Positions 1 through 64,000 of a stretch of 64,000 bases of DNA are shown here, piece by piece. The stretch is taken from assembly GCA_963753345.1 (NCBI GenBank), contig CAVWBU010000040.1, forward strand, positions 29,117 through 93,116, in the 5' to 3' direction. The stretch comes from an uncultured Fibrobacterota bacterium (GTDB lineage: Bacteria > Fibrobacterota > Chitinivibrionia > Chitinivibrionales > FEN-1185). Each line of letters opens with the position of its first letter. Within the stretch, counting starts at the first letter, position 1. The position numbers and the translations under genes were made by a program. A model generated the notes under the pieces. The model saw only the letters and a list, made by a program, of their open reading frames with translations. It made no database searches and was not told where the DNA came from.

Positions 1-2
1 CT

Positions 3-77
3 TTGAAGGATGCGGCCGCGGCACATTCAGCGGTCATGGAGAAAGGCGCACATGGAAAGATAATCCTCGTTCCCTAA
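3..77 (+). CDS. 3' end of NADPH:quinone reductase / MDR-family oxidoreductase (partial)
   Basis: Reads LKDAAAAHSAVMEKGAHGKIILVP*, the typical MDR/zeta-crystallin C-terminus; truncated by the window edge. Confidence 0.75.
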   Translation: MKDAAAAHSAVMEKGAHGKIILVP

Positions 78-155
78 TCAGACAAAGCGGAAAACCGGCC
101 CCGTTTCATACGCCGGAGTGTTTTGTATTGTCATCCCGACGCAATAACGGTGGTA

Positions 156-347
156 TTAGTCAACCACTGTTATTGCATCGACTGGACAGCTCTCGGCAGC
201 CTCCCTGCATAGTGGTTCCTGGTCGCCCGGAACAGGTCCGGTAAGAGCTGTTGCGAAGCCGTCGTCGCCCATGGAAAAAACTAAAGGACAAATCTGAGCG
301 CACATTTCGCATCCCACACACAGGTCCTTATTTACAGTTGCCGTCAT
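156..347 (-). CDS. Single-cluster ferredoxin
   Basis: 63 aa with CVGCEMCAQICP and distal CPVDAI. Confidence 0.9.
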   Translation of the reverse strand: MTATVNKDLCVGCEMCAQICPLVFSMGDDGFATALTGPVPGDQEPLCREAAESCPVDAITVVD

Positions 348-403
348 GATACACCTTTCCTTATGTTGGGTTTATCAACCACATTGCAGCAATAGGAAGC
401 GCT

Positions 404-760
404 ATGCCTGATCTTCCGCGATCGTTTGAAGAACTCATATTCACCTCCGACAAGCCGGTCCTGGTGGATTTCTGGGCGGAGTGGTGCATGCCATGCCGCA
501 TTGTGAGCCCCACCATCGAACAGATTGCCAAAGAATATTCAGGTCGTCTCATTACGGTAAAAGTGAATGTGGACGAGAAGCAGCTCATTGCAGTCAGGTA
601 TCAGATCGCAAGCATCCCTTCGGTTATGATGTTCTGGAAAGGTCAGCCTTTGTTCCGTATCGTAGGAGTTCAGCCTGCCGACGAAATCAGACGCAAGATT
701 GAAGAGCATTGGCCCGCCGGCCATCCTGACAAACCGGACGAATCCGCAACCACTTTGTAA
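404..760 (+). CDS. trxA: Thioredoxin
   Basis: VLVDFWAEWCMPC active site; KVNVDE; SIP motif. Confidence 0.93.
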   Translation: MPDLPRSFEELIFTSDKPVLVDFWAEWCMPCRIVSPTIEQIAKEYSGRLITVKVNVDEKQLIAVRYQIASIPSVMMFWKGQPLFRIVGVQPADEIRRKIEEHWPAGHPDKPDESATTL

Positions 761-789
761 ATTCCTTCGACAAGGTTGCAGGTGAGCCA

Positions 790-1770
790 TTAGTCGGCGA
801 GGCCTTTTTCAAGGAGCCACCGCTCCGCATCCGTCGCCGCCATGCACCCGCTGCCTGATGCTGTTATTGCCTGCCGGTATTTCCTGTCCGTCACATCCCC
901 GGCTGCAAAAACTCCGTCAACCGAGGTGAGAGATGTTCCCGGCTTGGTCCGTACATGCCCGGATTCCTCCATTCTCACCTGGTTTCCAAGAAATGCAGTG
1001 TTCGGAAGCTGACCGATCGCCTCAAATGCGCCGTTTACTTCCAGAACTTGCGTGTTTCCCGTTGTTTCATCCTTGAGCAGCACGCTGGAGAGAACTTCAT
1101 CACCGCGGAATTCCACAACGCTCTTGTTCCAGAGGATCTCGACCTTGGGATGGCCAGCAACACGTTGTTGCATTATTCTGCTGGCCGTGAGCTGGCTCCT
1201 TCGATGAACGATAAAAACCTTTGACCCGAATTGGCAGAGATGGAGCGCGCTCTCGGCAGCGGTGTCTCCCCCTCCGATAACGGCAAGAAGTTTGTTCCGG
1301 AAGATGGGCAGGGCGCCGTCGCATATTGCGCATGCCGAAACTCCTCTCCCCCAGAATCTTTGTTCCGATTCCAACGGCAACCGTCTGGCTGCAGCGCCGG
1401 TGGCAATTATGACAGAATGCGTCTCAATGCGTTCCTTGTTTGAGCAGGTGAGAACAAAAGGCCGCGACTGCAGGTTTGCTTCGACCACATCGGCGGCAAT
1501 GACGCGCAGGCCGAACATCTGAACGTGTTCCCGCATCAATCGTATGAGCTCCGGGCCTTCCACGCCATTGGGAAAAGCAGGAAAATTTTCCACATGATTT
1601 GCTATCATGAGCTGACCGCCGGCAATTCCTCCGCTCTGCGCCCCCTCGACGAGCAGCGGAGCGATATTCGCGCGCGCCGCATAGAGGGCCGCGGTCAGTC
1701 CTGCGGGACCCGACCCGACGATTACCAGTTTTTCCACCAGTGAACCCGCCTTATCCGATCGCCTGTACAC
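790..1770 (-). CDS. trxB: Thioredoxin-disulfide reductase
   Basis: GSGPAG FAD motif, CAIC redox pair, GGGDTA NADPH motif, GVFAAGD, RQAITA. Confidence 0.95.
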   Translation of the reverse strand: MYRRSDKAGSLVEKLVIVGSGPAGLTAALYAARANIAPLLVEGAQSGGIAGGQLMIANHVENFPAFPNGVEGPELIRLMREHVQMFGLRVIAADVVEANLQSRPFVLTCSNKERIETHSVIIATGAAARRLPLESEQRFWGRGVSACAICDGALPIFRNKLLAVIGGGDTAAESALHLCQFGSKVFIVHRRSQLTASRIMQQRVAGHPKVEILWNKSVVEFRGDEVLSSVLLKDETTGNTQVLEVNGAFEAIGQLPNTAFLGNQVRMEESGHVRTKPGTSLTSVDGVFAAGDVTDRKYRQAITASGSGCMAATDAERWLLEKGLAD

Positions 1771-1826
1771 CTGCCGATTTTATAATCAGTGAAGCGGTAT
1801 ACCCCTGCAATAGAGCTCTGTCAAGT

Positions 1827-2420
1827 TCACAAGGCTCCGACAAAGGTTACATGGGCAAAATCTTCTTCCAAGCCTCTGAGGTGTTCTCTCACCGCGTGCA
1901 TCTGTTCAATGAAAAGTCTTTGTATTCCCGAATCCTCTTCAAAGTCCGCCCGCCTGGAATACAATTCCAGTTCCTTCTGCTCTTTCTTTGAGATGAAAAT
2001 GAAAACCTCATTGATAGTGTTTACCGGTTTCATATCGCAATTGAGCATGTATTGCACGAACGGCGAAAGCACCGATTCTTCTCCCTCCGCGGATTCAGCG
2101 TCATTCATTCCGAGCGACATTCGCAGCTTCTGTTCCATCTCCCTTTTTCGCCCGGCCATATTCATCAATAAACTTTTTTGCGCAGTGCCCCGGATCATCC
2201 GTGCCATATTCTCATAACATGATCTTAACTGCTGGCACCGAAACAAAAAGAACTGGTAAAAGTCCCGGTGTTGCGCCTTTTCGATTGAAAATACCATTGC
2301 CTCGGTGACCGGATTCGCAGCCCCGAAATCGGTTCGGCTGTCGGCGTTTTTTTGCGGTTCAGCTTCGGTCATGAGTTGGCCCCGTATTCCGGAAGATCTG
2401 TCGTTCGGATTGGTCTGCAT
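1827..2420 (-). CDS. Ferritin/rubrerythrin-like helical protein (degenerate)
   Basis: Helical pattern KEQKELELYSRRA...IQRLFIEQMHAVREH resembles rubrerythrin-family C-terminal helices; start uncertain (2420 or 2372). Confidence 0.55.
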   Translation of the reverse strand: MQTNPNDRSSGIRGQLMTEAEPQKNADSRTDFGAANPVTEAMVFSIEKAQHRDFYQFFLFRCQQLRSCYENMARMIRGTAQKSLLMNMAGRKREMEQKLRMSLGMNDAESAEGEESVLSPFVQYMLNCDMKPVNTINEVFIFISKKEQKELELYSRRADFEEDSGIQRLFIEQMHAVREHLRGLEEDFAHVTFVGAL

Positions 2421-2484
2421 GCCAACTATTGCCTCGTCGGCGGTAACACGGTGACGCAAACATCTGCAACCGGATCCCATTTTG

Positions 2485-3129
2485 TCATAGACCCGCCGTC
2501 TGTTTCTTACCAACGGGTTTCTTGACCGTTCCAATGATTTTGCTTATTACCTTCCTGCCCTCTCTCATGGTGTAGTGGACATTGACAGATACATAATTCT
2601 TTATTTCGTTGAGCGTGGAAACCCTGTTGCCCGCTTTTATAATGGCGTTGCTGTCAATCGCAAAGGTGTCCTGTTGCTCAACCGCAGCCCTGATGATCAT
2701 GGCATCACCCTTGTTGTTGATGGATTGTATCACACCCTCGGTAACTATTGCATTTTCACCTCTCACAATGGGCGGTGGGCTTTCCCGCCATATCTGCTGA
2801 GGAATAATATGGGTGGCCACCTTTCTTCCTTCCTTGATGGCATATTGTACGCGAACAAGTGATTTGAGGACAAGATCCCTTACCGTCGTGTGCGGTTGTT
2901 CCGGCTTGATGACTGTTGTGCTGTCGATGCTGAGAGTATCTTCCTTTTCGATCTTCGCATTCAAGACGATTGACTTTCCATCCACATCAACAGACACGAT
3001 GCGTCCTTCCACGAGGACGGGGTTATCCTCTTGCGATTTAGGCACCGGTTGTGTTGCCTGGTTTTGCTCCGGCCAAGCCAGAAAAGTGAAAGATATGAGA
3101 ACAAGAATCGAAAGTTTATTCATTTTCAT
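2485..3129 (-). CDS. Exported protein with two tandem OB-fold-like (DUF5666-like) repeats
   Basis: Signal peptide; two similar units EG.I.S....DT..ID....IK....L...V.V.Y...EGRKV; GAGGAGG RBS upstream of 3129. Confidence 0.65.
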   Translation of the reverse strand: MKMNKLSILVLISFTFLAWPEQNQATQPVPKSQEDNPVLVEGRIVSVDVDGKSIVLNAKIEKEDTLSIDSTTVIKPEQPHTTVRDLVLKSLVRVQYAIKEGRKVATHIIPQQIWRESPPPIVRGENAIVTEGVIQSINNKGDAMIIRAAVEQQDTFAIDSNAIIKAGNRVSTLNEIKNYVSVNVHYTMREGRKVISKIIGTVKKPVGKKQTAGL

Positions 3130-3307
3130 AAGCCACATCCTCCTCTCTTGAAATTTTCGAACAATAGTGATCCCTGTCTCCTGCCGCAATCCGATAATGG
3201 GCATTAACGCCGATCATTCTAAATTGTGGATCCTTCCGATATAAATAGCAATAGGTGTTCCAATTTTTTTATCCGCGCTATTACGATAGCCGGTCGTTCC
3301 TGCCTGC

Positions 3308-3490
3308 ATTGAAGAACCCCGCAGCTAGCTGCAAGAAATCTTCCATCCCTATCGAAAGAGGCATACTTATAGTCGCTCGCTAACCCCGATGCAAGCTTCG
3401 AGGAAAAGGCAAACGACGCAATAACAGCCGCGCAACGCCACTTCCACACCTCAGGGAATGGAATGACAATGCGCTCGCTGTGGGATTCAA
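3308..3490 (+). repeat. Dispersed palindromic (MITE/REP-like) element, diverged copy C
   Basis: ATTGAAGAACCCCGC...CGCTAACCCCG...AATGCGC...TTCAA; shares ends and internal blocks with copies at 4081 and 38551. Confidence 0.7.
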
Positions 3491-3529
3491 ATAAGAAAAT
3501 TGGATCAAACCTGTGATTGTCCGCCAATT

Positions 3530-4069
3530 CTAAGTTACAGCTTCGTAAAAATCGGCCCTCACCACGGAAGAAGTTTCCTTGTGGTTGAGATACCAAATCT
3601 TTACGTCAAACAGAAACTCCTTGGCAAGGTCCGCAAGCATAAGGAGAATCGAATTGATTTGGATGTCTTTCTCCACCGTGGCATAATGGAGATAGAATTC
3701 CAACTCGTCGGCAGCCACCTCATGGACAGTTCGAAAAATATTTTCAAAATCCTCGCCAATTTCCATTGCCCCAAGCTGTTCATCCACATTTTGACGCGTA
3801 GAGAGCGGAGTCAGTTCGATTCCCTGGCTCCGGGCAATTTTATCTATTATCACGCGCTGAGCATCTTTCTTAACACCCATGTAAGAGTAGAAACCTCTGC
3901 TGACAACATCCTCCGCTCGGGCTCCTCTTTCTTCAAAGAAGACGACAGCCCCTGATGCACGCCTGGCCGCCAGGGTCAATATTCGGCAAAGTTGGAAATC
4001 ACTTTTGTTCTCTCTTTCCGCCATTGTCCTAGCGGATATGCTTCTGCTCAGGGTACCAATACCTTCCAT
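3530..4069 (-). CDS. Ferritin/rubrerythrin-like helical protein (degenerate)
   Basis: ELEFYLHYATVEKDIQINSILLMLAD resembles rubrerythrin helices; GGAGG RBS; sigma-54 site upstream. Confidence 0.55.
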   Translation of the reverse strand: MEGIGTLSRSISARTMAERENKSDFQLCRILTLAARRASGAVVFFEERGARAEDVVSRGFYSYMGVKKDAQRVIIDKIARSQGIELTPLSTRQNVDEQLGAMEIGEDFENIFRTVHEVAADELEFYLHYATVEKDIQINSILLMLADLAKEFLFDVKIWYLNHKETSSVVRADFYEAVT

Positions 4070-4080
4070 GCATTCCTCCA

Positions 4081-4240
4081 ATTGAAGAACCCCGCCCCAA
4101 GTGGCGGGGATTGGCCATGCGGTCGAAGCACGTCTGCGGCCTCTACTGCGTGGTCTTCCATAGCTAAGGAAATAGAATAATAAATATTCGCCCGCTAACC
4201 CCGCGCCAAGTCGCGGGGAATGCGCGGGCTGTGCTATTCA
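4081..4240 (+). repeat. Dispersed palindromic (MITE/REP-like) element, copy A with nested 42-bp insert
   Basis: Matches 38551-38668 except one substitution and an extra 4112-4153; two CCCCGC..GCGGGG hairpins. Confidence 0.9.
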
Positions 4241-4299
4241 AAGGTAGGAAAAATTTCCGTACTAATTTTTGAGCAATCCTGTAATATTGCCTAAGGGGT

Positions 4300-4314
4300 G
4301 CAACAACTATGCCA
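4300..4314 (-). promoter_or_regulatory. Sigma-54 -24/-12 promoter
   Basis: TGGCAT-AGTTG-TTGC on the minus strand, facing the 4069 gene. Confidence 0.75.
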
Positions 4315-4385
4315 GTACTATTCAGCTGAACAGCAATGGGGCGCCTGTTTTGTTTTGCAAAGAAAAATCAACTTGAACTGAATCC

Positions 4386-4423
4386 TTCTCAGTCTTGAGA
4401 ACCAGGGTTTCTATTTTTGAAAA
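4386..4423. promoter_or_regulatory. Tandem palindromic upstream activator sites
   Basis: TTCTCA-GTCT-TGAGAA (4386-4401) and TTTCTA-TTTT-TGAAAA (4408-4423), 22 bp apart, between divergent sigma-54 promoters. Confidence 0.6.
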
Positions 4424-4472
4424 AAGTGACCCCTGCCGCGATTTCAAATACAGCACCTGGCACACGACATCC

Positions 4473-4487
4473 TGGCACATTTATTGC
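4473..4487 (+). promoter_or_regulatory. Sigma-54 -24/-12 promoter
   Basis: TGGCAC-ATTTA-TTGC, consensus match. Confidence 0.8.
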
Positions 4488-4567
4488 CTTATCCCTATAA
4501 CAACGATTCCTGAACAGCCTGATTCCAGTCTCAGGCTAACCGTTGCCCCCAATGAGAGGAGAATAGA

Positions 4568-4807
4568 ATGATGTGCGATGGAAAGACGCAATGTCTTGCG
4601 TGCGCTCTCAATTCCACATGTCCTTCGACAACTCGCGTGTTTGTCAACTACTGCGGGAGCATGCCCCAATCGCTTAAGGAACAGCTCTATCGCGCTCGTA
4701 TCGATTGCAGAGTTCGCCGGCGCCACGAGAGGTATCACGGGTTACAGCATTCCATGCGTAACGCCTTTTGTAAATCAGAGCTTGCTTTGGCGGAAACTCA
4801 TTCTTGA
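4568..4807 (+). CDS. Small Cys-rich hypothetical protein
   Basis: GAGGAG RBS just upstream; sigma-54 promoter about 80 nt upstream; CDGKTQCLACALNSTC...YCG. Confidence 0.55.
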   Translation: MMCDGKTQCLACALNSTCPSTTRVFVNYCGSMPQSLKEQLYRARIDCRVRRRHERYHGLQHSMRNAFCKSELALAETHS

Positions 4808-4870
4808 ACACATGCATTCCAACAGAAGGTCGGCAAAAAAGATCCGGACATCAAAAAAAAGGGGCTCCGG

Positions 4871-5557
4871 TTGAACACCGATTGGAAGTCTGATGGCGCA
4901 CTCCCAGACGGGAAACAGGCGCTGCTGCTGGTTGACATCCAGAATGATTTCTGTCCGGGTGGAAATCTTGCCGTGCCAAAGGGTGATGAAATCATTCCGC
5001 GCTGTAATAATTATATAGAACTTTTCAGATCCTCACAATTGCCCATTTTTGCATCTCGCGACTGGCATCCGGAACAAACGGGACATTTCCATAAGTACGG
5101 CGGGATCTGGCCGTCGCATTGCCTCCAGAAAACCAGAGGCGCCGAATTCCATCCCGATCTGCAATTGCCTTCCGAGGCAATAATCATTTCCAAAGGCCGG
5201 GACCCCTGTGAGGATAGTTTTTCCGCATTTCAGGGAACCGATTCGAACGAGACAATGTTTCAAGAAGTCCTGGAAAAGATGGGGGTTGCCGAGATTTTTG
5301 TCGGAGGCCTGACAACGGACTTCTGCATCAAGCATACAGTGCTGGATGGCTTACACAAGGGTTATTCAATGAGGTTGCTTTCTGACGCCATGAAAGGAAT
5401 GAACATTTTCTTCTCTGATGATTCTTTCAGAGCAATGAAACTCATGGAACGCTACGGAGCGATAACTACCGAATTTGCGTTGGTAAAGGAGCTGCTCTCC
5501 GTCAGCGTTACCGAATTGCAGGACAGAAAGAACAACATGCAGGTGCTTTTCAAATGA
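4871..5557 (+). CDS. pncA: Nicotinamidase/pyrazinamidase (isochorismatase family)
   Basis: LLLVDIQNDFCPGG, SRDWHP, WPSHC, SKG, GLTTDFCI. Confidence 0.92.
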   Translation: MNTDWKSDGALPDGKQALLLVDIQNDFCPGGNLAVPKGDEIIPRCNNYIELFRSSQLPIFASRDWHPEQTGHFHKYGGIWPSHCLQKTRGAEFHPDLQLPSEAIIISKGRDPCEDSFSAFQGTDSNETMFQEVLEKMGVAEIFVGGLTTDFCIKHTVLDGLHKGYSMRLLSDAMKGMNIFFSDDSFRAMKLMERYGAITTEFALVKELLSVSVTELQDRKNNMQVLFK

Positions 5558-5639
5558 TTGTAATTACCTTAGCATGGACGAATCGTGTGTTTCAGGCCAG
5601 AGCCAATAACGGTTCGGGTACAGCCTTTAACCTACACCA

Positions 5640-6971
5640 TCATATGCTGCTCATGTTGGCAAGTTTCCTGTAAAGCGATGAAAGGGAAATGCCGAGAACT
5701 TCGCAGGCTTTGTACTTGTCCCCTGCGCAATGTTCAAGCACTTTCTTGATGTGCGTTTTTTCCATTTCCTCAAGATTTAAAACCGGTGATCCATCCCCGC
5801 TTCGGGAATTGACAACAGGGACGGCGCCAAGGCCCGGGAAATGGACAGAGGTAATTTCACGGCCTCTCGCGAGCAGCGTGGCCCTTTCGAGCATGTTCCT
5901 GAGCTCCCGTATGTTTCCCGGCCACGCATAATCGGTGAGGAGTTGAATTACGTTGTTTGACAATGGCAAAAAAGTATAATCGAAGCTCTTGAGAAGCTGC
6001 TCGCACAAACCGGGTATGTCCTCTTTTCTTTCACGCAATGCCGGCAAGCGGATGGGGAAAACGCAAATACGATAGTACAGATCGTTCCTGAACCTCCCGT
6101 TTTCCGTTTCCTTGAGCAGGTCACGGTTTGTCGCACATATCAATCTGAAATCGCTTCTCCTGAGGTTGTTTTCGCCAATCCTCCTAAACGACTTCTCTTC
6201 TATGGTCTTGAGCAACTGTGTTTGAACCTCCAAATCCATGTCCCCGATTTCATCGAGAAACAAGGTCCCTCCGTCGGCCACTTCAATCAGACCTTCCCTG
6301 TCTTTGATGGAGGAGGTAAACGCCCCCTTGACGTGGCCGAACAGCTCGCTCCGCAGAAGCTCTCCTTTCAGGCTGGAACAATTCAGTTCGACAAATGCCT
6401 CCGATTTCCTATCGCTCTGATGGTGAATCCACCTGGCAAGAACACCCTTACCGGTGCCCGTTTCGCCCAAAATCAGCACCACCGTATCGTTGGCTGCGGC
6501 GACGGCCGAGTGTTCCATCACCTCGGCTATAGCCGGGCTGGACCCGAAAAACGGAGTATCCGGCTTTACAAGACGGTCCTGAACAATTGCCATTTTGCGA
6601 AGTGAGCCGATTTCGAGGGACTTCTGCAAAGAGGCAAGAAGATCCGTCATCTCGACCGGTTTGGTAAGAAAGTCCTCAGCACCGTTCTTTGTGGCCTTTA
6701 CCGCAGTTGGAATGTCGCCGCTTCCGGTGATGACAATGACCGGAAGGTGAGGATGTCCCTGTTTCAATTCCGGCAGCCAATCGAGCGCATAGCCGTCCGG
6801 CAATTTCAAATCGAGCACGATCGCGTCGAAATGGTTTGCCGCCACGGCGTTTTTTGCATCCGCAAGATTGGCCGTGCTGTGAGTCGTAAATCCATTTTTC
6901 GCAAGGTACCGTTCATAGCCGAACAAGGCGGCTTCGTCATCATCAACAAGAAGGAGCTTGGGGGTTCTCAT
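5640..6971 (-). CDS. Sigma-54-dependent response regulator (NtrC family; REC-AAA+-Fis HTH)
   Basis: LLVDDD receiver; [20 protein letters not shown] (GAFTGA variant); [17 protein letters not shown]-terminal HTH. Confidence 0.95.
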
Positions 6972-7101
6972 AAAGTTTTTAGCTCCACGAAAAGATGGTA
7001 AGGAAGAATAGAGCGATATTCCGGATTCTAAAAATCATTCCCCTTATGCTACTCACGTGATAAAATACTTTTGCTTCATAAGCTTCTTGCAAACAAACGA
7101 T

Positions 7102-7116
7102 CGGCATTTTCTTTGC
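7102..7116 (+). promoter_or_regulatory. Sigma-54-like -24/-12 element
   Basis: CGGCAT-TTTCT-TTGC; about 350 nt upstream of pirin, target unclear. Confidence 0.4.
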
Positions 7117-7210
7117 GGTCAATGTCCAAGGGCGTACCGACCGGAGCACGCACAGGTAACGCAAAGGGCTCTGCTATGGCCCGTATCTTGAATGCAATAG
7201 AATGACAACT

Positions 7211-7225
7211 GCAATACCTGTGCCG
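7211..7225 (-). promoter_or_regulatory. Sigma-54 -24/-12 promoter for the response regulator gene
   Basis: CGGCAC-AGGTA-TTGC on the minus strand; palindrome TTCCCG-GAAT-TGCGAA at 7353-7368 upstream. Confidence 0.65.
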
Positions 7226-7421
7226 CACCTCAATGCCCAAGGCGGCCTTTTCCTCAATTCCTCCCGAACAGGCGTGAGCTGAAGAATATCACAAACAGTC
7301 CTCTTCGGCCAATAATGCCATATTCCCGCTCTTTTCGCAAAAAGGATAGGAATTCCCGGAATTGCGAACAGATAGACAATAGCGATCACATGCCGCACTA
7401 CTTTATCCGGTGAGGTCTGAT

Positions 7422-7436
7422 TGGCATGACTTTTGT
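7422..7436 (+). promoter_or_regulatory. Possible sigma-54 promoter for pirin-osmC
   Basis: TGGCAT-GACTT-TTGT, one mismatch at -12. Confidence 0.4.
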
Positions 7437-7467
7437 GTCTCTCATTCAATCAACCGAAAGGTTTGCT

Positions 7468-8397
7468 GTGCCAAAATTCCGACAAGTGAAAAAAGTCATT
7501 CGGAGCAAGCCGACCCTTGAGGGCGCAGGGGTGCATCTGAAGAGAGCGTTCGGCAATGGCCATGTCCCGCAATTAGACCCCTTTCTCCTCTTGGATGACT
7601 TTCATTCAAGCAACCCGGAGGACTATGTCAAAGGTTTTCCCTGGCACCCACACAGGGGAATAGAGACGATAACCTACGTCTTGCACGGCGAAGTCAGGCA
7701 CGGGGACAGCATGGGAAACAACGGTGTGATTTCATCAGGCGATATCCAATGGATGACAGCCGGGAGCGGAATCATTCACCAGGAAATGCCGAAAGGCGCT
7801 GCCGACGGCCTCATGTGGGGATTCCAACTCTGGGCCAATCTCCCTGCCTCCCACAAAATGATGAAACCCCGCTATCGCGGCATCCTTGGAAGTCAGATTC
7901 CTGAAGTCACTCTCAATGATAATGTGCGGATCAGAATTATCTGCGGCACCGTGAACAACGTTTCCGGTCCTGTAAAGGACATCGTGACCGAGCCGGAGTA
8001 CCTTGACATTTTTGTTCCTGCCCAGACCGAGTTTTCGCACCCTGTGAAGAGCGGGCGCGCCGCATTTGCCTATGTCATAGAAGGCGGCGGTTTTTTCGAT
8101 CATGACAAGGACCCATACCGCATCGACATTGAGGGCAGCAATTACTTCGACATGGCGAGAGAGCCCGCACTTCGTCCCGAATCGCTTGCGCTGTTCGGTG
8201 ATGGAGACGCAATTTCCGTTTCCACGGGAAACGAGTCCGTCCGGTTCCTGATGGTTTCGGGTAATCCCATCGGCGAACCGGTCGCCTGGTACGGTCCGAT
8301 CGTCATGAACAGCCTGGAAGAACTCAGGACCGCGTTTCAAGAATACCACAGCGGCACGTTTCTGAGGCACGGGGCGATGCCGGACGGCGTTACGTGA
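7468..8397 (+). CDS. Pirin family protein
   Basis: LDPFLLLD, GFPWHPHRGIETITY, WMTAGSGIIHQE, FQLWANLP, YGPIVMN; GTG start after GAAAGG. Confidence 0.95.
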   Translation: MPKFRQVKKVIRSKPTLEGAGVHLKRAFGNGHVPQLDPFLLLDDFHSSNPEDYVKGFPWHPHRGIETITYVLHGEVRHGDSMGNNGVISSGDIQWMTAGSGIIHQEMPKGAADGLMWGFQLWANLPASHKMMKPRYRGILGSQIPEVTLNDNVRIRIICGTVNNVSGPVKDIVTEPEYLDIFVPAQTEFSHPVKSGRAAFAYVIEGGGFFDHDKDPYRIDIEGSNYFDMAREPALRPESLALFGDGDAISVSTGNESVRFLMVSGNPIGEPVAWYGPIVMNSLEELRTAFQEYHSGTFLRHGAMPDGVT

Positions 8398-8479
8398 AGA
8401 ACCCCGAGGGTTTTTCTATCCCCAGGGAAAAAGAACACGTTCATCGTCATCACATTGACATATAGGAAAGGAGTACCAT

Positions 8480-8917
8480 ATGCCTATTCGAACCGGTGAA
8501 GCACTATGGGAAGGCACCCTTACAAAGGGCTTTGGTGAACTGAAAACGGGAACTGGATCGGTAAAGGCCTCCTACTCTTTCTCATCCCGCTTTGAGTCCG
8601 GACCCGGGACAAACCCTGAGGAACTAATCGCCGCGGCGCACGCCGGCTGTTTTTCAATGGCATTTGCCGGGATACTCGAACAGGCGGGTTTTGCGCCCAT
8701 AACAATAAGAACTGTTGCGCAAGTGGCAATCGAAAAGGACGGGCAGGGGTTCTCAATCACCTCGATAAAACTCGTGACGGAAGCAGAAGTGCCCGGGATA
8801 AGCAACACAACATTCAACGAAAAAGCCGAGGCCGCCAGGGCCGGATGTCCGGTGTCGAAGGCGCTTGCCGGAACAAACATCACGGTACAAGCACGGTTGC
8901 TCCCGTCGCCGAAGTAA
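8480..8917 (+). CDS. osmC: OsmC peroxiredoxin
   Basis: SRFE..GTNPEELIAAAHAGCFSMA and CPVSKAL. Confidence 0.93.
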   Translation: MPIRTGEALWEGTLTKGFGELKTGTGSVKASYSFSSRFESGPGTNPEELIAAAHAGCFSMAFAGILEQAGFAPITIRTVAQVAIEKDGQGFSITSIKLVTEAEVPGISNTTFNEKAEAARAGCPVSKALAGTNITVQARLLPSPK

Positions 8918-8941
8918 ACATTTTCAGAAGGTATTGCCCTC

Positions 8942-10137
8942 ATGAATGGAAAGAAATACGATTACGTCATTGTCGGCGGCGGGCTTGCCGGAGCCTCCGC
9001 GGCGCAAGGAATACGTGAGGTCGACACAAAGGGTTCGGTGCTTCTTATCGGCAGCGAGCCCTGCCTTCCCTATCACCGTCCTCCATTGACAAAAGATCTT
9101 TGGTCCGGCAAGATGAAGCTGGAAGAAATCTTTGTCCAGAAGGAAGATTTTTATGCCGGTCGGAATATCGACGTGCGGCAAGGCGTCAAGGTTATTTCCC
9201 TGGACCCGGCTGCAAAATCGGTTACCGACAGCGATGGCAGGGAATTCCGCTTCAGGAAACTGCTTCTCGCAACAGGAGGCTCCCCGAACCGCCTTCGGAT
9301 TCCGGGAGGAGACCTTGATGGAGTCATCTACTACCGGTTTCTTGATGATTACCTGAATTTGAATCCCTTGGTCAAGGAAGGGAAATCCGTGGTCGTTATC
9401 GGAGGCGGATTCATAGGAACCGAGATTGCGGCAGCGCTCTGCCGGAGGAATCTCAGAATGACGATGGTGTTTCCCGAATTGTATCCCTGCAGGAGGATTT
9501 TTCCCGACTATTTAGGCATGCACATCCTTGAGGAATATCGGAACCGCGGGATTACGGTCCTCGCGGACGATGCGCCCATCGAGATTGAAAAAACAACTGT
9601 CTTTTTCGCATCAAGACCAGAAAGGGACAGACGCTCGATACCGACTTCGTCATCGCCGGGATTGGAATAAGTCCATCGGCCGAGCTGGCGCAAAACGCCG
9701 GTCATCGCCGTCGGGGACGGCATCACCGTCAACTCTTTTTTGCAAACCTCACATCCGGACATTTATGCCGCGGGGGACAATGCGCAATTCACGGAACAGC
9801 GGTTCATGACCGCCGTGCGGGTCGAACACTGGGACAATGCCCTCAACCAGGGAAAATGCGCGGGAAGAAACATGGCCGGAGCCCGAGGAGCCTTACGCCT
9901 ACATGTCCTACTTTTTTCTCAGACCTGTTTGACTTCGGATATGAGGCGGTAGGCAGAATCGACAGCCGTCTGGAGACCCGTGCAGATTGGCAGAAAGAAA
10001 ATGAGAAGGGAATTGTCTACTATCTGAAGGACGGCGTGATCCATGGCGTGCTCATGTGCAACGTATGGGGAAAGGTGGATGCCGCCCGCATCTCGATACA
10101 GAATAACGTACCTCTCGCGCAGGCAGACCTTCGATAA
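8942..10137 (+). pseudogene. FAD/NAD(P)-dependent ferredoxin/rubredoxin-reductase-like oxidoreductase with about 4 frameshifts (pseudogene or assembly errors)
   Basis: GGGLAG, PYHRPPL, ATGG, GGGFIG, then in other frames IAGIG, TSHPDIYAAGD, RVEHWDNA, FFSDLFD; shifts near 9588-9593, 9702, 9882-9884 and 9912-9917. Confidence 0.85.
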
Positions 10138-10239
10138 CCGGTGTGATTTGCCTGTGTGTTATTCGCTCTTAAGGGAGCCTCGCGAACAACGCCGGAAGTC
10201 GTCTCAACCATTAATGCAGTTCCGCGGCTGGCCATCTTC

Positions 10240-12174
10240 TCATTCTGACCCATTTCCCTGATTAATGGCGGCGGCGTGCGTCTCCTGGTCAAGCTGGATT
10301 TTGAGCCGGACCACTTCTCCCTCCACTACATGAACCGTACCGGAAAAGGGCCTATATCCCTCCCGCTTGAGTACCACGGCATGGTCTCCTTCCGGAAGCA
10401 TGAGCGGGTTCGCCATGGGCGCGGCTCCTTCGTCGGCTCCGTCGACATAAACGTCGGCCCATGGATAGCAATAGACATGGAGGAACCCCGCACCTTGTTC
10501 CAGTTGCTTGAGCGAGATCGCCACATTTTGAACGGTATTCTCCTCGGTCGCAATGATTGTACTGTACGATTTGTACCCGGTCGCCGCAGCAGCAATAGTG
10601 TGCCTGCCTGACTTTACCCGTTTCCCCGATGCCAGATCTTTGTCAGAAAGCTTTTCGCCGTCCAAATAAACGAGTGCCCGAAGGGGATCAACGGTAAATT
10701 TCAGAATTCCCGGGTGGCTTTCCTGCTGTTTGTAAACGGAACCTCGGGCGCCTGCCCCCGCGTTCGGTATGACGGACGTTTCCCCTGCACCGATATACGC
10801 AGCCTCATTACTTCTCTTTGCGAACTGCTTCGTCGAGGTCAGCTCATTGCCGGATGTACCGCTTTCGGAAAGCGAGTTTTTTGATAGATCCTTCTGCAAC
10901 CCACGTGAGGGATTCCTCGCTGCAGAATCACCTGCGGGAACCGCACGGGTCTGGACCGGGTCGAAACGGTCTTTATGGACAACCATGGATATCGAGGTCA
11001 TGCCCGACAGAACAACCCCGAGTATTCCGAGAACAGTGATCGCGGCCTTGAAGATCGGGGCTTTCACCGTAAACATGTGGAGCCACGCAACCGGGTTTGT
11101 CTTCCACGATGTTACTTCACGCCAGTCATTGGGCATCCGTTTCGTCTCCGAACTCCGGGGCCCGTCCTCTAAGAGAACGCCCCGGAACCGCTCCGCCTCC
11201 CGGAAATGGATTTCGGATTTCCGTGGATTGCCAGAAGCAAGATAGACCTTGCCTTTGCGGAGATGGTAGGCGGCGCAAAGCCCGGCAAGCTCGGCGGCCG
11301 CGCCGCTCTTGTCCTGGACGTATTTGACGATCATCCTGTCGCTGTCTCGGACGCCAAGATCGTACAAATAGTTTCCGAAGGCATTAATCATTCCGTCAAG
11401 AGACGCCGGCCTCTTCTTCGGGTTCTTCTGAAGGCATGCCCGGATGTAATCCGCGCAATCGTCGGGCAGGGCGGGGCACAGCTGCTGGATGTCTTTTTCC
11501 TTCTCATTGACAATAGAGTAAACCATGGTGCGGATAGTATCCGCGGCAAACGGAAGGCGTCCGCCCGCAATTTTGTACGCAACCACCCCTGCCGACCAGA
11601 TGTCCGGGGAACTACCCTGGCTTTCCCCGCCGTTTGCGACTTCGGGCGGCATATACCCCGGCGTGATATACACGCTCGTGGATTCCATGAAGTCGGCCGC
11701 CCTGGAACCTGCGGCGTGTGCAAGCCCGAAATCGACCACTTTCACCTTGCCCGTCTTCGACAGCAGAATGTTCGCCGGTTTCACATCGCAGTGGACGGTG
11801 CCCTGCTGGTGCGCGTACTCGAGCCCCTTAAGGGCCTTCACCAAAATCATGATCCCGATTTCCTTCGGGAACGGATCCCAGTGCATTATCTTTTCCAGAT
11901 CCCATCCGTCAAGGTATTCCATCGAAATGTAAAACGATCCGTTGTCCTCGCCGAAGTCAAAAACCTGGATTATATTTTCATGGTCGAGCGCGGCCGCAGA
12001 TTTGGCCTCGTTTTCGAACCTCTTTACGAGTTTGGCGTCCTTGTGCGTGCTCAAGGACATTTCCTTTATTACGACCTTTCTCCCCAAAGAAACCTGGGTC
12101 GCCAAAAAGACGTTTCCCATACCTCCTTCGGCTATCTTATTGATATCAACAAAATCTTTTAGAGAAAAAGCCAT
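10240..12174 (-). CDS. Hanks-type Ser/Thr protein kinase with TM helix and C-terminal PEGA domains
   Basis: EGGMGNV, VVIK, HCDVKPANIL, DFGLA, YMPPE, DIWSAG; TM segment; PWADVYVDG PEGA-like repeats. Confidence 0.92.
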   Translation of the reverse strand: MAFSLKDFVDINKIAEGGMGNVFLATQVSLGRKVVIKEMSLSTHKDAKLVKRFENEAKSAAALDHENIIQVFDFGEDNGSFYISMEYLDGWDLEKIMHWDPFPKEIGIMILVKALKGLEYAHQQGTVHCDVKPANILLSKTGKVKVVDFGLAHAAGSRAADFMESTSVYITPGYMPPEVANGGESQGSSPDIWSAGVVAYKIAGGRLPFAADTIRTMVYSIVNEKEKDIQQLCPALPDDCADYIRACLQKNPKKRPASLDGMINAFGNYLYDLGVRDSDRMIVKYVQDKSGAAAELAGLCAAYHLRKGKVYLASGNPRKSEIHFREAERFRGVLLEDGPRSSETKRMPNDWREVTSWKTNPVAWLHMFTVKAPIFKAAITVLGILGVVLSGMTSISMVVHKDRFDPVQTRAVPAGDSAARNPSRGLQKDLSKNSLSESGTSGNELTSTKQFAKRSNEAAYIGAGETSVIPNAGAGARGSVYKQQESHPGILKFTVDPLRALVYLDGEKLSDKDLASGKRVKSGRHTIAAAATGYKSYSTIIATEENTVQNVAISLKQLEQGAGFLHVYCYPWADVYVDGADEGAAPMANPLMLPEGDHAVVLKREGYRPFSGTVHVVEGEVVRLKIQLDQETHAAAINQGNGSE

Positions 12175-12236
12175 GGGAAACAACCTTTACCGCACGATGG
12201 CGTGCAGCTCATGCTCATTGCCGCTCTCATCCCGTT

Positions 12237-12590
12237 TCATTGCCCGGAAGACTGGAGCTGGTGAGTCACTCTGTCAATCTTGGAGGCAAGAATGAAATCG
12301 TTGATTGACAATCCGCCCACGGCGTGGGTGTACAACTCTATGGCAACCCTTTTGTAATACAGGTGAATGTCGGGATGGTGCTGTTCTTGGTCCGAGAGGG
12401 AGGCGACCTTCTCGACAAAGTCTGCACCGTCCAAGTATGCGGCGAACTTGATTTCCTTTGCAAGCCGATGCGGCCCCTCCCGCACCAGCCGCCATTCCAC
12501 AAGTTCCCGGAGGTACTTGTCCTCCTCGGGCTCGGCAAGCGGCGGAGCGCCCTTTTCAATGGAAGTGCAGTGTTGATCAATCAGGTTCAC
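12237..12590 (-). CDS. phhB: Pterin-4-alpha-carbinolamine dehydratase
   Basis: EQHHPDI...YTHAVGGLSINDFILASKID. Confidence 0.92.
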   Translation of the reverse strand: MNLIDQHCTSIEKGAPPLAEPEEDKYLRELVEWRLVREGPHRLAKEIKFAAYLDGADFVEKVASLSDQEQHHPDIHLYYKRVAIELYTHAVGGLSINDFILASKIDRVTHQLQSSGQ

Positions 12591-12637
12591 GTCTCACCTC
12601 CATGCAGGAGAGTTTCCGCCCGGGAGGCAGGCTAGTA

Positions 12638-13129
12638 TCAATACTCCTCGTAATGGTTCCATTCCGCGTTCTCGAGCCATTCGTTCGGATGCCGCTGAAA
12701 TTCCATCAGTTGATTGATGATCGTCGCATGCGTACGCTCCTGCTGCATGATGAGCGCAAGAACCATCTTCTGCTCTTCATCGCCCGCGGCTTTCTGCATG
12801 TCGCCGTAAAACGAGATGCTTTTTTCTTCAAGAGTCAAGGCTTTCTTGTATGCGTCCTCATGATCTATGGCCGGTACTCCGGCCCTGTCGAATCCTTCCG
12901 AAAGACTCCAGAACACTTTGCCGGCTTTCCCGGCAAGATGGGTGTTCTCCAGCGGTGGCGCAACTATATTTTTTTTCCAGGCATCGAATATGTCACGATG
13001 ACGTTTCTCTTCCATCAGAAAGAAATGGAAAATGCCGAATATTTCCCTGTTCGGCGTCTGTTCCGCCAGTTTCGCATAGAACTTCATCCCTTCGGTTTCA
13101 ATTTCTATAGCAAGATCCAACATATTCAT
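12638..13129 (-). CDS. Rubrerythrin/ferritin-family diiron protein
   Basis: AIEIE..G.KFY, EEKRH, ALTLE..SISFY, QERTH; ATG overlaps the GGDEF stop. Confidence 0.88.
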   Translation of the reverse strand: MNMLDLAIEIETEGMKFYAKLAEQTPNREIFGIFHFFLMEEKRHRDIFDAWKKNIVAPPLENTHLAGKAGKVFWSLSEGFDRAGVPAIDHEDAYKKALTLEEKSISFYGDMQKAAGDEEQKMVLALIMQQERTHATIINQLMEFQRHPNEWLENAEWNHYEEY

Positions 13130-14109
13130 AGAGCTGTCTCCTTTCCCTGCCTTGTCATCACCTCCGGTTCTCCATCTATGACAATGCAATTCTTACCTTT
13201 ACTTTTCGCTTCATACAACGCTGCATCCGCCCTGAGAGCAAGTTCCCGGGAGGTCAGGACGTTTTCTCCGCTCGAGGCCACGCCGATGCTCACGGTAAGC
13301 ATTTTTCCGTCAAACTGGGACTGCGCGATCCTCTCCTTCAATCTTTCCGCGAGGATACCGGCCTCGCGTGCATCGGTTAGGGGCATGATCACCGCAAACT
13401 CGTCGCCGCCGTACCGGCAGCAGATGTCCGGCTCGCGGGCTTCCTCCTTGATGATGGTGCCCAGAGCCATCAGCACACTGTCCCCCACCTGATGGCCGAA
13501 CCGGTCATTGATTTCCTTGAAATTGTCAATGTCCATCATCAGAAACGAGACCGGTGTTTTATATCGCGTATAGCGTTTCAATTCCACGTCGGTCCTTTGA
13601 AAACAACTGGAATGATTGAAAAGTCCGGTAAGGCCGTCGTGCGCGGAGAGACGGATAAGGTCTGCAATGAACCTTTCGTCACTCACCGTCGGGGAGGGAA
13701 GTTCGGAGGTGAGGTTCGACAGGTAGTCGAGAGAGGCGACCGCAATGCGAATGTTCCTCTTCATGATGCTTGACATTTCGTATTTATGCCTAAGAATCCT
13801 GTTCCAGAGGTCTTCTGCGACGGAAGGAGAGAAGAAACGGTGTGTCACGGCATACAGCAGATCCGAGTAGAATTTGCCGCCCCGGTCTTTTTGCATTGTG
13901 TCAACCAATTCCTTTTCGTGCTCGGTGAGGGGCCGGTCCCCGGCGAATGCCGAAACAAGATCGAGCGACAGCGGGGTGTAAAAAAACGGTTCCTCGCCCC
14001 CTCCATCATTGTTCTTTTCGCGAATATCTTCTTTGTCCACAGTTGCGTTTTCGTCTTGCATGCATCCCGACATCGCCGATCGATCTGTGCTATTCTGAGC
14101 TACGGTCAA
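13126..14109 (-). CDS. Diguanylate cyclase (GGDEF)
   Basis: DGLTGLFN, DIDNFKEINDRFGHQVGD, REPD I-site, RYGGDEF, ADAALYEAK. Confidence 0.93.
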   Translation of the reverse strand: MTVAQNSTDRSAMSGCMQDENATVDKEDIREKNNDGGGEEPFFYTPLSLDLVSAFAGDRPLTEHEKELVDTMQKDRGGKFYSDLLYAVTHRFFSPSVAEDLWNRILRHKYEMSSIMKRNIRIAVASLDYLSNLTSELPSPTVSDERFIADLIRLSAHDGLTGLFNHSSCFQRTDVELKRYTRYKTPVSFLMMDIDNFKEINDRFGHQVGDSVLMALGTIIKEEAREPDICCRYGGDEFAVIMPLTDAREAGILAERLKERIAQSQFDGKMLTVSIGVASSGENVLTSRELALRADAALYEAKSKGKNCIVIDGEPEVMTRQGKETAL

Positions 14110-14120
14110 AATGCCCCCGC

Positions 14121-14570
14121 TTATGGTTGAGGTTTGTCAACTGCCACTGCCGGTGCCTTGGCATGTTGTTCGTTCTTGGTGTCCGGACTCGACAAGCAGT
14201 ATATCTTTAAGGAACCGGCTTCATCGGGCGCCAAAAAGGACCCAAATTCCAGCCTCAGCCTGTCGATGGTCCTGTTTGTGTCGGTAGTGGTTGCCCTTGG
14301 GCACAGGATGCCGAGCAGTTTGTTGTGGAGATACCACCCCTGCCAATCAATTCCCCGGGCCGAGGACTCAAGGGCCAGTTCAAAGTTCTGCAGAAGAGCA
14401 TCTTTCTCGTCAGGCCTTTTGTTGAGAATCCACCCGATGTCAATAAGGAGCAGCTTGAAATGCGCACCAAATCTTTCGGTCCTTTTTCGTTCCTGGATCA
14501 GCATTTTCTGAAAACAGTCTTCCGTCATGAATGCGGTGGCTTCGATCATGGCTGGATCGGCTTTGCTCAT
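14121..14570 (-). CDS. Stand-alone degenerate GGDEF-like domain protein
   Basis: FQKMLIQERKRTER..FKLLLID..R.ID..GWY resembles the GGDEF-like N-domain of some sugar transferases; no GGDEF motif. Confidence 0.55.
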   Translation of the reverse strand: MSKADPAMIEATAFMTEDCFQKMLIQERKRTERFGAHFKLLLIDIGWILNKRPDEKDALLQNFELALESSARGIDWQGWYLHNKLLGILCPRATTTDTNRTIDRLRLEFGSFLAPDEAGSLKIYCLSSPDTKNEQHAKAPAVAVDKPQP

Positions 14571-14623
14571 GATAATTTTCCCTTTTCTCGGGTTGGACCA
14601 ATCCTCAACTGTTTATGAGGTAA

Positions 14624-14638
14624 GCAAGGAACATGCCT
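14624..14638 (-). promoter_or_regulatory. Sigma-54 -24/-12 promoter
   Basis: AGGCAT-GTTCC-TTGC on the minus strand, about 54 nt upstream of the 14570 start; TTTGCA-CAAA-TGGGAA at 14755-14770. Confidence 0.65.
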
Positions 14639-14884
14639 TAGGCATAAATGAAGCGGTCGGGGTTCTTCGCCCCTCCATGTTCCTGAACTATGACGTCTTA
14701 CGCAGCTGCCCGGGACTCTCGAGCGTGCAATTTCTTCCATTATCGATAATGTCGTTTGCACAAATGGGAACCCTCTTAGGATTGTCCGTCGAAAGGAAAC
14801 CATTTCCGCGTCGCTTGCCGGAGCAGGACTGCGGGCAGTCCTCCGCCAATATCCAATTTGATTTCGGGCAGCGCCGGGAAAGCG

Positions 14885-15538
14885 TTACCTGCTCGGCGCC
14901 CTAACGGTCACAACCCGCTCCACGCCGCCGATGGTTAGCTTTACAAAATAAAGACCGGCGGCACGCTGGTGCGCGTTGAGCGGCACTTCGTGGATTCCAG
15001 CCTCAAATTGCCGGTCAGCCACTGTTGCAACCGGCCTGCCGAGCATGTCGAAGACCTCGATCTTCGCACGTCCGGCAAAAGGGAGGAGAAAGACAAGCTC
15101 CGGCCCTGCAATATTTCCAGATTCCACTATCGCGATCAAATCCGTTTTGCCCGCCGCTCCAAACGATCTTCCTTCCCTAACGCCGGACCCGGTTGCCTCA
15201 AAGGAACCAATCATGCCGATGCTGTAGTGGATGTCGCACTGATAGTGATACGTCCCGCTGACCTTTATGACATAGAGGAATGTCGTTCCCGACGTGTTGT
15301 TCCAGCTCTGGGCCCCTGCCGGAATTGTCGTTGAGCTGAGCGGGTGCATGCTGAAATCTCCTTCCCATTCCACGGTGTCTCCGACCACTGCGGAAAAATC
15401 GCTGGGAGAATAGACAAACCCGAGGCTTCCTCCAAACTGGACAACATGGGTAACGGCCCAGCCGCTCTTTGCCATAGGAAGAAGGATCATCACCAGAACC
15501 GCGGCACATGTCCGGATAAGTGTGGTGTGCTGTTTCAT
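14885..15538 (-). CDS. Secreted plastocyanin/azurin-type cupredoxin with T9SS-like C-terminal sorting domain
   Basis: Signal peptide; VGDTVEW, His (MHP), GTYHYQCDIH...GM type-1 copper ligands; IEVFDMLGRPV...AGLYFVKL tail. Confidence 0.85.
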   Translation of the reverse strand: MKQHTTLIRTCAAVLVMILLPMAKSGWAVTHVVQFGGSLGFVYSPSDFSAVVGDTVEWEGDFSMHPLSSTTIPAGAQSWNNTSGTTFLYVIKVSGTYHYQCDIHYSIGMIGSFEATGSGVREGRSFGAAGKTDLIAIVESGNIAGPELVFLLPFAGRAKIEVFDMLGRPVATVADRQFEAGIHEVPLNAHQRAAGLYFVKLTIGGVERVVTVRAPSR

Positions 15539-15562
15539 CGAGTACCTCCTTTTGCGTGACGT

Positions 15563-16363
15563 TTAGAACCAGGGATAGGGAAACTTGAAAAGCCGCTTGA
15601 GTTGAAAACCGAGTTTCAGGTTGTTATCCGGCGCTCCCCGCATCAGGTGGCGGGAGCCGATTTCCACCGCATTGCCCAGGAAAATGAAGAACTGGTGCCC
15701 CGCCGTGGTCATCTTGACGCCAAGGGAATACGGGTTTACCACCGTGCGCTCCGGCAGGAGCGGATCGACCTTCTTGTCAACAACCGGAAAATATTCGCCA
15801 TAGACGTCGAGGGCGCCTATGACCTTGATGTCCAGCCCGAGCCCCAGGCCGAATGCCTTCTTGTCGAAATCGTATCCCACGTCTGCAAGGCCCGCAACGC
15901 GGCCGAAGAGCGGATCGTTCTGGAGCGCGCATTGTACAAAGAAACCGTTCCGTCGCTCTGCGGGAAAGGTCTCATACGATGAGTACGAGAAGAACTGCCC
16001 GTCGGCCTGAATGTGCACAAGAACCCACGGTACGGTCACCGCATACGAGGTCCCTACCGTGAATTCGTTGGTCGACAGGTTGAATGTCTGCGTGTTGTCA
16101 TAGGAGACAGATACCTGGGCCGTAGACCAGACGATCGCGCGAAGGGCGATGTTTGCATCCGCCCCATCACCCATGCCGAAAAAACGGTCGAATTTATCCT
16201 TTCCGTCAATCCGGCCGAGAAACTGATGTTGGAACTGCACTTCGAGCCCGAAAGGCTTGATTAACGTTGGCGCCGTAACATTGGGTACACTCCATTCCTC
16301 GTAGCCAAACGCACAGGTGACGACGGTTATGCAGACGTTGAATGACAGCAAAGAGCGGTTCAT
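15563..16363 (-). CDS. Outer-membrane beta-barrel protein (DUF5777-like)
   Basis: Signal peptide; HQFLG, FFGMGDGA, TTAGHQFFIFLGN, LGFQLKRLF pattern. Confidence 0.7.
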   Translation of the reverse strand: MNRSLLSFNVCITVVTCAFGYEEWSVPNVTAPTLIKPFGLEVQFQHQFLGRIDGKDKFDRFFGMGDGADANIALRAIVWSTAQVSVSYDNTQTFNLSTNEFTVGTSYAVTVPWVLVHIQADGQFFSYSSYETFPAERRNGFFVQCALQNDPLFGRVAGLADVGYDFDKKAFGLGLGLDIKVIGALDVYGEYFPVVDKKVDPLLPERTVVNPYSLGVKMTTAGHQFFIFLGNAVEIGSRHLMRGAPDNNLKLGFQLKRLFKFPYPWF

Positions 16364-16442
16364 GACCTTTTTCTTTCTTTGACCCGGCAGGGCTCCTTTA
16401 TCAACACGCCGCATAGTATTCCACACTGCGCTGCGATAAAAC

Positions 16443-16457
16443 GCAAAAGAAATGCCA
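16443..16457 (-). promoter_or_regulatory. Sigma-54 -24/-12 promoter
   Basis: TGGCAT-TTCTT-TTGC on the minus strand. Confidence 0.75.
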
Positions 16458-16742
16458 TGAACAGGTTCCGAGGGGCGTGTCAGGCACGTGCGCGAACACC
16501 CGTAAAACAGCCTGCCGTCTTTGGGCAAACGAGCGCAAATGAGGCGATCCTTGTAGCTTTCACATCAAATGCTCTTATGCAGGTTGAAAGGAAGTGCCGA
16601 AGATTCTCAAAACCGACAATTTCTTCCGAAAATGGGAATCTTGCTCTTTTCAAATCAGTTTGGGAAAACGGCCGTGACACTCCGCGTGCGGTGAGCGGAT
16701 TCGCCCTGATTGTCGTTTTCGGCTTGGCTCGCATAAAAGTCA

Positions 16743-16775
16743 ATGGCGGGGCCGCCCTGAGGGCGGTCCCGCCAT
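16743..16775 (-). terminator. GC-rich hairpin, probable terminator after the SOR gene
   Basis: ATGGCGGGGCCGCCC-TGA-GGGCGGTCCCGCCAT; only a weak U tract. Confidence 0.55.
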
Positions 16776-16809
16776 CCATTATGGGGCACGGTGTGAGACC
16801 GCCCAGGCC

Positions 16810-17373
16810 TCAGGCCAATGCCATCTCGGCCTGCCAGTAGCCGTGAACGGTGCAGAATTCAACCATCCGCACTTTTGATCCCGCCGCATTGGTGTAGTAG
16901 CTCACTGCAGGATACTGCTTCAGATTGGCAAAAAGACGCGTGATGAACTTGTCGTCGATGTAGAAATCGATGAACCTGATATGGTGCGCCTCTTCCATGG
17001 GGTGCATGTGTTTCCCCACCCGGACGCTCACCTCTTTGCAGGGAACTTCCGGAACAAGGGCGGATTCTTTATTGATTGAAATGACCGGGTCGTGGCTCGG
17101 GCCGGCGTCGGGAAATTTCTTCATGGCGTCGGCGAACAATGTATTCTTCTCGGTAAATTTTTCCTTTGGGGCGTGGCAGACCGGACAGTTCTCCGGTGCT
17201 GCGCCGAATTCCACGTGCCCGCACACACCGCATACATAAATGTCCGGCATGGCCATTTTGGGCTCGCTCTTGGCCGAAACCTTGAACACCGGACCCGCAG
17301 CCATGACCGTTGCGGCCATGGCTGCAGCGCCCAGAAACTCCCTGCGGCTCACACCATTCTTTTCCTGGTCCAT
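16810..17373 (-). CDS. Tat-signal rubredoxin-like domain plus superoxide reductase (desulfoferrodoxin/neelaredoxin family)
   Basis: SRREFL Tat motif; CGVC...CPVC; SOR ligands HDP, HPMEEAHHI, CTVHG; AAAGGAGG RBS. Confidence 0.88.
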   Translation of the reverse strand: MDQEKNGVSRREFLGAAAMAATVMAAGPVFKVSAKSEPKMAMPDIYVCGVCGHVEFGAAPENCPVCHAPKEKFTEKNTLFADAMKKFPDAGPSHDPVISINKESALVPEVPCKEVSVRVGKHMHPMEEAHHIRFIDFYIDDKFITRLFANLKQYPAVSYYTNAAGSKVRMVEFCTVHGYWQAEMALA

Positions 17374-17464
17374 GATCCCTCCTTTGGGATTGTTAAAGAA
17401 AACCTGTGGATGACGCCTACTCATGGCAAACGGGGAAGACAAATCTTAGTGTTTAATTATTACG

Positions 17465-17479
17465 GCAATTTATGTGCCA
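17465..17479 (-). promoter_or_regulatory. Sigma-54 -24/-12 promoter
   Basis: TGGCAC-ATAAA-TTGC on the minus strand, consensus match. Confidence 0.8.
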
Positions 17480-17575
17480 TGAGCGGTCGCTCTTCTCAAC
17501 GACATGCCCGGCTATGCGATGGTTTTCTCAAAAAGAAGGTAATCGTGGCTGTCTACTGAGGAGGGACAACCCACG

Positions 17576-19759
17576 CTACCCCAGAGCAAAGTAGAAGACT
17601 GCACCCTTGTCTTTTTCGCCCTCGGCCCAGACGGTTCCACCGTGCTTGTCCACGATCCTCTTTACAATGGCCAGCCCGATTCCGGTGCCCTTGAATTCCT
17701 TGTCGGAGTGGAGACGAACAAAGGGTTCGAATATCTTTTGTGCATGGGCCATATCGAACCCCGCGCCGTTGTCGCGCACGAAAAGAACGGAGCGGCCGTT
17801 TCTCTGCTGCGCGCCGAATTCAATGACGGCGTCCTCCTTGCGGGACGTGAACTTCCAGGCGTTGCGCATCAAGTTCTCCATAAGCAAGCGTGCAAGGCCG
17901 TTGTCCGCCTTGAGGGTGGGGCCGGGCAAACCTTCGAACCTGACCTTGCGGTCCGGGTTTTCTCTCCCCAGCTCATTGAAAACCGACAGAGCCAACGCGC
18001 CTATGTCAACCGGTTCGCGGCGCACCTCCTGCCGCCCCACGCGCGACAGCACGAGGAGGTTGGCAATGATGTCGGACATTCTCTGGATCGAATTTTCCAC
18101 ATGGCCCAACGCCGTTCCAAAATCCCTGTCGAGCTTCGGCGAATAGTCGCGGAAAACATCGATGCAGCCCATCATCGAATGCAGGGGATTGCGCAAATCG
18201 TGCGACACGGAATAGGCGAACGCCTCAAGATCATGGTTTGCGTTTGTCAATTCGACGGCCTTGAGTTGGAGCTGCTCCTCTATGGCTTGCCGCTCGGTGA
18301 TGTCGATCCCCGTAGCAAGGACGAGAGAAACGCTGCCGTCTTCGTCACGCAGCGCGGAGTTGGCCCATTTGATGAACCGCCGCTCGCCGTCCCTGGCCAC
18401 CCAGTAGTTTTCGAATTCCGCGTCCGCGGTCACCGACCCGTCCACGATCCCCTTAAACACCTCCTTCACCTGTTCTCTTTCTTCATTGACAAGGAGGAAG
18501 TCCCAGAACTGCCTGCTCCGCACCTCATCGAAGGAGTAGCCGGTGGTCTTTTCGCACGCATGGTTGAATATCTGTATCCTGCCTTCCGGGTCAAACCCCG
18601 CGATGAGGCCGCCGGTGGTCTGGATAACCGCATTGCTGAAATTGCGTTCCTTCCGGAGCGTTTCCGTAGAGTTGTCGAGAGCGGCGCGCATGCGAAGGGT
18701 GGTGATGGCGTGTAAGAGGTCGTTTGCCAGCTCGGAGAGGAGTTCCGTTTCGGGGTCTGAAAAGGCGTCCGGCTCTTTCGCATAAATGGTGATGGCGCCC
18801 AGAGGCCTTTGCTGCGCCGGGGAAACAAGCGGAAAAGCAATGGAAGAGGCATAGCCGCGCCGGGTCGCCTGTTCGCGCCAAGGCGCAAATGCCGGGTCGG
18901 TGAGCATGTTCCTGCACCTGCATACTTTACCAGTGCGAATTGCCGTGCCGGTGGGCCCGCGGCCTCGCTCGGTATCGGCCCACGTGATGTTGAGGGATTG
19001 GAGGTATCCTTCCTCGAACCCTGAAAAAACCGCGGGCGTCACCGTTTGTCCCTCGTTATTATCGGCAAACCCGATCCATACCATGGAGTAGCCGCAGTCC
19101 TCAACGACGATCCGGCACACTTCTTTGAGGTACTCGTTTTCACTCCCGGCATGCAACATGGCCTGGCTGCTTCTCCCGAGCGCCTTGAGCGTGCGGTTGA
19201 GTTTAGAGAGTTCCTCGCTTGCCTTCTGCACCTCGTTGCGGGCCAGAATGGCGTCTTCCATGAGATTGATCGCGGCCCTGCGCGAATCGGAAAGTGCCTT
19301 GTTTGCTTCCTGTATTTCGCCGATGCGCAGCTCCAGTTCGGTATTGAGTTTGTGCAAAGCGGTAATGGTCTGCTTGCGCTCCAGGGCGTAGCGGATGACG
19401 CGCGCCACGGTTTTGCCGCTTGTAGTGCCTTTGACAAGATAGTCCTGCACGCCGCGGCGAATTGCTTCCGCGCCGGCCGTTTCGTCCGCGGCCCCGGTCA
19501 AAACGACTACGGGAAGCGAAGGCGCCGCTTCCAGGATCTTCTGATAGGTTGAAACGCCAGAACTGTCGGGCAACGTCAGGTCGATCAAACCCACATCGAA
19601 CGGTTGTTCACCCAATTTTGCAATGGCATCGGCGAGGCGCTCAACCCACGTGACGGAAAAAAGAACCCCCTGGACTTCCTTAAGACTTTGTTGCAGGAGC
19701 CGGGCGTCGGAGGGACTGTCCTCCACGAGAAGAATTCGTATTTCCAGCGCATCCGCCAT
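17576..19759 (-). CDS. Hybrid histidine kinase REC-GAF-PAS-HisKA-HATPase
   Basis: ILLVED receiver; GRGPTGTAIRTG GAF; PAS; FAYSVSHDLRNPL; NAWKF; DNGAG; GTGIGL. Confidence 0.93.
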   Translation of the reverse strand: MADALEIRILLVEDSPSDARLLQQSLKEVQGVLFSVTWVERLADAIAKLGEQPFDVGLIDLTLPDSSGVSTYQKILEAAPSLPVVVLTGAADETAGAEAIRRGVQDYLVKGTTSGKTVARVIRYALERKQTITALHKLNTELELRIGEIQEANKALSDSRRAAINLMEDAILARNEVQKASEELSKLNRTLKALGRSSQAMLHAGSENEYLKEVCRIVVEDCGYSMVWIGFADNNEGQTVTPAVFSGFEEGYLQSLNITWADTERGRGPTGTAIRTGKVCRCRNMLTDPAFAPWREQATRRGYASSIAFPLVSPAQQRPLGAITIYAKEPDAFSDPETELLSELANDLLHAITTLRMRAALDNSTETLRKERNFSNAVIQTTGGLIAGFDPEGRIQIFNHACEKTTGYSFDEVRSRQFWDFLLVNEEREQVKEVFKGIVDGSVTADAEFENYWVARDGERRFIKWANSALRDEDGSVSLVLATGIDITERQAIEEQLQLKAVELTNANHDLEAFAYSVSHDLRNPLHSMMGCIDVFRDYSPKLDRDFGTALGHVENSIQRMSDIIANLLVLSRVGRQEVRREPVDIGALALSVFNELGRENPDRKVRFEGLPGPTLKADNGLARLLMENLMRNAWKFTSRKEDAVIEFGAQQRNGRSVLFVRDNGAGFDMAHAQKIFEPFVRLHSDKEFKGTGIGLAIVKRIVDKHGGTVWAEGEKDKGAVFYFALG

Positions 19760-19769
19760 TGGAATTTCC

Positions 19770-20216
19770 CTATTCCTTTGTGGGAAGGACAACCACCGAC
19801 AGCCAGAAATGCTCTATGGACCGGACGCATTCGAGGAAGCGGTCAAAGTTCACCGGCTTGGTGACATAACAATTGCAATGGAGCTTATAGGAACGCATGA
19901 TGTCCTTTTCCGCATTTGACGTGGTGAGCACGATGACCGGGATGGTGGTGAAGTCGTCGTCGTTTTTAAGCTCTTCCAACACCTCCCGCCCGTCTTTTCT
20001 GGGAAGGTTGAGGTCGAGCAGGATAAGATCCGGTCTCGGTGATTTTTCGTATTTCCCCTGGCGCCTGAGAAATTCCATTGCCTGCACGCCGTCTTCAACG
20101 TGGTGCAGCTCGTTGGCCACCTTGGCAAGCTTGAGCGCCGATATGGTGAGCTTCGCGTCGCTCGGACTGTCTTCGACCAGCAAGATCTGGATGGGCCGGG
20201 TCTGGATTGGACTCAT
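19770..20216 (-). CDS. Single-domain response regulator (Rcp1-like)
   Basis: ILLVED, RPDLILLDLNLPRKDG, LTTS, YVTKP, FW tail. Confidence 0.93.
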   Translation of the reverse strand: MSPIQTRPIQILLVEDSPSDAKLTISALKLAKVANELHHVEDGVQAMEFLRRQGKYEKSPRPDLILLDLNLPRKDGREVLEELKNDDDFTTIPVIVLTTSNAEKDIMRSYKLHCNCYVTKPVNFDRFLECVRSIEHFWLSVVVLPTKE

Positions 20217-22660
20217 GCCTTTTCTCCTTTGTCCGGAATGGTGAAGTAAAAAGTCGATCCCTCACCGGGAGCGGATTCGACCCATATTTTTCCTCCATGG
20301 CGCTCCACGATTTTCTTGCACACGCTGAGGCCGATGCCGGTGCCTTTGTACTGCGTGCGCGTATGGAGGCGCTGGAATATCATAAATATACGTTCGAAGT
20401 ATTGCGGTTCGATGCCGATTCCATTGTCGCGCACGTGCATTTCCCACGCGCGTTCCTTCCGCTGCGCGCCGATATGTACCTTGGGAGGCCGCGAGCCGTG
20501 GAACTTGATTGCGTTGGCCACGAGGTTCTGAAACAGTTGCGCCATCTGCAATGGGTCGGCATTCACAACAGGAAGCGGATCGCTCTCGACCACGGCGTTG
20601 CTTTCCGCAACAAGCGCCTTAAGGTTCGCAAGCGCCCCATCGAGGGCGTCCTGAAGGTTTACCGACGCGAATTCTCCTCCCCGGGTGCCCACCCGGGAAA
20701 AGGTAAGAAGGCCTTCAATGAGGCTTTGCATCCGTTCCGCGCCGTCCACAGAAAAATCGATGTATTCACGGGCCTGGTCGTCCAATTTGTCGTAGTATTG
20801 GTTCTTAAGCAGGCCCATAAAGCCGCCCACGGCCCGCAGAGGTTCCTGGAGGTCGTGCGAAGCAACGTAGGCGAACTGTTCGAGGTCTTTGTTGCTGCGC
20901 GAAAGGTCCTGTGCCGCGAGGCGGAGGCCTTCCTCGGCCTGCTCGACGGCGTGGCGTGCCTCAATGGCGTCTTTGAGCAGGTTGAGCGCGGCCCGGCGCG
21001 ATCCCCGCAGGTCTTTGTTTGCAGCCTCCAATTCGACGGTGCGCGCCGCGACCAGCTCCTCCAGTCGCCGTTGGTGCGCCGCAAGTTCCTCCTCGGCCCG
21101 TTTGCGCGCCGTCACATCGCGCGCAGCAGCAAAAACCCCCAGTACATTGCCGCCTTCGTCTTTGTAAACTGCGGCGTTGTAGAGGACGTCCGTTAGTGTT
21201 CGATCCTTGTGGCGGATGGTAAGGGGATAATCCTGTACCGTGCCTTTTTCGAACACAAGACGGTAGCCGTGACGCGCCTTTTCTGGTTCCGTAAAGTAAA
21301 TGGAGAAATCGGTGCCAATGAGGCTCTCCTTGGGGAGGCCCGTTGCCCTGATGGTGGCCTCGTTGACATCGGTGATTTTTCCTTCAGCCGAGATCGTTAC
21401 CAGGGGATCGAGAGACGTTTCAAGAAGGTTCCGCGAGTACTGGGCGATTTGTTTCTGAGCCATTGCATCGAGGAGCGCGGCCTCGATCTTCTTGCGCTCG
21501 GTAATGTCCTGGTTGGTGGAAAGAATAAACCCGCGCCCGTTTATCTCAACCGGGTCCATGCTGACGAGTACGTTGCGCAGCATGCCGGACGTGGTGCGGA
21601 ATATCATTTCCACGTTGCGTACGTAGCCGTTCTTCTGAAATTCCTTGAGAACGATTTCCCGCTGCCGGGCTTCGGGCATCAGTTCCAATGCCACGGAAGT
21701 TTTGCCGATAACCTCGTCCTTGCGCGCGAAGCCTGTCATGTCGAGCCACGCCTGGTTCACGTCGTACAGCGTTCCACCGGGTATGGACGCCAACGACATG
21801 CCGATGGGCGCCGCACGGAACATGGTCGAAAACTTCGCTTCGCTCTCCCGCAGCGCCCCTTCGGCCCGCTTGCTTTCGCTGATATCGTTAAAAACGATTG
21901 CGACGTGACGGTCTTCCGGCCTGCCGATGCGATAGGCATATACCTCGAACCAGCGGTCCAATGCCTTGGCTTCATTGACAAAACGCGCCGGCTCGCCCGT
22001 GAGCGCGACGTTCCCGTAAATCTCAAACCAATACGCCTCATGGGCCGGGGCAAGCTCGCGCATAAGCTTTCCCTCGGCGTCGTGCAGCCCGGTCTGCTTT
22101 TCAAAGGCTACGTTGATTTCAAGGAAACGGTAATCGGCGGGCCTGCCCTCTTTGTCAAATATCATCTCGATGATACAGAACCCTTCTTCCATCGTGCTGA
22201 ACAGATTGTGATACCGTTCCTCGCTGATGCGCAGCGATTCTTCCGTCTTCTTGCGCTCGGTGATGTCGGTATACATGGCGAGATTGCCGGTATGTTCGCC
22301 GGAGCGGTCGAAAATGGGTGCGTAGCTGCCGATGGCCCAGAGGCGGGAGCCGTCTTTGCGAAGGAAGCAAACTTCAATTTGAATATTGTTCTTCTTTGTA
22401 AGTTCCTCTCGTGCGGCAATCACCTTTTCTTTCTGGTCCTCGGGCATGAAATCCAGGCCTATTTTGCCGACCAGTTCGTCGATGGAATAACCGAGCATGT
22501 CCGACATCTTCTTGTTTGCAAACGTAATTCTTCCGTCCAGCCCGCCCATCATGATGCCTTCGTTTGCCGTTTCGATGATGCGGCGGTATCCTTCTTCGCT
22601 TTGCCGCAGAGCCTCCCCACTCGAAACCTGCCCTTTGCTGGAATTGATTTCGGCAATCAT
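20213..22660 (-). CDS. Multi-PAS histidine kinase (Cph1-like kinase core)
   Basis: Four PAS/PAC units (DITERK, DISESK, DVTARK); SNKDLEQFAYVASHDLQEPLR; NAIKF; DNGIG; GTGIGL. Confidence 0.93.
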   Translation of the reverse strand: MIAEINSSKGQVSSGEALRQSEEGYRRIIETANEGIMMGGLDGRITFANKKMSDMLGYSIDELVGKIGLDFMPEDQKEKVIAAREELTKKNNIQIEVCFLRKDGSRLWAIGSYAPIFDRSGEHTGNLAMYTDITERKKTEESLRISEERYHNLFSTMEEGFCIIEMIFDKEGRPADYRFLEINVAFEKQTGLHDAEGKLMRELAPAHEAYWFEIYGNVALTGEPARFVNEAKALDRWFEVYAYRIGRPEDRHVAIVFNDISESKRAEGALRESEAKFSTMFRAAPIGMSLASIPGGTLYDVNQAWLDMTGFARKDEVIGKTSVALELMPEARQREIVLKEFQKNGYVRNVEMIFRTTSGMLRNVLVSMDPVEINGRGFILSTNQDITERKKIEAALLDAMAQKQIAQYSRNLLETSLDPLVTISAEGKITDVNEATIRATGLPKESLIGTDFSIYFTEPEKARHGYRLVFEKGTVQDYPLTIRHKDRTLTDVLYNAAVYKDEGGNVLGVFAAARDVTARKRAEEELAAHQRRLEELVAARTVELEAANKDLRGSRRAALNLLKDAIEARHAVEQAEEGLRLAAQDLSRSNKDLEQFAYVASHDLQEPLRAVGGFMGLLKNQYYDKLDDQAREYIDFSVDGAERMQSLIEGLLTFSRVGTRGGEFASVNLQDALDGALANLKALVAESNAVVESDPLPVVNADPLQMAQLFQNLVANAIKFHGSRPPKVHIGAQRKERAWEMHVRDNGIGIEPQYFERIFMIFQRLHTRTQYKGTGIGLSVCKKIVERHGGKIWVESAPGEGSTFYFTIPDKGEKA

Positions 22661-24023
22661 TGTTGTTCCTCCCCGAAATCAACATCATACGCCGGCGGCC
22701 GGCCCAGTTGTTTGCATAAATCGTTGATCTGCTTTTTCAGTTCGATCATGCGCTCTTCGCGGTCCGCCATGGTGCGGTTGAAGAATGTAAGCTCCTCATT
22801 GCCGGCCTTGAGCTCTTCGGTGCGCAGCCGCAGTTCTTCTTCCCCATGTTTGCGGATTTCTATTTCCCTGTTGAGCTCGTCGCGCGAGGCGAGCGTGGTT
22901 TTCAAATCGTTCGTCATTTTGTCAAACGACCGCGACAGGCTGCCCACCTCGTCCTTCAGATTCAACCCGACTTTGTGATCCAGGTTGCCGCTGCCGATGA
23001 TTGCCGCGCCCTTCACCAGCGCATTGATCGGTCCTGAAATGGATTGGGCGATTGAAAACGACATTATGCCGGTGAGAACAAAGACAATGATGAGGATGAT
23101 GAGCACCAAATTTCTCAAACTTGTTACGTCGGCATACGCCTCGGCCGCGTCTATTTTCGCAACCAGTCCCCACTGCATCGAGGGAATATACCGCCACGCC
23201 GCGATCACCTGTTGGCCCCGGTAATCGATTGCCGGGCCATCCCGGTCTTGCCCTCAACGGCCTGTTGAATAGGAAAGGAGGTCATATCTCCTATGGTTGC
23301 TTTTCTTGACAAGGCAGCTTTGGGATCGTGCCTGAGAGGGTTCAGAAATTCAACCTGGTTGCCGATTTTCCTTCCCACCAGGACCTCTCCTGTTTTGCCG
23401 AGGCCGGTAACGTCCTGGATAATTCTGTAAATGGGCGTCATGTCGACTTCAAAAACGATGACTCCTCTAAAAACGCCGTCGAAATCGGTTGCCGGAGCGG
23501 CTATCAGCATCTCGAACCTTTTGTCTTCCGTACTGTCAAAGTAGATTTCGGAAAAGTAAACTCCCTTTTCCCCCTGCTCGAAAGCGTTCTGTTCCACGTC
23601 GAGCCCTTTGGTAAGATCCTTCGAATTATGACCTGGCCTGTTCGCGTAAACGACCTTGCCGTTTGGAAGGACCAGCATGATGTCGGCCATGTTCGAAACC
23701 GCCTGCATATGCTCCAGTTGAACGCCAAGCGCTTTTTTGTAGGCGACAAACTCCGGATCGTTTTCCCCGCCTGCGGCCCGGTTGAGCACGGAAAAGTTCT
23801 TCTTGATAATGTAGAAGCCCTGGGCTATCTCCATGTCCGCTTTGAGTCCGGCAAAGTATTCGTCTATTCTGTCGGCCCTGAACACGGTGAGGTCATTCAA
23901 CTGCGCAAGGCGGTTGTCCTCAAGCGACTTCTTGAAGTTGGTGTAGGTGAGCTCGCTTACCAACAGGAAGGGAATGGTGACAATCGCCAGTAATATGATG
24001 GTGAGCCGTGACCTTATAGGCAT
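22657..24023 (-). CDS. Membrane dCache-HAMP sensor lacking a kinase domain; single frameshift near 23232
   Basis: ORFs 23205-24023 and 22657-23208 join as ...ARAIDYRGQQVIAAWRYIPSMQWGLVAKID if one base is added; TM-Cache-TM-HAMP (DEVGSLSRSFDKM)-coiled coil. Confidence 0.85.
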
Positions 24024-24641
24024 AGCAACCCCGTTCCCAATGCCGCGAACAGCAGCGCCGTGTGCAGCGCCATGGCCGAGTTACAACCTGGAATAAAATA
24101 ATAGAGCAGCGGCACGCCGAAAACGTATCCGATAACGGCCAGCAGGCCTGTCCCGCCCACAATCACTCCTGTGGCCGTCGGCTTGGGCGGCGCCTTGGCC
24201 GGATTAATGATGACAACAATGCCTGCCATGGCAATCAGCAGGAAATCGATTATGGTGGGAATGGACGGTATTCCCGGAACCACGCTCCTTGCGTCGCCGG
24301 GGTCCTTTACAAACAGGCTCTCGATCCCGCTTTCGATGCCGAATACGGCGGAGAAAAAGAGCAGGCCCATGAGAAGGGCAAGGGTAAATGAGGTGATGGA
24401 AAGCGCCACCTGCGCCTTTTCAAACTCGCCCTCGCTCGCTCTTGCCAGAAAGTAAAGAGAGATTCCGCTTATCACAAACGCAAATGCGGTGGAGAATTTC
24501 ATGGTGACAAAGGCCGGACCGATGCTCTTGATGAGCACGATGTCGAACAGCCAGCCCGCCATTACTGCGAGTCCCGCGGCGGTGACGACGAGACGACAGA
24601 ACCTTGACGAAAGTATGGTTGGTTTGGTTTGGCATAGTCAT
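24014..24641 (-). CDS. Stand-alone multi-TM sensor-like membrane protein; probable frameshift near 24593
   Basis: GW.FDI..IKS..P...TMK.STA and MALHTA motifs of kinase N-terminal membrane domains; an upstream MPNQ...KVLS frame joins LVVTAAGLAVMAGW after a 1-nt shift. Confidence 0.65.
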
Positions 24642-24653
24642 TCCAAGAACAAA

Positions 24654-24769
24654 GTCATTGGTCATTGGTCATCAGAAAGAGGTCATTGGAAAAAAGTCAT
24701 TGGGGAAAAGGTTAAGAATATCATTTCTGCATCCTGGTTTCTAATGACAAATGACTAATGACCATTTTT
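24654..24769. repeat. Heptamer arrays (GTCATTR)n ... (NAATGAC)n in inverted orientation
   Basis: GTCATTG-type units 24654-24703; TAATGAC AAATGAC TAATGAC at 24742-24762. Confidence 0.85.
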
Positions 24770-24771
24770 TA

Positions 24772-25194
24772 TTATTCCGCATCTCCCGCCTCCGGGGATG
24801 GATTCGAGTTCCATTGGGGGCCGCTTTCCGCAACGCCCTGATAGTCGTTCCCGATGGATTTGATATACGCATTGAGCATCCGGCCGAGACGATTGAGATC
24901 CTGCTCGAACTTCCGGTGGTCTTCCCCGGAAATCAACTTTCGTTGTTCGGCCTTAAGGAGCCAAGTCTTGGTTTCGAACAGAGATCCTCTGCCGTAGTAG
25001 CCGAAGTGCCTGTTCTCCTTGTAATGGAACCTGCCGAACCCCTCGCTGATGTTCGCGGCAATCGAATCCGCCGCCCTTACAAGCTGCTTCCCTACCGTGT
25101 CTTTTGCAAAGGAATCCCAGCGTGCGACCTCGGTCCAAACGCGTTCCCCGATGTCTATGGCGATCCGGTAGACTTCAAGTTCGTCTAAGGTCAT
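24772..25194 (-). CDS. Four-helix-bundle protein (23S rRNA IVS / bAvd-like family)
   Basis: LEVYR, QLVRAADSIAANISEGFGR, GRGSLFETKTWL, MLNAYIKS. Confidence 0.9.
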   Translation of the reverse strand: MTLDELEVYRIAIDIGERVWTEVARWDSFAKDTVGKQLVRAADSIAANISEGFGRFHYKENRHFGYYGRGSLFETKTWLLKAEQRKLISGEDHRKFEQDLNRLGRMLNAYIKSIGNDYQGVAESGPQWNSNPSPEAGDAE

Positions 25195-25221
25195 GTTGAG
25201 TTCCGCAGGAAGAAGACGTTG

Positions 25222-25340
25222 GTCATTAGTCATTAGTCATTAGTCCCAGTCAACAGCCACCACTCAAGAGACATTTTCCAACAAGCGATCAATATTTTCG
25301 AATGACCGATGACTGATGACAAATGACCAATGACCATTTT
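25222..25340. repeat. Heptamer arrays (GTCATTA)3 ... (NRATGAC)5 in inverted orientation
   Basis: GTCATTA x3 at 25222-25242; five NRATGAC units at 25300-25334. Confidence 0.85.
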
Positions 25341-25342
25341 CT

Positions 25343-28054
25343 CTATTCCTCCACCTTATACATCGGTTCCATCCCCGCCTTCCCGCACAACTCGTTCACC
25401 TGTTTCTTGAGCTCGACCATGCGGAGCTCGCGGTCCACTGCGACACGGTTGAAACGCGACAATTCCTCGTTGGAAACGCGCAGTTCCTCCAAGTGCCGAG
25501 CAATCTCTTCTTCCGCCTTCTTTCGGTCGGTGATATCGCGCAAGATGACCACCGAGGCAACTTCTCCGTCTATTGTGTAAGCTGACACGCGCACGTCCAT
25601 ATCGAACGCCGTTCCGTCTTTCCGAAGGCCGCGGGTTTCGTAACCTGAAGGGGCGGAATCGCCCCGTGCGCGCAGGTGGACGTTCTCCGCAATTACCGGC
25701 CGCTGGGAAGGCGCGATAAGGTCGGTGATCGATTTCCCGATAAGTCCATCGTTGTCTGAGTAGCCGAAAAGCGCAAGGTATGCGGGATTTGCCGCTATAT
25801 GTATTCCGGCTTTCGATACACCTATGGCATCGACAGATGTCTCGAAGATGGCCCGAAGCTTGGCCTCGCTTTCCCGCAGCGCCTCGTCGGCCCGCTTACG
25901 TTCGGTGATGTCCGTATGAACCCACAGCCTGCCGAATATTTCTTCACCGATGCGAATAGTCGTGAAATCGCGCAGCATAACCCGTTCCCCACGCATCACG
26001 ACTTCTTCGGATTTTACGGGCAGGCCCGCACCGACTATTTCGCCTATGCGGGCCACGGCCGCGTCGGGCTCTTTGTACGACGGCCGGATCTTGTCGATTA
26101 TTTCGGCCGCCGACAACCCGGCCAGGCTGTCGGGAGAATCTTTGAGTCCGAAAATATCGCAGAATGCCTGGTTGGCAAATTCCACACGGTCTTGGTTGGT
26201 AACGAGCAGGATGCCGAAATTCATGTTCGAAAGGATCAGGTAGAACCTCATCAGGGTTGTTTGCAGCTTCTCTTCCAACTGCTTACGCTCGGTAATGTCG
26301 TGGGCCACTACCGTCGCGCCAGCTACGGCGCCGTCTTTCCAGTGGAACGTGGTGTTCACGAGCGCCCACACGAGGCGCCCGGCCTTTGTCCGCACCCGGA
26401 ATTCGGTTGATCCCTCGGGCCGCTCGCCTGCCCGCGCCCTGCGGACCCGGGACTCAAAAACGGCCTTTCCTTCGTCGTCAAGGATGTCCTGGGCGGACAT
26501 GGCGAGCAGCTCGTCGCGCGTGTAGCCGAGGACCCGGCACATCACGTCGTTGACTTCCGTGAAACGCCCGGTGGCGAAATCAACGTCATAGATGCCCGCG
26601 GGCGCGTACTGGATCAGGTGACGGTACCGTTCTTCGCTTTGGCGCAAGGCCTCTTCCAACACCATGTGCTCGCTGATGTCCTGTACCGCCACCGCGCACC
26701 CCGCCACCTCGCCGGCCGCGTCCAGGATGGGCGCGGCGCTGTTGTGAACGACGCGTTGCACGCCGTCAAAGCCTGTGATCCGGATGATCTGGCCGACAAC
26801 GGATTCTCCGGTGCGCAACGCCCGGGAAGACGCCCATTCATCGGGCACTATGGTTTTCCCCGTGTCAGCCCATTCCGCCTTGTCTTGAATGTAATCGCCG
26901 ATACTTTTTGCAGCCGGCTTTGGGTTGCCCCAGATGGTATCGAACGCCCGATTTGCAAGGACGGTCCCGCCTTGCGTGTCGAGCACCGCAACGCCCACGG
27001 GAAGGGTCTGCATCACCGCTTCAAGCCGGTTTCTATATTCCACAACCTCGTTCAATTTGTGTTGGGCAAGCTCGTGCGCCGCCTGCGTCGCCCATTCGGC
27101 CTGTTTCTTTTCCGAAATATCGCGGACGGTAAGGACCACATATTCGATTTTCCCTGCATTGTCGAAGACCGGGGCACCGCTGAAGCTTCCATACCATCGC
27201 CGCTTGGTGGGACGGACGTAAACGGAAAACTCCTCGCCCGAAAATGTTTCACCTGCGCAGACCCGGTTCATCGGCAGTTGCCCGATCGAAAGTTCTTTGC
27301 CGTCCGGGCCGGTCAGGTCCATCGTCTTGGCCTCTGCGGACATCACCCGCAGCATGTCGTCTCTCGATCCGAACCCGAACATGGCAAGCGCGGCATTGTT
27401 CATTTCCGTTATTCTTCCCCGCGCGTCGGCTATCACAAGCCCGTCGTGCGTGACAAGGGCGTCGATGAGTTTGCCGGAGCTGCGAAGCGCATCCTGGGCT
27501 TTCTTCCGGCCGGTAATGTCGAGAAGGGCCACCATGCACCGGTCGCCGGAACCGTCGCTACCGCGCACCACCGTGCTTTCGACCTGACACCTGATGGCGG
27601 GACCGTCGCCGTAGCAGCAATCGAGCTCGCATGACTGCTTTTCGTCGCCGACAAACATCCGCCGGCGGAACCTGAACCAGTCCTCCTGGCTTTCGCGGGA
27701 TACCATGCCGGAAAATTGTGTGCGGCCATCCTTGATTTTTGAGCGGTTGAGGCCGAACATTTTCACGGCGGTCAGGTTCGCCTCGGTTATCCGGGTTTCG
27801 CCGTCCAGGGTGAGATACCCCACCGGCGCAAAATCGTACAGCTCCGCAAAACGGTCGCGGGACTCCACGAGTTCGAGCTGCGCCCTCCTAAGGTCCTCGT
27901 TTTGCATTTCCAGCTCGGTCTCGTACACTTGCAGCTCGTGAAGGAGTTTCTGCACGTCGGCCGTCTTTAACGGGGGCGCGGAAGCCGGGTTTTCCCTTAG
28001 TATCGCTTCGGCGTCCTTGCGGAGCTGGGCGATGGAGCGGACTGGAGAATTCAT
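25343..28054 (-). CDS. Multi-PAS sensor protein with no output domain
   Basis: N-terminal LLHELQVYETELEMQNEDL helix; about six PAS/PAC units; ends in a coiled coil without HisKA; the ORF-track extension to 28165 lies in a repeat. Confidence 0.88.
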   Translation of the reverse strand: MNSPVRSIAQLRKDAEAILRENPASAPPLKTADVQKLLHELQVYETELEMQNEDLRRAQLELVESRDRFAELYDFAPVGYLTLDGETRITEANLTAVKMFGLNRSKIKDGRTQFSGMVSRESQEDWFRFRRRMFVGDEKQSCELDCCYGDGPAIRCQVESTVVRGSDGSGDRCMVALLDITGRKKAQDALRSSGKLIDALVTHDGLVIADARGRITEMNNAALAMFGFGSRDDMLRVMSAEAKTMDLTGPDGKELSIGQLPMNRVCAGETFSGEEFSVYVRPTKRRWYGSFSGAPVFDNAGKIEYVVLTVRDISEKKQAEWATQAAHELAQHKLNEVVEYRNRLEAVMQTLPVGVAVLDTQGGTVLANRAFDTIWGNPKPAAKSIGDYIQDKAEWADTGKTIVPDEWASSRALRTGESVVGQIIRITGFDGVQRVVHNSAAPILDAAGEVAGCAVAVQDISEHMVLEEALRQSEERYRHLIQYAPAGIYDVDFATGRFTEVNDVMCRVLGYTRDELLAMSAQDILDDEGKAVFESRVRRARAGERPEGSTEFRVRTKAGRLVWALVNTTFHWKDGAVAGATVVAHDITERKQLEEKLQTTLMRFYLILSNMNFGILLVTNQDRVEFANQAFCDIFGLKDSPDSLAGLSAAEIIDKIRPSYKEPDAAVARIGEIVGAGLPVKSEEVVMRGERVMLRDFTTIRIGEEIFGRLWVHTDITERKRADEALRESEAKLRAIFETSVDAIGVSKAGIHIAANPAYLALFGYSDNDGLIGKSITDLIAPSQRPVIAENVHLRARGDSAPSGYETRGLRKDGTAFDMDVRVSAYTIDGEVASVVILRDITDRKKAEEEIARHLEELRVSNEELSRFNRVAVDRELRMVELKKQVNELCGKAGMEPMYKVEE

Positions 28055-28103
28055 GGCTGACTTCCTTGTAATGAAATTGAACTCTGATTTGACTAGACCT
28101 TCG

Positions 28104-28204
28104 TAACCTCTCCCCCGGCCCCTCTCCTGCCAGAGAGGGGAAAATGCAACCTGTCGCCTTTTCAAAGTCCCTCTCTGATAGGAGAGGGATTTAGGGAGAG
28201 GTTA
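28104..28204. repeat. 101-bp palindromic REP-like element
   Basis: TAACCTCTCCC...GGGAGAGGTTA terminal inverted repeat with two internal CCCTCTC/GAGAGGG hairpins. Confidence 0.9.
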
Positions 28205-28612
28205 TCCTATGTCCATTCCAATCCTAATCTTCACGTTTTCCTCTATTTGCTTCACAACGTTATCAACGGAATTTAACACCTCGTCATTCCAGAACCGCAT
28301 TTCATCCAAACCTCTCAAAGCAAACACATTCCGCCGATGTTCGTCAATCAGTTTCTGTTCTTCTGAGACATGAACTTCTCCATCGACCTCCACCACTAAC
28401 TTGGCCTGATGACAAAAAAAGTCTACGATGAACCCTTCTATAATTTGTTGCCTTCTGAATTTAAGACCTAAAATCTGTTTCCGTCTCACCTGTTCCCAAA
28501 GTTTTGTTTCCGCCTCCGTCATTTTCTGACGCAGGTGTCTTGCCTGCCGAAGCTTGTACTTGTCAACGCGTTGAAGGAGGATTACTCCGCTGCTTGATTC
28601 GGATTTTCTCAT
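28202..28612 (-). CDS. DUF559 (Vsr-like PD-(D/E)XK) endonuclease
   Basis: ARHLRQKMTEAETKLW, KFRRQQII, FIVDFFC, VEVDGEVH, RFWNDEV. Confidence 0.92.
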   Translation of the reverse strand: MRKSESSSGVILLQRVDKYKLRQARHLRQKMTEAETKLWEQVRRKQILGLKFRRQQIIEGFIVDFFCHQAKLVVEVDGEVHVSEEQKLIDEHRRNVFALRGLDEMRFWNDEVLNSVDNVVKQIEENVKIRIGMDIG

Positions 28613-28623
28613 AGTAAGATTTG

Positions 28624-28834
28624 TAACCTCTCCCCCGGCCCCTCTCCTACCAGAGAGGGGGAAATGCAACCTGTCGCTTTTTCAAAGTCCCTCTCTGATA
28701 GGAAAGATGATTCTTGTAATTTTTGTTCCAACCTCTCCCCCGGCCTTTTCATCCTACCAAAGAGGGGAGAAAGACATTTCGGCTGACTTCTTCAAAGTCC
28801 CTCTCTGGTAGGAGAGGGATTTAGGGAGAGGTTG
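28624..28834. repeat. Two further copies of the REP-like element (truncated 28624-28703; full 28729-28834)
   Basis: Near-identical to 28104-28204, including TTCAAAGTCCCTCTCTG.TAGGAGAGGGATTTAGGGAGAGGTT. Confidence 0.9.
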
Positions 28835-31800
28835 TTACTCTCCTGCCCTGTCCATGAGCAGCAGAATCCGGGCCGGGCGTCCTTTTCCGCCTCCATCAAC
28901 GCGCCTTGCATTTATGTGGAACGGGTGCCTGCCCGCCAGGGGGACCTCGATGGAAAGGTCAAGGTTCTTTATCGGGGAAGCCTCGCCGCTCACGGCATCG
29001 GCCAGCCATTTCCGCGCCTCGGGCGCGTTCCACGGTTCGCCCATGAGCTCGAAAACCGTTCTACCTTCGGCCAGTTTCGCGGAAACATGGAAAAGGCCGT
29101 ACCAGCTTGCATTGGCCTGGACAATGCGCAAGTCTTCGTCGAGCACGATCATGGGCTCGCGCATGGACGAGAAGATGCTCTCGAACAGTTCGCGGGCCTC
29201 GCGTCCGGCCGTTTCGGCCAGCTTGACGCGGCCGATGTCCACGAACGTGACCACCAGGCCGTCGATGACGTTACTCGCGGTGCGATAGGGCATGATGCGC
29301 ATCTGGTAACAGGCATTGTCTTTGGTATACACCTCGGCTTCCTTGAAAATGAGCGTTTCGAGCACCTCCCGTGCGTCGCGCTCGAACCCGTCGTACTCGA
29401 TGTTCGAGACAAGATCGCTCACCGGTCTGCCGATGTCGGTGGGAATGAGTTTGACAAGCTTCACCGCCTTGTCGGTGTAGCGCTTGATGTTGAGGTTGCT
29501 GTCCAGGAATATCGTTGCAATCTCGGTGCCGTTGAGCAGGTTCTGCATGTCGTCGTTCGTCTGTGAAAGCTCTTCCACCTTTTTCTGAAGCTCCGCGTTT
29601 ACGGTGGTGAGCTCCTCATTGAGCGACTGCAGTTCCTCCTTTGATGTTTCGAGCTCCTCGTTGGCGCTCTGCATTTCCTCGTTTGTCGACTGCAATTCCT
29701 CGTTGGTGGATTTCAGCTCCTCGTTGGAAGTATCCAATTCTTCCACCGTTGTCCGCAGGGACTCCTTTGCAAATTGCAGATCGCGCTCCAGATCGGTTTC
29801 ACGGGGAACGGCGCCGGCCGGCGCGCTCTTTTTGCGGCCGGATTCTTCTCTGTGAAGCGGCGGAGCCTGCGTAAGGGTCACCAGAAGCAACCCGCGCACC
29901 GGTTCGGGGTCCCGTATCGGCGACACGGAAATATTGACATATTCATAGCCGCCGTTCGCCCGGACGCGGACACGTTCCTGCACCGCCTCCCTGTCCTGGG
30001 AGACCGCGGACCTTACGGCCGAGGCGAGGAATGTCTTGAGGCCCTCGCGCGCCATGTCAAAAATATTGAGCCGCGGCTGACCGGTTCCCGGTTCGAGAAA
30101 GGAGCCGGTGCGGCCGTGGATATACACGATGTCGCCGTGCGGGTCGATCACCACGCACGGAGGCGCGAAGCGTGCGAGCAGCAGTTTCTCCACCACCGCG
30201 GGAATCCGGTCCTTCCTCGGGGAATGGACGGGCGGCGCGAGCGCCGCTTGTCCGGCGTCACGGCCCGGCGGTTCCGCCGGCATGTCGGGCGGTTCCCTGC
30301 CGTCCGCTGTTTCCCTGCGCCTGTAGATTTTCCATTTCTTGTCGACCGTCTCGAAAAGCGCGGAGCTGTCGCCCACGGTTTCCGAAGGGCCCAGAAGCAA
30401 AACGCCGTGCGGCCTGAGGGCATAGTGGAAAATAGGAAGCAGCCGTTTTTGCAAATCGGCATTGAGGTAAATGAGGAGGTTGCGGCACGAGAGCATGTCG
30501 AGCTTTGTAAAGGGAGGGTCCTTGATCACGTTCTGCGGCGCGAAGACGACCATCTCCCGGATTTCCTTCCGGATGCGGTAGATGGGGCCTTCCTTTACAA
30601 AAAAGCGTTCCAGCCGCCGGGGAGACACATCCGCCGCGATACCCGCCGGATAGCGCCCCGTGCGCGCGGTCTCGATGGCTTCGGCGTCGAGGTCGGTGGC
30701 GAAAATCTGCACGGGATGGGGCTTGTTCAACTTCTCGAGGCATTCACGCACCAGCATCGCAATGGTGTAGGCCTCTTCGCCGGTGCTGCACCCGGGTACC
30801 CACACGCGGATGGGGTAATCGTCGGGACGGGACCCAATGAGTTCGGGCAAGACATTTTCGGCCAGGGCGGCGAAGGATTCCGGATCGCGGAAAAAAGAGG
30901 TGACGCTGATAAGCAGCTCCTTGAACAGAACGTTGATTTCGAGCGGGTTTTCCTGCAGGAAGCGCACGTACTGTTCCGGCCGGGATATCCGGTGCACGTT
31001 CATCCTGCGCTCGATGCGCCTGCGGAGCGTGCTCATTTTGTACGACGAAAAATCGTGGCCGAGGCGCGAGCGCAGCAAAACAAAGATTTTTTGCAGCGGC
31101 CGTTCCATTTTCCGAGGAACATCCACGGGCCCGGCGAGCGGGCGCACAAGGTTCATCCCCTTGACATAGGCGACAAGCCGGTCCGGCATGGCCGAGGGCG
31201 GCACGACGTAGTCCGCGATCGACGTGCCGATGGCGCTCATGGGCATGCCCGCATACCGCGCCGACCCCACATCCTGTACCATCGCCATTCCGCCTTCGCC
31301 CTTTATCGCCTTGAGGCCAAGGGTGCCGTCGGAGCCTGTGCCGGACAGCACGACGCATATCGCCCGTTCTTTCCGGTCCTGAGCCAGCGAGCGGAAGAAG
31401 AAGTCGATGGGGAGCGGCGGCATTTCCTTGGCGGGCACTTCCATGAGTTGGAGGGTGGCGTCCATGATTGCCAGATAGGCCCCCGGCGGTGCGACATACA
31501 CATGGTCCGGCTCCACGAGCGCGCCGTCCTTGGCCTGCACGACCGGTATTCTGGTTTCTTTTCCCAACAACTCGGGAAGAAGGCTCGTATGCCCCGGGTG
31601 CTGATGGGTAACCACGATATATGCCATCCCGGTATCGGGAGGCAGGCCTTTGAAAAGATCACAAAGGGCCTCGAGACCGCCTGCCGATGCGCCGATGCCA
31701 ACCACGGGAAAGCCCTTTTCCGGGGCCGGAGAAGGTGCGACGATCGTTCTGCTTTGTGAAGATGAGACCGAACCGCGTTTCTTCTTCGCTGCGGGCTTCC

Positions 31801-31861
31801 GCGGCCGCGCCGTCTTTCGTAATTGTATCATTGCCCGACTCCTGGATAACGAGTCCGCCAT
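28835..31861 (-). CDS. CheB/CheR fusion protein with coiled coil and PAS domains
   Basis: GIGASAGGLEA, LSGTGSDG (CheB); ISVTSFFRD, GCSTGEE, SCRNLLIY (CheR); EELQSTNEE repeats; PAS. Confidence 0.95.
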   Translation of the reverse strand: MADSLSRSRAMIQLRKTARPRKPAAKKKRGSVSSSQSRTIVAPSPAPEKGFPVVGIGASAGGLEALCDLFKGLPPDTGMAYIVVTHQHPGHTSLLPELLGKETRIPVVQAKDGALVEPDHVYVAPPGAYLAIMDATLQLMEVPAKEMPPLPIDFFFRSLAQDRKERAICVVLSGTGSDGTLGLKAIKGEGGMAMVQDVGSARYAGMPMSAIGTSIADYVVPPSAMPDRLVAYVKGMNLVRPLAGPVDVPRKMERPLQKIFVLLRSRLGHDFSSYKMSTLRRRIERRMNVHRISRPEQYVRFLQENPLEINVLFKELLISVTSFFRDPESFAALAENVLPELIGSRPDDYPIRVWVPGCSTGEEAYTIAMLVRECLEKLNKPHPVQIFATDLDAEAIETARTGRYPAGIAADVSPRRLERFFVKEGPIYRIRKEIREMVVFAPQNVIKDPPFTKLDMLSCRNLLIYLNADLQKRLLPIFHYALRPHGVLLLGPSETVGDSSALFETVDKKWKIYRRRETADGREPPDMPAEPPGRDAGQAALAPPVHSPRKDRIPAVVEKLLLARFAPPCVVIDPHGDIVYIHGRTGSFLEPGTGQPRLNIFDMAREGLKTFLASAVRSAVSQDREAVQERVRVRANGGYEYVNISVSPIRDPEPVRGLLLVTLTQAPPLHREESGRKKSAPAGAVPRETDLERDLQFAKESLRTTVEELDTSNEELKSTNEELQSTNEEMQSANEELETSKEELQSLNEELTTVNAELQKKVEELSQTNDDMQNLLNGTEIATIFLDSNLNIKRYTDKAVKLVKLIPTDIGRPVSDLVSNIEYDGFERDAREVLETLIFKEAEVYTKDNACYQMRIMPYRTASNVIDGLVVTFVDIGRVKLAETAGREARELFESIFSSMREPMIVLDEDLRIVQANASWYGLFHVSAKLAEGRTVFELMGEPWNAPEARKWLADAVSGEASPIKNLDLSIEVPLAGRHPFHINARRVDGGGKGRPARILLLMDRAGE

Positions 31862-31956
31862 GGCCGTCGTATGGAAAAAACTACTATAATATTTCCTCCC
31901 GTCAAACCGTTTTCCCCGGACGAAACGTTTCCGGGCATTCCCGAACCTTCAAGCAA

Positions 31957-33462
31957 TCAAGGAAGGACCCCGCACACGCAAAAATGCCCCACGCCTTCCG
32001 GACACACCGTCATCCGGCCCTCGCCCCCCGCCTGTTGCACGATGGCCGCCATTTCACCCATTGTAAATCCGCGCCGGATGGACAAGAGGCCGTCATACAG
32101 AGTGAAGCCGGTCCGGAAAAACAGCGTGGCAAGAATCCGAAACCCGAAATAGGCGCGCATCTTCCGCAGAAGGTCGATCGCCACAAACCCGAACCGCGAC
32201 GCCTCGCGCATGTTCTTGAGAACCGCCGTTACCTGGCTTTCGTCAAGGTGGTGCAGCATGTGGTTGGACACGGAGTAGTCGACGCTGTTCCTTTTGAGGC
32301 ACCCCGCAGCCGCGTCCGCGCATATCACGCGGGCAAACGGATCATTTCCAACCCTGTCTTTGAGAAACCGCGCCACGCGCCAGTCGGCGTCGACATACAG
32401 CACCGTCGCGGCAATGCCGCGGCGCCGGAGCCTTCGCGAGCACCATTGCCCGATATCGCCGCCACCCGCACCCAGTTCGCACAAGAGCACTTTTTTCAAC
32501 CGCTTTTTCCGTGTATCGGCGAGAACAGTTTTCTCGAACACTCTCCTGAACGGCGACACAGCAAGATTGACTAACCGGAAAGCATGCAGCGTGCGATGAA
32601 GGTCTGCCTGCTCCGACTCCCGATCGTCCATAAGCTCCTTTTCCCGCGAGCGGACCGACAGGTCGGGCAGCCACGGCCGCGGTGTGCGAGCAGCGCCGGC
32701 CGTCAGCCCGGATGCAAGAGAGGCATCGCAGCCCGGACGCGAAAGAGCCCCGGCCTTTTTGAGAAGCAGAATTTCGATCAACCCGAACATCCGACGTTCC
32801 GAAGCCTCCACGCTAAACCCGGTTTGCCTGCACAGCGCGTGCAGCGAGGTCGTGTCCGGATAGGCGGCAAGGCTGTCCGCTATGTAACCATAAACCCGCG
32901 GGCTTCCGTGCAAAAGCAGCCCCCACAAGAGGCCCCAGGCCTTGAGCACGATGTGTTGACAAAACGCGATTGCCGGCAGCGGCGAGCGGGAGAATTCGAG
33001 AAACACGGCGGAGGCTCCCGGTTGCATTACCCGGTAAAATTCCGCAAGAGCAACCGGCAGGTCAGGCGCGTTGCGCAATGCATACCCGCCGCACACAATT
33101 GCAGCGGACGAATCGGCCAGGCCGAGCCTTGACATATCCTGTATCGTGAGTGCCGCGGCAGGGCCGAGCCTGGCGGAGGCGGCACGGGCCATGGCGGGCG
33201 TCAGGTCCGCGGCGATGCATCGTCGGCGGCCGTAGCGCCGGGAGAGGAGCAGGGCCAGATCGCCGCTGCCGCTCGCAACATCCACCACGGCGCCGCCGGG
33301 AATGTCGCGGGGCAGCAGCGCGATGGCGCGGCGCTTCCATGCAGAATCCCTGCCCAGCGAAAGCACCCGGGTGGCAATGGCATATTTGGGCGCCACCACA
33401 TCGAACAACGACCGGTTGTAGTCCCGTTTCGATTCCGGCGTGGCAAGGAACGAAGTGGGCAT
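31957..33462 (-). CDS. Fusion of a UbiE/MenG-like methyltransferase and a second SAM-dependent methyltransferase
   Basis: N-half: FDVVAPKY, SLGRDSAWK, DVASGSGD, ALRN, LEFS, YIADS; C-half: RSREKELMDD, ELGAGGGD, NHMLHHL, DGLLSIRRGFT. Confidence 0.88.
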   Translation of the reverse strand: MPTSFLATPESKRDYNRSLFDVVAPKYAIATRVLSLGRDSAWKRRAIALLPRDIPGGAVVDVASGSGDLALLLSRRYGRRRCIAADLTPAMARAASARLGPAAALTIQDMSRLGLADSSAAIVCGGYALRNAPDLPVALAEFYRVMQPGASAVFLEFSRSPLPAIAFCQHIVLKAWGLLWGLLLHGSPRVYGYIADSLAAYPDTTSLHALCRQTGFSVEASERRMFGLIEILLLKKAGALSRPGCDASLASGLTAGAARTPRPWLPDLSVRSREKELMDDRESEQADLHRTLHAFRLVNLAVSPFRRVFEKTVLADTRKKRLKKVLLCELGAGGGDIGQWCSRRLRRRGIAATVLYVDADWRVARFLKDRVGNDPFARVICADAAAGCLKRNSVDYSVSNHMLHHLDESQVTAVLKNMREASRFGFVAIDLLRKMRAYFGFRILATLFFRTGFTLYDGLLSIRRGFTMGEMAAIVQQAGGEGRMTVCPEGVGHFCVCGVLP

Positions 33463-33463
33463 G

Positions 33464-34534
33464 CTATGCCGCCCTCAGCAAGCACGCGTGCATCGAAAGC
33501 CCGGCGCCGTAGGCGGCCATAAGGCAATGCTGCCCTTTGTCAATTCCCTTTTGCATTATACGCTCCAGCACGAACAGCGCCGTGGGAGACGACATGTTGC
33601 CAAAGTCGCGCAGCACGCCGACCGAGGCCTCCTGCTGCTGCGGGGTGAGTGCGAGTTCGCGCATCAATCCGCTAAGGATCTTGTCGCCGCCCGGATGCAG
33701 CGCCCAGTGCTCGACGTTCGCTTTCGACAGGCCGCTGTCGGCGAGAAGCCGGTCGATGAGAGGTGGCACCAGGGTCGTTATCAGGCGGGGTAGCCGAGGC
33801 GTGAGGCGGTTGTGAAGCGCGCCGTTCCTGTGCACGTAACGCACGTCGTCCCTGCACTGGGGCTCGTATGCTCCGCGAACATCGACGATGCCCAGGCCCT
33901 GCGGCCGGTCCCACACCACGGCTGCCGCGGCCCCGTCGCCGAAGATCGCATTGCTCACCAGGAGCGAGGGATCGTCTCCCATTTGAAAAGTGGCGGTGCA
34001 GATCTCCACCGCCACGCACAGGGAAACCCCGCCGTGCCGCTTCACCAGCGATTCTCCCATCTGTAAATTCGGGAGCGCGCCCCCGCACCCGGAACCCACG
34101 AGATCGAAGGCCCGCACGCCCCTGTCAAGGCCGAGCTCGCCGATAAGATACGTTGAAATCCCGGGGCAGATGTACCCGGTGCACGTGTTGACGATAAGCG
34201 ACGAGACGTCCTTCGCCTGTATGCCGGCGGAATCAAGCGCCTTGCGCGCGGCCTGTGCGGCAAGCTGCACCGACCAGCGCGTGAACCGGGCAATCCGTTC
34301 GTCGGCGGATTCGGTTTTCAGGAGCGGAACTTCCGCAATATTATCAACCGCAATGTATCTTTTGTTTATTGATGGATGGCGTAGGAATTGGGCCAACAAT
34401 ACAAGACTTCGCTCCTGTAAGACTGTTGCGTAATGTTCGCGCGATAGCGCAAGGGCCTGTTCCTGGGTCACCGCACAGGGCGGCGTTGCCGTACCCACCG
34501 CGGCGATGAATGAAGCGGGAGTTTCCGGTTTCAT
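33464..34534 (-). CDS. Type III polyketide synthase (chalcone-synthase-like)
   Basis: Catalytic Cys (GSGCGG), His (LHPGG), Asn (GNMSS); VEICT, FGDGAAA; likely start MKPETP at 34534. Confidence 0.95.
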   Translation of the reverse strand: MKPETPASFIAAVGTATPPCAVTQEQALALSREHYATVLQERSLVLLAQFLRHPSINKRYIAVDNIAEVPLLKTESADERIARFTRWSVQLAAQAARKALDSAGIQAKDVSSLIVNTCTGYICPGISTYLIGELGLDRGVRAFDLVGSGCGGALPNLQMGESLVKRHGGVSLCVAVEICTATFQMGDDPSLLVSNAIFGDGAAAAVVWDRPQGLGIVDVRGAYEPQCRDDVRYVHRNGALHNRLTPRLPRLITTLVPPLIDRLLADSGLSKANVEHWALHPGGDKILSGLMRELALTPQQQEASVGVLRDFGNMSSPTALFVLERIMQKGIDKGQHCLMAAYGAGLSMHACLLRAA

Positions 34535-34633
34535 CACGAACAAACCGCCTTTCTTGGGTAGCCATGCGGAAGACAACATCCGTTGCGAACAGTCGCCGTT
34601 GCGGCACAATAACCTTTTATCAAGGAGCTTGAC

Positions 34634-34918
34634 ATGACGACATCGCCCATCGAGCAGCGCGTTGCAAAGGTCATCGCCGACGTTCTCAAGGTCGCACCCG
34701 ACCGCATCGTGAGCGGCGCGCGCCTTAAGGAGGACCTCGGGGCCGACTCGCTCGACCAGGTGAGCCTGATGATGGACCTGGAACGGGAATTCGACGGTTC
34801 GATTAGCGACGAAGACGCGAAGAAAGCGGCGACCGTGGGCGATATCGTCGTCCTCATCACCGCGCTGGCGGCCGCCAAGCTTGCGGCGCGGGAGCGCGCC
34901 GTTTCCCCGTTGTCTTGA
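34634..34918 (+). CDS. Acyl carrier protein
   Basis: DLGADSLD phosphopantetheine site; TVGDIV; AAGGAG RBS. Confidence 0.92.
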
Positions 34919-34948
34919 CAAATAATAACAACCGTCCCTTTCGACATT

Positions 34949-36271
34949 ATGAAACGAAGAGTCGTCATTTCCGGCATCGGCGTCATCGCCCCCAACGGCG
35001 TCACCACCGAGGCGTTCTGGCAGGCATGCCTTTCTGGCGCGGCATCCGTCGCCTCCATCCCGGCCCACTGGCGAGAATATGCGGAGTACGGGTCGACGCT
35101 CTGGGCGCCGCTCCCGGCCGTCGACTTCTCGAGCTTCCGTATCTCCCGGATCGAGCAGATGCAGCAGGACAAAATCGCCCTCATGGCGATGGCGACCGCC
35201 GAACAGGCGCTGGCCATGGCCGGCATTGCTCCGGAATTACGCGACGAAAAAAAGAACACCTACACACTCCCTTTTCCAGATCCGGCCAGAGGCGGCGTCT
35301 CCATAGGCACCGGCGTCGGCGGCATCGTCAGCTACACCCAAAACCAGAGTAACCATATCCAAGCGCCGCTTGCTCCTTTTGTAACCTCGGAGGTGAAGCA
35401 ACGCCTGCTCCGCTATCCCGCCCGTTTTCATCCGTTCGCCGTGTCCATGACAATGCCCAATTCCGCCTCTGCGGCCCTGGGAATACGGTACGGCCTCACT
35501 GGCCCCAACAACACCTTCTGCAACGCCTGCGCCGCAGGCCTCGTTGCGATCGGTCATGCATATTCCGCTATCGCAGACGGCGCCCTCGACTTTGCCCTGT
35601 GCGGCGGGTCCGAACACCTCGACGAAGGGTTCGGAGGAATTTTCCGCGCCTTCGACATCGCCCGGACCCTGGTCCGTGACTGCAACGATCCTGCCACAGC
35701 CAACCGCCCTTTTGACAAACGCCGCTCCGGGTTTCTGCTGGCCGAGGGCGGCTGCGCCGTGCTGTTTCTCGAAGAGCTCGAAAGTGCCCGCCGCCGAGGG
35801 TGCGCGCCCGTGGCCGAAATAAAGTCCTATGCCGAATCCTTCGACGCCCACAGCCTCATGGCGCCCGACCCGGCCGGCGCGGCCGTCTCCCGGATGATCG
35901 CCCAGGCCTGCAGCGACGCAGCCATTGACACAAGAGACATCGACTACATCAACGCCCATGCGACCGGCACCCTTCTCAACGACGATGTCGAGTCCGCGGT
36001 CATTGAAAGGATTTTCGGCGACAAGCCCCTTGTCAATGCCACAAAGTCCCTTACCGGGCATGCCATCGGCGCGTCGGGGGCCATTGAGGCGGCGGTCGCC
36101 GCGCTGAGCGTCAGGCATAAAACCACCCATGCTTGCAAAAATCTTGATGATCCGGTCCGGCCGCTTAATTTCGTCCGCTCCCCCGCTTCCTTTCCCATCA
36201 GGACCGCACTCACGCACTCGTTCGCTTTCGGCGGGCACAACGCGGCGCTCGTTCTCTCCGATGTCAATTAG
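34949..36271 (+). CDS. Beta-ketoacyl-ACP synthase (FabF-like)
   Basis: RRVVISGIG, NACAAG active Cys, RPFDKRRSG, NAHATGT, KSLTGH, SFAFGGHN. Confidence 0.93.
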   Translation: MKRRVVISGIGVIAPNGVTTEAFWQACLSGAASVASIPAHWREYAEYGSTLWAPLPAVDFSSFRISRIEQMQQDKIALMAMATAEQALAMAGIAPELRDEKKNTYTLPFPDPARGGVSIGTGVGGIVSYTQNQSNHIQAPLAPFVTSEVKQRLLRYPARFHPFAVSMTMPNSASAALGIRYGLTGPNNTFCNACAAGLVAIGHAYSAIADGALDFALCGGSEHLDEGFGGIFRAFDIARTLVRDCNDPATANRPFDKRRSGFLLAEGGCAVLFLEELESARRRGCAPVAEIKSYAESFDAHSLMAPDPAGAAVSRMIAQACSDAAIDTRDIDYINAHATGTLLNDDVESAVIERIFGDKPLVNATKSLTGHAIGASGAIEAAVAALSVRHKTTHACKNLDDPVRPLNFVRSPASFPIRTALTHSFAFGGHNAALVLSDVN

Positions 36272-36274
36272 GGT

Positions 36275-37489
36275 CTACCACAGGCTTCCGCTCACCAGAT
36301 CGCTTTCGAGGGATGCCGCCATGGAACCGGCGCTTCGCGCGTACTCCTCGTTCACCGATACGGCCTTTGCCGCCCATTTGCGGCATATCCCGCACGAATC
36401 GCATGCACCGGCCCTGCAATTGTTTCTCAGGGCTTCTTCGAGAAAGCCGTCCAGCGCGCGATTGTCGACGTACACCGGGGCCGATGTTCTGTCGAATTCC
36501 CGGGGTATCACGGTTTCGGCATACCGTTTGAACCGGAACACCGACGACAGTTTCATTAAATCTGGACGAAGGAAGGTGAAAAGCATTCTCAGCCGCTGCG
36601 AGAACGGCGCGTTCTGTTCTTTCGCGATTGAGGCGACCGGTGCGACAAGCTCCCACAGGTTGCCGTCAAACGAACCGGATGCGTACGCCTCCACCCTGCG
36701 CAACAACAAGTCCTGCGGGCAACTGCGCTCAACAAGCTTGAAATTATCATAGCCGAGCTCCCGATAGAGTCCGAGGTCTTCGGGACGGATCCATATTGAG
36801 CGGATATGCGATACCGGATCATTGAGCCGCGTGCTCGAACATTGCAGGAAACAGTAATCGAAGCAGAAGCCTCCCAACTTGTCTCCGGAGCGGGAGCTTT
36901 GCGTAAGCAAGTGCATGTGGGTTGGTTCCCAGGCGCACTGCGGCATACAGCTGGCGTTTGCAATGAGCACCAGCTCGCATCGCACCGAAGACCGGATACG
37001 TGCGAGTTGGTTAAAATCACGATTGCAGGCGATTGCGCTGATGCACAGCACATCGGCGCCCATCTGTTCCCATTGTTTCGCTTTTGCAGGTGAATCGACA
37101 AGCGCGAATGCCCCGACTTTCACCCTCATTTTGGGATGCTCTTTCTTTATTATCTTAAGCAAATAGGGCAGGCTTACCGTTACACTGTCCACCCCTGCGC
37201 CCGCAATTGCCTCGATGAAAAGCCTTACCTTTTTCTGGCCGATTCTCGTCTGTTCAAGCCCGTACAAGCCTGCGGCATTCAACAGATAATTGAATCCCAT
37301 ACCGTGGCTGTGCGCCTCCTTTACAGACCGCACAAGCGTATCGAAGCCGGCAGGCCGGAGCGTGTAGGACGATCGGCCGCCCCCGATAGGGTCCCTGGGA
37401 AGCTTGGCATAAATGTCCTTGACTTGAGGGAATACGGCGAGCTTGGGGATAAGGCCCGGTTGAAACGAATAAGGGATCGATAGATTCAT
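36275..37489 (-). CDS. U32 family Fe-S protein (putative O2-independent hydroxylase)
   Basis: GGGR, FNYLLNA, NRDF, ANASCMPQC, YCFLQC, WIRPEDL..Y..G...FKLVER; C-terminal Cys cluster. Confidence 0.85.
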   Translation of the reverse strand: MNLSIPYSFQPGLIPKLAVFPQVKDIYAKLPRDPIGGGRSSYTLRPAGFDTLVRSVKEAHSHGMGFNYLLNAAGLYGLEQTRIGQKKVRLFIEAIAGAGVDSVTVSLPYLLKIIKKEHPKMRVKVGAFALVDSPAKAKQWEQMGADVLCISAIACNRDFNQLARIRSSVRCELVLIANASCMPQCAWEPTHMHLLTQSSRSGDKLGGFCFDYCFLQCSSTRLNDPVSHIRSIWIRPEDLGLYRELGYDNFKLVERSCPQDLLLRRVEAYASGSFDGNLWELVAPVASIAKEQNAPFSQRLRMLFTFLRPDLMKLSSVFRFKRYAETVIPREFDRTSAPVYVDNRALDGFLEEALRNNCRAGACDSCGICRKWAAKAVSVNEEYARSAGSMAASLESDLVSGSLW

Positions 37490-37754
37490 GATGGTGAAAA
37501 AAGGTTACTCCCTACGTGGATTTGCGTTCAATGTACCAGAATTCGCGTCACTACGTGCCTTTTAACGATGGGAAACCGTTCGATAAATATTGGGCGAGTG
37601 CCGGTTCTTCTCGAAAACGCAAAACATGTGCCATCGGTTCCTTGTTACGTATTGGATGGGGCAAAACGGAACGGCCTTGATATTTTCCAGCGACAACTGG
37701 CAGTATCAAGGAAGATACACTATTTCTCTCGATAGGACATGACCAAACTTGGTT

Positions 37755-37792
37755 TTGCCATTTCTGCAAAATTCTTTTCCGAATTCTGAGAA
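37755..37792. promoter_or_regulatory. Tandem palindromic upstream activator sites
   Basis: TTGCCA-TTTC-TGCAAA (37755-37770) and TTCCGA-ATTC-TGAGAA (37777-37792), 22 bp apart. Confidence 0.55.
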
Positions 37793-37883
37793 CTACCCCT
37801 GCGGGCCGAGAGAATTGCACGAATTGCAACGCCCAGCCTATGAGAGGATATGGTGGCCCCGATTTCTCATTTTGGTCTCCCGT

Positions 37884-37898
37884 TGGCATTGTTATTGC
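37884..37898 (+). promoter_or_regulatory. Sigma-54 -24/-12 promoter for bfr
   Basis: TGGCAT-TGTTA-TTGC. Confidence 0.75.
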
Positions 37899-38053
37899 GA
37901 AATCTTAGGCTCATAAACTCCATCGCAACAAATAGGCACGCCACGATTGGGATGAGAATGATATTGACGCCGCAAAGTGAGGATTGCGAAATCCGGAAAC
38001 TTTTCCCAACAATAATTGTGTACACTCACCGTCTCCCATAAAAGGAGGTTGAA

Positions 38054-38524
38054 ATGAAAGGCAACGTCAAACTGATCGAGGTCCTCAATTCCCTGCTCGC
38101 CGACGAGCTCACCGCCATCAATCAATACATGGTCCATGCCGAGATGTGCGAGAACTGGGGATATCAAAGACTGCACGGCCATTTTCAAAAGCGTGCGGTC
38201 GACGAAATGAAGCACGCGGAAAAACTCATCGGCCGCATCCTTTTTCTTGAGGGTACGCCCACGGTGTCCGAATACCGGAAGATCATCATCGGGTCCGAAG
38301 TTCCGAAGCAGCTTGACAACGACCACAGCCTTGAAATGGGCGCGATCAAATCGTACAACGATGCCATCAAATTTGCCGGCGACGCGGGGGATTTTGCCAC
38401 CCGCGAAATCCTGGAGTCCATTCTGCAGGACGAAGACCGTCATATCGACGGCATTGAGGAACTGCATGACCAGATCAAACAGATCGGCCTGCCGGTGTTC
38501 CTATCGGCCCAGATAAAGGAGTGA
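38054..38524 (+). CDS. bfr: Bacterioferritin
   Basis: MKG, ELTAINQY..H, DEMKHAE heme Met, RILFLEG, DEDRHID; AAGGAGG RBS. Confidence 0.96.
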   Translation: MKGNVKLIEVLNSLLADELTAINQYMVHAEMCENWGYQRLHGHFQKRAVDEMKHAEKLIGRILFLEGTPTVSEYRKIIIGSEVPKQLDNDHSLEMGAIKSYNDAIKFAGDAGDFATREILESILQDEDRHIDGIEELHDQIKQIGLPVFLSAQIKE

Positions 38525-38550
38525 TCGAACCGGTTTCCGGAAATCGTATA

Positions 38551-38668
38551 ATTGAAGAACCCCGCCCCAAATGGCGGGGATTCTTCCATAGCTAAGGAAA
38601 TAGAATAATAAATATTCGCCCGCTAACCCCGCGCCAAGTCGCGGGGAATGCGCGGGCTGTGCTATTCA
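38551..38668 (+). repeat. Dispersed palindromic (MITE/REP-like) element, copy B (118 bp)
   Basis: Near-identical to 4081-4240 without the 42-bp insert. Confidence 0.9.
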
Positions 38669-38681
38669 CAAAGGATAAATT

Positions 38682-39533
38682 GTGGCAGATCCGCTTCTCG
38701 GAAAGACCGCCATCGTCACCGGTGCAAGTTCGGGCATCGGCAAGGTCACGGCGCGGGAGATTGCAAAAGCCGGCGCAAGGGTCGTCATGGTGTGCCGTCC
38801 CGGAGCAAAGGCGAAGACTGCAATTGAGGACATTGCCCGGGAGGCAGGGTCGGAAAAGATCGAACTCTTGTCCGCCGACCTTTCGGATCTGGCATCCATT
38901 CGCGCATGCGCTTCTGAATTCAGAAAAACCCACGATCGCCTTGACATACTGGTAAACAACGCCGGTGTTTTTCTTCCCGACCGTCAGGTGACTGGCGACG
39001 GACTGGAAAAAACCTTTGCAACAAACCATTGTGCATATTTCCTGCTCACCAATCTTCTTTTCGACATGCTCAAGGCAAGCGCACCGGCGCGGGTAGTCTG
39101 CGTTGCGTCTGAGGCGGAACGCTGGGGAAAGATCGATTTTGACGACTTGCAGTGCGAAAAACGTTATTCGGGAATGAAGGCTTACGCCCAATCGAAACTC
39201 GCCAACATTCTTTTTACCTACGAGCTGGCACGGAGACTCAAGGGCACCGGCGTGACCGCAAATTGCGTTCATCCCGGTACGGTCCGCACCGGTTGGGGCC
39301 GCAATGCAAGCGGAATGTTCAAAATTGGACTGGCGCTGTATTGGCCGTTTATGGTTTCTGTCGAGGAAGGAGCGAAAACTTCAATCTATCTGGCATCATC
39401 ACCCGAAGTGGAAAAGGTAACGGGCCGATATTTTGAAAAGTGCAAACCTATCCATTCAATACCGGCATCATACGATACCGACCTCGCCGGGAAGCTATGG
39501 GAGGTAAGCGAGCGCCTAACAGGAATTTCATAA
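38682..39533 (+). CDS. Short-chain dehydrogenase/reductase (retinol-DH/WWOX-like)
   Basis: TGASSGIG, LVNNAG, YAQSKLAN, VHPG. Confidence 0.93.
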   Translation: MADPLLGKTAIVTGASSGIGKVTAREIAKAGARVVMVCRPGAKAKTAIEDIAREAGSEKIELLSADLSDLASIRACASEFRKTHDRLDILVNNAGVFLPDRQVTGDGLEKTFATNHCAYFLLTNLLFDMLKASAPARVVCVASEAERWGKIDFDDLQCEKRYSGMKAYAQSKLANILFTYELARRLKGTGVTANCVHPGTVRTGWGRNASGMFKIGLALYWPFMVSVEEGAKTSIYLASSPEVEKVTGRYFEKCKPIHSIPASYDTDLAGKLWEVSERLTGIS

Positions 39534-39629
39534 GGCTGATCCGGACATCGAACCAGCCCTGTTATCATCGCGAGTCCTACACGCAATGATATAATAATAG
39601 AAGAAACTAATAAGCCACACAATATCGTG

Positions 39630-40187
39630 TTAAGGTTTCTTTTTCCTGTTTTGTATTTGCAAAGGTATAAATATCTTCCACTCGATTACCTCATCTTTAA
39701 ATATTCTTCTTATACATTTTAAAACCCAAGGTGATTCGGCAATATCGTTTTCTATGGATATACTCTTATAAGTAAGCTTCCTCGGAAATTTATTATTTGT
39801 GTAATCAAAACCAACAGACTTAAGTTTATATATTATGCTGTCATTATCTGACATTGGAGTGTATAGGTTGATGAAGGTAGGAAGACTATCCATATTCCGA
39901 ACAATAAATAATCCTTCCCGTATTCTATAACAATACCTAATATCCCTTGTTTTCATCCTAATTATGGTGTCCTTACAATCCGGTTGTGGTGGGTTTGAAA
40001 AGTATATTGCCTGGATTAAGGAATCCGGAATTCGGAATGGTTTGCAGATAACATTTATCTCCGACTTAAATATTTGTATTAATGAATCAGTTTTCAATTT
40101 GTCTGCGGCGGTCACCGGGATAAAGCCCGCAAAAGAAAAAATGGAGAATATAGCAAATACCAATAATGATGTTGATTTGTATTTCAT
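39630..40187 (-). CDS. AT-rich hypothetical exported protein
   Basis: 185-aa ORF with signal peptide; ATG overlaps the upstream stop (ATGA). Confidence 0.6.
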   Translation of the reverse strand: MKYKSTSLLVFAIFSIFSFAGFIPVTAADKLKTDSLIQIFKSEINVICKPFRIPDSLIQAIYFSNPPQPDCKDTIIRMKTRDIRYCYRIREGLFIVRNMDSLPTFINLYTPMSDNDSIIYKLKSVGFDYTNNKFPRKLTYKSISIENDIAESPWVLKCIRRIFKDEVIEWKIFIPLQIQNRKKKP

Positions 40188-40654
40188 ATTTGGGCCCTAA
40201 CAATTTCCTGATCCGGACAGCAGGTGTCCATCCCCTTTGAGCAGGTGCACCGCATCTCCCATTCCGAAACACTTCCTTTGTGAGCGGGGAGCCTTTCCCT
40301 TTGCCACTCCTTCCAGCCCACATTGAGTTCCTTGACAAAAAATCCGTTCTCTGCCAACTGCAGAGCCGCTTTCACGCTCGCCATTCAGTGTTGATGAGCG
40401 CAATAGGTCACCAGCTCCCTGTCCTTGGGCAGCAATGTCATAAAAGCCTTCAACTCCGGCAATGGAACGGATAATGCACCTCGTATATGCCCCTGGGCAA
40501 AGGCGTTCCTGTCCCGGACATCAAGGAGAAGAAAATCCCCTGAATCAGGTTTTCCCGCGGCCCATTGTGAGACTGAATGTTGTGCTTTTTCCGCTGCTAG
40601 TTTTGCGGCGAAATAGTCCCGGTTGGCGTTAATATCGCTTTGTGAAAAGCTCAT
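40184..40654 (-). CDS. Rhodanese-like protein with in-frame TGA (probable selenocysteine) at 40385-40387
   Basis: ORFs 40385-40654 and 40184-40384 are in frame and separated only by TGA: LLDVR..GHIRGA..VTYCAHQH-U-MASVKAALQL..G..VKELNVGWKEW. Confidence 0.85.
40349..40365 (-). promoter_or_regulatory. Bacterial SECIS-like hairpin
   Basis: mRNA CUCUGC-AGUUG-GCAGAG; stem starts 19 nt after UGA; G at loop position 2. Confidence 0.7.
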
Positions 40655-40696
40655 AGGGGCATCCTTTCTGCTATTCCATCGGCCGATAGTCCTGAT

Positions 40697-41341
40697 CTAT
40701 ATCCTTAATAGCTTGAATGCGTGGTTCCACGAGTTTGTCTTCATGCCGTAGGTCAGCCAGAGGATGCACATGGGTTCCAGCAGACGAGCACCCGTGATAT
40801 CTCCTATGTCAACTACTCCCCAACCGAAGGCGACACAGAGGTCCGCTACGGCCTTTTTTGCGGTCTCGTCGTTGCCGCAGATGAACATGTCCGGTGGTCC
40901 GCCTTCGAATTTCGGATTGACCATATGCGCGTACCCCACCGTGTTGAACGCCTTGACTACTTTCGAGTTCGGCAGCCACCGCTGCACCTGTTCGCCCGCC
41001 GAATCGGTATGACCCAGGGCAAGCACCGGGGGTTGGTGATCTTTGAACACAAGAGGATTGGTCACGTCTATGACAACCTTGTTTGCAAGGTTCTTTGGAT
41101 TCGCCAGCCGTATTGCATTCTTGGTTCCACTCCATTTTGTAGCCAGCACGACAAGCTCTCCGAACGCCGCAGCCTCCGAAAATGTCCCGACCAATGCCTG
41201 AGGCGTATTTCCGTTAAGCCATGTTTTCATCTTCTCACTATGGGAATCGCGTGTTCCGATTTTTACGTTGTGTTTGAGCGAAACAAAGCCCGATCTCAAT
41301 GCCCTGCCTACATCTCCGCTGCCAATGATTCCAATGTTCAT
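40697..41341 (-). CDS. NADP oxidoreductase, F420-dependent family (F420_oxidored)
   Basis: IGIIGSGDVG, VIDVTNPL, VVKAFNT, ICGND..AK, DIG..ARLLEP. Confidence 0.9.
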   Translation of the reverse strand: MNIGIIGSGDVGRALRSGFVSLKHNVKIGTRDSHSEKMKTWLNGNTPQALVGTFSEAAAFGELVVLATKWSGTKNAIRLANPKNLANKVVIDVTNPLVFKDHQPPVLALGHTDSAGEQVQRWLPNSKVVKAFNTVGYAHMVNPKFEGGPPDMFICGNDETAKKAVADLCVAFGWGVVDIGDITGARLLEPMCILWLTYGMKTNSWNHAFKLLRI

Positions 41342-41397
41342 AATAACCTCCAAGATTGATTTCATTCATCATCCCTATCAATAATGAGAAGAAAAAC

Positions 41398-41412
41398 GCA
41401 AAGAATATGCCA
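41398..41412 (-). promoter_or_regulatory. Sigma-54 -24/-12 promoter
   Basis: TGGCAT-ATTCT-TTGC on the minus strand. Confidence 0.75.
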
Positions 41413-41464
41413 TATTTTCAATCTTCCATAGCTACAATCCGGTGTTTTTGCGATTAAATAACTG

Positions 41465-41479
41465 CGGCACAGCCATTGC
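41465..41479 (+). promoter_or_regulatory. Sigma-54 -24/-12 promoter
   Basis: CGGCAC-AGCCA-TTGC; CTATCA-ATAA-TGAGAA at 41375-41390 upstream. Confidence 0.65.
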
Positions 41480-41601
41480 GTATTTAGATAGAATGGCAAG
41501 GAACGTGGTAAAAATATTTCCTTCGAAGTTAACGAAATATTATGACGGGGTAAAGGATCGAAACAACTCATGAATCAGGAAATCAATTAAGGAGGCGAAT
41601 T

Positions 41602-41931
41602 ATGAGATCAATTATCGCAGCGCTTCTGTCGATTCTTGTTATTAGCATATCATCTGTCGCGGCACAAGGAATTTCCGGCATACAAAATGCGCAGGGATTG
41701 AAAGGGTACATTACAATCGGGAACACCGTTGTCGTGCTGCCGGCCCAATTGCAGACCGGCGACCGCATCGTATTCACGAAAGTAAACGGCGCCCAGGTGT
41801 ATGGTCAGCGAGTGGGTGACGGGTTCTTTCGAATGGATGTTTCGAAACTGCGGCCGGGCCTGTACGTTGTGTCGGTCGTGAGAAACGGGACTGAAATCGC
41901 GGCGATAAGGCTGCCATTCAAGTCCGTTTGA
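41602..41931 (+). CDS. Small secreted protein consisting mostly of a T9SS-CTD-like domain
   Basis: AAGGAGG RBS; signal peptide; NGAQV...MDVSKLRPGLYVVSV tail. Confidence 0.65.
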   Translation: MRSIIAALLSILVISISSVAAQGISGIQNAQGLKGYITIGNTVVVLPAQLQTGDRIVFTKVNGAQVYGQRVGDGFFRMDVSKLRPGLYVVSVVRNGTEIAAIRLPFKSV

Positions 41932-42054
41932 GAGAATAGCGTCTTCTGTTTAAGTAAATGACCGCACGAACCACAGTAACGAATCTTCGGCGGTTAGTGG
42001 GTTTTCCAGAATTGTGACACATCGAATACCGCCCACGAATACCGCCTTTGCCTC

Positions 42055-42825
42055 TTACTCTTTCTTCAAGAAATGTGAAAACAGATCAAGCGGCAGCGGC
42101 AGGAACGCCACGGTGCTGTGCTCCGCTGAAATTTCCCGCATGGTCTGCAAATAGCGCAATTGCAAGGCAAGCGGCTGGGTGGCGATCATTGCGCCCGCCT
42201 GGACGAGCTTCTCGGCGGCCTGGAATTCACCCTCAGAGTTGATGATCTTTGCTCGCCGCTCGCGCTCGCTTTCGGCCTGGCCCGCCATGGCGCGCTTCAT
42301 GGTGTCCGGCAGCATCACGTCCTTGACCTCCACGGTGGTCACCTTGATGCCCCACGGCTCGGTGTGCCGGTCGATGATCTCCTGGAGGCGCTGATTTATC
42401 TTCTCCCGTTGGGAAAGCAATTCGTCAAGCTCTGCCTGTCCGATCACGCTGCGCAGGGTGGTCTGTGCAATGAGCGACGTTGCCTTGAAGAAGTTCTCCA
42501 CCTTGATGATGGCGTCCACCGGATTCATGACGCGGAAGTAAATCACCGCGTCCACGCTCACCGGCACGTTGTCGCGGGTCATCATCTCCTGCTTCGGGAC
42601 GTCGATGGTCACGACGCGCAGATCGACTTTCACCATGCGGTCGACGATGGGGATCAGAAGGATGAGCCCAGGCCCCTTTGCCCGCAGAAGCTTTCCCAGT
42701 CGGAAAATCACGCCGCGCTCGTATTCCCTCAGGATCCGCACCGCCTGCGGCAGCACGATGATCGCAAGGATGACAATGGGGACGCCCCAGAACAGCATGC
42801 TTTGAAACATTTGAGGGTTGTTCAT
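42055..42825 (-). CDS. SPFH/band-7 (slipin/stomatin-like) protein
   Basis: [48 protein letters not shown]. Confidence 0.95.
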
Positions 42826-44186
42826 ACCTCTTTCTCCTCTGTTAAAGACCGTATGGTGAGAGTGAGCCCGTTTATCCCGAGTACCTCGATTTGCTTTCCC
42901 TGGTCGACCCTTGCGTCGCTTACGGCGTTCCAGTACGCCCCTTCTACAAACACTGTCCCTCCCCCCGCGGTGATTGCGGTTTGCGCGGTGCCGACCTTGC
43001 CCTTCATTGCTTCCGCACCGGTTCTTTTCGGCAGAAGCTGTGCGCGCAATCCAGCTCCTATGACTACAACAAAGAACAGCACTGTCACCACGGTTGCGGG
43101 AATGACAACAGCCAGCGACAGGTGGAACGCGGCCCCGGCCGTGTCAAACAGCAGCAGCGAGCCGATGATAAAAGAGATTGCGCCGCCGACGGTGAGCACG
43201 CCATGGGTCGCCGCAAAGACGTCGGTGACAAACAGCAACGCGGCAAGAACAATGAGGGCAACGCCGGTAATATTTACGGGCAGGATTGAGGCCATGAAAA
43301 GCGCGAGGATCAGAGCGATGATGCCGGCAACCGCGGGAAGAACAGCGCCCGGGTTGCTCAGTTCGCCGATGAGCCCATACATGGCAATAAGCATAAGGAA
43401 GTACATTATCTCCGGGCCCCACAGCCGCTGGAAGATTTTCTCGCGCATGAGCATGGGGATGGGTGCGATACTCGCGCCCGCGGTGTGCAATACGGTCTGG
43501 CCCACCTTGCGTCCGTCAAGCTGCTTGAGGAGATCGGCCATGTTCGGGGCGACAACATCAATGACCTTGAGCGAAAGCGCCTTTTCGGCGGTGATCGCGG
43601 CGCTTTCGCGAACCGACGAAATCGCCCACGTAACATTGCGGTTCCGCTTGCTCGCTATGGACTCAATGAAGGTCGACGCGAAATTCTCGAGCTTGTGCCT
43701 CATAACGCTGTCGCCGCCGGCGACGCCGATGCCGCCCGTCATCTCGACCGGGTGCGCGGCGCCGATGCTCGTACCCGGCGCCATTGCCGCCACGTCGGCC
43801 GAAAGCGTGATGAAGCACCCTGCGCTGGCCGCGGTCGCGCCCGCAGGCGCCACATACACGACCGTGGCAGGTTGCGAAGTGAGAAGATCCTGCACGATGT
43901 CCTTGGTTGAACTGAGCAGCCCGCCCGGCGTGTCGAGCTGGATAATGAGGCAGGAATATCCGCTCTGTGAGGCAAGAGCCATTGCGCGATGGATGTAGCT
44001 TGCGGTGATGGGGCCTATTGCGCCGGAAATTTTAATGAGCCCTACGTTTTCCGAAGAAAAACACGCCCCGGCGAGAACCGCGACAAGGATTGCCGGCCCT
44101 GCGACGCGCCGGGCAGCGCGAACACCCACTCTCCGGCTCTTCATTCGAAAGGGTCCGATTGGGTTCCGGAAAAATGAAGCCCTCAT
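42822..44186 (-). CDS. nfeD: NfeD long-form membrane serine protease
   Basis: [25 protein letters not shown] bundle, C-terminal OB fold (VEGAYWNA); coupled to slipin. Confidence 0.93.
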
Positions 44187-44201
44187 AGGGTTAACATTTT
44201 C

Positions 44202-44216
44202 GCAATTACTGTGCCA
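44202..44216 (-). promoter_or_regulatory. Sigma-54 -24/-12 promoter
   Basis: TGGCAC-AGTAA-TTGC on the minus strand; very close to the 44186 ATG, so the true start may be downstream. Confidence 0.75.
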
Positions 44217-44342
44217 TTGGTCCGGGGTTATCCGGTTCTTTGGATGGACTTTTCAAAATAAGGTTTACCTTCGCTATGAACTACACACCTCGATTCCTGA
44301 TCATGTATGTCTTTCCGCTGCCGGGCGACTTTCGCATTCCTG

Positions 44343-44358
44343 TTCCCAAAAATGGGAA
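44343..44358. promoter_or_regulatory. Palindromic upstream activator site
   Basis: Perfect TTCCCA-AAAA-TGGGAA about 130 bp upstream of the nfeD sigma-54 site. Confidence 0.6.
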
Positions 44359-44648
44359 ACAGGCCCCTATGGCCGACATTTTCTTGACAGGACAGAATCC
44401 AGATTTCTTTCCCACGCATGGTTGCTTCACTCATGAAAGCATTTCTTTCCGACCAAACGTTATTGTCATTGGAAATGGGAAGCCGTCGTGAAAGCCCGTA
44501 GCTGGTCGGCTTTCGACGTTCCCATCGCGCTTGCATGGAAGAACCGGCAGTGCAGAGAAGAAAGAATGTGTTGATATTCGGAAGCGAAAAAAGGAAAATT
44601 TAGAGGTCCCCTGTCTGCGAACATCCCTTTCACTTCTGAGGAGCCCCT

Positions 44649-47600
44649 ATGATCACGGTATGTTTGCTTCGTCGTACCATTGCCGTTGTCTGCCCGATGC
44701 TCTTCGCCTTCAGCCTTTCCTGTTCCGCGGGAGTCAAGAGCGCTCCGGGAAACGGGGAAAAATACGCCGGTTCCTGGAAAGCAATAGATTCCCTCGCCAA
44801 CCAAGGCTTGACCCAATCGGCGCTTGATGCGATCGACACTGTTTACAAGAAAGCCAGGGCCGCTTCAAACGCCGACCAGACGATCAAAGCAATCATCTAC
44901 CGGATGCGCTTTCAATCGTACAAGGAAGAAGATGCTTTTGTAAAAACGCTCGACCGGCTCAACGAAGAGCTGAAAACCGCCGAGTTTCCCGTGGGGCCCA
45001 TGCTTCACTCCATGCTGGCCGAGTGCTACTGGCACTATTACCAGAACAACCGCTGGCGGTTTTCCAACCGCACGCAAACCGAAAAATTCGAACGCAGGGA
45101 TATTCACACCTGGGACCTTGCGACCATCATGGAGGCCATGACCGCCGAATACGAACTTTCCATCAAGGAAGCGGATGCCCTGAAGAACATGCCGCTCACT
45201 CGCTACGGCGAAATCATTGCCGACAGGTCTGCCGACAGCCGGCTGCGGCCCACGCTTTACGACTTTCTCGCCCACAGGGCGGTGGATTTCTTTTCCCTTG
45301 ACGACGGCGACCTCACCCGGCCTGCCTTTGAATTCACCCTGAACAGCAGCGATTATTTCAAACCGTTTGATGAGTTCATTGCGCTGGCGATCACTTCTCA
45401 GGACACTGCTTCACTCAAGTTCCATGCCCTGCGCCTCCTGCAGAAGCTGGTCGCGTTTCATGCGAACGACAGGGACTGCGCGGCGCTTGTCGACGCAGAC
45501 CTCAAGAGGCTTGCATTTGTCCGGCAGCACGCGGTCGTGCCGGGAAAAGACTCGCTGTATTTAAAAGCGCTCGAAAAACTTGAACAAAGGTTCTCCGGCA
45601 GTCCGTCGTCCGCGGAAGTCACCTATCAGATTGCTCTTCTTCACCGCGAACGGGCATCCACATACCAGCACCGCATTGCGGAGCAGTACCGCTGGACAAA
45701 CAAGACCGCTCTTGCGTTATGCGAAAAGGCGCAGGCCGCGTTTCCCGGTTCCTATGGCGCGCGGCAGTGCGCGAACCTGGCAAGCCGGATACGGGAAAAA
45801 TCAATGAACTTTACAACCGAGTATGTGAACGTTCCAGGCAAACCCTTCAAGGCCCTGCTGCAGTACAAGAATGTGCCCAAGGTCTTTTGGAGGCTGGTTT
45901 CAATAGAGCTTGAACAGTACGAGAAGTTGATCAAGCACAACTATTATGGCGACAGCCTTGTAATCAAACTGGCGAACCTCAAGCCGCTAAAGTCATGGAG
46001 CCTTGTTGTGCCGGACCCGGGAGATTATCAGGGACACTCGGTGGAACTCGACGTGCCTGCCGCGCCAGTGGGCCACTATCTCATTCTTGCGGCCTCTGAT
46101 CCGGATTTCAAGGTCGCAAAACAGGCGATCTGCTACGGTACGACACAGATTTCCACCATAAGTTATATCGATCGTCCGCAGCCAGACGGGGGCCGCGAAT
46201 ACTATATGCTTGACAGGACGCTTGGCTCGCCCCTCAAAGGCGTCACAGCCAAGCTGTGGGCCCAGGTGTACGACGACAAGATTCGTGAGTACCGCAAAGT
46301 CCTCAAGGGAACGTATGTCTCGGATGCGGAAGGGAACGTGCGCATTCCGCCCCGGCAAAATGAATGGACAAGCTGCAGTATTGAGTTCCTCTACGGGAAA
46401 GACAGGTTGCTCCCGGATGAAACCTATTATCTCAACCGGTATGGCAAGCCGCCAAGACAAACAAGAACCATGACCCATTTCTTCACCGACCGCGCCATAT
46501 ACCGACCGGGCCAGACCATTTATTTCAAAGGCATCATGCTCCGCACCGACGGCGAGAAAAATGAAATAGCTCCGGGTGTAAACACAACGGTGACGTTCTA
46601 TAATGTCAACAGTCAGGAAGTGGCGCATCTCGATCTCACGTCGAATGCCTACGGTTCGATCCACGGGTCGTTTGTCGCGCCGACCGGCACGCTCAACGGC
46701 CAGATGTACATTGCGGGCACCAACGGCCGCGTGGGCTTTTCGGTGGAAGACTACAAACGCCCCAAGTTCGAAGTGACCATGGACCCGTTCAAGGGAACCA
46801 AACGGCTGGGTGAAACCATCCGGCTCCAGGGTACCGCAAAGGCGTATGCGGGCTCGGCGATCGATGGCGCAAAAGTAAAGTACCGCATCGTGCGGCAGGC
46901 GCGCTTTCCAGACTGGTGGTGGTGCTGGTGGCGGCCGGCGCGCTGGTCGTCGGAAATGGAGATTGCAAACGGCGCCACCGTCACCAACGACACGGGCGGA
47001 TTTTTCGTCGACTTTTCGGCGGTGCCGGACCTCTCTGTTCCAAGAAGCGAAAACCCCACGTTCTGTTACACCGGATACTTCGACGTCACCGACATCACCG
47101 GCGAGACGCGATCGGCAACCGGCAGCGTGAACGTGGGATATGTTTCGCTCACCCTGAGCGTGGACCTGCCGCAGCAGGTGGACAAGGATTCAGCGGGGCC
47201 TTTCGACATTTCTACTGCGAATCTGAACGCCGTTTTCGAACCGGCACAGGGGAATATTGTCATTTGCAAGCTGAAATCACCGCCCAAGGTCTATCGCACG
47301 AGAAACTGGACGGCGCCGGACACGCAGGCCATGACAAGGAGCAGGCACGACGAACTATTCCCGTCCGATTGTTACGATAACGAGCTCGACATCACCTCAT
47401 GGGCAAAAAGTGATAAAGTGTACGAAGCGTCCTTCGACACCGACAAAGACAAGAAGCTTGCGCTTAAGGGCCTCGGCTCCTGGCAGCAGGGTGCGTATGT
47501 GCTTGAAGGAACAACAAAAGACGCCGACGGCCGGGAGGTGAAAGACATCCGGTATTTCACGCTCTTTTCCGGCAAGGAAAAGAGCGTTCCCTATCCGCTC

Positions 47601-50600
47601 GCCGATTGGTATGTGCCGCTTCAAGAGAAGTGCGAGCCAGGGGAAAAGGCTGCGTTTTTAATCGGGTCGGGTTACGAAGACGTCCATGTGCTTTACGAAA
47701 TAGAACACAAAAACGAGATCGTTGCGCACCAATGGATCAGGCTTTCCAAAGAACAGAAGCGCATCGAAATCCCGATCGAGGAGAAACACCGGGGCAACCT
47801 CAGCTATCATCTCACCTTTGTGCGCAATAACCGGAGCTTCCAGCACAGCGGAACAATTGTCGTTCCCTGGACAAACAAGATGCTCGACATTTCGTTCGAA
47901 ACCTTCCGCAGCAAGCTCGCCCCCGGTGAAAAAGAGGAATGGCGTCTGAAAATCGCGGGGAAGAACAAAGATAAGGTCGCCGCGGAAATGGTGGCCGCGC
48001 TCTATGATGCGTCGCTCGACGCGTTCAGAGCAAACTCCTGGCATTTCAACATCTGGCCCAGTTACTCGCCAAGGCTAGAGTGGATCATCAACCGTTGTTT
48101 TGAAGCAAGAGCAGCACAAACACATGCAAACGGCTGGAACGACTTTCCGGGGAGTCCGTTTCGCAGGTATCCGTATCTCAACTGGTTCGGGTACAATTTT
48201 GAGGGGAGCTATTATCAGGGCTTGGGTATGGGTTACGGCGGACGTTTCGGCGGGGGCGGTGCACCTCGTTTTGTTAAGGGGGGTGCGCTTAAGAAATCTG
48301 CAGAATTGATAGACAAAACGGAATTTGCCCCACTGGCTGCATCGGTGCAGATGGAAAAAAGCAAAACGTTTGTATTTGATGACGCAGAGCGCCAAATTAC
48401 AGCGAAGGAGGCTTCTGGCGTAGTTGAGGGATCAACAAGGCCGCAAAAACTGGGGGATGACAACAAAGCCCCGCCCAAAGAAGACCTCTCCAAAGTCTCC
48501 GCCCGCATCAACCTCAACGAAACCGCCTTTTTCTACCCGCTGCTCGAAACAAACGAGAACGGCGAGATCATCGTCAAATTCCAGATGCCCGAAGCGCTTA
48601 CCAAATGGAAAATGCTCGGTCTCGCGCATACCCAGGACCTTAAATACGGGCAGTGTACAAACGAGCTTGTCACGCAGAAAGACCTCATGGTGATGCCCAA
48701 TCTGCCCCGGTTTTTCCGTGAGAACGACAAAATCACCCTTACCGCCAAAGTTTCAAACATGGCGGAAAAAGATTTGACCGGCACTGCGCAATTGTTTCTG
48801 TTCGACGCAGCGACTGCGAAACCGTTCGACGAGGCGTTTAAGAACAGCGCAGCGCAGATTTCGTTTACAGTAAAGAAGGGCCAGAGCGCACCGCTTGCGT
48901 GGGACCTTTCGGTCCCGGAAGGCATTGGCGCCGTGACCGTGCGGGTCGTTGCAAAATCGGGCAGCTTCAGCGACGGCGAAGAGCAGATCGTGCCGGTCCT
49001 CACCAACCGCATGCTGGTCACCGAAGCCATGCCGCTTCCCATCAGAAAAAAGGAGACCAAGAAATTCACCTTTAGCAAGCTTGTGTCGCAGAACAACGGC
49101 TCGACCACGCTGCGCAATTACAAACTCACGCTCGAATTCACCTCCAATCCCGCGTGGTATGCCGTCCAGGCGCTCCCCTACATGATGGAATATCCCTACG
49201 AATGTGCGGAACAGACCTTTGCACGATTCTACGCCAACAGCATCGCTTCGTTCATCGCCAATTCCAGCCCGCGCATCAAGCAGGTGTTCGATGCCTGGAA
49301 GAATTCTCAACCCGAAGCGCTGCTTTCCAATCTGGAAAAGAACCAGGAGCTCAAGTCGTTGGTGCTCGAGGAAACGCCCTGGCTGCTTGACGGAAAAGAT
49401 GAGAGCGAGCACAAAAAGCGGGTGGCGCTTCTCTTCGACCTCAACAAAATGGGAAACGAAAAAGACCGCGCGCTGTCGCGGCTCAACAAATTGCAATTGG
49501 GCAACGGCGGCTGGCCGTGGTTCGAGGGCATGCCCGACGACCGCTACATCACCCAGTACATCGCCATCGGCATGGGCAGGCTCGACCATCTCGGCATGAT
49601 CGGCTTGCGAAAGGACAACGCCCTGTGGGACATGATGCAGCGATGCCTGCGCTATTGTGACAACCGGACGCGAGAAGACTACGAGGAAATTCTGGAAAAC
49701 ATCAGGCGCTACGGCGGCAGCCTTGATTCAAATCATCTGAGCGAGATACAGATCCAGTATCTGTATACCCGCAGCTATTTCAAGGATGTGGAAGTAGCAC
49801 AAAGTAATAAGACCGCTTTCGATTACTTCGTGGGTCAGTCAAAACGATACTGGCTGCGCAACAGGCGTTACATGCAGGGCATGATCGCGCTCGAACTCAA
49901 CCGTTATGGCGACCAGGACGTTCCGCCGAAGATCATGAAATCCCTTAAGGAAAATTCTCTCACCAACGAAGAAATGGGAATGTATTGGAAAGAAATGTAC
50001 GAGGGCAATGGTTACTGGTGGTGGCATCAGGCGCCCATAGAGTCGCAGGCGCTTTTGGTGGAGGCGTTCGACGAGGTAACGCATGACACGGTTTCCGTGG
50101 AAGACCTGAAGGCCTGGCTCCTTAAAAGCAAGCAGACACAGAACTGGCAGACCACCAAGGCCACGGCCGAGGCGTGCTACGCGCTGCTGTTGCGCGGAGC
50201 AAAGTGGCTCGAACAGCCGTCTACAGTGTCGATCACGCTCGGTGACGTAAAAATCGATGCCGCAAAACCGGGCGGCGCCTCGCCCGAGGCGGGTACGGGT
50301 TATTTCAAGACCTCATGGTCAGGCTCCGACATCAAACCCGCAATGGGCAACATCTCGGTGACCAAAGGTGAAGCCGGCGTTGCCTGGGGCGCCGTGTACT
50401 GGCAGTATTTCGAGCAGCTTGACAAAATAACACCCCACGAGACGCCGCTCAAGCTTGCTAAAAAGCTCTTTCTGGAGGAGAATTCACCTACCGGTCCCAA
50501 AATCACGCCCATAACCAGCGCCACGCCGCTCAAACCCGGCGATAAAATAAAGGTCCGCATCGAACTGCGCGTTGACCGCGACATGGAGTACGTGCACATG

Positions 50601-50870
50601 AAGGACATGCGCGCGTCCGGGTTCGAGCCGCTCAATGTGTTCTCCGGATACCGCTGGCAGGACGGCCTCGGCTATTACGAAAGCACGCGCGACGCGGCCA
50701 CCAACTTCTTTTTCGGGTCGCTTCACAAAGGAACATTCGTCTTCGAGTACCCCCTTGTCGTCACGCACGCGGGAGACTTCTCAAACGGCATCACCACCAT
50801 CCAGTGCATGTACGCGCCGGAGTTTACGAGTCAGTCTGAGGGAGTGAGAGTGAAGGTGGAAAAGCAGTGA
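44649..50870 (+). CDS. Bacterial alpha-2-macroglobulin family protein
   Basis: 2073 aa; FTDRAIYRPGQ, YKRPKFEV, NLNETAFF, PRFFREND, thioester YPYECAEQ, QLGNGGWPWF, CMYAPE. Confidence 0.95.
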   Translation: MITVCLLRRTIAVVCPMLFAFSLSCSAGVKSAPGNGEKYAGSWKAIDSLANQGLTQSALDAIDTVYKKARAASNADQTIKAIIYRMRFQSYKEEDAFVKTLDRLNEELKTAEFPVGPMLHSMLAECYWHYYQNNRWRFSNRTQTEKFERRDIHTWDLATIMEAMTAEYELSIKEADALKNMPLTRYGEIIADRSADSRLRPTLYDFLAHRAVDFFSLDDGDLTRPAFEFTLNSSDYFKPFDEFIALAITSQDTASLKFHALRLLQKLVAFHANDRDCAALVDADLKRLAFVRQHAVVPGKDSLYLKALEKLEQRFSGSPSSAEVTYQIALLHRERASTYQHRIAEQYRWTNKTALALCEKAQAAFPGSYGARQCANLASRIREKSMNFTTEYVNVPGKPFKALLQYKNVPKVFWRLVSIELEQYEKLIKHNYYGDSLVIKLANLKPLKSWSLVVPDPGDYQGHSVELDVPAAPVGHYLILAASDPDFKVAKQAICYGTTQISTISYIDRPQPDGGREYYMLDRTLGSPLKGVTAKLWAQVYDDKIREYRKVLKGTYVSDAEGNVRIPPRQNEWTSCSIEFLYGKDRLLPDETYYLNRYGKPPRQTRTMTHFFTDRAIYRPGQTIYFKGIMLRTDGEKNEIAPGVNTTVTFYNVNSQEVAHLDLTSNAYGSIHGSFVAPTGTLNGQMYIAGTNGRVGFSVEDYKRPKFEVTMDPFKGTKRLGETIRLQGTAKAYAGSAIDGAKVKYRIVRQARFPDWWWCWWRPARWSSEMEIANGATVTNDTGGFFVDFSAVPDLSVPRSENPTFCYTGYFDVTDITGETRSATGSVNVGYVSLTLSVDLPQQVDKDSAGPFDISTANLNAVFEPAQGNIVICKLKSPPKVYRTRNWTAPDTQAMTRSRHDELFPSDCYDNELDITSWAKSDKVYEASFDTDKDKKLALKGLGSWQQGAYVLEGTTKDADGREVKDIRYFTLFSGKEKSVPYPLADWYVPLQEKCEPGEKAAFLIGSGYEDVHVLYEIEHKNEIVAHQWIRLSKEQKRIEIPIEEKHRGNLSYHLTFVRNNRSFQHSGTIVVPWTNKMLDISFETFRSKLAPGEKEEWRLKIAGKNKDKVAAEMVAALYDASLDAFRANSWHFNIWPSYSPRLEWIINRCFEARAAQTHANGWNDFPGSPFRRYPYLNWFGYNFEGSYYQGLGMGYGGRFGGGGAPRFVKGGALKKSAELIDKTEFAPLAASVQMEKSKTFVFDDAERQITAKEASGVVEGSTRPQKLGDDNKAPPKEDLSKVSARINLNETAFFYPLLETNENGEIIVKFQMPEALTKWKMLGLAHTQDLKYGQCTNELVTQKDLMVMPNLPRFFRENDKITLTAKVSNMAEKDLTGTAQLFLFDAATAKPFDEAFKNSAAQISFTVKKGQSAPLAWDLSVPEGIGAVTVRVVAKSGSFSDGEEQIVPVLTNRMLVTEAMPLPIRKKETKKFTFSKLVSQNNGSTTLRNYKLTLEFTSNPAWYAVQALPYMMEYPYECAEQTFARFYANSIASFIANSSPRIKQVFDAWKNSQPEALLSNLEKNQELKSLVLEETPWLLDGKDESEHKKRVALLFDLNKMGNEKDRALSRLNKLQLGNGGWPWFEGMPDDRYITQYIAIGMGRLDHLGMIGLRKDNALWDMMQRCLRYCDNRTREDYEEILENIRRYGGSLDSNHLSEIQIQYLYTRSYFKDVEVAQSNKTAFDYFVGQSKRYWLRNRRYMQGMIALELNRYGDQDVPPKIMKSLKENSLTNEEMGMYWKEMYEGNGYWWWHQAPIESQALLVEAFDEVTHDTVSVEDLKAWLLKSKQTQNWQTTKATAEACYALLLRGAKWLEQPSTVSITLGDVKIDAAKPGGASPEAGTGYFKTSWSGSDIKPAMGNISVTKGEAGVAWGAVYWQYFEQLDKITPHETPLKLAKKLFLEENSPTGPKITPITSATPLKPGDKIKVRIELRVDRDMEYVHMKDMRASGFEPLNVFSGYRWQDGLGYYESTRDAATNFFFGSLHKGTFVFEYPLVVTHAGDFSNGITTIQCMYAPEFTSQSEGVRVKVEKQ

Positions 50871-50925
50871 CATTAATCAGTTATGATGATCAGATGCTTT
50901 ACCTCAAACCGAAGGAGATTGCCCA

Positions 50926-51387
50926 TTGCTGCACATCTATATTGACGCCGATGCCTGTCCGGTAAAGCAGGAAACATATCACGTCGCCGAGCGCTACGGA
51001 CTCCAGGTTACGCTGGTCGCCAATTCATGGATGCGGATTCCGGAAAAGAAATGGATAAAACTTTTCGTTGTCAACGATCATCTCGACGCTGCTGATGATT
51101 GGATTGTTCAGAATATTGGTGAAGACGATATTGTGATCTCCGGGGATATCCCGCTGGCTTCCCGTTGCCTTAAAAAGGGCGCCCTGGTCCTTGGCACAAC
51201 AGGAAAAGAGTTTACCGATTCGGATATCGGTGATTCGCTGGCGACAAGGGACCTCCTTAAGGAATTGCGTGAAGCCGGAGCCATAGTGGGCGGGCCTGCG
51301 CAATTTCAGAAAAAGGACAGGTCCAGATTTCTTGGGAGCCTGGACCAGATGATCCGGAGAATCCGCCGGAAAACAAGTACTACCTGA
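50926..51387 (+). CDS. yaiI: YaiI/YqxD family (UPF0178) PIN-like protein
   Basis: IYIDADACPVK, DAADDWI, DIPLA, GGP..F...DR..F. Confidence 0.9.
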   Translation: MLHIYIDADACPVKQETYHVAERYGLQVTLVANSWMRIPEKKWIKLFVVNDHLDAADDWIVQNIGEDDIVISGDIPLASRCLKKGALVLGTTGKEFTDSDIGDSLATRDLLKELREAGAIVGGPAQFQKKDRSRFLGSLDQMIRRIRRKTSTT

Positions 51388-51610
51388 TAAGCAATGCTTC
51401 GGCACTTGTTCCTGCAAATGCCTGCCTTAACCGCACGGGTGCTGTGAATGATAAGAAGTGATGGAACGTGCGCCACGTTCGTTCATCACAGTGTTCTTGA
51501 CAGGCGATTATCAACAACTGGCATGACGAAAAACCGCGCTTTAGGTTAATAGTATTTTATAGGGAAGAGCATCCGGGGTCCTGCTTCTCTTGGTATACGC
51601 TGGAGGCGTC

Positions 51611-53080
51611 ATGACCACCCTTTCCATCTTGCTGGCTGTTTTTGGCGGCATGGCAGTGTCGGCAATCGGCGCATTTATCGTTCTGAAGGCCAGGGAAAAG
51701 GCCGCATTCGAACGCGGCGGCAGCGAGGCAGCCGGCCGGCTGTGCGGCCTGCAGGAAAAGGAGGCTGCCCTGACGAGCCAGGTGCAGGACCTTCAGGCGC
51801 GCCTTGCCTTATCGGAAGGCCAGCTTGAGAAGGAACGGGACCGGTCGCTTCAGCTTAATGGCCGCGCCGCATCGCTTGAAAACTCCGCGAGCCGAGTCCC
51901 GCAGCTCGAAAAGGACCTGGCCGAAGCGCGCCGGGACATGTCGCAGAAGCAGACCGAGATTGCGCATCTTGAGACCATGCTTGACAAGGAGCGAAAACAG
52001 ACCGAGGAGAAACTCGCGCTTTTGAGCGGGGCAAAGGAACAGATGAAAACCGATTTTCAGAACCTTGCCGCCATGATCCTCGATGAAAAAAGCGCGAAAT
52101 TCACGGAGCAGAACCGGACGAACATGGACGCCCTCATGTCGCCGATGCGCGACCAGCTTGCCGAGTTTAAGAAGCGCGTCGAAGACGTCTACGACAAGGA
52201 ATCGAAGGACCGGGTTTCACTGTACGTGGAAATCAACAAACTCAAGGAGCTTAACCAGAAGATAAGCGAGGACGCGGTAAACCTCACCAACGCGCTCAAG
52301 GGCGACAACAAGGCCCAGGGAAACTGGGGCGAGCTCGCGCTGGAGCGCGTGCTCGAGATGAGCGGCCTTCAAAAGGGCAGGGAGTACGAAACGCAGGTGC
52401 AGACGCACGACGCCGACGGCGGTGCCTTCAGGCCCGACGTGGTGGTCCATCTTCCGGAGAACCGGCACGTGGTCATCGACTCAAAGGTTTCGCTGCTCGA
52501 CTACGGACGGTTTTGCAGCGCCACGGACGACGCCGAACGCGCGGCCGCACTCACGGACCACATTGCGTCCATCCGCCGCCATATCACCGAGCTCAGCGCA
52601 AAGAACTACGACCGGCTCCTCGAAATCCGGTCGCTCGATTTTGTGCTCCTCTTTATCAACATCGAGGCCGCTTTCCTTACGGCAATCAAGGAAGACGGAA
52701 ATCTTTTCAAGGAAGCATTCGACAAGAACATCATCCTCGTGTGCCCCTCCACCCTTCTCGTCACTCTGCGCACCATCGCCAACGTCTGGCGCTATGAGTA
52801 CCAGAACCAGAACGCCCAGATTATCGCGAAAAAAGCGGCCGAACTCTACGACAAATTCGTGTCCTTCGTCGACACGCTGGAAAGCGTGAGGAACTCCATC
52901 GACAAGGCGTCCGCCGAATGCGAGGGCGCGATAAAGCTTTTGTCAACCGGGAAAGGCAGCCTCGTAAAAAAGGTTGAGGGCTTTAAGGCCCTCGGCGTCA
53001 AGGGCAAGAAGGACCTGTCTGCACGGTTACTTGACGCACCGGAAGATTCTGAGGACAATGCGGGGCAGCGCGAAACGTAA
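51611..53080 (+). CDS. rmuC: DNA recombination protein RmuC
   Basis: NLTNALKGDNKAQGNWGE, RPDVVVHLP, IDSKVSL, SLDFVLLF, PSTLLVTLRT. Confidence 0.95.
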   Translation: MTTLSILLAVFGGMAVSAIGAFIVLKAREKAAFERGGSEAAGRLCGLQEKEAALTSQVQDLQARLALSEGQLEKERDRSLQLNGRAASLENSASRVPQLEKDLAEARRDMSQKQTEIAHLETMLDKERKQTEEKLALLSGAKEQMKTDFQNLAAMILDEKSAKFTEQNRTNMDALMSPMRDQLAEFKKRVEDVYDKESKDRVSLYVEINKLKELNQKISEDAVNLTNALKGDNKAQGNWGELALERVLEMSGLQKGREYETQVQTHDADGGAFRPDVVVHLPENRHVVIDSKVSLLDYGRFCSATDDAERAAALTDHIASIRRHITELSAKNYDRLLEIRSLDFVLLFINIEAAFLTAIKEDGNLFKEAFDKNIILVCPSTLLVTLRTIANVWRYEYQNQNAQIIAKKAAELYDKFVSFVDTLESVRNSIDKASAECEGAIKLLSTGKGSLVKKVEGFKALGVKGKKDLSARLLDAPEDSEDNAGQRET

Positions 53081-53215
53081 AGACCCGCGGCCGAACATGC
53101 GCGGAAAACCCGGATCGCCGCATCCCGGAAAAGAGGATTTTGCGACCTGCCGCCCTGCATGTCACCGTTGCCAGGTCGGGACAAAAAGATGTATATTTGT
53201 TCCGCATCCGTTTTC

Positions 53216-53236
53216 GCACCATTAGCTCAGCTGGTA
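53216..53236 (+). repeat. 21-bp 5' fragment of tRNA-Lys followed by short palindromes
   Basis: GCACCATTAGCTCAGCTGGTA, identical to 53328-53348; followed by CCCGAC-CTAAC-GTCGGG and TGCTCCC-AAA-GGGAGCA. Confidence 0.8.
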
Positions 53237-53327
53237 CCCCGACCTAACGTCGGGATTGGGCTGTGGTGGTTGCTCCCAAAGGGAGCACGAGATTGTACAC
53301 CAGCATCGCTTATTCGATTTTTTTTAT

Positions 53328-53367
53328 GCACCATTAGCTCAGCTGGTAGAGCAACTGACTCTTAATC
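53328..53367 (+). repeat. 40-bp 5' half of tRNA-Lys(CTT); att-like direct repeat
   Basis: 39/40 identical to 58858-58897; stops just after the anticodon loop. Confidence 0.9.
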
Positions 53368-53758
53368 GTCAAATTACCGCCAAAATCCCCGAATTTAGCT
53401 AAATTTCGAAGACCACCGGAAAATAAAGACAAGATTCTGTCAAGATTGGAAGTCGGAAAATCTTCTGCTTTTTATTGGACCCTATTTTTTCACCGCGAAA
53501 AATTAGCTTAGCCCATAACCTGCAACCATGGACATGTTTCGGGCGAAGTACAACAAATATCCCTTTCCCATAGCACTAGCGGTCGGGTTGTTGCCGTAGC
53601 CTGAAACCTTGCCCCCAATTCCTGTTGTTTCAGTTTTTACACAAAACTTCTTCTGTGTATTCCGCTCATCGACATTGCGGGCAGTATCGGCCCATTCCAA
53701 TGTTCATCCTTGCAACTGAGCTGGAGATTATTTTAGATACAGGGATAGGCAAAATAGA

Positions 53759-56206
53759 ATGACTGAAAATGCTGACAACCGTAGAAGAGAGATCCAAGAA
53801 CGGATAACTGCGCTCGACTCCGAGAAAGCAAGGCTTCTGAAGGAATTTACTTCACTTCCGGTTCCTTCCGAATTTCCTTCATCTCTCGGAGCCCCCGCCT
53901 CGGCCGTTCCGCTAAAAACATCTGAAGAGCGCATCGCATTATTTACAAGGCTATTTCGAGGACGCGGAGACGTTTTTGCAAAGCTTTGGGAAAACCCATC
54001 AAAGGGTACAAAAGGATATTCACCGGCATGTCAGGTTGAATGGGTTAGAGGGATATGCAATAAGCCCCACATCAAATGCTCCAAATGCCCGAACCGTGTT
54101 TTCATTCCCTTCGATGCAGCGGTTTCACGCAATCACCTTGAAGGAAAAATCACTGTCGGAACCTATGCGCTCCAGGAAAATGATACGTGCAGCTTTCTCG
54201 CAGCTGATTTCGATAAAGAACGATGGCATGAAGATATACTTGCATATAAAATGGCAGCAAAGAGTTTGGGCATTGACGTATACATCGAACGCTCACGCTC
54301 GGGCAACGGTGGTCATGCTTGGATATTCTTTAGTGAGCCAGTTCCCGCCCATATAGCGCGACAGCTCGGAACCATCATCCTCACTCATGCTGCTGCACAA
54401 AGATATCTCATCAATTTCGAAAGCTACGACAGATTTTTCCCAAGTCAAGACACGATGCCAAAAGGCGGATTCGGAAATTTAATCGCTCTTCCCCTTCAGC
54501 GAATTCCTCGAAAAAGCGGAAATAGCGTTTTCGTCGATGATAATTTCAATCCGTTCCCTGATCAATGGGAGTTGCTACGATCTATCCAACTTCTGGCTTA
54601 CGAGGATGTCACGAATGTAATCCGAAAAAATTCTAATCCTCTGACTTTTAAATCTGATTCACTGCCGATGGATCCCGATGTTTTTGAAGCGAATTCTGTC
54701 CTTGAACCCTCCAACTCAAAAATAAGGGATATTTATCAAGGAGATATTGTCCTGAAATATAAGCAAATGCTCGAATTATCCGTAGAAGGTTTACCTTCAC
54801 GCCTGATTGCTGCATTCAAAAGATCCGCGACTTTCGCTAATCCCAAATTTTTTGAACTTCAGCGTATGCGCTTTTCGACGTGGAAAACACCTCGATATAT
54901 TTGCTGTGCGGAACTTTCAGACGACTATTCTCGGATGATTCTTCCCCGTGGCCTTTTATCACAAATCCTTGATATTGCCCGAACGGCTGGTGCGAATGTG
55001 GTTCTTTCGGATCTGCGAAAAACCTATTCGAAGAAAAAAATCGCTTTCAAAGGAGACCTCGTTTCATCGCAGAAGAAAGCACTTCGCGATCTACTTAAAG
55101 AAGATTCCGGCATCCTTGTTGCGCCGCCAGGGGCTGGCAAAACCGTCATTGCCTGCTCCTACATTGCTAAACGCAAATTGCCGACTCTTGTTCTCGTCCA
55201 TAGAAAGCAACTGGTCGACCAATGGAAAAAACAATTGCTAAAATTTACCAATCTTGTAAAAAAGGAGATCAAAACTTTCTCCAAGGACGGAATTAAGGGA
55301 ATTGTTAATATTGGTATGCTTCAGTCCCTTTCACGGGAAAAAGCAATGGATCGGATAATCGATGATTACGGAACCGTAATTGTCGATGAATGCCATCACA
55401 TACCAGCTGCGTCCTTTGAACCGGTGCTCAGGTGTATCTCTGCAAGACATTTTCTCGGCTTAACGGCAACTCCCTACAGAAAAGATGGCCTTGAGAAAAT
55501 TATCTGCATGCAATGCGGCCCAATCCTGCATACAATGACCGAAACAAGTGGACAATTGCAAATTGTCCGTCGTGTGATTGTGAGAGAATCATCATTTCAA
55601 ATCCCCGGCGAAACAACAATGCAATTACCTCTCCATGAAATCTGGCAGGCATTGACAAATGATGCAGCCCGCTTAAAGCTGATCGCTTCCGATGTAATCG
55701 TTTCCCTTAACGAAGGGAGATTCCCGCTTATTCTTTCCGACAGAAAAGACCATCTCGAAAAGCTGCTCAAGGAAATCCAAATTATGCAAAATAACAACCA
55801 AATGGTCAATGGTTTTATCCTGACAAGTGATACAGGTAAGAAAAACAGAGATTGGATTCTAAGCACGGCTAAAGATCTCTATCAAAAAGGCCAAAAACCT
55901 TTTCTGCTTTCCACCGGTTCGCTGATTGGTGAAGGGTTTGATTTGCCGGAACTCAGTACCCTTATGCTGGCAATGCCGTTATCATTCAAGGGACGGCTTG
56001 TCCAATATGCCGGTCGCCTGCATCGTGAGAGCCCAGGGAAAAGCGATGTCCGCATATATGACTATGTTGACATCAATTTCGGATTAGGAATAACGATGTT
56101 TAGAAAACGGTTGACGACCTACCGGAAGATGGGATATGAGCTGGAAATGCCAGAGAATTCTTTGTTTAATTCGGAAATGAAAAAAAGAAAATTTTCAGTT
56201 CAATAA
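53759..56206 (+). CDS. AEP/primase-like domain fused to SF2 (DEAD/ResIII) helicase (TOTE-conflict-system-like)
   Basis: LFRGRGDVFA, GYSPAC Zn motif, FLAADFD, ERSRSGNGGHAW, GFGNLIALPLQ; APPGAGKT, DECHH, GLTATP, GEGFD, QYAGRLHR. Confidence 0.85.
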   Translation: MTENADNRRREIQERITALDSEKARLLKEFTSLPVPSEFPSSLGAPASAVPLKTSEERIALFTRLFRGRGDVFAKLWENPSKGTKGYSPACQVEWVRGICNKPHIKCSKCPNRVFIPFDAAVSRNHLEGKITVGTYALQENDTCSFLAADFDKERWHEDILAYKMAAKSLGIDVYIERSRSGNGGHAWIFFSEPVPAHIARQLGTIILTHAAAQRYLINFESYDRFFPSQDTMPKGGFGNLIALPLQRIPRKSGNSVFVDDNFNPFPDQWELLRSIQLLAYEDVTNVIRKNSNPLTFKSDSLPMDPDVFEANSVLEPSNSKIRDIYQGDIVLKYKQMLELSVEGLPSRLIAAFKRSATFANPKFFELQRMRFSTWKTPRYICCAELSDDYSRMILPRGLLSQILDIARTAGANVVLSDLRKTYSKKKIAFKGDLVSSQKKALRDLLKEDSGILVAPPGAGKTVIACSYIAKRKLPTLVLVHRKQLVDQWKKQLLKFTNLVKKEIKTFSKDGIKGIVNIGMLQSLSREKAMDRIIDDYGTVIVDECHHIPAASFEPVLRCISARHFLGLTATPYRKDGLEKIICMQCGPILHTMTETSGQLQIVRRVIVRESSFQIPGETTMQLPLHEIWQALTNDAARLKLIASDVIVSLNEGRFPLILSDRKDHLEKLLKEIQIMQNNNQMVNGFILTSDTGKKNRDWILSTAKDLYQKGQKPFLLSTGSLIGEGFDLPELSTLMLAMPLSFKGRLVQYAGRLHRESPGKSDVRIYDYVDINFGLGITMFRKRLTTYRKMGYELEMPENSLFNSEMKKRKFSVQ

Positions 56207-56261
56207 AATCTGCTTCAATCTTTAAATTGCTTCAAATTGTAGGCATATATATATTATCTGC

Positions 56262-56867
56262 ATGCAAAAAGATTCCATCATAAAATTCATGAAATCTCAC
56301 GACGGCTATGCCCGAATGAACGAACTGAAAAATGCCAAGTTCACAACCCGGGATATTGCTAGGCTGGTCAAAGATGGAACACTGGAAAAAATTAAACCCG
56401 GTCTTTACCGTCTTGCCTCGTTCAACACGTCCTCCGAAGAAAACCAGGAAATGGTCGACATCTGCCGTGCATATCCCAAAGCGGTAATTTGCCTTGCATC
56501 CGCTCTCTCTTACTATCATCTGACTACCTATAATCCGGAAGAAATATTCATCGCCCTTCCCCATAATTATCGCCCTCCACAAATGGACTATCCTCCACTC
56601 AGAGTTTTTTATTTCCATGACAGGTTCTATGGATGGGGAATTTCAACTATCAGGAAGAAACATGGGGTGATTAGAATATATGAACCGGAGAAGAGCATCT
56701 GTGATGCATTCAGATACCGCGGCAAGGTCGGTGAAGACCTCGCTCTCGAATCTCTCAGGCGTTATTTCTCAGGCCAAAAACCGGATATCGGAAAACTGAT
56801 AGACTATTCCCAACGTTGTCAAACAAAAACGGTAATGTCTCCTTATCTCAGAGCATTGACTGAATAG
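56262..56867 (+). CDS. Type IV toxin-antitoxin antitoxin, AbiEi family
   Basis: N-terminal wHTH (LEKIKPGLY), VICLASALSYYHLTT, IYEPEKSICD.FRYR. Confidence 0.88.
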   Translation: MQKDSIIKFMKSHDGYARMNELKNAKFTTRDIARLVKDGTLEKIKPGLYRLASFNTSSEENQEMVDICRAYPKAVICLASALSYYHLTTYNPEEIFIALPHNYRPPQMDYPPLRVFYFHDRFYGWGISTIRKKHGVIRIYEPEKSICDAFRYRGKVGEDLALESLRRYFSGQKPDIGKLIDYSQRCQTKTVMSPYLRALTE

Positions 56868-56869
56868 AA

Positions 56870-57778
56870 ATGACACAGAAAAAAATTACTAATTTCGGGG
56901 CCTCTGTAAGGGAGCGGCTTCTTCAACTCTCCCGAAAAACGAATCGGAGTTTTGAGGCTGTCCTCCGGCAATATTGTCAGGAAAGGTTTCTCCATAGATT
57001 ATCGGTATCCAAATACAGAAGCAATTTTATCCTTAAAGGAGGACTGCTTTTTCTATCTTTTTCCCAACCTGTCCGCCGCCCGACGATAGATATTGATTTT
57101 CTAGGAATACACCTTGACGAAAATCCTAAAGCGTTGAAGCAGGTATTTTCCGAAATCGCTCTTATTTTCTGTCAAGACGGAATCGAATATCACCCCTCGC
57201 GAATGAGTGTTGAACGAATCAAAGAAGGGACCGATTTTAACGGAAGCCGAATAATAATACCCGCTGTTCTGGCCCGAGCTCGCGTCAAACTTCAAATCGA
57301 CGTGGCCTTTGGCGATGCGCTTACAAAAGAGCCAAGGATTTTCGATTTTCCAACCCTCCTCGACCATCCGAAACCGACGATTCTTGCTTATTCGCTTGTC
57401 ACAATGATTGCGGAAAAGTTTCAGGCAATTGTGGAACGTCTGACCGCGACAAGTAGAATGAAAGACTTTTTTGATATAGCTTCACTTTCGGAAATGGCGT
57501 CCTTTAGCGGGAACGAACTGATTGAAGCCTTTTCGCAGACATTCAAACGACGCGGACTCGATCTCCAACGCGCTCATTCAGTATTTATGGCTGAATTTGT
57601 TGCAAATCCAGGGCTTGTCAACATGTGGAAAGGGTTCCTGGCTCGAAACAAAATCGAATATTCCGATTTCGATGGTACTATGCAAAAAATCCGGAATTTT
57701 CTAGAACCGGTCGTCACGGAAACCTGTAAGGGCCAAATTTGGAATGAAAAAAACGGGAAATGGGAAAATCAAACCTAA
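56870..57778 (+). CDS. Type IV toxin-antitoxin toxin, AbiEii nucleotidyltransferase
   Basis: ERFLHRLS, FILKGG, RPTIDIDF, IDVAFGD, AEKFQA, SRMKDFFD. Confidence 0.9.
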   Translation: MTQKKITNFGASVRERLLQLSRKTNRSFEAVLRQYCQERFLHRLSVSKYRSNFILKGGLLFLSFSQPVRRPTIDIDFLGIHLDENPKALKQVFSEIALIFCQDGIEYHPSRMSVERIKEGTDFNGSRIIIPAVLARARVKLQIDVAFGDALTKEPRIFDFPTLLDHPKPTILAYSLVTMIAEKFQAIVERLTATSRMKDFFDIASLSEMASFSGNELIEAFSQTFKRRGLDLQRAHSVFMAEFVANPGLVNMWKGFLARNKIEYSDFDGTMQKIRNFLEPVVTETCKGQIWNEKNGKWENQT

Positions 57779-57837
57779 AAAGATAGCCTAACACCAAATC
57801 TTATTGAAATAGGATCCAGATCCTGCTATTTATCGAA

Positions 57838-58263
57838 TTACACTATGCCGTCATCCCAAATGAGTTCATGGATTGGAAAGGGTCCTACCTCCCGCGAGTT
57901 GTTTTTGACATAAGAGAAGATAACTCCGGTAATACCCTTCCACAGGTAAGTGCTCAGGCAATAGGTCTTATAAATGCCGGCTTTGTTTTTGAAGCGAATT
58001 TTGTACCTTTGAATTTTTGTATCGGCAAACAGCATGCATTCCTGTAGGATATCTTCGCCATGGGTGACAACAGCAGGATATGATATCGAAGTCTGAATGC
58101 GGAATACCATAAATCCGACCAGATGTAATAAAATTTTATCCCGCGCCGGTCGGTCGCCTTTCTTTGCGAGGCGAATGAGCCTCCTTTCCTCATTTCCTGA
58201 AAGCTTTTTATGCTCGGTGATGGTGGCACGAAAATTGTGAAAAGGGTCTCGCGTTTTTTTCAA
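57838..58263 (-). CDS. Truncated sigma-70-like protein (regions 1.2-2 only)
   Basis: LSGNEERRLIRLAKKGDRPARDKILL, EDILQE, LSTYLWKGI resemble sigma r1.2/r2; TTG start after AAGGAG; no region 4. Confidence 0.6.
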   Translation of the reverse strand: MKKTRDPFHNFRATITEHKKLSGNEERRLIRLAKKGDRPARDKILLHLVGFMVFRIQTSISYPAVVTHGEDILQECMLFADTKIQRYKIRFKNKAGIYKTYCLSTYLWKGITGVIFSYVKNNSREVGPFPIHELIWDDGIV

Positions 58264-58443
58264 AAATGGAACTCCTTCCCGACTCTCGAAATTACATGCT
58301 GATCGTGCTGAAAAAGAAGAGGCCAGCACCAAAATGCCGGCCCCTTTTTCCCCAACACTATTCAACATCCGATCATTCATCATTGAAGAGTGAAAAGGAT
58401 ATGATTCGTGGCGTGCGCCCGGCCGGCCGCATTGACCACGATC

Positions 58444-58650
58444 CTAATCAAAGCACCTATTGACTTTTGATATTTCTGCCAGCTCAGATTCGAATTCATA
58501 ACAACAGGCGGCCGATACCGCCTCCGCATCATCGGCGGTATCGGCCGCGAGCCGAAGATTCTTTCCGTTCTCATAAAATCGCACGAACAATTTTCCGCTT
58601 ATCGGATCTCGAAACAAAACCACTGCATTTCTTCCCATTTGCGTTACCAC
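58444..58650 (-). CDS. Small hypothetical protein
   Basis: 68-aa ORF; start uncertain; contains a perfect inverted repeat. Confidence 0.35.
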   Translation of the reverse strand: MVTQMGRNAVVLFRDPISGKLFVRFYENGKNLRLAADTADDAEAVSAACCYEFESELAEISKVNRCFD

Positions 58651-58857
58651 ATATTATTTTTTGAGTCGTTTTGAAGCACGCCATCAGCCATCGAAGGTAT
58701 AGTCTCTTCGCGTGACGGAAAAAGATAATTTAGCATTCCTGCGCGTTTTTGTCAGGATTCTAACAAGATAGAAAGTTCCGGAGAGTCGTTAAATTGAGAG
58801 ATTTTTGAAGAGTCCGTCTTATAAGTTAATGAAGAATAAATAAGTGTAAAGACCCAC

Positions 58858-58933
58858 GCACCATTAGCTCAGTTGGTAGAGCAACTGACTCTTAATCAGT
58901 AGGTCTCAGGTTCGAATCCTGAATGGTGTACCA
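58858..58933 (+). tRNA. tRNA-Lys (anticodon CTT)
   Basis: Complete 76-nt cloverleaf: GCACCAT/ATGGTGT acceptor, GCTC/GAGC D stem, ACTGA-CTCTTAA-TCAGT, TCAGG-TTCGAAT-CCTGA, ACCA. Confidence 0.97.
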
Positions 58934-58980
58934 AAAAAGTCCCCAAATTTGCAAGATTAAAGCATTTTGGGGGCTTTTTT
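58934..58980 (+). terminator. Hairpin with T tract after tRNA-Lys
   Basis: AAAAAGTCCCCAAA...TTTGGGGGCTTTTT. Confidence 0.7.
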
Positions 58981-59000
58981 ATTTTCTGCCGTCATTCCTT

Positions 59001-59054
59001 CATACTACCAAATACTACCAAGTACTACGAAAAAGTGTACACTAAGTGTACACT
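59001..59054. repeat. att-arm-like repeats: three 10-mers plus two GTGTACACT
   Basis: CATACTACCA AATACTACCA AGTACTACGA; GTGTACACT at 59035 and 59046. Confidence 0.8.
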
Positions 59055-59171
59055 TGCACGACGAGGCGTTGATTCCATGAATGACGGTGGCGGGATGTTT
59101 TAGCCAGGAAATAGTAAATTTTATTCAAGTCGCATTCACTCACCAACCAAGCTGAAGTCTAGAGTTGTTTT

Positions 59172-60006
59172 TTAAGCGACCCTACTTTTTAATTGGTCGA
59201 AGCTGCTGCATAAATCATTCAATCTTTTAATGACTACCTTTTTTTCAATGCTTTTTACACGAATATGACGATGCTTTAGACTATTTGCTATTCTTAATGT
59301 TTTCCTTTTAGAATCGACAAAAACTGCCGCTCGGATTTTTTGGCTGTGCGGATTATCCAACCATTTTTTCTGCAGTGTCTCCTCTTACAGCCTCTGCAAC
59401 TATAATTGGTTCTTTGAGGATGAAGGTTTCAAATCCTTCACCGGTCTTTCTTCTTTCATCTTCAAAAATTATGTAATTATCAGCAAAGGGAATAGGTTTG
59501 CCCCCAATAAAATCGGTTGAACGGACAATCCCATTTTGTTCGATTTTTAACAAATCACCGTTCTTTTTTCGTCCTTTGATTCCTTTTGTTTTAATAATTC
59601 GCCATAGCCAGTCTTTATGAAGTTTTTCACCAGGCGATTTAAGAGGCTCGTTGTGGCAGTAGCCAGATTGCTCTTTGCGAATCAAGTGGTTTTTATATTG
59701 TCGATAGGCGAGATATTTATTATTATTCCAAATATCAATATGCCTTATTTTTTCTTTTACTGTTGCGAACCCAATGAAATAATATTTTGCTGAAAGAGAA
59801 GGTGCCAAATCTTTTTCGTCATCTGTTGCAAAAAAAATGACAACGTCACCTTTTACTAAATGATTCCTAACATCTTGACGACAGACTGACCATGTGATTA
59901 ATCCAGATAACTTTAGGCTACACAATAAAGAAGGATCGTCTCCTTTATCGTAAACGCCATTTGCTTTTTGCGACCGAAGAAATGTTACAATGTATAGCTG
60001 GCTCAT
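59172..60006 (-). CDS. Nmad2-like (nucleotide-modification-associated) protein; probable frameshift near 59364-59369
   Basis: DDP...TWSVCRQDVRNHLVKGDVVIFF resembles Nmad2; removing one A from the A6 run joins 59353-60006 to 59172-59360 (AEKWLDNPHS...). Confidence 0.5.
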
Positions 60007-60157
60007 AATGTATAAAGAAAGAATACTGTTGTTTTCTGCGAATTGTCTACTGTAAATATGTTATGCATCTGTTGGCAAAGTTTAAAAAAGAATCGTGAAT
60101 AAGTGGCGGTTGTTCGAGGATATATTGTCCACGACTTTTTTATTTGAACTTCCTCCG

Positions 60158-60433
60158 CTACTTTGATTTCATCGTGTCTTTCAGCAGCTCTATTGAAAAC
60201 GGGAACCGTAGTATGTGGCTTAATAAGTATCCCTTAGTTCCCGGGTTTCTAATTACATATCCCATTGATACCAGAAAATCCAAATCCCTGTAGATCGTAC
60301 GCTCGCTTGTTCCTTTTTTTATTCGGGATATCCTGTCTGATAACTGGCCCATGCTCAAAATTCCTTCAGTGTAGAGTGCATGAAGAATTCTGAGCACCCG
60401 TTCGGTCTGCGCGTATTGAGTTTTACCAGACAT
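60158..60433 (-). CDS. Stand-alone winged-HTH regulator (N-terminus of WYL-type regulators)
   Basis: ERVLRIL..L, SERTIYRDLDFL..MG, GY.L; no WYL domain; GGAG RBS. Confidence 0.75.
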   Translation of the reverse strand: MSGKTQYAQTERVLRILHALYTEGILSMGQLSDRISRIKKGTSERTIYRDLDFLVSMGYVIRNPGTKGYLLSHILRFPFSIELLKDTMKSK

Positions 60434-60570
60434 GAATACTCCATATTTTTGAAATAAATTGACGCAGAATGGCAGGTTGTGTAAGAGTAATATAGTAGGA
60501 GATAATCATCAGGAACAAGCGTAAAAAGCCAGGATGATTATCCCATACAAATCCACCAAAAGGAGGGGCC

Positions 60571-60927
60571 ATGCTGATACAACAAGGTGATGTTCTGCTA
60601 AAATTGATTGAAGGAAACGAATGGATTGGGTGTGAAGGTACGGCTTATTTGGCTAAGGACAACCGCTGTATAATTGCAGAAGGAGAGGTGTCTGGCCATA
60701 TGCATGTGGCGGTTGGAAAAAGCCTGATGGTTACTTATCCAGGAACTCTGTTGACCTTTTATGATGGTAGCACCAGAAGCGATCTGTTCTTAATCGATAG
60801 CTGCAAACCATTTAAACTCCAGCATCAGGAGCACAAAGAGATTACCATCCCGGCAGGAACATGGTCTGTTGAAAAAGTGAAGGAATATGACCATTTTAAA
60901 GAGGGAACAACGGAGGTTAAAGACTGA
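60571..60927 (+). CDS. His-rich small partner protein of DUF6745
   Basis: QQGDVLL, IAEGEVSGHMH, LQHQEHKEITIPAGTW.V...KEYD; AAGGAGG RBS. Confidence 0.75.
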   Translation: MLIQQGDVLLKLIEGNEWIGCEGTAYLAKDNRCIIAEGEVSGHMHVAVGKSLMVTYPGTLLTFYDGSTRSDLFLIDSCKPFKLQHQEHKEITIPAGTWSVEKVKEYDHFKEGTTEVKD

Positions 60928-60928
60928 T

Positions 60929-61975
60929 ATGAAAAAAATTCTCGGACCTGATTTTATTGTAAACTTGACGAATTATCGAGATCAATGGCTCCACATGGGA
61001 ATATCCTCGCATATTCTTGATCGAGCCAGGATTTCCCACCTTATTGAATCGGTCTACCTGTTGATCGGATTTGAACGGCCGAGTGTTGCCTGGTGCGGTT
61101 CACCTCTGGAAGCAGTCAAATATCTTATCACAAGTAAAGACACAACAATTTTTAATAAAATATCCCATATAATAGCACATGATTGGGAAACCGTAGTCTC
61201 CTTTGGAAAAACTTTTAAACTGAAGCTTGCCGAAGAACAGCAAAAATATGATGTTCCGGCTATCATCGAGGATGAAATACCAGTAGCTCTTTTTTCATTA
61301 CGGCCCTTCTGGAGCATAAGCCTTATTGAAACGGAGATTAATGAACAATCAATCGATGCCTTTGAAGAGGCGAAAACATTATATGAAGAAATCGCATATT
61401 GCGGTTTTTTCGAAAGGGAACTTGGGGCAAAACTACAATACAGTTTGAATCCTTTATTTGAATTGTGTGAGAATTGTTCATGGTGGATTCCCTGTGAAAA
61501 GCAAGTGATTGTCTCTGAAAATCCTGTCCTTGCTTATATCACAAACAATGAGCAGGTATTCACACCAGTTTTGCATCATGATGGCGGCCCCGCATTATTA
61601 TATCCTGATGGTTTTGCTATTTATGCATTGAATGGAATCAGAGTACCAAAAGAAATTGCCGTCGCTCCTCATTCAAGTCTTGATCCTCATCTACTATTGC
61701 ATGAATCCAACGCCGATGTGCGAAGAGAAATTGTCAGGAAAATTGGCATAGAAAGGATTTGCCAAGAACTGAATGCCAGGACTATAGACAGTTATGAAGA
61801 CTATGAACTTCTAATTCTTGATATCGGTGATGGACGGAGGCGGCCATATCTCAAAATGAAAAACCCCAGCATTGGAGTCTATCATGTGGAAGGTGTTCCG
61901 CCTGAAATAAAAACAGTCAAAGAAGCCCTTTCGTGGCGAAACGGGACAGATGAAAAGCCGTTCTTAATGAGCTAA
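60929..61975 (+). CDS. DUF6745-domain protein
   Basis: WCGSP, WWIP, LHHDGGPALLYPDGFAIYALNGIRVP, NADVRREIVRKIG, LKMKNPS, VPP..KTVKEALSW. Confidence 0.75.
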   Translation: MKKILGPDFIVNLTNYRDQWLHMGISSHILDRARISHLIESVYLLIGFERPSVAWCGSPLEAVKYLITSKDTTIFNKISHIIAHDWETVVSFGKTFKLKLAEEQQKYDVPAIIEDEIPVALFSLRPFWSISLIETEINEQSIDAFEEAKTLYEEIAYCGFFERELGAKLQYSLNPLFELCENCSWWIPCEKQVIVSENPVLAYITNNEQVFTPVLHHDGGPALLYPDGFAIYALNGIRVPKEIAVAPHSSLDPHLLLHESNADVRREIVRKIGIERICQELNARTIDSYEDYELLILDIGDGRRRPYLKMKNPSIGVYHVEGVPPEIKTVKEALSWRNGTDEKPFLMS

Positions 61976-62016
61976 CATGCCCTTTACCAATAAAAGACAA
62001 AACAGAGGGAGTATTT

Positions 62017-62274
62017 ATGAAAATTGTCATTGTTAAGAAGGAGGGAACTGTCATAAAAGTATATACCAATGCAAAAGAACCTTTAGAGGCAGTTGAACTT
62101 AATTTGTCCCTGAAGGAAGAAGCGGTCAAGCTACCAGGAAAAGGCTGGACAGATGTTTCATTATGCGATCTGGATGTTGTCGTAAATAGGAAATTTGTAG
62201 AACATGTTTTTGATGATGATGCACGAGACAAAGCATTAGTTAAGTTCCAGGGCAGTCATATCCACCGCCCGTGA
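62017..62274 (+). CDS. Small hypothetical protein
   Basis: 85-aa ORF with GAGGGAG RBS, co-oriented with DUF6745. Confidence 0.55.
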   Translation: MKIVIVKKEGTVIKVYTNAKEPLEAVELNLSLKEEAVKLPGKGWTDVSLCDLDVVVNRKFVEHVFDDDARDKALVKFQGSHIHRP

Positions 62275-62386
62275 CGCCCAATTAAGCCGTGTCCGTATCC
62301 ATGGAATATCTACTGGGTCGAGATCCTGCTTGGTTGGACAGGCCTTTCCGGTCAGCAGGAGGAGAACCGGTGAGCTTTGGTAACCT

Positions 62387-62436
62387 TCAGACTACGGATC
62401 AGAAGGTTGGGGGTTCAAGTCCCTCTGGCCGTACCA
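62387..62436 (+). repeat. 3' half of tRNA-Arg(ACG); att-like fragment
   Basis: CTACGGA anticodon loop, GGGGG-TTCAAGT-CCCTC T arm, TGGCCGT-A-CCA; no D arm or 5' acceptor strand upstream. Confidence 0.85.
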
Positions 62437-62438
62437 TT

Positions 62439-62482
62439 AAAAAGCCTCAAAATCTGCAAATTTAGGCAATTTTGAGGCTTTC
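62439..62482 (+). terminator. Hairpin after the tRNA-Arg fragment
   Basis: AAAGCCTCAAAAT...ATTTTGAGGCTTT. Confidence 0.65.
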
Positions 62483-62505
62483 TTATTTTCTAGCCTTTGA
62501 AGCTT

Positions 62506-62569
62506 CATACGCTCAAGTACGCTAAAATACGCTGAAGTACGCTGTAACTGTGTACACTTTGTGTACACT
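62506..62569. repeat. att-arm-like repeats: four 10-mers plus two GTGTACACT
   Basis: CATACGCTCA AGTACGCTAA AATACGCTGA AGTACGCTGT; GTGTACACT at 62550 and 62561. Confidence 0.8.
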
Positions 62570-62990
62570 TTTCGGCAGGGTGGGGCCATGCAGATGCATG
62601 CCCATGCAAGAACCGCGTTATACCGACGAAGTCGATTTCGTCGACAACCTGGAGGAATCATGGTATAATCACATAATCTTTGTTCAGGTCCGAACTTTTG
62701 AAAGTGACTCCGTGTGCCACGATCATCCTTGATTGAGTATGATGAGTGAAAAGTACAATCGAGGACGACAGTGGCACAGATTGGGGTAAAGATTTCAGGC
62801 AGGCCACGTGTCCGCTGTTTATGTACTTGATGGCTAATACTGACAGTGAAAGACAGAAACACAAGGACAAGGCCGCCACGAAGAGATGGAGTGGTCCTCA
62901 GAACTTCCCAAAGTAGCTTTTTTAGAGGTTATCAAAAAGATAATGTGTTTGTGTACAAGTAATATGAGAACATAACAGGAGGTTTTAGAA

Positions 62991-64000
62991 ATGAATTATC
63001 CGCGATTCATTGTTGATAAACCTGAAGGTAGAGACCTTTACGAAGGACAGTCACAGAACAGGATCGCGGACAATATCAGCCAATTTATTACTGAAAACGA
63101 GGGTAGCAATAGAAAAGTTGTTGGAATTGAAGGGGAATGGGGGGCTGGCAAATCTAATGTCATTGAGATATTAAGAAACAAACTCAAAGATAGCTATTAC
63201 TTCTTTGTTTTTGATGCATGGGGCCATCAAGAAGATTTAACGAGGCGATCCATCTTAGAGGGACTCTTATCTAACCTAATAGGAGATAACGTACTCAAAG
63301 GCACAAATTGGCCAATTGAATTAAAGGATCTTTTATCAAGAAGGATTGAAAAGCAACAAAAAAGTATTCCAAAAATTAGCATGGGCGTCCTCCTGTCAGT
63401 GTTGGGTATTCTCCTAATACCCGTAACAAGGTTCATGGCAGAAACCTATTTGAAGTCTCTTACTGATTTAAATACCCATGTCGGTCCATTTCAGTTATTT
63501 GTCGCAAGTTCAATACTATTATCTTCTTTCAGCTTTCTTCTTTTGTGGATTGTAGGCTCGGTCATAAAAGCAAAAAGTGGAGATAGAATCAAGGTAGCAA
63601 CCGAGTTGTTCTATCTTTATAAGGGTCAAGAAATAGAAAGCATATCAACAGAAACCATCTCAGAGGATGAACCAACAGTCCTTCAATTTACGCAATTTCT
63701 TTCAAAAGTGGAAAAGGCGGCCTCCAAGAAATTGGTCATTGTTTTTGACAACATGGACAGACTTCCTGCACCAAATGTAAAGGAAATATGGTCATCAATC
63801 CATACTTTTTTTGCGAATGATTACAACTCTATGAAAACATGGGCAATCGTTCCATTTGACAATAAGCATATTTGCGATATTTTTAAAGGGGAATCCGATT
63901 CGGACAAACTCCGGGCTGATAGCTATATTCATAAGACATTTTCTATCGTCTTTCATGTATCACCTCCCATTCTTTCCGATTGGAAATATTTCTTTAATTC
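62991..64000 (+). CDS. KAP-family P-loop NTPase (partial; runs off the window)
   Basis: AGGAGG RBS; MNYPRFIVDKPEGRDLYEG...GIEGEWGAGKS, FDAWGHQED, two TM helices, VIVFDNMDRL; absent from the ORF track because no stop codon lies in the window. Confidence 0.9.
   Translation, partial: MNYPRFIVDKPEGRDLYEGQSQNRIADNISQFITENEGSNRKVVGIEGEWGAGKSNVIEILRNKLKDSYYFFVFDAWGHQEDLTRRSILEGLLSNLIGDNVLKGTNWPIELKDLLSRRIEKQQKSIPKISMGVLLSVLGILLIPVTRFMAETYLKSLTDLNTHVGPFQLFVASSILLSSFSFLLLWIVGSVIKAKSGDRIKVATELFYLYKGQEIESISTETISEDEPTVLQFTQFLSKVEKAASKKLVIVFDNMDRLPAPNVKEIWSSIHTFFANDYNSMKTWAIVPFDNKHICDIFKGESDSDKLRADSYIHKTFSIVFHVSPPILSDWKYFFN

Follow-up and report, generated by a model that had tools for sequence, protein, structure and literature searches.

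Environmental bacterial genomes are full of multi-PAS and other sensors that carry no output domain, and the route by which these proteins signal is mostly unknown. A gene cluster in the stretch of DNA analysed here (the window, 64,000 nucleotides from an uncultured Fibrobacterota bacterium) raises the question of whether such sensors are matched to separate histidine kinases by a pair of helical motifs. A preliminary description of the window had proposed that a tail shared by two kinase-less sensors and a different helix shared by two kinases are cognate docking modules, which signal in trans and form a combinatorial network. This reading is partly supported by the analysis described below, from which we infer the physical docking and the signalling in trans.

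The sensor and kinase cluster

All features of the cluster lie on the reverse strand. The multi-PAS sensor (25343..28165) is a protein of 940 amino acids in which Pfam recognizes five PAS stretches only, and its last 48 residues, from EELRVSNEEL to MYKVEE (25346..25489), form tail 1. Its orthologue from the same-genus genome G004 (1367 amino acids, 51% identical) also has the tail at its end. Downstream is the gene of a hydrophobic protein of 182 amino acids (24014..24562), which has no family in Pfam or NCBIfam and whose stop codon overlaps the start of the Cache gene; G004 features a 216-residue reading frame at the equivalent position. The Cache-TM-HAMP sensor (22657..24023) has dCache_1 and HAMP domains according to Pfam, and its last 53 residues, from EELKAGNEEL to FGEEQQ (22660..22818), form tail 2, which shares 89% identity with its counterpart in the G004 orthologue. 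Translation confirmed that the nearly identical tails first noticed at 25343-25510 and 22657-22830 are both C-termini.

Kinase 1 (20213..22660, 815 amino acids) features three to four PAS domains, the helix, HisKA and HATPase_c, and its ATG overlaps the stop codon of the tail 2 gene (ATGA). Helix 1 (EAANKDLRGSRRAALNLLKDAIEAR) comprises residues 545-569 (20954..21028); its presence had been recognized, but the position first given, 20955-21035, is one base out of frame while covering the true one. Kinase 2 (17576..19792, 738 amino acids) consists of REC, the helix, GAF, PAS, HisKA and HATPase_c, and helix 2 (EIQEANKALSDSRRAAINLMEDAILAR) is located between REC and GAF at 19238..19318, as originally described. 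A single-domain response regulator of 148 amino acids (19770..20216) is encoded by a gene that overlaps the genes of both kinases. The HisKA domains are downstream of the helices, at residues 593-658 of kinase 1 and 523-586 of kinase 2, and neither tail matched HisKA. The HAMP domain occupies residues 53-103 of the 183-residue frame that carries tail 2, and the tail (residues 131-183) lies outside it. The Pfam assignments bear out that the tailed sensors are without an output domain and that both kinases have HisKA and HATPase_c. Just upstream of the cluster, a tail-less CheB-CheR-PAS fusion of 1008 amino acids (28835..31861) is a possible associated modifying enzyme. Pfam revealed no CheW, CheA or MCP signal domain in the window cluster or in the 67 tail proteins scanned.

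The Cache-TM-HAMP gene is read in two frames in the window (23205-24023 and 22657-23208), with a frameshift near 23239 inside the Cache domain. The domains and the tail of the Cache-HAMP protein named in the preliminary description are present, but a single protein is not. Contigs of four out of four public runs, from two studies, feature an additional base behind 23239 that would preserve a single frame, and in two of these runs the interval from 22842 to 22859 is longer by 1360 bases. The two halves match a single G004 orthologue of 1026 amino acids, in which the stretch from HAMP to the tail is about 590 residues longer than in the window copy. The window copy is therefore a shortened and possibly mis-assembled form, the tail of which is intact.

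Tail and helix as sequence modules

The tail comprises about 45 conserved residues at the C-terminus, with the consensus EL..NEEL.RFNRaaV.RELRMIELKKeVNeLc...G.P.rY, and the helix features about 25 residues with the consensus L..SR.AALNLMEDA..AR..AE, located ahead of a PAS, GAF or phospho-acceptor domain of the kinase. On the best reading of these sequences, the tail would prolong the coiled coil that emerges from the sensor's final PAS or HAMP domain, and the helix would sit within the coiled coil of the kinase. Conserved runs of 17 consecutive positions in the tail and 9 in the helix cover all helix faces, which is more than a two-stranded coiled coil needs. At all 78 loci surveyed the tail is 0-41 residues from the end of its reading frame; for 30 of 32 database relatives its distance to the C-terminus is 20-45 residues, irrespective of the domains upstream. 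Among 80 tails, third-position identity is 52% compared with an amino-acid identity of 82%, and invariant residues use up to six synonymous codons. This free synonymous variation indicates selection on the protein and argues that the motifs are not a chance match; together with the variable distance to the helix, it led to the rejection of an RNA-level translational coupling element.

Kinases that carry the helix belong to four phospho-acceptor families (HisKA, HisKA_3, HisKA_2 and HWE) and feature varied sensors, and the helix is therefore an independent module. The tail subfamilies include a RFNRaaV.RELRMIELK type and a KFY.MAVGRELKMKELK type. Comparison of the tail and helix profiles aligned only 17 upstream columns, with a probability of 16%; generic upstream heptads (E-R-T-.-E-L-.-.-A-N) are common to both motifs, and the cores have their own signatures. 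The tail consensus contains no histidine. The tail was also considered as a histidine-less phospho-acceptor helix, a candidate that was rejected: it was based on alignment by eye, Pfam HisKA gave no match, and the profiles align in the upstream heptads only.

Both motifs are rare, as had been noted within the window. A six-frame search of the 4,516,072-base assembly gave two matches to the tail pattern and two to the strict helix pattern, all in the cluster, and a loose helix pattern gave one extra, unrelated match; of 1.84 billion database representatives, 1420 match the helix profile. Two restrictions in the preliminary description did not hold. The tail is not limited to kinase-less sensors, since HATPase_c is present in 4 of 67 tail proteins and 12 of the 67 are CheB-CheR-PAS enzymes (6 of 32 among the database relatives). 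The helix is not limited to kinases, since 6 of 61 locus helix frames and 15 of the 150 best database representatives feature the helix followed by a C-terminal tail.

The earlier statement that the pair has no characterised name agrees with the searches. Neither motif is covered by Pfam or NCBIfam, a PDB sequence search with both profiles returned nothing at E below 0.1, and an ESM Atlas search with tail 2 returned unnamed clusters only, with scores below 0.9. Searches of the openly accessible literature did not turn up an account of the tail, the helix or their pairing. The S-helix (PMC1592074; Anantharaman, Balaji and Aravind 2006) is a connector between two domains of one chain in sensor kinases and cyclases. 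The tail and the helix resemble it in that both would extend the dimeric coiled coil leaving PAS, HAMP or REC, and the kinase helix is likewise placed between domains of the same chain. The tail, in contrast, ends its own chain in all loci surveyed and in nearly all relatives, and is not located between sensor and output domains. The passages searched in PMC1592074 make no mention of a stand-alone, C-terminal or in-trans form, and Pfam and NCBIfam hold no S-helix profile for scoring.

Gene order, co-occurrence and natural fusions

The survey of gene order covered 78 tail loci, representing no fewer than 12 phylum-level groups, one archaeon among them. Reading frames were taken from stop to stop and are not called genes, and the helix was called with the A2 profile, which was built only from own-family kinases. 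The helix is located downstream of the tail on the same strand at 56 of the 78 loci, and at 51 of the 59 where 3 kb or more of sequence is available downstream; it is upstream at two loci and on the opposite strand at none. Of the 56 downstream helices, 33 are encoded by the reading frame that comes next and 23 are separated from the tail by one to five frames, which encode NMT1-like binding proteins, KaiC/KaiB, CheB-CheR or other kinases. In four loci the helix begins 47-83 bases past the tail. An N-terminal position in the downstream protein is seen in just 4 of 56 cases, and in the others the helix follows REC, PAS, HAMP, MASE3 or other domains. Of 19 inspected loci with divergent tails, 12 are followed on the same strand, after 0.15-1.9 kb, by a correspondingly divergent LN..ED motif; about 0.5 matches in total would be expected from the own-genome rate (13 matches in 5.9 million residues). 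The other seven have no helix-like motif.

The two motifs also occur in the same genomes. In the organism's own phylum (296 genomes), the tail was found in 23, the helix in 15 and both in 12, where about 1.2 would be expected if they were independent; related genomes are non-independent samples in these counts (7 of the 12 are one family), and in large genomes only part of the first-look candidates was scored in the profile search. Exclusion of the own family leaves 288 genomes, with the tail in 16, the helix in 8 and both in 5. In the phylum of the Nitrospirae MAG (251 genomes), all 12 genomes with the helix have the tail, and 11 of 13 helix matches are 0.56-4.1 kb downstream of a tail. In the phylum of Geobacter sp. 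OR-1 (201 genomes), 6 of 8 helix genomes have the tail, and 6 of 9 helix matches are 0.75-2.1 kb downstream of one. Pooled, these two further phyla feature the tail in 18 of 20 helix genomes and 17 of 22 helix matches 0.56-4.1 kb downstream of a tail. Three genomes checked singly each have a single helix, located behind the tail. With the search threshold applied, 42 of 54 genomes with tail-like matches in the Nitrospirae MAG's phylum and 31 of 37 in the Geobacter phylum are helix-less, and helix genomes without a tail number 3 of 15 in the own phylum and 2 of 8 in the Geobacter phylum.

Close homologues feature three states: fused (tail, linker and helix), split in the linker, and direct, without a tail. 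The protein P0035 of genome G254 consists of PAS, tail, a 30-residue Pro/Gly-rich linker, helix, PAS and HisKA_2, and relatives that are 80-98% identical to it exist as two proteins cut within the linker (P0036 with P0040, and P0037 with P0039, the longest contigs agreeing in length within each pair). In P0038 and P0044 the upstream helix is joined straight to a helix that has no N and ED signature, and there is no tail. Tail followed by helix in a single chain is also found in G034 and G026. These natural fusions and fissions between the motifs point to a cognate pair, in agreement with the polarity and the phylum samples, and the co-occurrence check proposed in the preliminary description strongly favours such a pair.

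The coevolution check proposed alongside it did not: mutual information over 64 tail-helix pairs revealed no column pair above the family-wise null, and the top column pairs are driven by four divergent loci. An uncontrolled complex prediction for two helix and two tail segments, with alignments, gave a score of 0.01 and no verdict. AlphaFold2 monomer models of the natural fusion (356 and 142 residues) feature confident helices and a low-confidence, disordered linker, with pTM values of 0.42 and 0.36; the low pTM and the disordered linker make these models uninformative on tail-helix packing.

Readings of the tail and helix pair

The preferred reading, based on sequence comparison and given a probability of roughly 0.6, is that the tail and the helix are a dedicated docking pair that would join sensor modules to kinases without a covalent link. 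For this pair we infer direct binding, 2:2 stoichiometry, a bundle geometry and signal transfer. The dimeric tail would dock on the dimeric helix as a helical bundle, the conformational state of the separate sensor would be passed to the kinase non-covalently, and proteins with helix then tail would serve as relays. In the window, the multi-PAS and Cache-HAMP sensors would feed one or both kinases of the same operon. In a wider form, for which the odds are about even, the pair would be a general prokaryotic plug and socket, in which the tail and the in-line helix form a hetero-oligomeric bundle with interchangeable inputs for any phospho-acceptor family, the subfamilies act as orthogonal address codes, and two-core kinases take several inputs. 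PAS arrays, Cache-HAMP receptors, CheB-CheR modifying enzymes and helix-plus-tail relay adaptors would be the plug-in modules. A combinatorial network of sensors and kinases is plausible because some genomes have several tails per helix and some kinases have two helix cores.

The two motifs could also be linked in function without binding each other, if both are recognized by a third factor; a CheB-CheR-type methyltransferase/esterase, or some other common partner with the coiled coils of sensor and kinase as its targets, would be a candidate. CheB-CheR-PAS proteins recur as tail carriers and among the database relatives, a CheB-CheR gene lies between the tail and helix genes in two loci, and the window has one upstream; both motifs also have conserved acidic residues. 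A CheR-like enzyme that methylates the signalling helix of a kinase has been published for RsbM/RsbK (PMC4574943). Most loci, however, have no CheB-CheR gene within 12 kb, and the fused, split and direct states put the motifs at the junction of one chain, for which direct contact is the simpler explanation, so that a third factor is unlikely. The tail and helix might instead be the scar of gene fission, in which a cut linker persists in neighbouring genes, the tail now acts only within its own protein, for instance by stabilizing it or by homo-oligomerisation, and the helix is a normal in-line coiled-coil element. Fused and split forms among near-identical homologues, the generic heptads upstream of both motifs (17 aligned columns) and the simple helices of the AlphaFold2 models are consistent with this, but a scar would be expected to decay, whereas the sequences of tail and helix hardly vary among the 12 or more phylum-level groups sampled, one archaeon included. 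The helix also usually follows the kinase's own REC, PAS or HAMP domain and is not N-terminal, divergent helices are kept with divergent tails, and genomes that have the helix almost always have a tail adjoining it, all of which makes a scar improbable. Chance or lineage sharing of popular linker variants of PAS-rich kinases that cluster, as might follow from frequent duplication and shuffling of multi-PAS proteins and from the single family that holds 7 of the 12 co-occurring own-phylum genomes, is already contradicted by the polarity (56 downstream, 2 upstream, 0 opposite strand), the replication in two other phyla and the rarity of the motifs (the 1420 helix representatives, and 12-15 genomes per 250-300 sampled) and is most improbable.

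The proposed docking pair resembles known systems in part. Modular polyketide and non-ribosomal peptide synthases have docking domains, in which the upstream protein ends in a helix that pairs with one in the downstream protein; the genes are ordered as the proteins assemble, and both fused and split versions occur naturally. The tail and helix share with these the colinear gene order, the C-terminal element of an upstream protein with a downstream helix, and the fused and split forms. The proteins are unrelated, however, with no sequence similarity in Pfam, the helix socket mostly lies within the kinase chain, and what is handed on is presumably a conformational signal and not a substrate. 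In chemoreceptor/CheW/CheA arrays, kinase-less sensors plug into a kinase via a conserved helical region, and CheB and CheR are associated. Separate kinase-less sensors, a helical motif and nearby CheB/CheR-type enzymes are features of both systems, whereas the partners here are conventional histidine kinases from four phospho-acceptor families, with no CheW, CheA or MCP. In kinase-kinase and kinase-accessory heteromers such as RetS-GacS (PMC8498467), a kinase is likewise regulated in trans through helix-helix contacts. Those contacts are made via the phospho-acceptor dimerisation domain of particular proteins, in contrast to a portable pair that is located outside HisKA and found across phyla.

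If the docking reading is true, a plug-and-socket arrangement would explain signalling by many of the output-less proteins annotated as 'PAS domain S-box'. Were the tail an address label for a helix-bearing kinase, sequence alone would identify the partner kinases of hundreds of orphan sensors. Sensor kinases would then assemble from separate polypeptides, with the fused, split and relay forms marking the cut sites, and these natural cut sites would be directly useful for building biosensors.

The signalling cluster and its two motifs

The window carries a tight minus-strand cluster that begins with a gene for a CheB-CheR-PAS fusion (28835-31861), followed by a DUF559 endonuclease-like gene (28202-28669) and a five-PAS protein of 940 aa without an output domain (25343-28165). 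A 23S-rRNA-intervening-sequence-type four-helix-bundle gene (PF05635, 24772-25233), like the DUF559 gene, stands between signalling genes, and is followed by genes for a 182-aa membrane protein, a Cache-TM-HAMP sensor (22657-24023), kinase 1 with PAS domains, helix, HisKA and HATPase_c (20213-22660), a single-domain response regulator, and kinase 2 with REC, helix, GAF, PAS, HisKA and HATPase_c (17576-19792). Neighbouring genes in the stretch that runs from the membrane protein through kinase 2 all overlap, by 4-23 bases, and the start of kinase 1 overlaps the stop of the upstream tail gene in the sequence ATGA. The tail is a C-terminal motif of about 45 residues in the two sensors and the helix is a motif of about 25 residues inside the two kinases. 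Translation bore out the four motif positions in the preliminary description, which had seen the motifs only in this cluster; each occurs twice, and only here, when all 55 contigs of the 4.5 Mb assembly are read in six frames. The DUF559 gene is also found inside a related cluster (L117), and a genome of the same genus (G004) has a 144-aa reading frame in the same place. At residues ~690-780 of the CheB-CheR-PAS fusion, ..NEEL.. heptads repeat to form a long coiled coil. Elsewhere in the window, a low-GC stretch (53759-64000, 40-44% vs ~55%) next to RmuC holds defence-type genes: a TOTE-system primase-helicase, an AbiEi/AbiEii pair, a KAP NTPase and DUF6745.

In the window, a frameshift near 23239, within the Cache domain, interrupts the Cache-HAMP gene. 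Its orthologue in the same-genus genome is a single protein of 1026 aa; the window frames align to residues 1-263 and 263-392 of this protein and the tail to residues 980-1025. Contigs from all four public runs (two studies) have one extra base behind 23239, and in two of the four there are 1360 bases between 22842 and 22859, vs 16 in the window. The window gene lacks ~1.36 kb between HAMP and tail that is present in the related contigs and in the same-genus orthologue. This shortened, frameshifted gene is peculiar to the strain or else results from faulty assembly, and the tail end of the sensor is conserved whichever cause applies.

No Pfam or NCBIfam model covers the tail or the helix, and neither profile matches PDB chain sequences. 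Profile comparison determined that the same generic coiled-coil heptads precede both motifs and that their cores do not align. The conserved positions are consecutive, 17 in the tail and 9 in the helix, and such unbroken runs indicate that all faces of each helix are constrained, which would fit a further helix packing on the dimer. Selection acts at the protein level, since invariant residues are encoded by up to six codons. The motifs structurally extend the signalling helix (S-helix), which is defined by its place between domains, whereas the tail does not lie between domains; the defining features of HisKA and HAMP are also absent. A description of the motifs was not found in searches of open-access literature or in the searched passages of the S-helix paper (PMC1592074).

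Distribution and polarity of the pair

A search with the 61 C-terminal residues of the five-PAS protein returned 32 proteins, and in 30 of these the tail core is located 20-45 residues from the C-terminus, behind PAS-only, GAF, Cache-HAMP, HisKA_3-HATPase or CheB-CheR-PAS architectures. Scanning a single genome for each species gave 469 confirmed stretches, of which 78 loci were retained. These come from taxa labelled Deltaproteobacteria/Thermodesulfobacteriota, Nitrospirota, Verrucomicrobiota, Planctomycetota, Lentisphaerae, Acidobacteriota, Spirochaetota, Fibrobacterota, Anaerolineales, Abditibacteriaceae, two proteobacterial labels and one Methanomicrobiales archaeon. In 78/78 loci, 0-41 residues separate the end of the tail profile from the stop. 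Among 67 complete tail frames (19 frames that ran off the locus edge or were <100 aa, and two over the residue limit, were left out), PAS occurs in ~50, CheB-CheR fusion in 12, GAF in 11, REC in 6, HAMP in 5 and HATPase_c in only 4. The CheB-CheR-PAS architecture in those 12 carriers raises the question of glutamate methylation of the tail or helix.

The helix profile (A2), built solely from own-family kinases found with the kinase 1 segment, was run over six-frame reading frames of the 78 loci (independent E <0.001). In 56 loci the helix lies downstream of the tail and on the tail's strand; among the 59 loci with 3 kb or more of downstream sequence, 51 show this arrangement. The helix is upstream in two, L072, where both motifs are in the same protein, and L117, and on the opposite strand in none of the 78. 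The distance from tail end to helix is 47-5161 bases; in 33 loci the helix frame follows the tail frame immediately, and 1-5 frames intervene in 23. Intervening genes include NMT1-like binding proteins (12 frames in 11 loci), KaiC with or without KaiB (5 loci), CheB-CheR (2) and further kinases or receivers. The NMT1/THI5-like periplasmic binding protein gene regularly lies between the tail gene and a HAMP-type helix kinase (L075, L077, L089, L090, L093, L095, L110, L118, L131, L142). In 5 of these 23 loci (L096, L104, L108, L117 and L120) the sensor-kinase gap holds KaiC, in most cases together with one or two copies of KaiB; these are Kai modules from outside the cyanobacteria that are connected to the tail/helix pair.

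Kinase domains from four different phospho-acceptor families are found in ~45 of 59 helix proteins (2 of 61 were omitted for length), with MASE3, HAMP, REC, PAS, GAF, PocR, MEDS or DUF4118 in the N-terminal parts. In 6 of the 61 helix frames the helix is followed by a C-terminal tail; most of the frames without kinase domains run off the locus edge or are putative relay proteins of this kind. The helix profile finds 1420 representatives among 1.84 billion, and E is no higher than 1e-10 for 349 of them. In the best 150 of the 1420, the core pattern is present in 145, a terminal tail in 15 and two helix cores in 7, three of these with 35-residue spacing.

The preliminary description had proposed that the motifs are cognate, and their pairing is real and widespread (78 loci, three phylum samples). 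The samples consist of related, non-independent genomes, large genomes being scored for part of the first-look candidates, and gave tail, helix and both in 23, 15 and 12 of 296 genomes of the own phylum, 54, 12 and 12 of 251 in the phylum of a Nitrospirae MAG (L090), and 37, 8 and 6 of 201 in that of Geobacter sp. OR-1 (L097), the latter two with wider profiles (A3, A4). The window's family supplies 7 of the 12 own-phylum genomes with both motifs; without it the counts are 16, 8 and 5 of 288. In the Nitrospirae sample 11/13 helix matches lie 0.56-4.1 kb downstream of a tail and the other two are on separate contigs, one 888 bases from the contig end; in the Geobacter sample 6/9 lie 0.75-2.1 kb downstream. 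In three genomes searched singly, the sole helix is the one behind a tail. Geobacter sp. OR-1 (G297) has seven tail-like matches on one strand within 16 kb (contig C48, 29-45 kb), possibly an array of tail-bearing sensors, and the genome's single canonical helix adjoins the best tail, on a different contig.

Divergent, fused and split forms

Many genomes have weaker, partial tail matches without a helix at threshold. In 12 of 19 such loci, a divergent helix-like motif, ..LN[IM][LMV]ED.., is located 0.15-1.9 kb downstream on the tail's strand; ~0.5 matches are expected in 19 loci, since the own-genome rate is 13 in 5.9 million residues. The motif is absent from the other 7 loci, whose tail-like ends have no G.P..Y cap. 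The variants pair, ...RFNRLTVDREHRMIQLK tails with ...RLAMLNIMEDL and ...KFY.MAVGRELKMKELK tails with ...RDAFLNMLEDV. One locus (L156, G412:C64) features three tandem divergent helix motifs with 21-residue spacing at a kinase N-terminus, directly downstream of a divergent tail gene.

A fused protein (P0035, G254) consists of PAS, tail, a 30-residue Pro/Gly-rich linker, helix, PAS and a HisKA_2 kinase. In its closest relatives a cut inside the linker separates a PAS-tail protein from a helix-PAS-kinase protein (P0036 with P0040, P0037 with P0039; 83-98% identity over matched parts), and the longest contig agrees within each split pair (11351 and 3976). The direct forms P0038 and P0044 are without the 68 residues of tail and linker, and their upstream helix is joined straight to a helix in which the N and ED signature is replaced. 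In two other genomes (G034, G026) tail and helix stand in a single chain, ~110 residues apart, ahead of HisKA.

Probable docking of the tail on the helix

Docking of tail on helix, in place of a covalent coiled-coil junction, would most simply account for the strictly C-terminal tail, the constant gene order, the obligate co-occurrence and the natural fission point. From the sequence comparisons, this contact is probable, at roughly 60%. Assembly in the order of translation is a general principle, with which the order of the genes from upstream to downstream, in many cases with stop and start overlapping, agrees. A third partner shared by both motifs, for which the recurrent CheB-CheR enzymes are candidates, accounts less well than docking for three features: polarity, rarity and fusion/fission point. 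The split pairs could also be scars of fission with no present contact, a reading that falls short of docking on the same three features. Chance pairing likewise accounts for them less well than docking, and the rarity of the helix means that its adjacency to tails cannot be chance.

The tail/helix pair would work most like the docking domains of assembly-line enzymes, which share the colinear gene order, although classical docking pairs have an N-terminal partner position that is not found here. Chemoreceptors feeding CheA would be alike in logic. In the proposed mechanism, a separately encoded input module would set the state of the coiled coil in the kinase. Because the kinases retain their own upstream REC or PAS domains, two inputs would converge at the helix, and proteins with a helix followed by a tail would relay the signal onward.

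Follow-up and report, generated by a model that had tools for sequence, protein, structure and literature searches.

In the ArsABCD system of Azotobacter vinelandii, dedicated fatty-acyl machinery, including the large type I FAS-like enzymes ArsA and ArsD, passes long starters to type III polyketide synthases (PKSs). In the SrsABC and PkqABC systems, the third enzyme, a hydroxylase, is a flavoprotein. The latter two are operons of a PKS, a methyltransferase and an oxidoreductase that lead to alkylbenzoquinones (PMC9927152, where the Ars alkylresorcinol system of A. vinelandii is named as well); in these pathways, an alkylresorcinol is converted to a methylated alkylbenzoquinone that has been proposed to act as an alternate electron carrier at low O2 (PMC9927152, PMC12329547). 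The alkylresorcinol-forming type III PKSs of the ArsB/SrsA/PkqA type perform an aldol-type cyclisation and carry Trp at the position of ArsB-281 (PMC9927152).

UbiU and UbiV (with UbiT) carry out the Fe-S dependent, O2-independent hydroxylation of a lipid-tailed phenol ring in ubiquinone synthesis; they belong to the U32 superfamily and prephenate is the oxygen donor of the reactions that depend on them (PMC10990095). According to that source, U32 proteins are the only known enzymes that hydroxylate with an organic oxygen donor, their known substrate classes are ubiquinone intermediates and RNA bases only, and most of the subfamilies are uncharacterised. The canonical U32 motif, CX6CX15CX3C, provides four cysteines that bind a [4Fe-4S] cluster (PMC11574389).

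The PKS cluster and its U32-like protein

The window analysed here, a 64,000-nucleotide stretch of DNA from an uncultured Fibrobacterota bacterium, contains a cluster (Table 1) for which a preliminary description had proposed five adjacent genes of a phenolic lipid pathway. ORF analysis and Pfam and NCBIfam searches confirm that all five genes are real and arranged as described: the PKS is coupled to a double methyltransferase, with one base between the PKS stop and the start of a single ORF that holds two class-I domains; the acyl carrier protein (ACP) and FabF-like ketosynthase (KS) genes diverge from the PKS gene; and the U32 gene is convergent with the KS gene, the two stops being separated by the three bases at 36272-36274. 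The absence of a flavin monooxygenase from the cluster was borne out as well, no such domain being found in the 16 ORFs scanned, from 25343 to 44186. Near-identical DNA was found in runs labelled as sediment and peat metagenomes, with no RNA run among those listed.

Table 1. Features of the cluster, with positions in the window
Feature	Position	Strand	Length	Basis or remark
Methyltransferase-methyltransferase fusion	31957..33462	-	501 aa	Pfam/NCBIfam
Type III PKS	33464..34537	-	357 aa	Chal_sti_synt_N + Chal_sti_synt_C
PKS/ACP divergent intergenic region	34538..34633	.	96 bp	promoters presumed
ACP	34634..34918	+	94 aa	NF002148
FabF-like KS (beta-ketoacyl-ACP synthase)	34949..36271	+	440 aa	TIGR03150, below equivalog cut-off
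U32-family protein, predicted distinct subfamily, predicted Fe-S	36275..37489	-	404 aa	Peptidase_U32 match

The PKS has the two domains (PF00195, 61.3 bits; PF02797, 65.0 bits; both above 27) and the intact Cys-His-Asn triad that define type III PKS membership, with Cys119 in NTC, His281 in HPGG and Asn314 in GNMSS. The mechanical ORF extends to the GTG at 35068; the ATG at 34537, which agrees with the homologues, was taken as the start. The nearest solved chains, 7cb3, M. tuberculosis PKS18 (1ted, E = 3e-36), 1u0m and Pks11, are pyrone and naphthalene synthases.

The N-terminal domain of the fusion protein (residues 12-236) matches the UbiE/COQ5 profile (PF01209, 97.8 bits), and the second domain is an NF004851-like class-I methyltransferase (residues 271-477, with Methyltransf_12 at residues 329-421); elsewhere, adjacent genes encode the two domains separately, for example, at 12061-12837 and 12834-13589 in L014. 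The UbiE-like domain scores below the equivalog cut-offs (NF001244, 134 vs 216; TIGR01934, 127 vs 158) and, by these profiles, is classified as a member of the UbiE/COQ5 family that is no equivalog of UbiE/MenG. The KS, with the triad Cys194/His337/His371 present, is likewise assigned by profile as FabF-like, with a score below the FabF equivalog cut-off (TIGR03150, 308 bits; cut-off, 493). The ACP carries Ser39 within a DSL motif and matches NF002148 at 84.5 bits (cut-off, 71).

The match of the U32-like protein to Peptidase_U32 (PF01136, 28.0 bits, cut-off 22.4; 29.6 bits in the profile search of the source genome) covers residues 87-203 only, that is, positions 3-117 of the 233 in the profile, and no NCBIfam match was found. 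The AF2 model (pLDDT 92.2) has as its best Foldseek match the U32 protein 5d88 (E = 2.6e-10; TM score 0.74, normalised to target), and the best profile match in the PDB is 5d88_A (E = 6e-15); the modelled fold is that of U32 proteins, with an N-terminal TIM barrel. The subfamily comprises 681 clusters at 50% identity (E up to 1e-30). Relatives of the protein appear in public databases under names such as 'collagenase-like PrtC family protease' and 'U32 family peptidase'.

Cysteines C181, C185, C213, C217, C366 and C369 are invariant in the family, and C149, C155, C358 and C363 are nearly so, yielding the subfamily motifs CX3C-X27-CX3C (C181-X3-C185-X27-C213-X3-C217) and a C-terminal CX4CX2CX2C. 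The canonical CX6CX15CX3C spacing is absent from the protein, with four invariant cysteines located in the same region, and the alignments disagree on the correspondence: in the MAFFT alignment, only C181/C185 fall on the canonical CX3C pair, whereas hhalign places C181 on the first canonical cysteine and C209/C213 on the CX3C pair. The invariant cysteines appear compatible with Fe-S binding.

Only about 130-170 columns can be aligned with UbiU, UbiV, TrhP and RlhA, and the comparison was made with the family HMM and hhalign. Orthology to UbiU or UbiV was rejected: UbiU scores 8.0 bits against the HMM (hhalign probability 53%, 103 columns), and UbiV is not matched up to an E value of 10. Of the E. 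coli proteins, TrhP comes closest (hhalign probability 96.9%; 25% identity in 170 aligned columns), the similarity being confined to the N-terminal barrel (HMM positions 20-183 against TrhP residues 13-172; in hhalign, TrhP residues 24-199 of 453); RlhA scores 4.3 bits, and full-length similarity to TrhP or RlhA, with the parts C-terminal to the barrel included, was also rejected. By these comparisons, the U32-like protein is assigned to a subfamily of its own, orthologous to none of the four. Grouping with the RNA hydroxylases, which had been named beforehand as evidence against the proposed role, did not occur, nor did grouping with UbiU/UbiV.

Linkage of U32-like and type III PKS genes

Full-length relatives of the U32-like protein (36-56% identity) were collected from 79 genome loci in Fibrobacterota, Planctomycetota, Acidobacteriota, Bdellovibrionota, Nitrospinota, Verrucomicrobiota, Lentisphaerota and Desulfobacterota, among others. 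In 33 of the 79 loci from about ten phyla, a type III PKS homologue lies at most 3.6 kb from the U32-like gene (identified by blastp alone in L028, L029, L031, L036, L042 and L062), and the genes often form operons in which stops overlap. The paired genes are on the same strand in 32 of the 33 cases, with a median gap of 790 bp and a gap of at most 100 bp in nine. A UbiE-type methyltransferase is encoded in 28 of the 79 loci, and each of seven other neighbours in the window in none. The remaining 46 loci lack a PKS in the flank examined, some being short contigs and others having clearly different neighbours. The ACP and KS (at least 45% identity) are a Fibrobacterota-only add-on to the wider cassette, present in 10 of the 79 loci; orthologues of the KS (45-57% identity) occupy the same position in L006-L015.

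The co-occurrence anticipated in the preliminary description also holds within one phylum: among 151 Fibrobacterota genomes, 40 encode both proteins, one the U32-like protein only, five the PKS only and 105 neither. The two genes are at most 4 kb apart in 30 of these 40 genomes, and both are retained, though unlinked, in one genus (G006, G012, G023). As had been expected, a flavin monooxygenase rarely accompanies the pair, a FAD_binding_3 gene being found beside the U32 gene in one (L063) of the 20 annotated PKS loci. The recurrence of the pairing in many phyla suggests that a quinone-like lipid is made without O2. A literature search, with subscription journals and bioRxiv supplements outside its scope, found no title or abstract that joins U32 proteins and type III PKSs, and no report that pairs U32 proteins with polyketide hydroxylases, with alkylresorcinols or anaerobic quinones, or with oxidosqualene cyclase.

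The same data bear on the explanation that the U32-like gene has a housekeeping function unconnected with the PKS genes, as an RNA hydroxylase or protease gene might, and is no more than their neighbour. The best E. coli match to a tRNA hydroxylation protein, the protease and peptidase names of the relatives and the convergent rather than shared orientation of the U32 and KS genes in the window would suit such a gene. However, the TrhP match is confined to the N-terminal barrel, the two genes are distributed together in Fibrobacterota, and operons of overlapping or near-touching genes occur in unrelated phyla, in the order PKS-U32-methyltransferase in L029, L031, L041 and L063, and U32-PKS-methyltransferase in L017 and L023; we consider chance neighbourhood highly improbable.

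In the phylogenetic tree, PKS-linked members are found in every major clade but one. The exception, a clade of 26 rows (SH-aLRT 100) that includes a paralogue in the source genome, directly adjoins fusions of chorismate mutase (CM_2) and DAHP synthase (DAHPS) in 13 loci, in the order CM-DAHPS in Myxococcota and DAHPS-CM in Crocinitomicaceae; members are also located beside triterpene cyclases (oxidosqualene-cyclase-like genes). The link to chorismate mutase fits a U32-type hydroxylase because this enzyme makes prephenate, the published oxygen donor. The terpenoid context of this paralogous clade means that the substrate of the family is not fixed, and it offers a separate lead on the oxygen need of cyclic triterpenoid synthesis.

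Proposed pathway and role of the product

Taken together, the five genes could act as a single unit in the synthesis of a modified phenolic lipid. The ACP and FabF-like KS probably make or hand over a long acyl starter, to which the type III PKS, judging from its family, would add malonyl units, followed by cyclisation to an alkylresorcinol-type ring. The U32-like protein, in the position of the flavin hydroxylases SrsC/PkqC as the conserved linkage and family chemistry suggest, would add a ring hydroxyl without O2, with the oxygen coming from prephenate as published for UbiU/UbiV. Methylation of the ring would fall to the UbiE-like domain and the second methyltransferase domain, yielding a polyketide quinone in the form of an alkyl-hydroquinone/benzoquinone that bears methyl or methoxy groups. 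On balance, we favour the view that the U32-like protein hydroxylates the ring independently of O2, taking the place of SrsC/PkqC in a pathway of the polyketide-quinone type, and the original reading of the cluster, with a U32 protein in place of the oxygenase, is partly supported. Points that count against this view are the missing canonical cysteine spacing, the restriction of similarity with characterised U32 hydroxylases to the N-terminal barrel, the 46 loci with no PKS in the flank, the terpenoid setting of the paralogous clade, the FAD_binding_3 gene next to the U32 gene in L063 and the haem-copper oxidase of the source genome, which indicates that the organism does encounter O2.

The linkage argues for a role in the pathway and not for a specific reaction, and the protein might instead be an Fe-S enzyme of a different redox or lyase reaction: it could, for example, decarboxylate an alkylresorcylic acid, reduce or dehydroxylate the ring, or pass electrons to a partner such as a B12-radical-SAM enzyme. 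The non-canonical cysteine motif, the resemblance of the C-terminal CX4CX2CX2C to an electron-transfer module and the B12-radical-SAM genes that adjoin the U32 gene in L024, L029, L036 and L037 are consistent with such a step, as is the fact that no U32 protein is known to have direct hydroxylase activity in vitro (PMC10990095, PMC11574389). Nevertheless, all U32 members of known role covered there are tied to O2-independent hydroxylation, the U32-like gene stands where the Srs/Pkq operons have their hydroxylase gene, and adjacency to chorismate mutase, as in the sister clade, is a prediction for a prephenate-using enzyme. A non-hydroxylase function within the pathway is, in our estimate, unlikely.

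A role of the product as a membrane redox lipid is the least certain part of the proposal. In other loci, the cassette is flanked by genes for YceI (L025, L032, L035, L036, L041, L049), ABC1/UbiB kinase (L044), cytochrome bd I+II together with a UbiA-family protein (L082) and NDH-2 (L036), neighbours that hint at a respiratory role of the lipid; MMPL genes are found beside it in six loci. The source genome (94% complete) encodes NuoH and COX1, a haem-copper oxidase, and the organism is, therefore, no strict anaerobe; in this genome, MenA and MenB are below the cut-off and MqnA/D were not found. Across the phylum sample, no MenA reaches the cut-off in 36 of the 41 cassette genomes, and MenA exceeds it in only six of the 151 genomes, five of which also carry the cassette. 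NuoH, present in 110 of the 151 genomes, shows no positive association with the cassette (23 of 41 cassette genomes vs 87 of 110 others), and is encoded in all 55 genomes of family f9, a family with no cassette or MenA detected. The distribution of MenA and NuoH is neutral towards the idea that the cassette lipid is the sole respiratory quinone, and it lends no support to a respiratory role.

The chemistry could be as proposed and the lipid no electron carrier. The alkylresorcinols in Azotobacter cysts and the Srs products of Streptomyces are structural, protective or antibiotic phenolic lipids. A function of this kind would agree with the lack of a positive NuoH association, the coexistence of the cassette with MenA in five genomes, the MMPL exporters, which suggest export to the envelope, and the starter supply by ACP and KS, which resembles ArsA/D of Azotobacter. 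It is harder to reconcile with the UbiE-family methyltransferase in the cassette, the YceI, UbiB, cytochrome bd and NDH-2 neighbours in other phyla, and a source genome that combines NuoH and COX1 with no MenA or MenB above the cut-off and no MqnA/D detected. We regard a non-carrier lipid as a real but lesser possibility.

If the preferred reading, O2-independent ring hydroxylation by the U32-like protein, is correct, polyketide quinones reach beyond actinobacteria and can be made anoxically in many sediment and peat phyla, and the pair of U32 and type III PKS genes is a marker for finding them. Polyketide phenolic lipids become a concrete, testable third candidate class of U32 substrates, with a candidate single-polypeptide enzyme that has two candidate Fe-S sites and a small cassette, of three to five genes, amenable to heterologous expression. 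A still broader and rather improbable generalisation is that the subfamily comprises prephenate-dependent, O2-independent oxygen-inserting enzymes for membrane lipids in general: the PKS-linked clades would yield prenyl-free polyketide quinones, possibly redox lipids where MenA is below the cut-off, and the sister clade would introduce an oxygen function into triterpenoids without O2, which, if true, loosens the assumed tie of cyclic triterpenoids to O2.

Comparison with known systems

The cluster is most readily compared to SrsABC of Streptomyces griseus and PkqABC of Mycobacterium smegmatis and Streptomyces sp. MNU77, with which it would share an acyl-primed type III PKS together with enzymes that methylate and oxidise the ring. 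The PKS and methyltransferase components of these operons are present, but the oxidoreductase/FAD domain encoded by their third gene is absent from the 16 ORFs, and a predicted U32 Fe-S protein occupies the conserved slot. The cluster further differs in having two methyltransferase domains, one of the UbiE type, and, in Fibrobacterota, a dedicated ACP and KS; unlike the actinobacterial Srs/Pkq operons, the U32 cassette has a non-actinobacterial distribution.

With UbiU/UbiV, the cluster shares the U32 superfamily and a UbiE-type methyltransferase alongside, and it would also share the Fe-S dependence, a lipid-tailed phenol ring as the hydroxylation substrate and prephenate as the oxygen donor. 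However, in contrast to the UbiU/UbiV heterodimer, the U32-like protein carries two candidate cysteine clusters on one polypeptide, with different cysteine spacing, the window cluster showed no UbiT/SCP2 gene, and the proposed substrate is polyketide-derived and non-prenylated. Whereas TrhP (YegQ) and RlhA (YdcP) are involved in RNA hydroxylation, the conserved neighbours of the U32-like family are lipid and polyketide genes. Finally, compared to ArsABCD, the cluster has a discrete ACP and KS only, in addition to a candidate hydroxylase/methyltransferase tailoring set.

The five-gene cluster and its U32-like protein

The five genes named in the preliminary description are all present where it placed them (Table), and their tight spacing holds as well: the methyltransferase gene begins 1 nt past the end of the PKS gene, the PKS and ACP genes diverge from starts 96 bp apart, and the KS and U32-like genes converge with 3 nt between their stops. 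The reported lack of a flavin monooxygenase was also borne out, as the domain was detected in none of the 16 ORFs scanned between 25343 and 44186. In comparisons with NCBIfam, the first domain of the methyltransferase fusion is nearest to the UbiE/MenG models, with scores under their equivalog cut-offs, and the second is nearest to NF004851; the solved structures nearest to the type III PKS are 7cb3, Mycobacterium tuberculosis PKS18, 1u0m and Pks11.

Features of the window, its genome (G000) and one related locus (L024); positions without a prefix refer to the window
Feature	Position	Strand	Length	Domains, residues and context
Methyltransferase fusion	31957-33462	-	501 aa	UbiE/COQ5-family domain (PF01209, 97.8 bits); second class-I methyltransferase domain
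Type III PKS	33464-34537	-	357 aa	Cys119, His281, Asn314
ACP	34634-34918	+		DSL motif containing Ser39
FabF-like KS	34949-36271	+		Cys194/His337/His371; score under FabF equivalog level
U32-like protein	36275-37489	-	404 aa	Peptidase_U32, 28.0 bits (cut-off 22.4), residues 87-203 only
CheB/CheR/PAS fusion	28835-31861	-	1008 aa	CheB methylesterase, CheR methyltransferase, PAS domains; directly upstream of cluster
PAS protein	25343-28165	-	940 aa	Five PAS domains; adjoins CheB/CheR/PAS fusion
Four ORFs	37551-40187	-	112, 191, 226, 185 aa	Adjoin U32-like gene; no Pfam/NCBIfam match
Haem-copper oxidase subunit I	G000:C40:25059-26387			About 35 kb from cluster
U32-like paralogue	L088:9387-10685			On G000:C16; 35% identical to window protein
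Apparent operon headed by paralogue	L088:9387-13738			Paralogue, geranylgeranyl-reductase-family FAD protein, cyclase
Further U32 gene	L002:1189-3282			On G000:C32; PF01136, 174 bits; one in-frame TGA
Tandem U32-like genes	L024:3028-8164			Thermodesulfobacteriota; genes at 4285-5496 and 5535-6746; flanked by MMPL, KS and B12-radical-SAM genes

GC content, 0.524 over the window as a whole, is 0.607 in the cluster and falls to 0.48 at 38-42 kb, and the four ORFs beside the U32-like gene are conserved in 0 of 79 related loci. DNA near-identical to the cluster (31957-37489; at least 0.64 of the sampled words) occurs in metagenome runs from two studies: four peat runs of the first, and freshwater sediment runs of the second, a possible source of the window. 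The runs listed as containing such DNA include none of RNA.

A word-indexed search retrieved 743 relatives of the U32-like protein, of which those with names are annotated as 'U32 family peptidase' or 'collagenase-like PrtC' and come from Fibrobacterota/Chitinivibrionales MAGs, and a complete HMM search across 1.84 billion representatives gave 681 clusters at E values up to 1e-30; no NCBIfam model matched the protein. Its AF2 model is confident (pLDDT 92.2), and the top structural match of the model is the U32 protein Mk0906 (5d88, E value 2.6e-10), followed by generic TIM barrels; 5d88 is also the sole significant match in a sequence comparison with the PDB. Among the four Escherichia coli U32 proteins compared (taken from NC_000913.3), the family HMM scored 33.7 bits against TrhP (N-terminal 160 residues only), 8.0 against UbiU and 4.3 against RlhA, with no match to UbiV at E values up to 10, and hhalign gave probabilities of 96.9% for TrhP over 170 columns and 53% for UbiU over 103 columns. 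Judging by these scores, the protein belongs to the U32 superfamily and is not orthologous to any characterised member. The canonical U32 Fe-S motif is described as CX6CX15CX3C (PMC11574389); the U32-like protein has CX3C-X27-CX3C instead, with MAFFT and hhalign differing in the correspondence of its cysteines to the canonical motif, and a second motif, CX4CX2CX2C, lies close to the C-terminus. In a 31-member alignment, C181, C185, C213, C217, C366 and C369 are invariant, and C149, C155, C358 and C363 nearly so.

Linkage to the type III PKS across phyla

When one genome from each species was scanned by pattern, 79 loci with full-length relatives (36-56% identity) emerged, and their six-frame ORFs were compared with the window proteins using blastp. 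A type III PKS homologue is present in 33 of these loci (a few of the genes are fragmentary or frameshift-split: L008, L016, L050) and a UbiE-type methyltransferase in 28. The KS was found in 14 loci, with at least 45% identity in only 10, all from Fibrobacterota (L006-L015), and the ACP in these same 10; seven other neighbours from the window were each found in 0 of the 79 loci by blastp. The PKS and U32 genes lie on the same strand in 32 of the 33 loci and are separated by a median of 790 bp (100 bp or less in nine loci; maximum 3.6 kb). The order PKS-U32-(methyltransferase), with genes that overlap or almost touch, is seen in L029, L031, L041 and L063, and the order U32-PKS-methyltransferase in L017 and L023.

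When 163 ORFs from 20 PKS-linked loci were scanned with Pfam, the PKS was confirmed at 14 of the loci; for the remaining six, the ORF filter had retained an antisense ORF, so that Pfam did not confirm the PKS there. The cassette that recurs in the scanned loci consists of the PKS, the U32-like gene, a UbiE-type methyltransferase and a second methyltransferase. Additional genes that recur encode YceI (L025, L032, L036, L041), MMPL transporters (L025, L029, L036, L042) and B12-radical-SAM enzymes (L029, L036) and, in single cases, NDH-2 (L036), an ABC1/UbiB kinase (L044), multihaem cytochromes (L025), and cytochrome bd subunits I and II together with a UbiA-family protein (L082). A FAD_binding_3 gene adjoins the U32 gene in one of the 20 loci (L063). 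The locus with tandem U32-like genes (L024) has no type III PKS within the flank.

Within Fibrobacterota, 151 genomes, including that of the window, were searched with the U32-like protein and the PKS (calls at 48% identity or more, or above 50% for fragments, and at 42% or more, respectively). PKS-type U32-like genes are present in 41 genomes and PKS orthologues in 45: 40 genomes possess both genes, one only the U32-like gene (G135), five only the PKS (G003, G016, G095, G113, G141) and 105 neither. The two genes lie within 4 kb on one contig in 30 of the 40 genomes and on separate, mostly short contigs in nine, and are 124 kb apart in G012; in genus g4 (G006, G012, G023), they are unlinked, yet both are retained. 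Because the genomes are related, these counts overstate independence, and the linkage across multiple phyla is the stronger argument.

A PKS-free clade associated with chorismate mutase

In a quick maximum-likelihood tree of 81 family members, the window protein belongs to a 14-member Fibrobacterota clade (SH-aLRT 100), 13 members of which are PKS-linked; 20 members of a 40-row group are PKS-linked, and the PKS-linked protein of Nitrospinales (L036) stands alone. A 26-member clade (SH-aLRT 100) includes no PKS-linked members. Pfam analysis of 153 same-strand neighbours from the 46 loci without a PKS showed that, in 13 loci of this clade, the U32-like gene is directly adjoined by a fusion of chorismate mutase (CM_2) and DAHP synthase, in the order CM-DAHPS in 11 Myxococcota-type loci (L038, L045, L048, L054, L058, L059, L066, L069, L073, L076, L080) and DAHPS-CM in two Crocinitomicaceae loci (L071, L079). 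Prephenate is the product of chorismate mutase. Such adjacency, found here in two phyla and two fusion orders, would be expected of a prephenate-consuming enzyme; this argument stands apart from the linkage to the PKS.

The same clade shows squalene/oxidosqualene-type cyclases in nine loci, with an FAD protein in between in three, and polyprenyl synthases in five. The order U32-FAD-cyclase in L058, L067 and L080 is also that of the genome of the window, which carries a paralogue from this clade (Table); the cyclase of the paralogue operon reaches 814 bits against the 2,3-oxidosqualene cyclase model, short of the cut-off of 851. The in-frame TGA of the further U32 gene in this genome may encode selenocysteine or reflect a frameshift or a broken gene.

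Proposed chemistry and relationship to known quinone pathways

Each U32 protein of known role is required for an O2-independent hydroxylation. Genetics and 18O labelling have identified prephenate as the oxygen donor of the UbiU/UbiV-dependent steps, a role that the authors of that work propose for U32 proteins generally (PMC10990095). Gene content, linkage, co-occurrence, the predicted fold and the conserved cysteines are direct observations; the U32-like protein would be a hydroxylase in the lipid pathway, with its reaction, oxygen donor and step order, like the ring type formed by the PKS, being what we infer, and the ACP and KS would supply the starter. We consider this chemistry moderately likely.

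The product may further be a redox or respiratory lipid. The UbiE-type methyltransferase belongs to the cassette, and YceI, UbiB, cytochrome bd and NDH-2 genes adjoin it in other phyla; furthermore, searches of the genome of the window (94% complete) detected no MqnA/D and gave scores under the cut-offs for MenB and MenA (best score for MenA 21.6 bits against 102), its UbiA-family ORFs match no quinone prenyltransferase model, and it nevertheless encodes NuoH and haem-copper oxidase subunit I. Cytochrome bd was not found in this genome. Against this role, or neutral to it, NuoH was found in 23 of the 41 cassette genomes compared with 87 of the 110 others, the latter including all 55 genomes of family f9, where both the cassette and MenA went undetected, and the cassette also occurs in five of the six genomes with MenA above the cut-off. 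From these points taken together, a respiratory role is clearly less likely than the hydroxylation chemistry.

In the literature searched, with subscription journals and bioRxiv supplements outside its scope, we found no report that connects U32 proteins with type III PKSs or triterpene cyclases. Neither the kind of pathway (polyketide quinone or phenolic lipid) nor the enzyme superfamily is new in itself; the novelty lies in their combination, in a distinct subfamily with altered cysteine motifs, and in the breadth across phyla. The Srs and Pkq operons are described as converting alkylresorcinols to methylated alkylbenzoquinones (PMC9927152, PMC12329547), and the position that an oxidoreductase occupies in these operons is taken by the U32-like gene in the PKS cassette.
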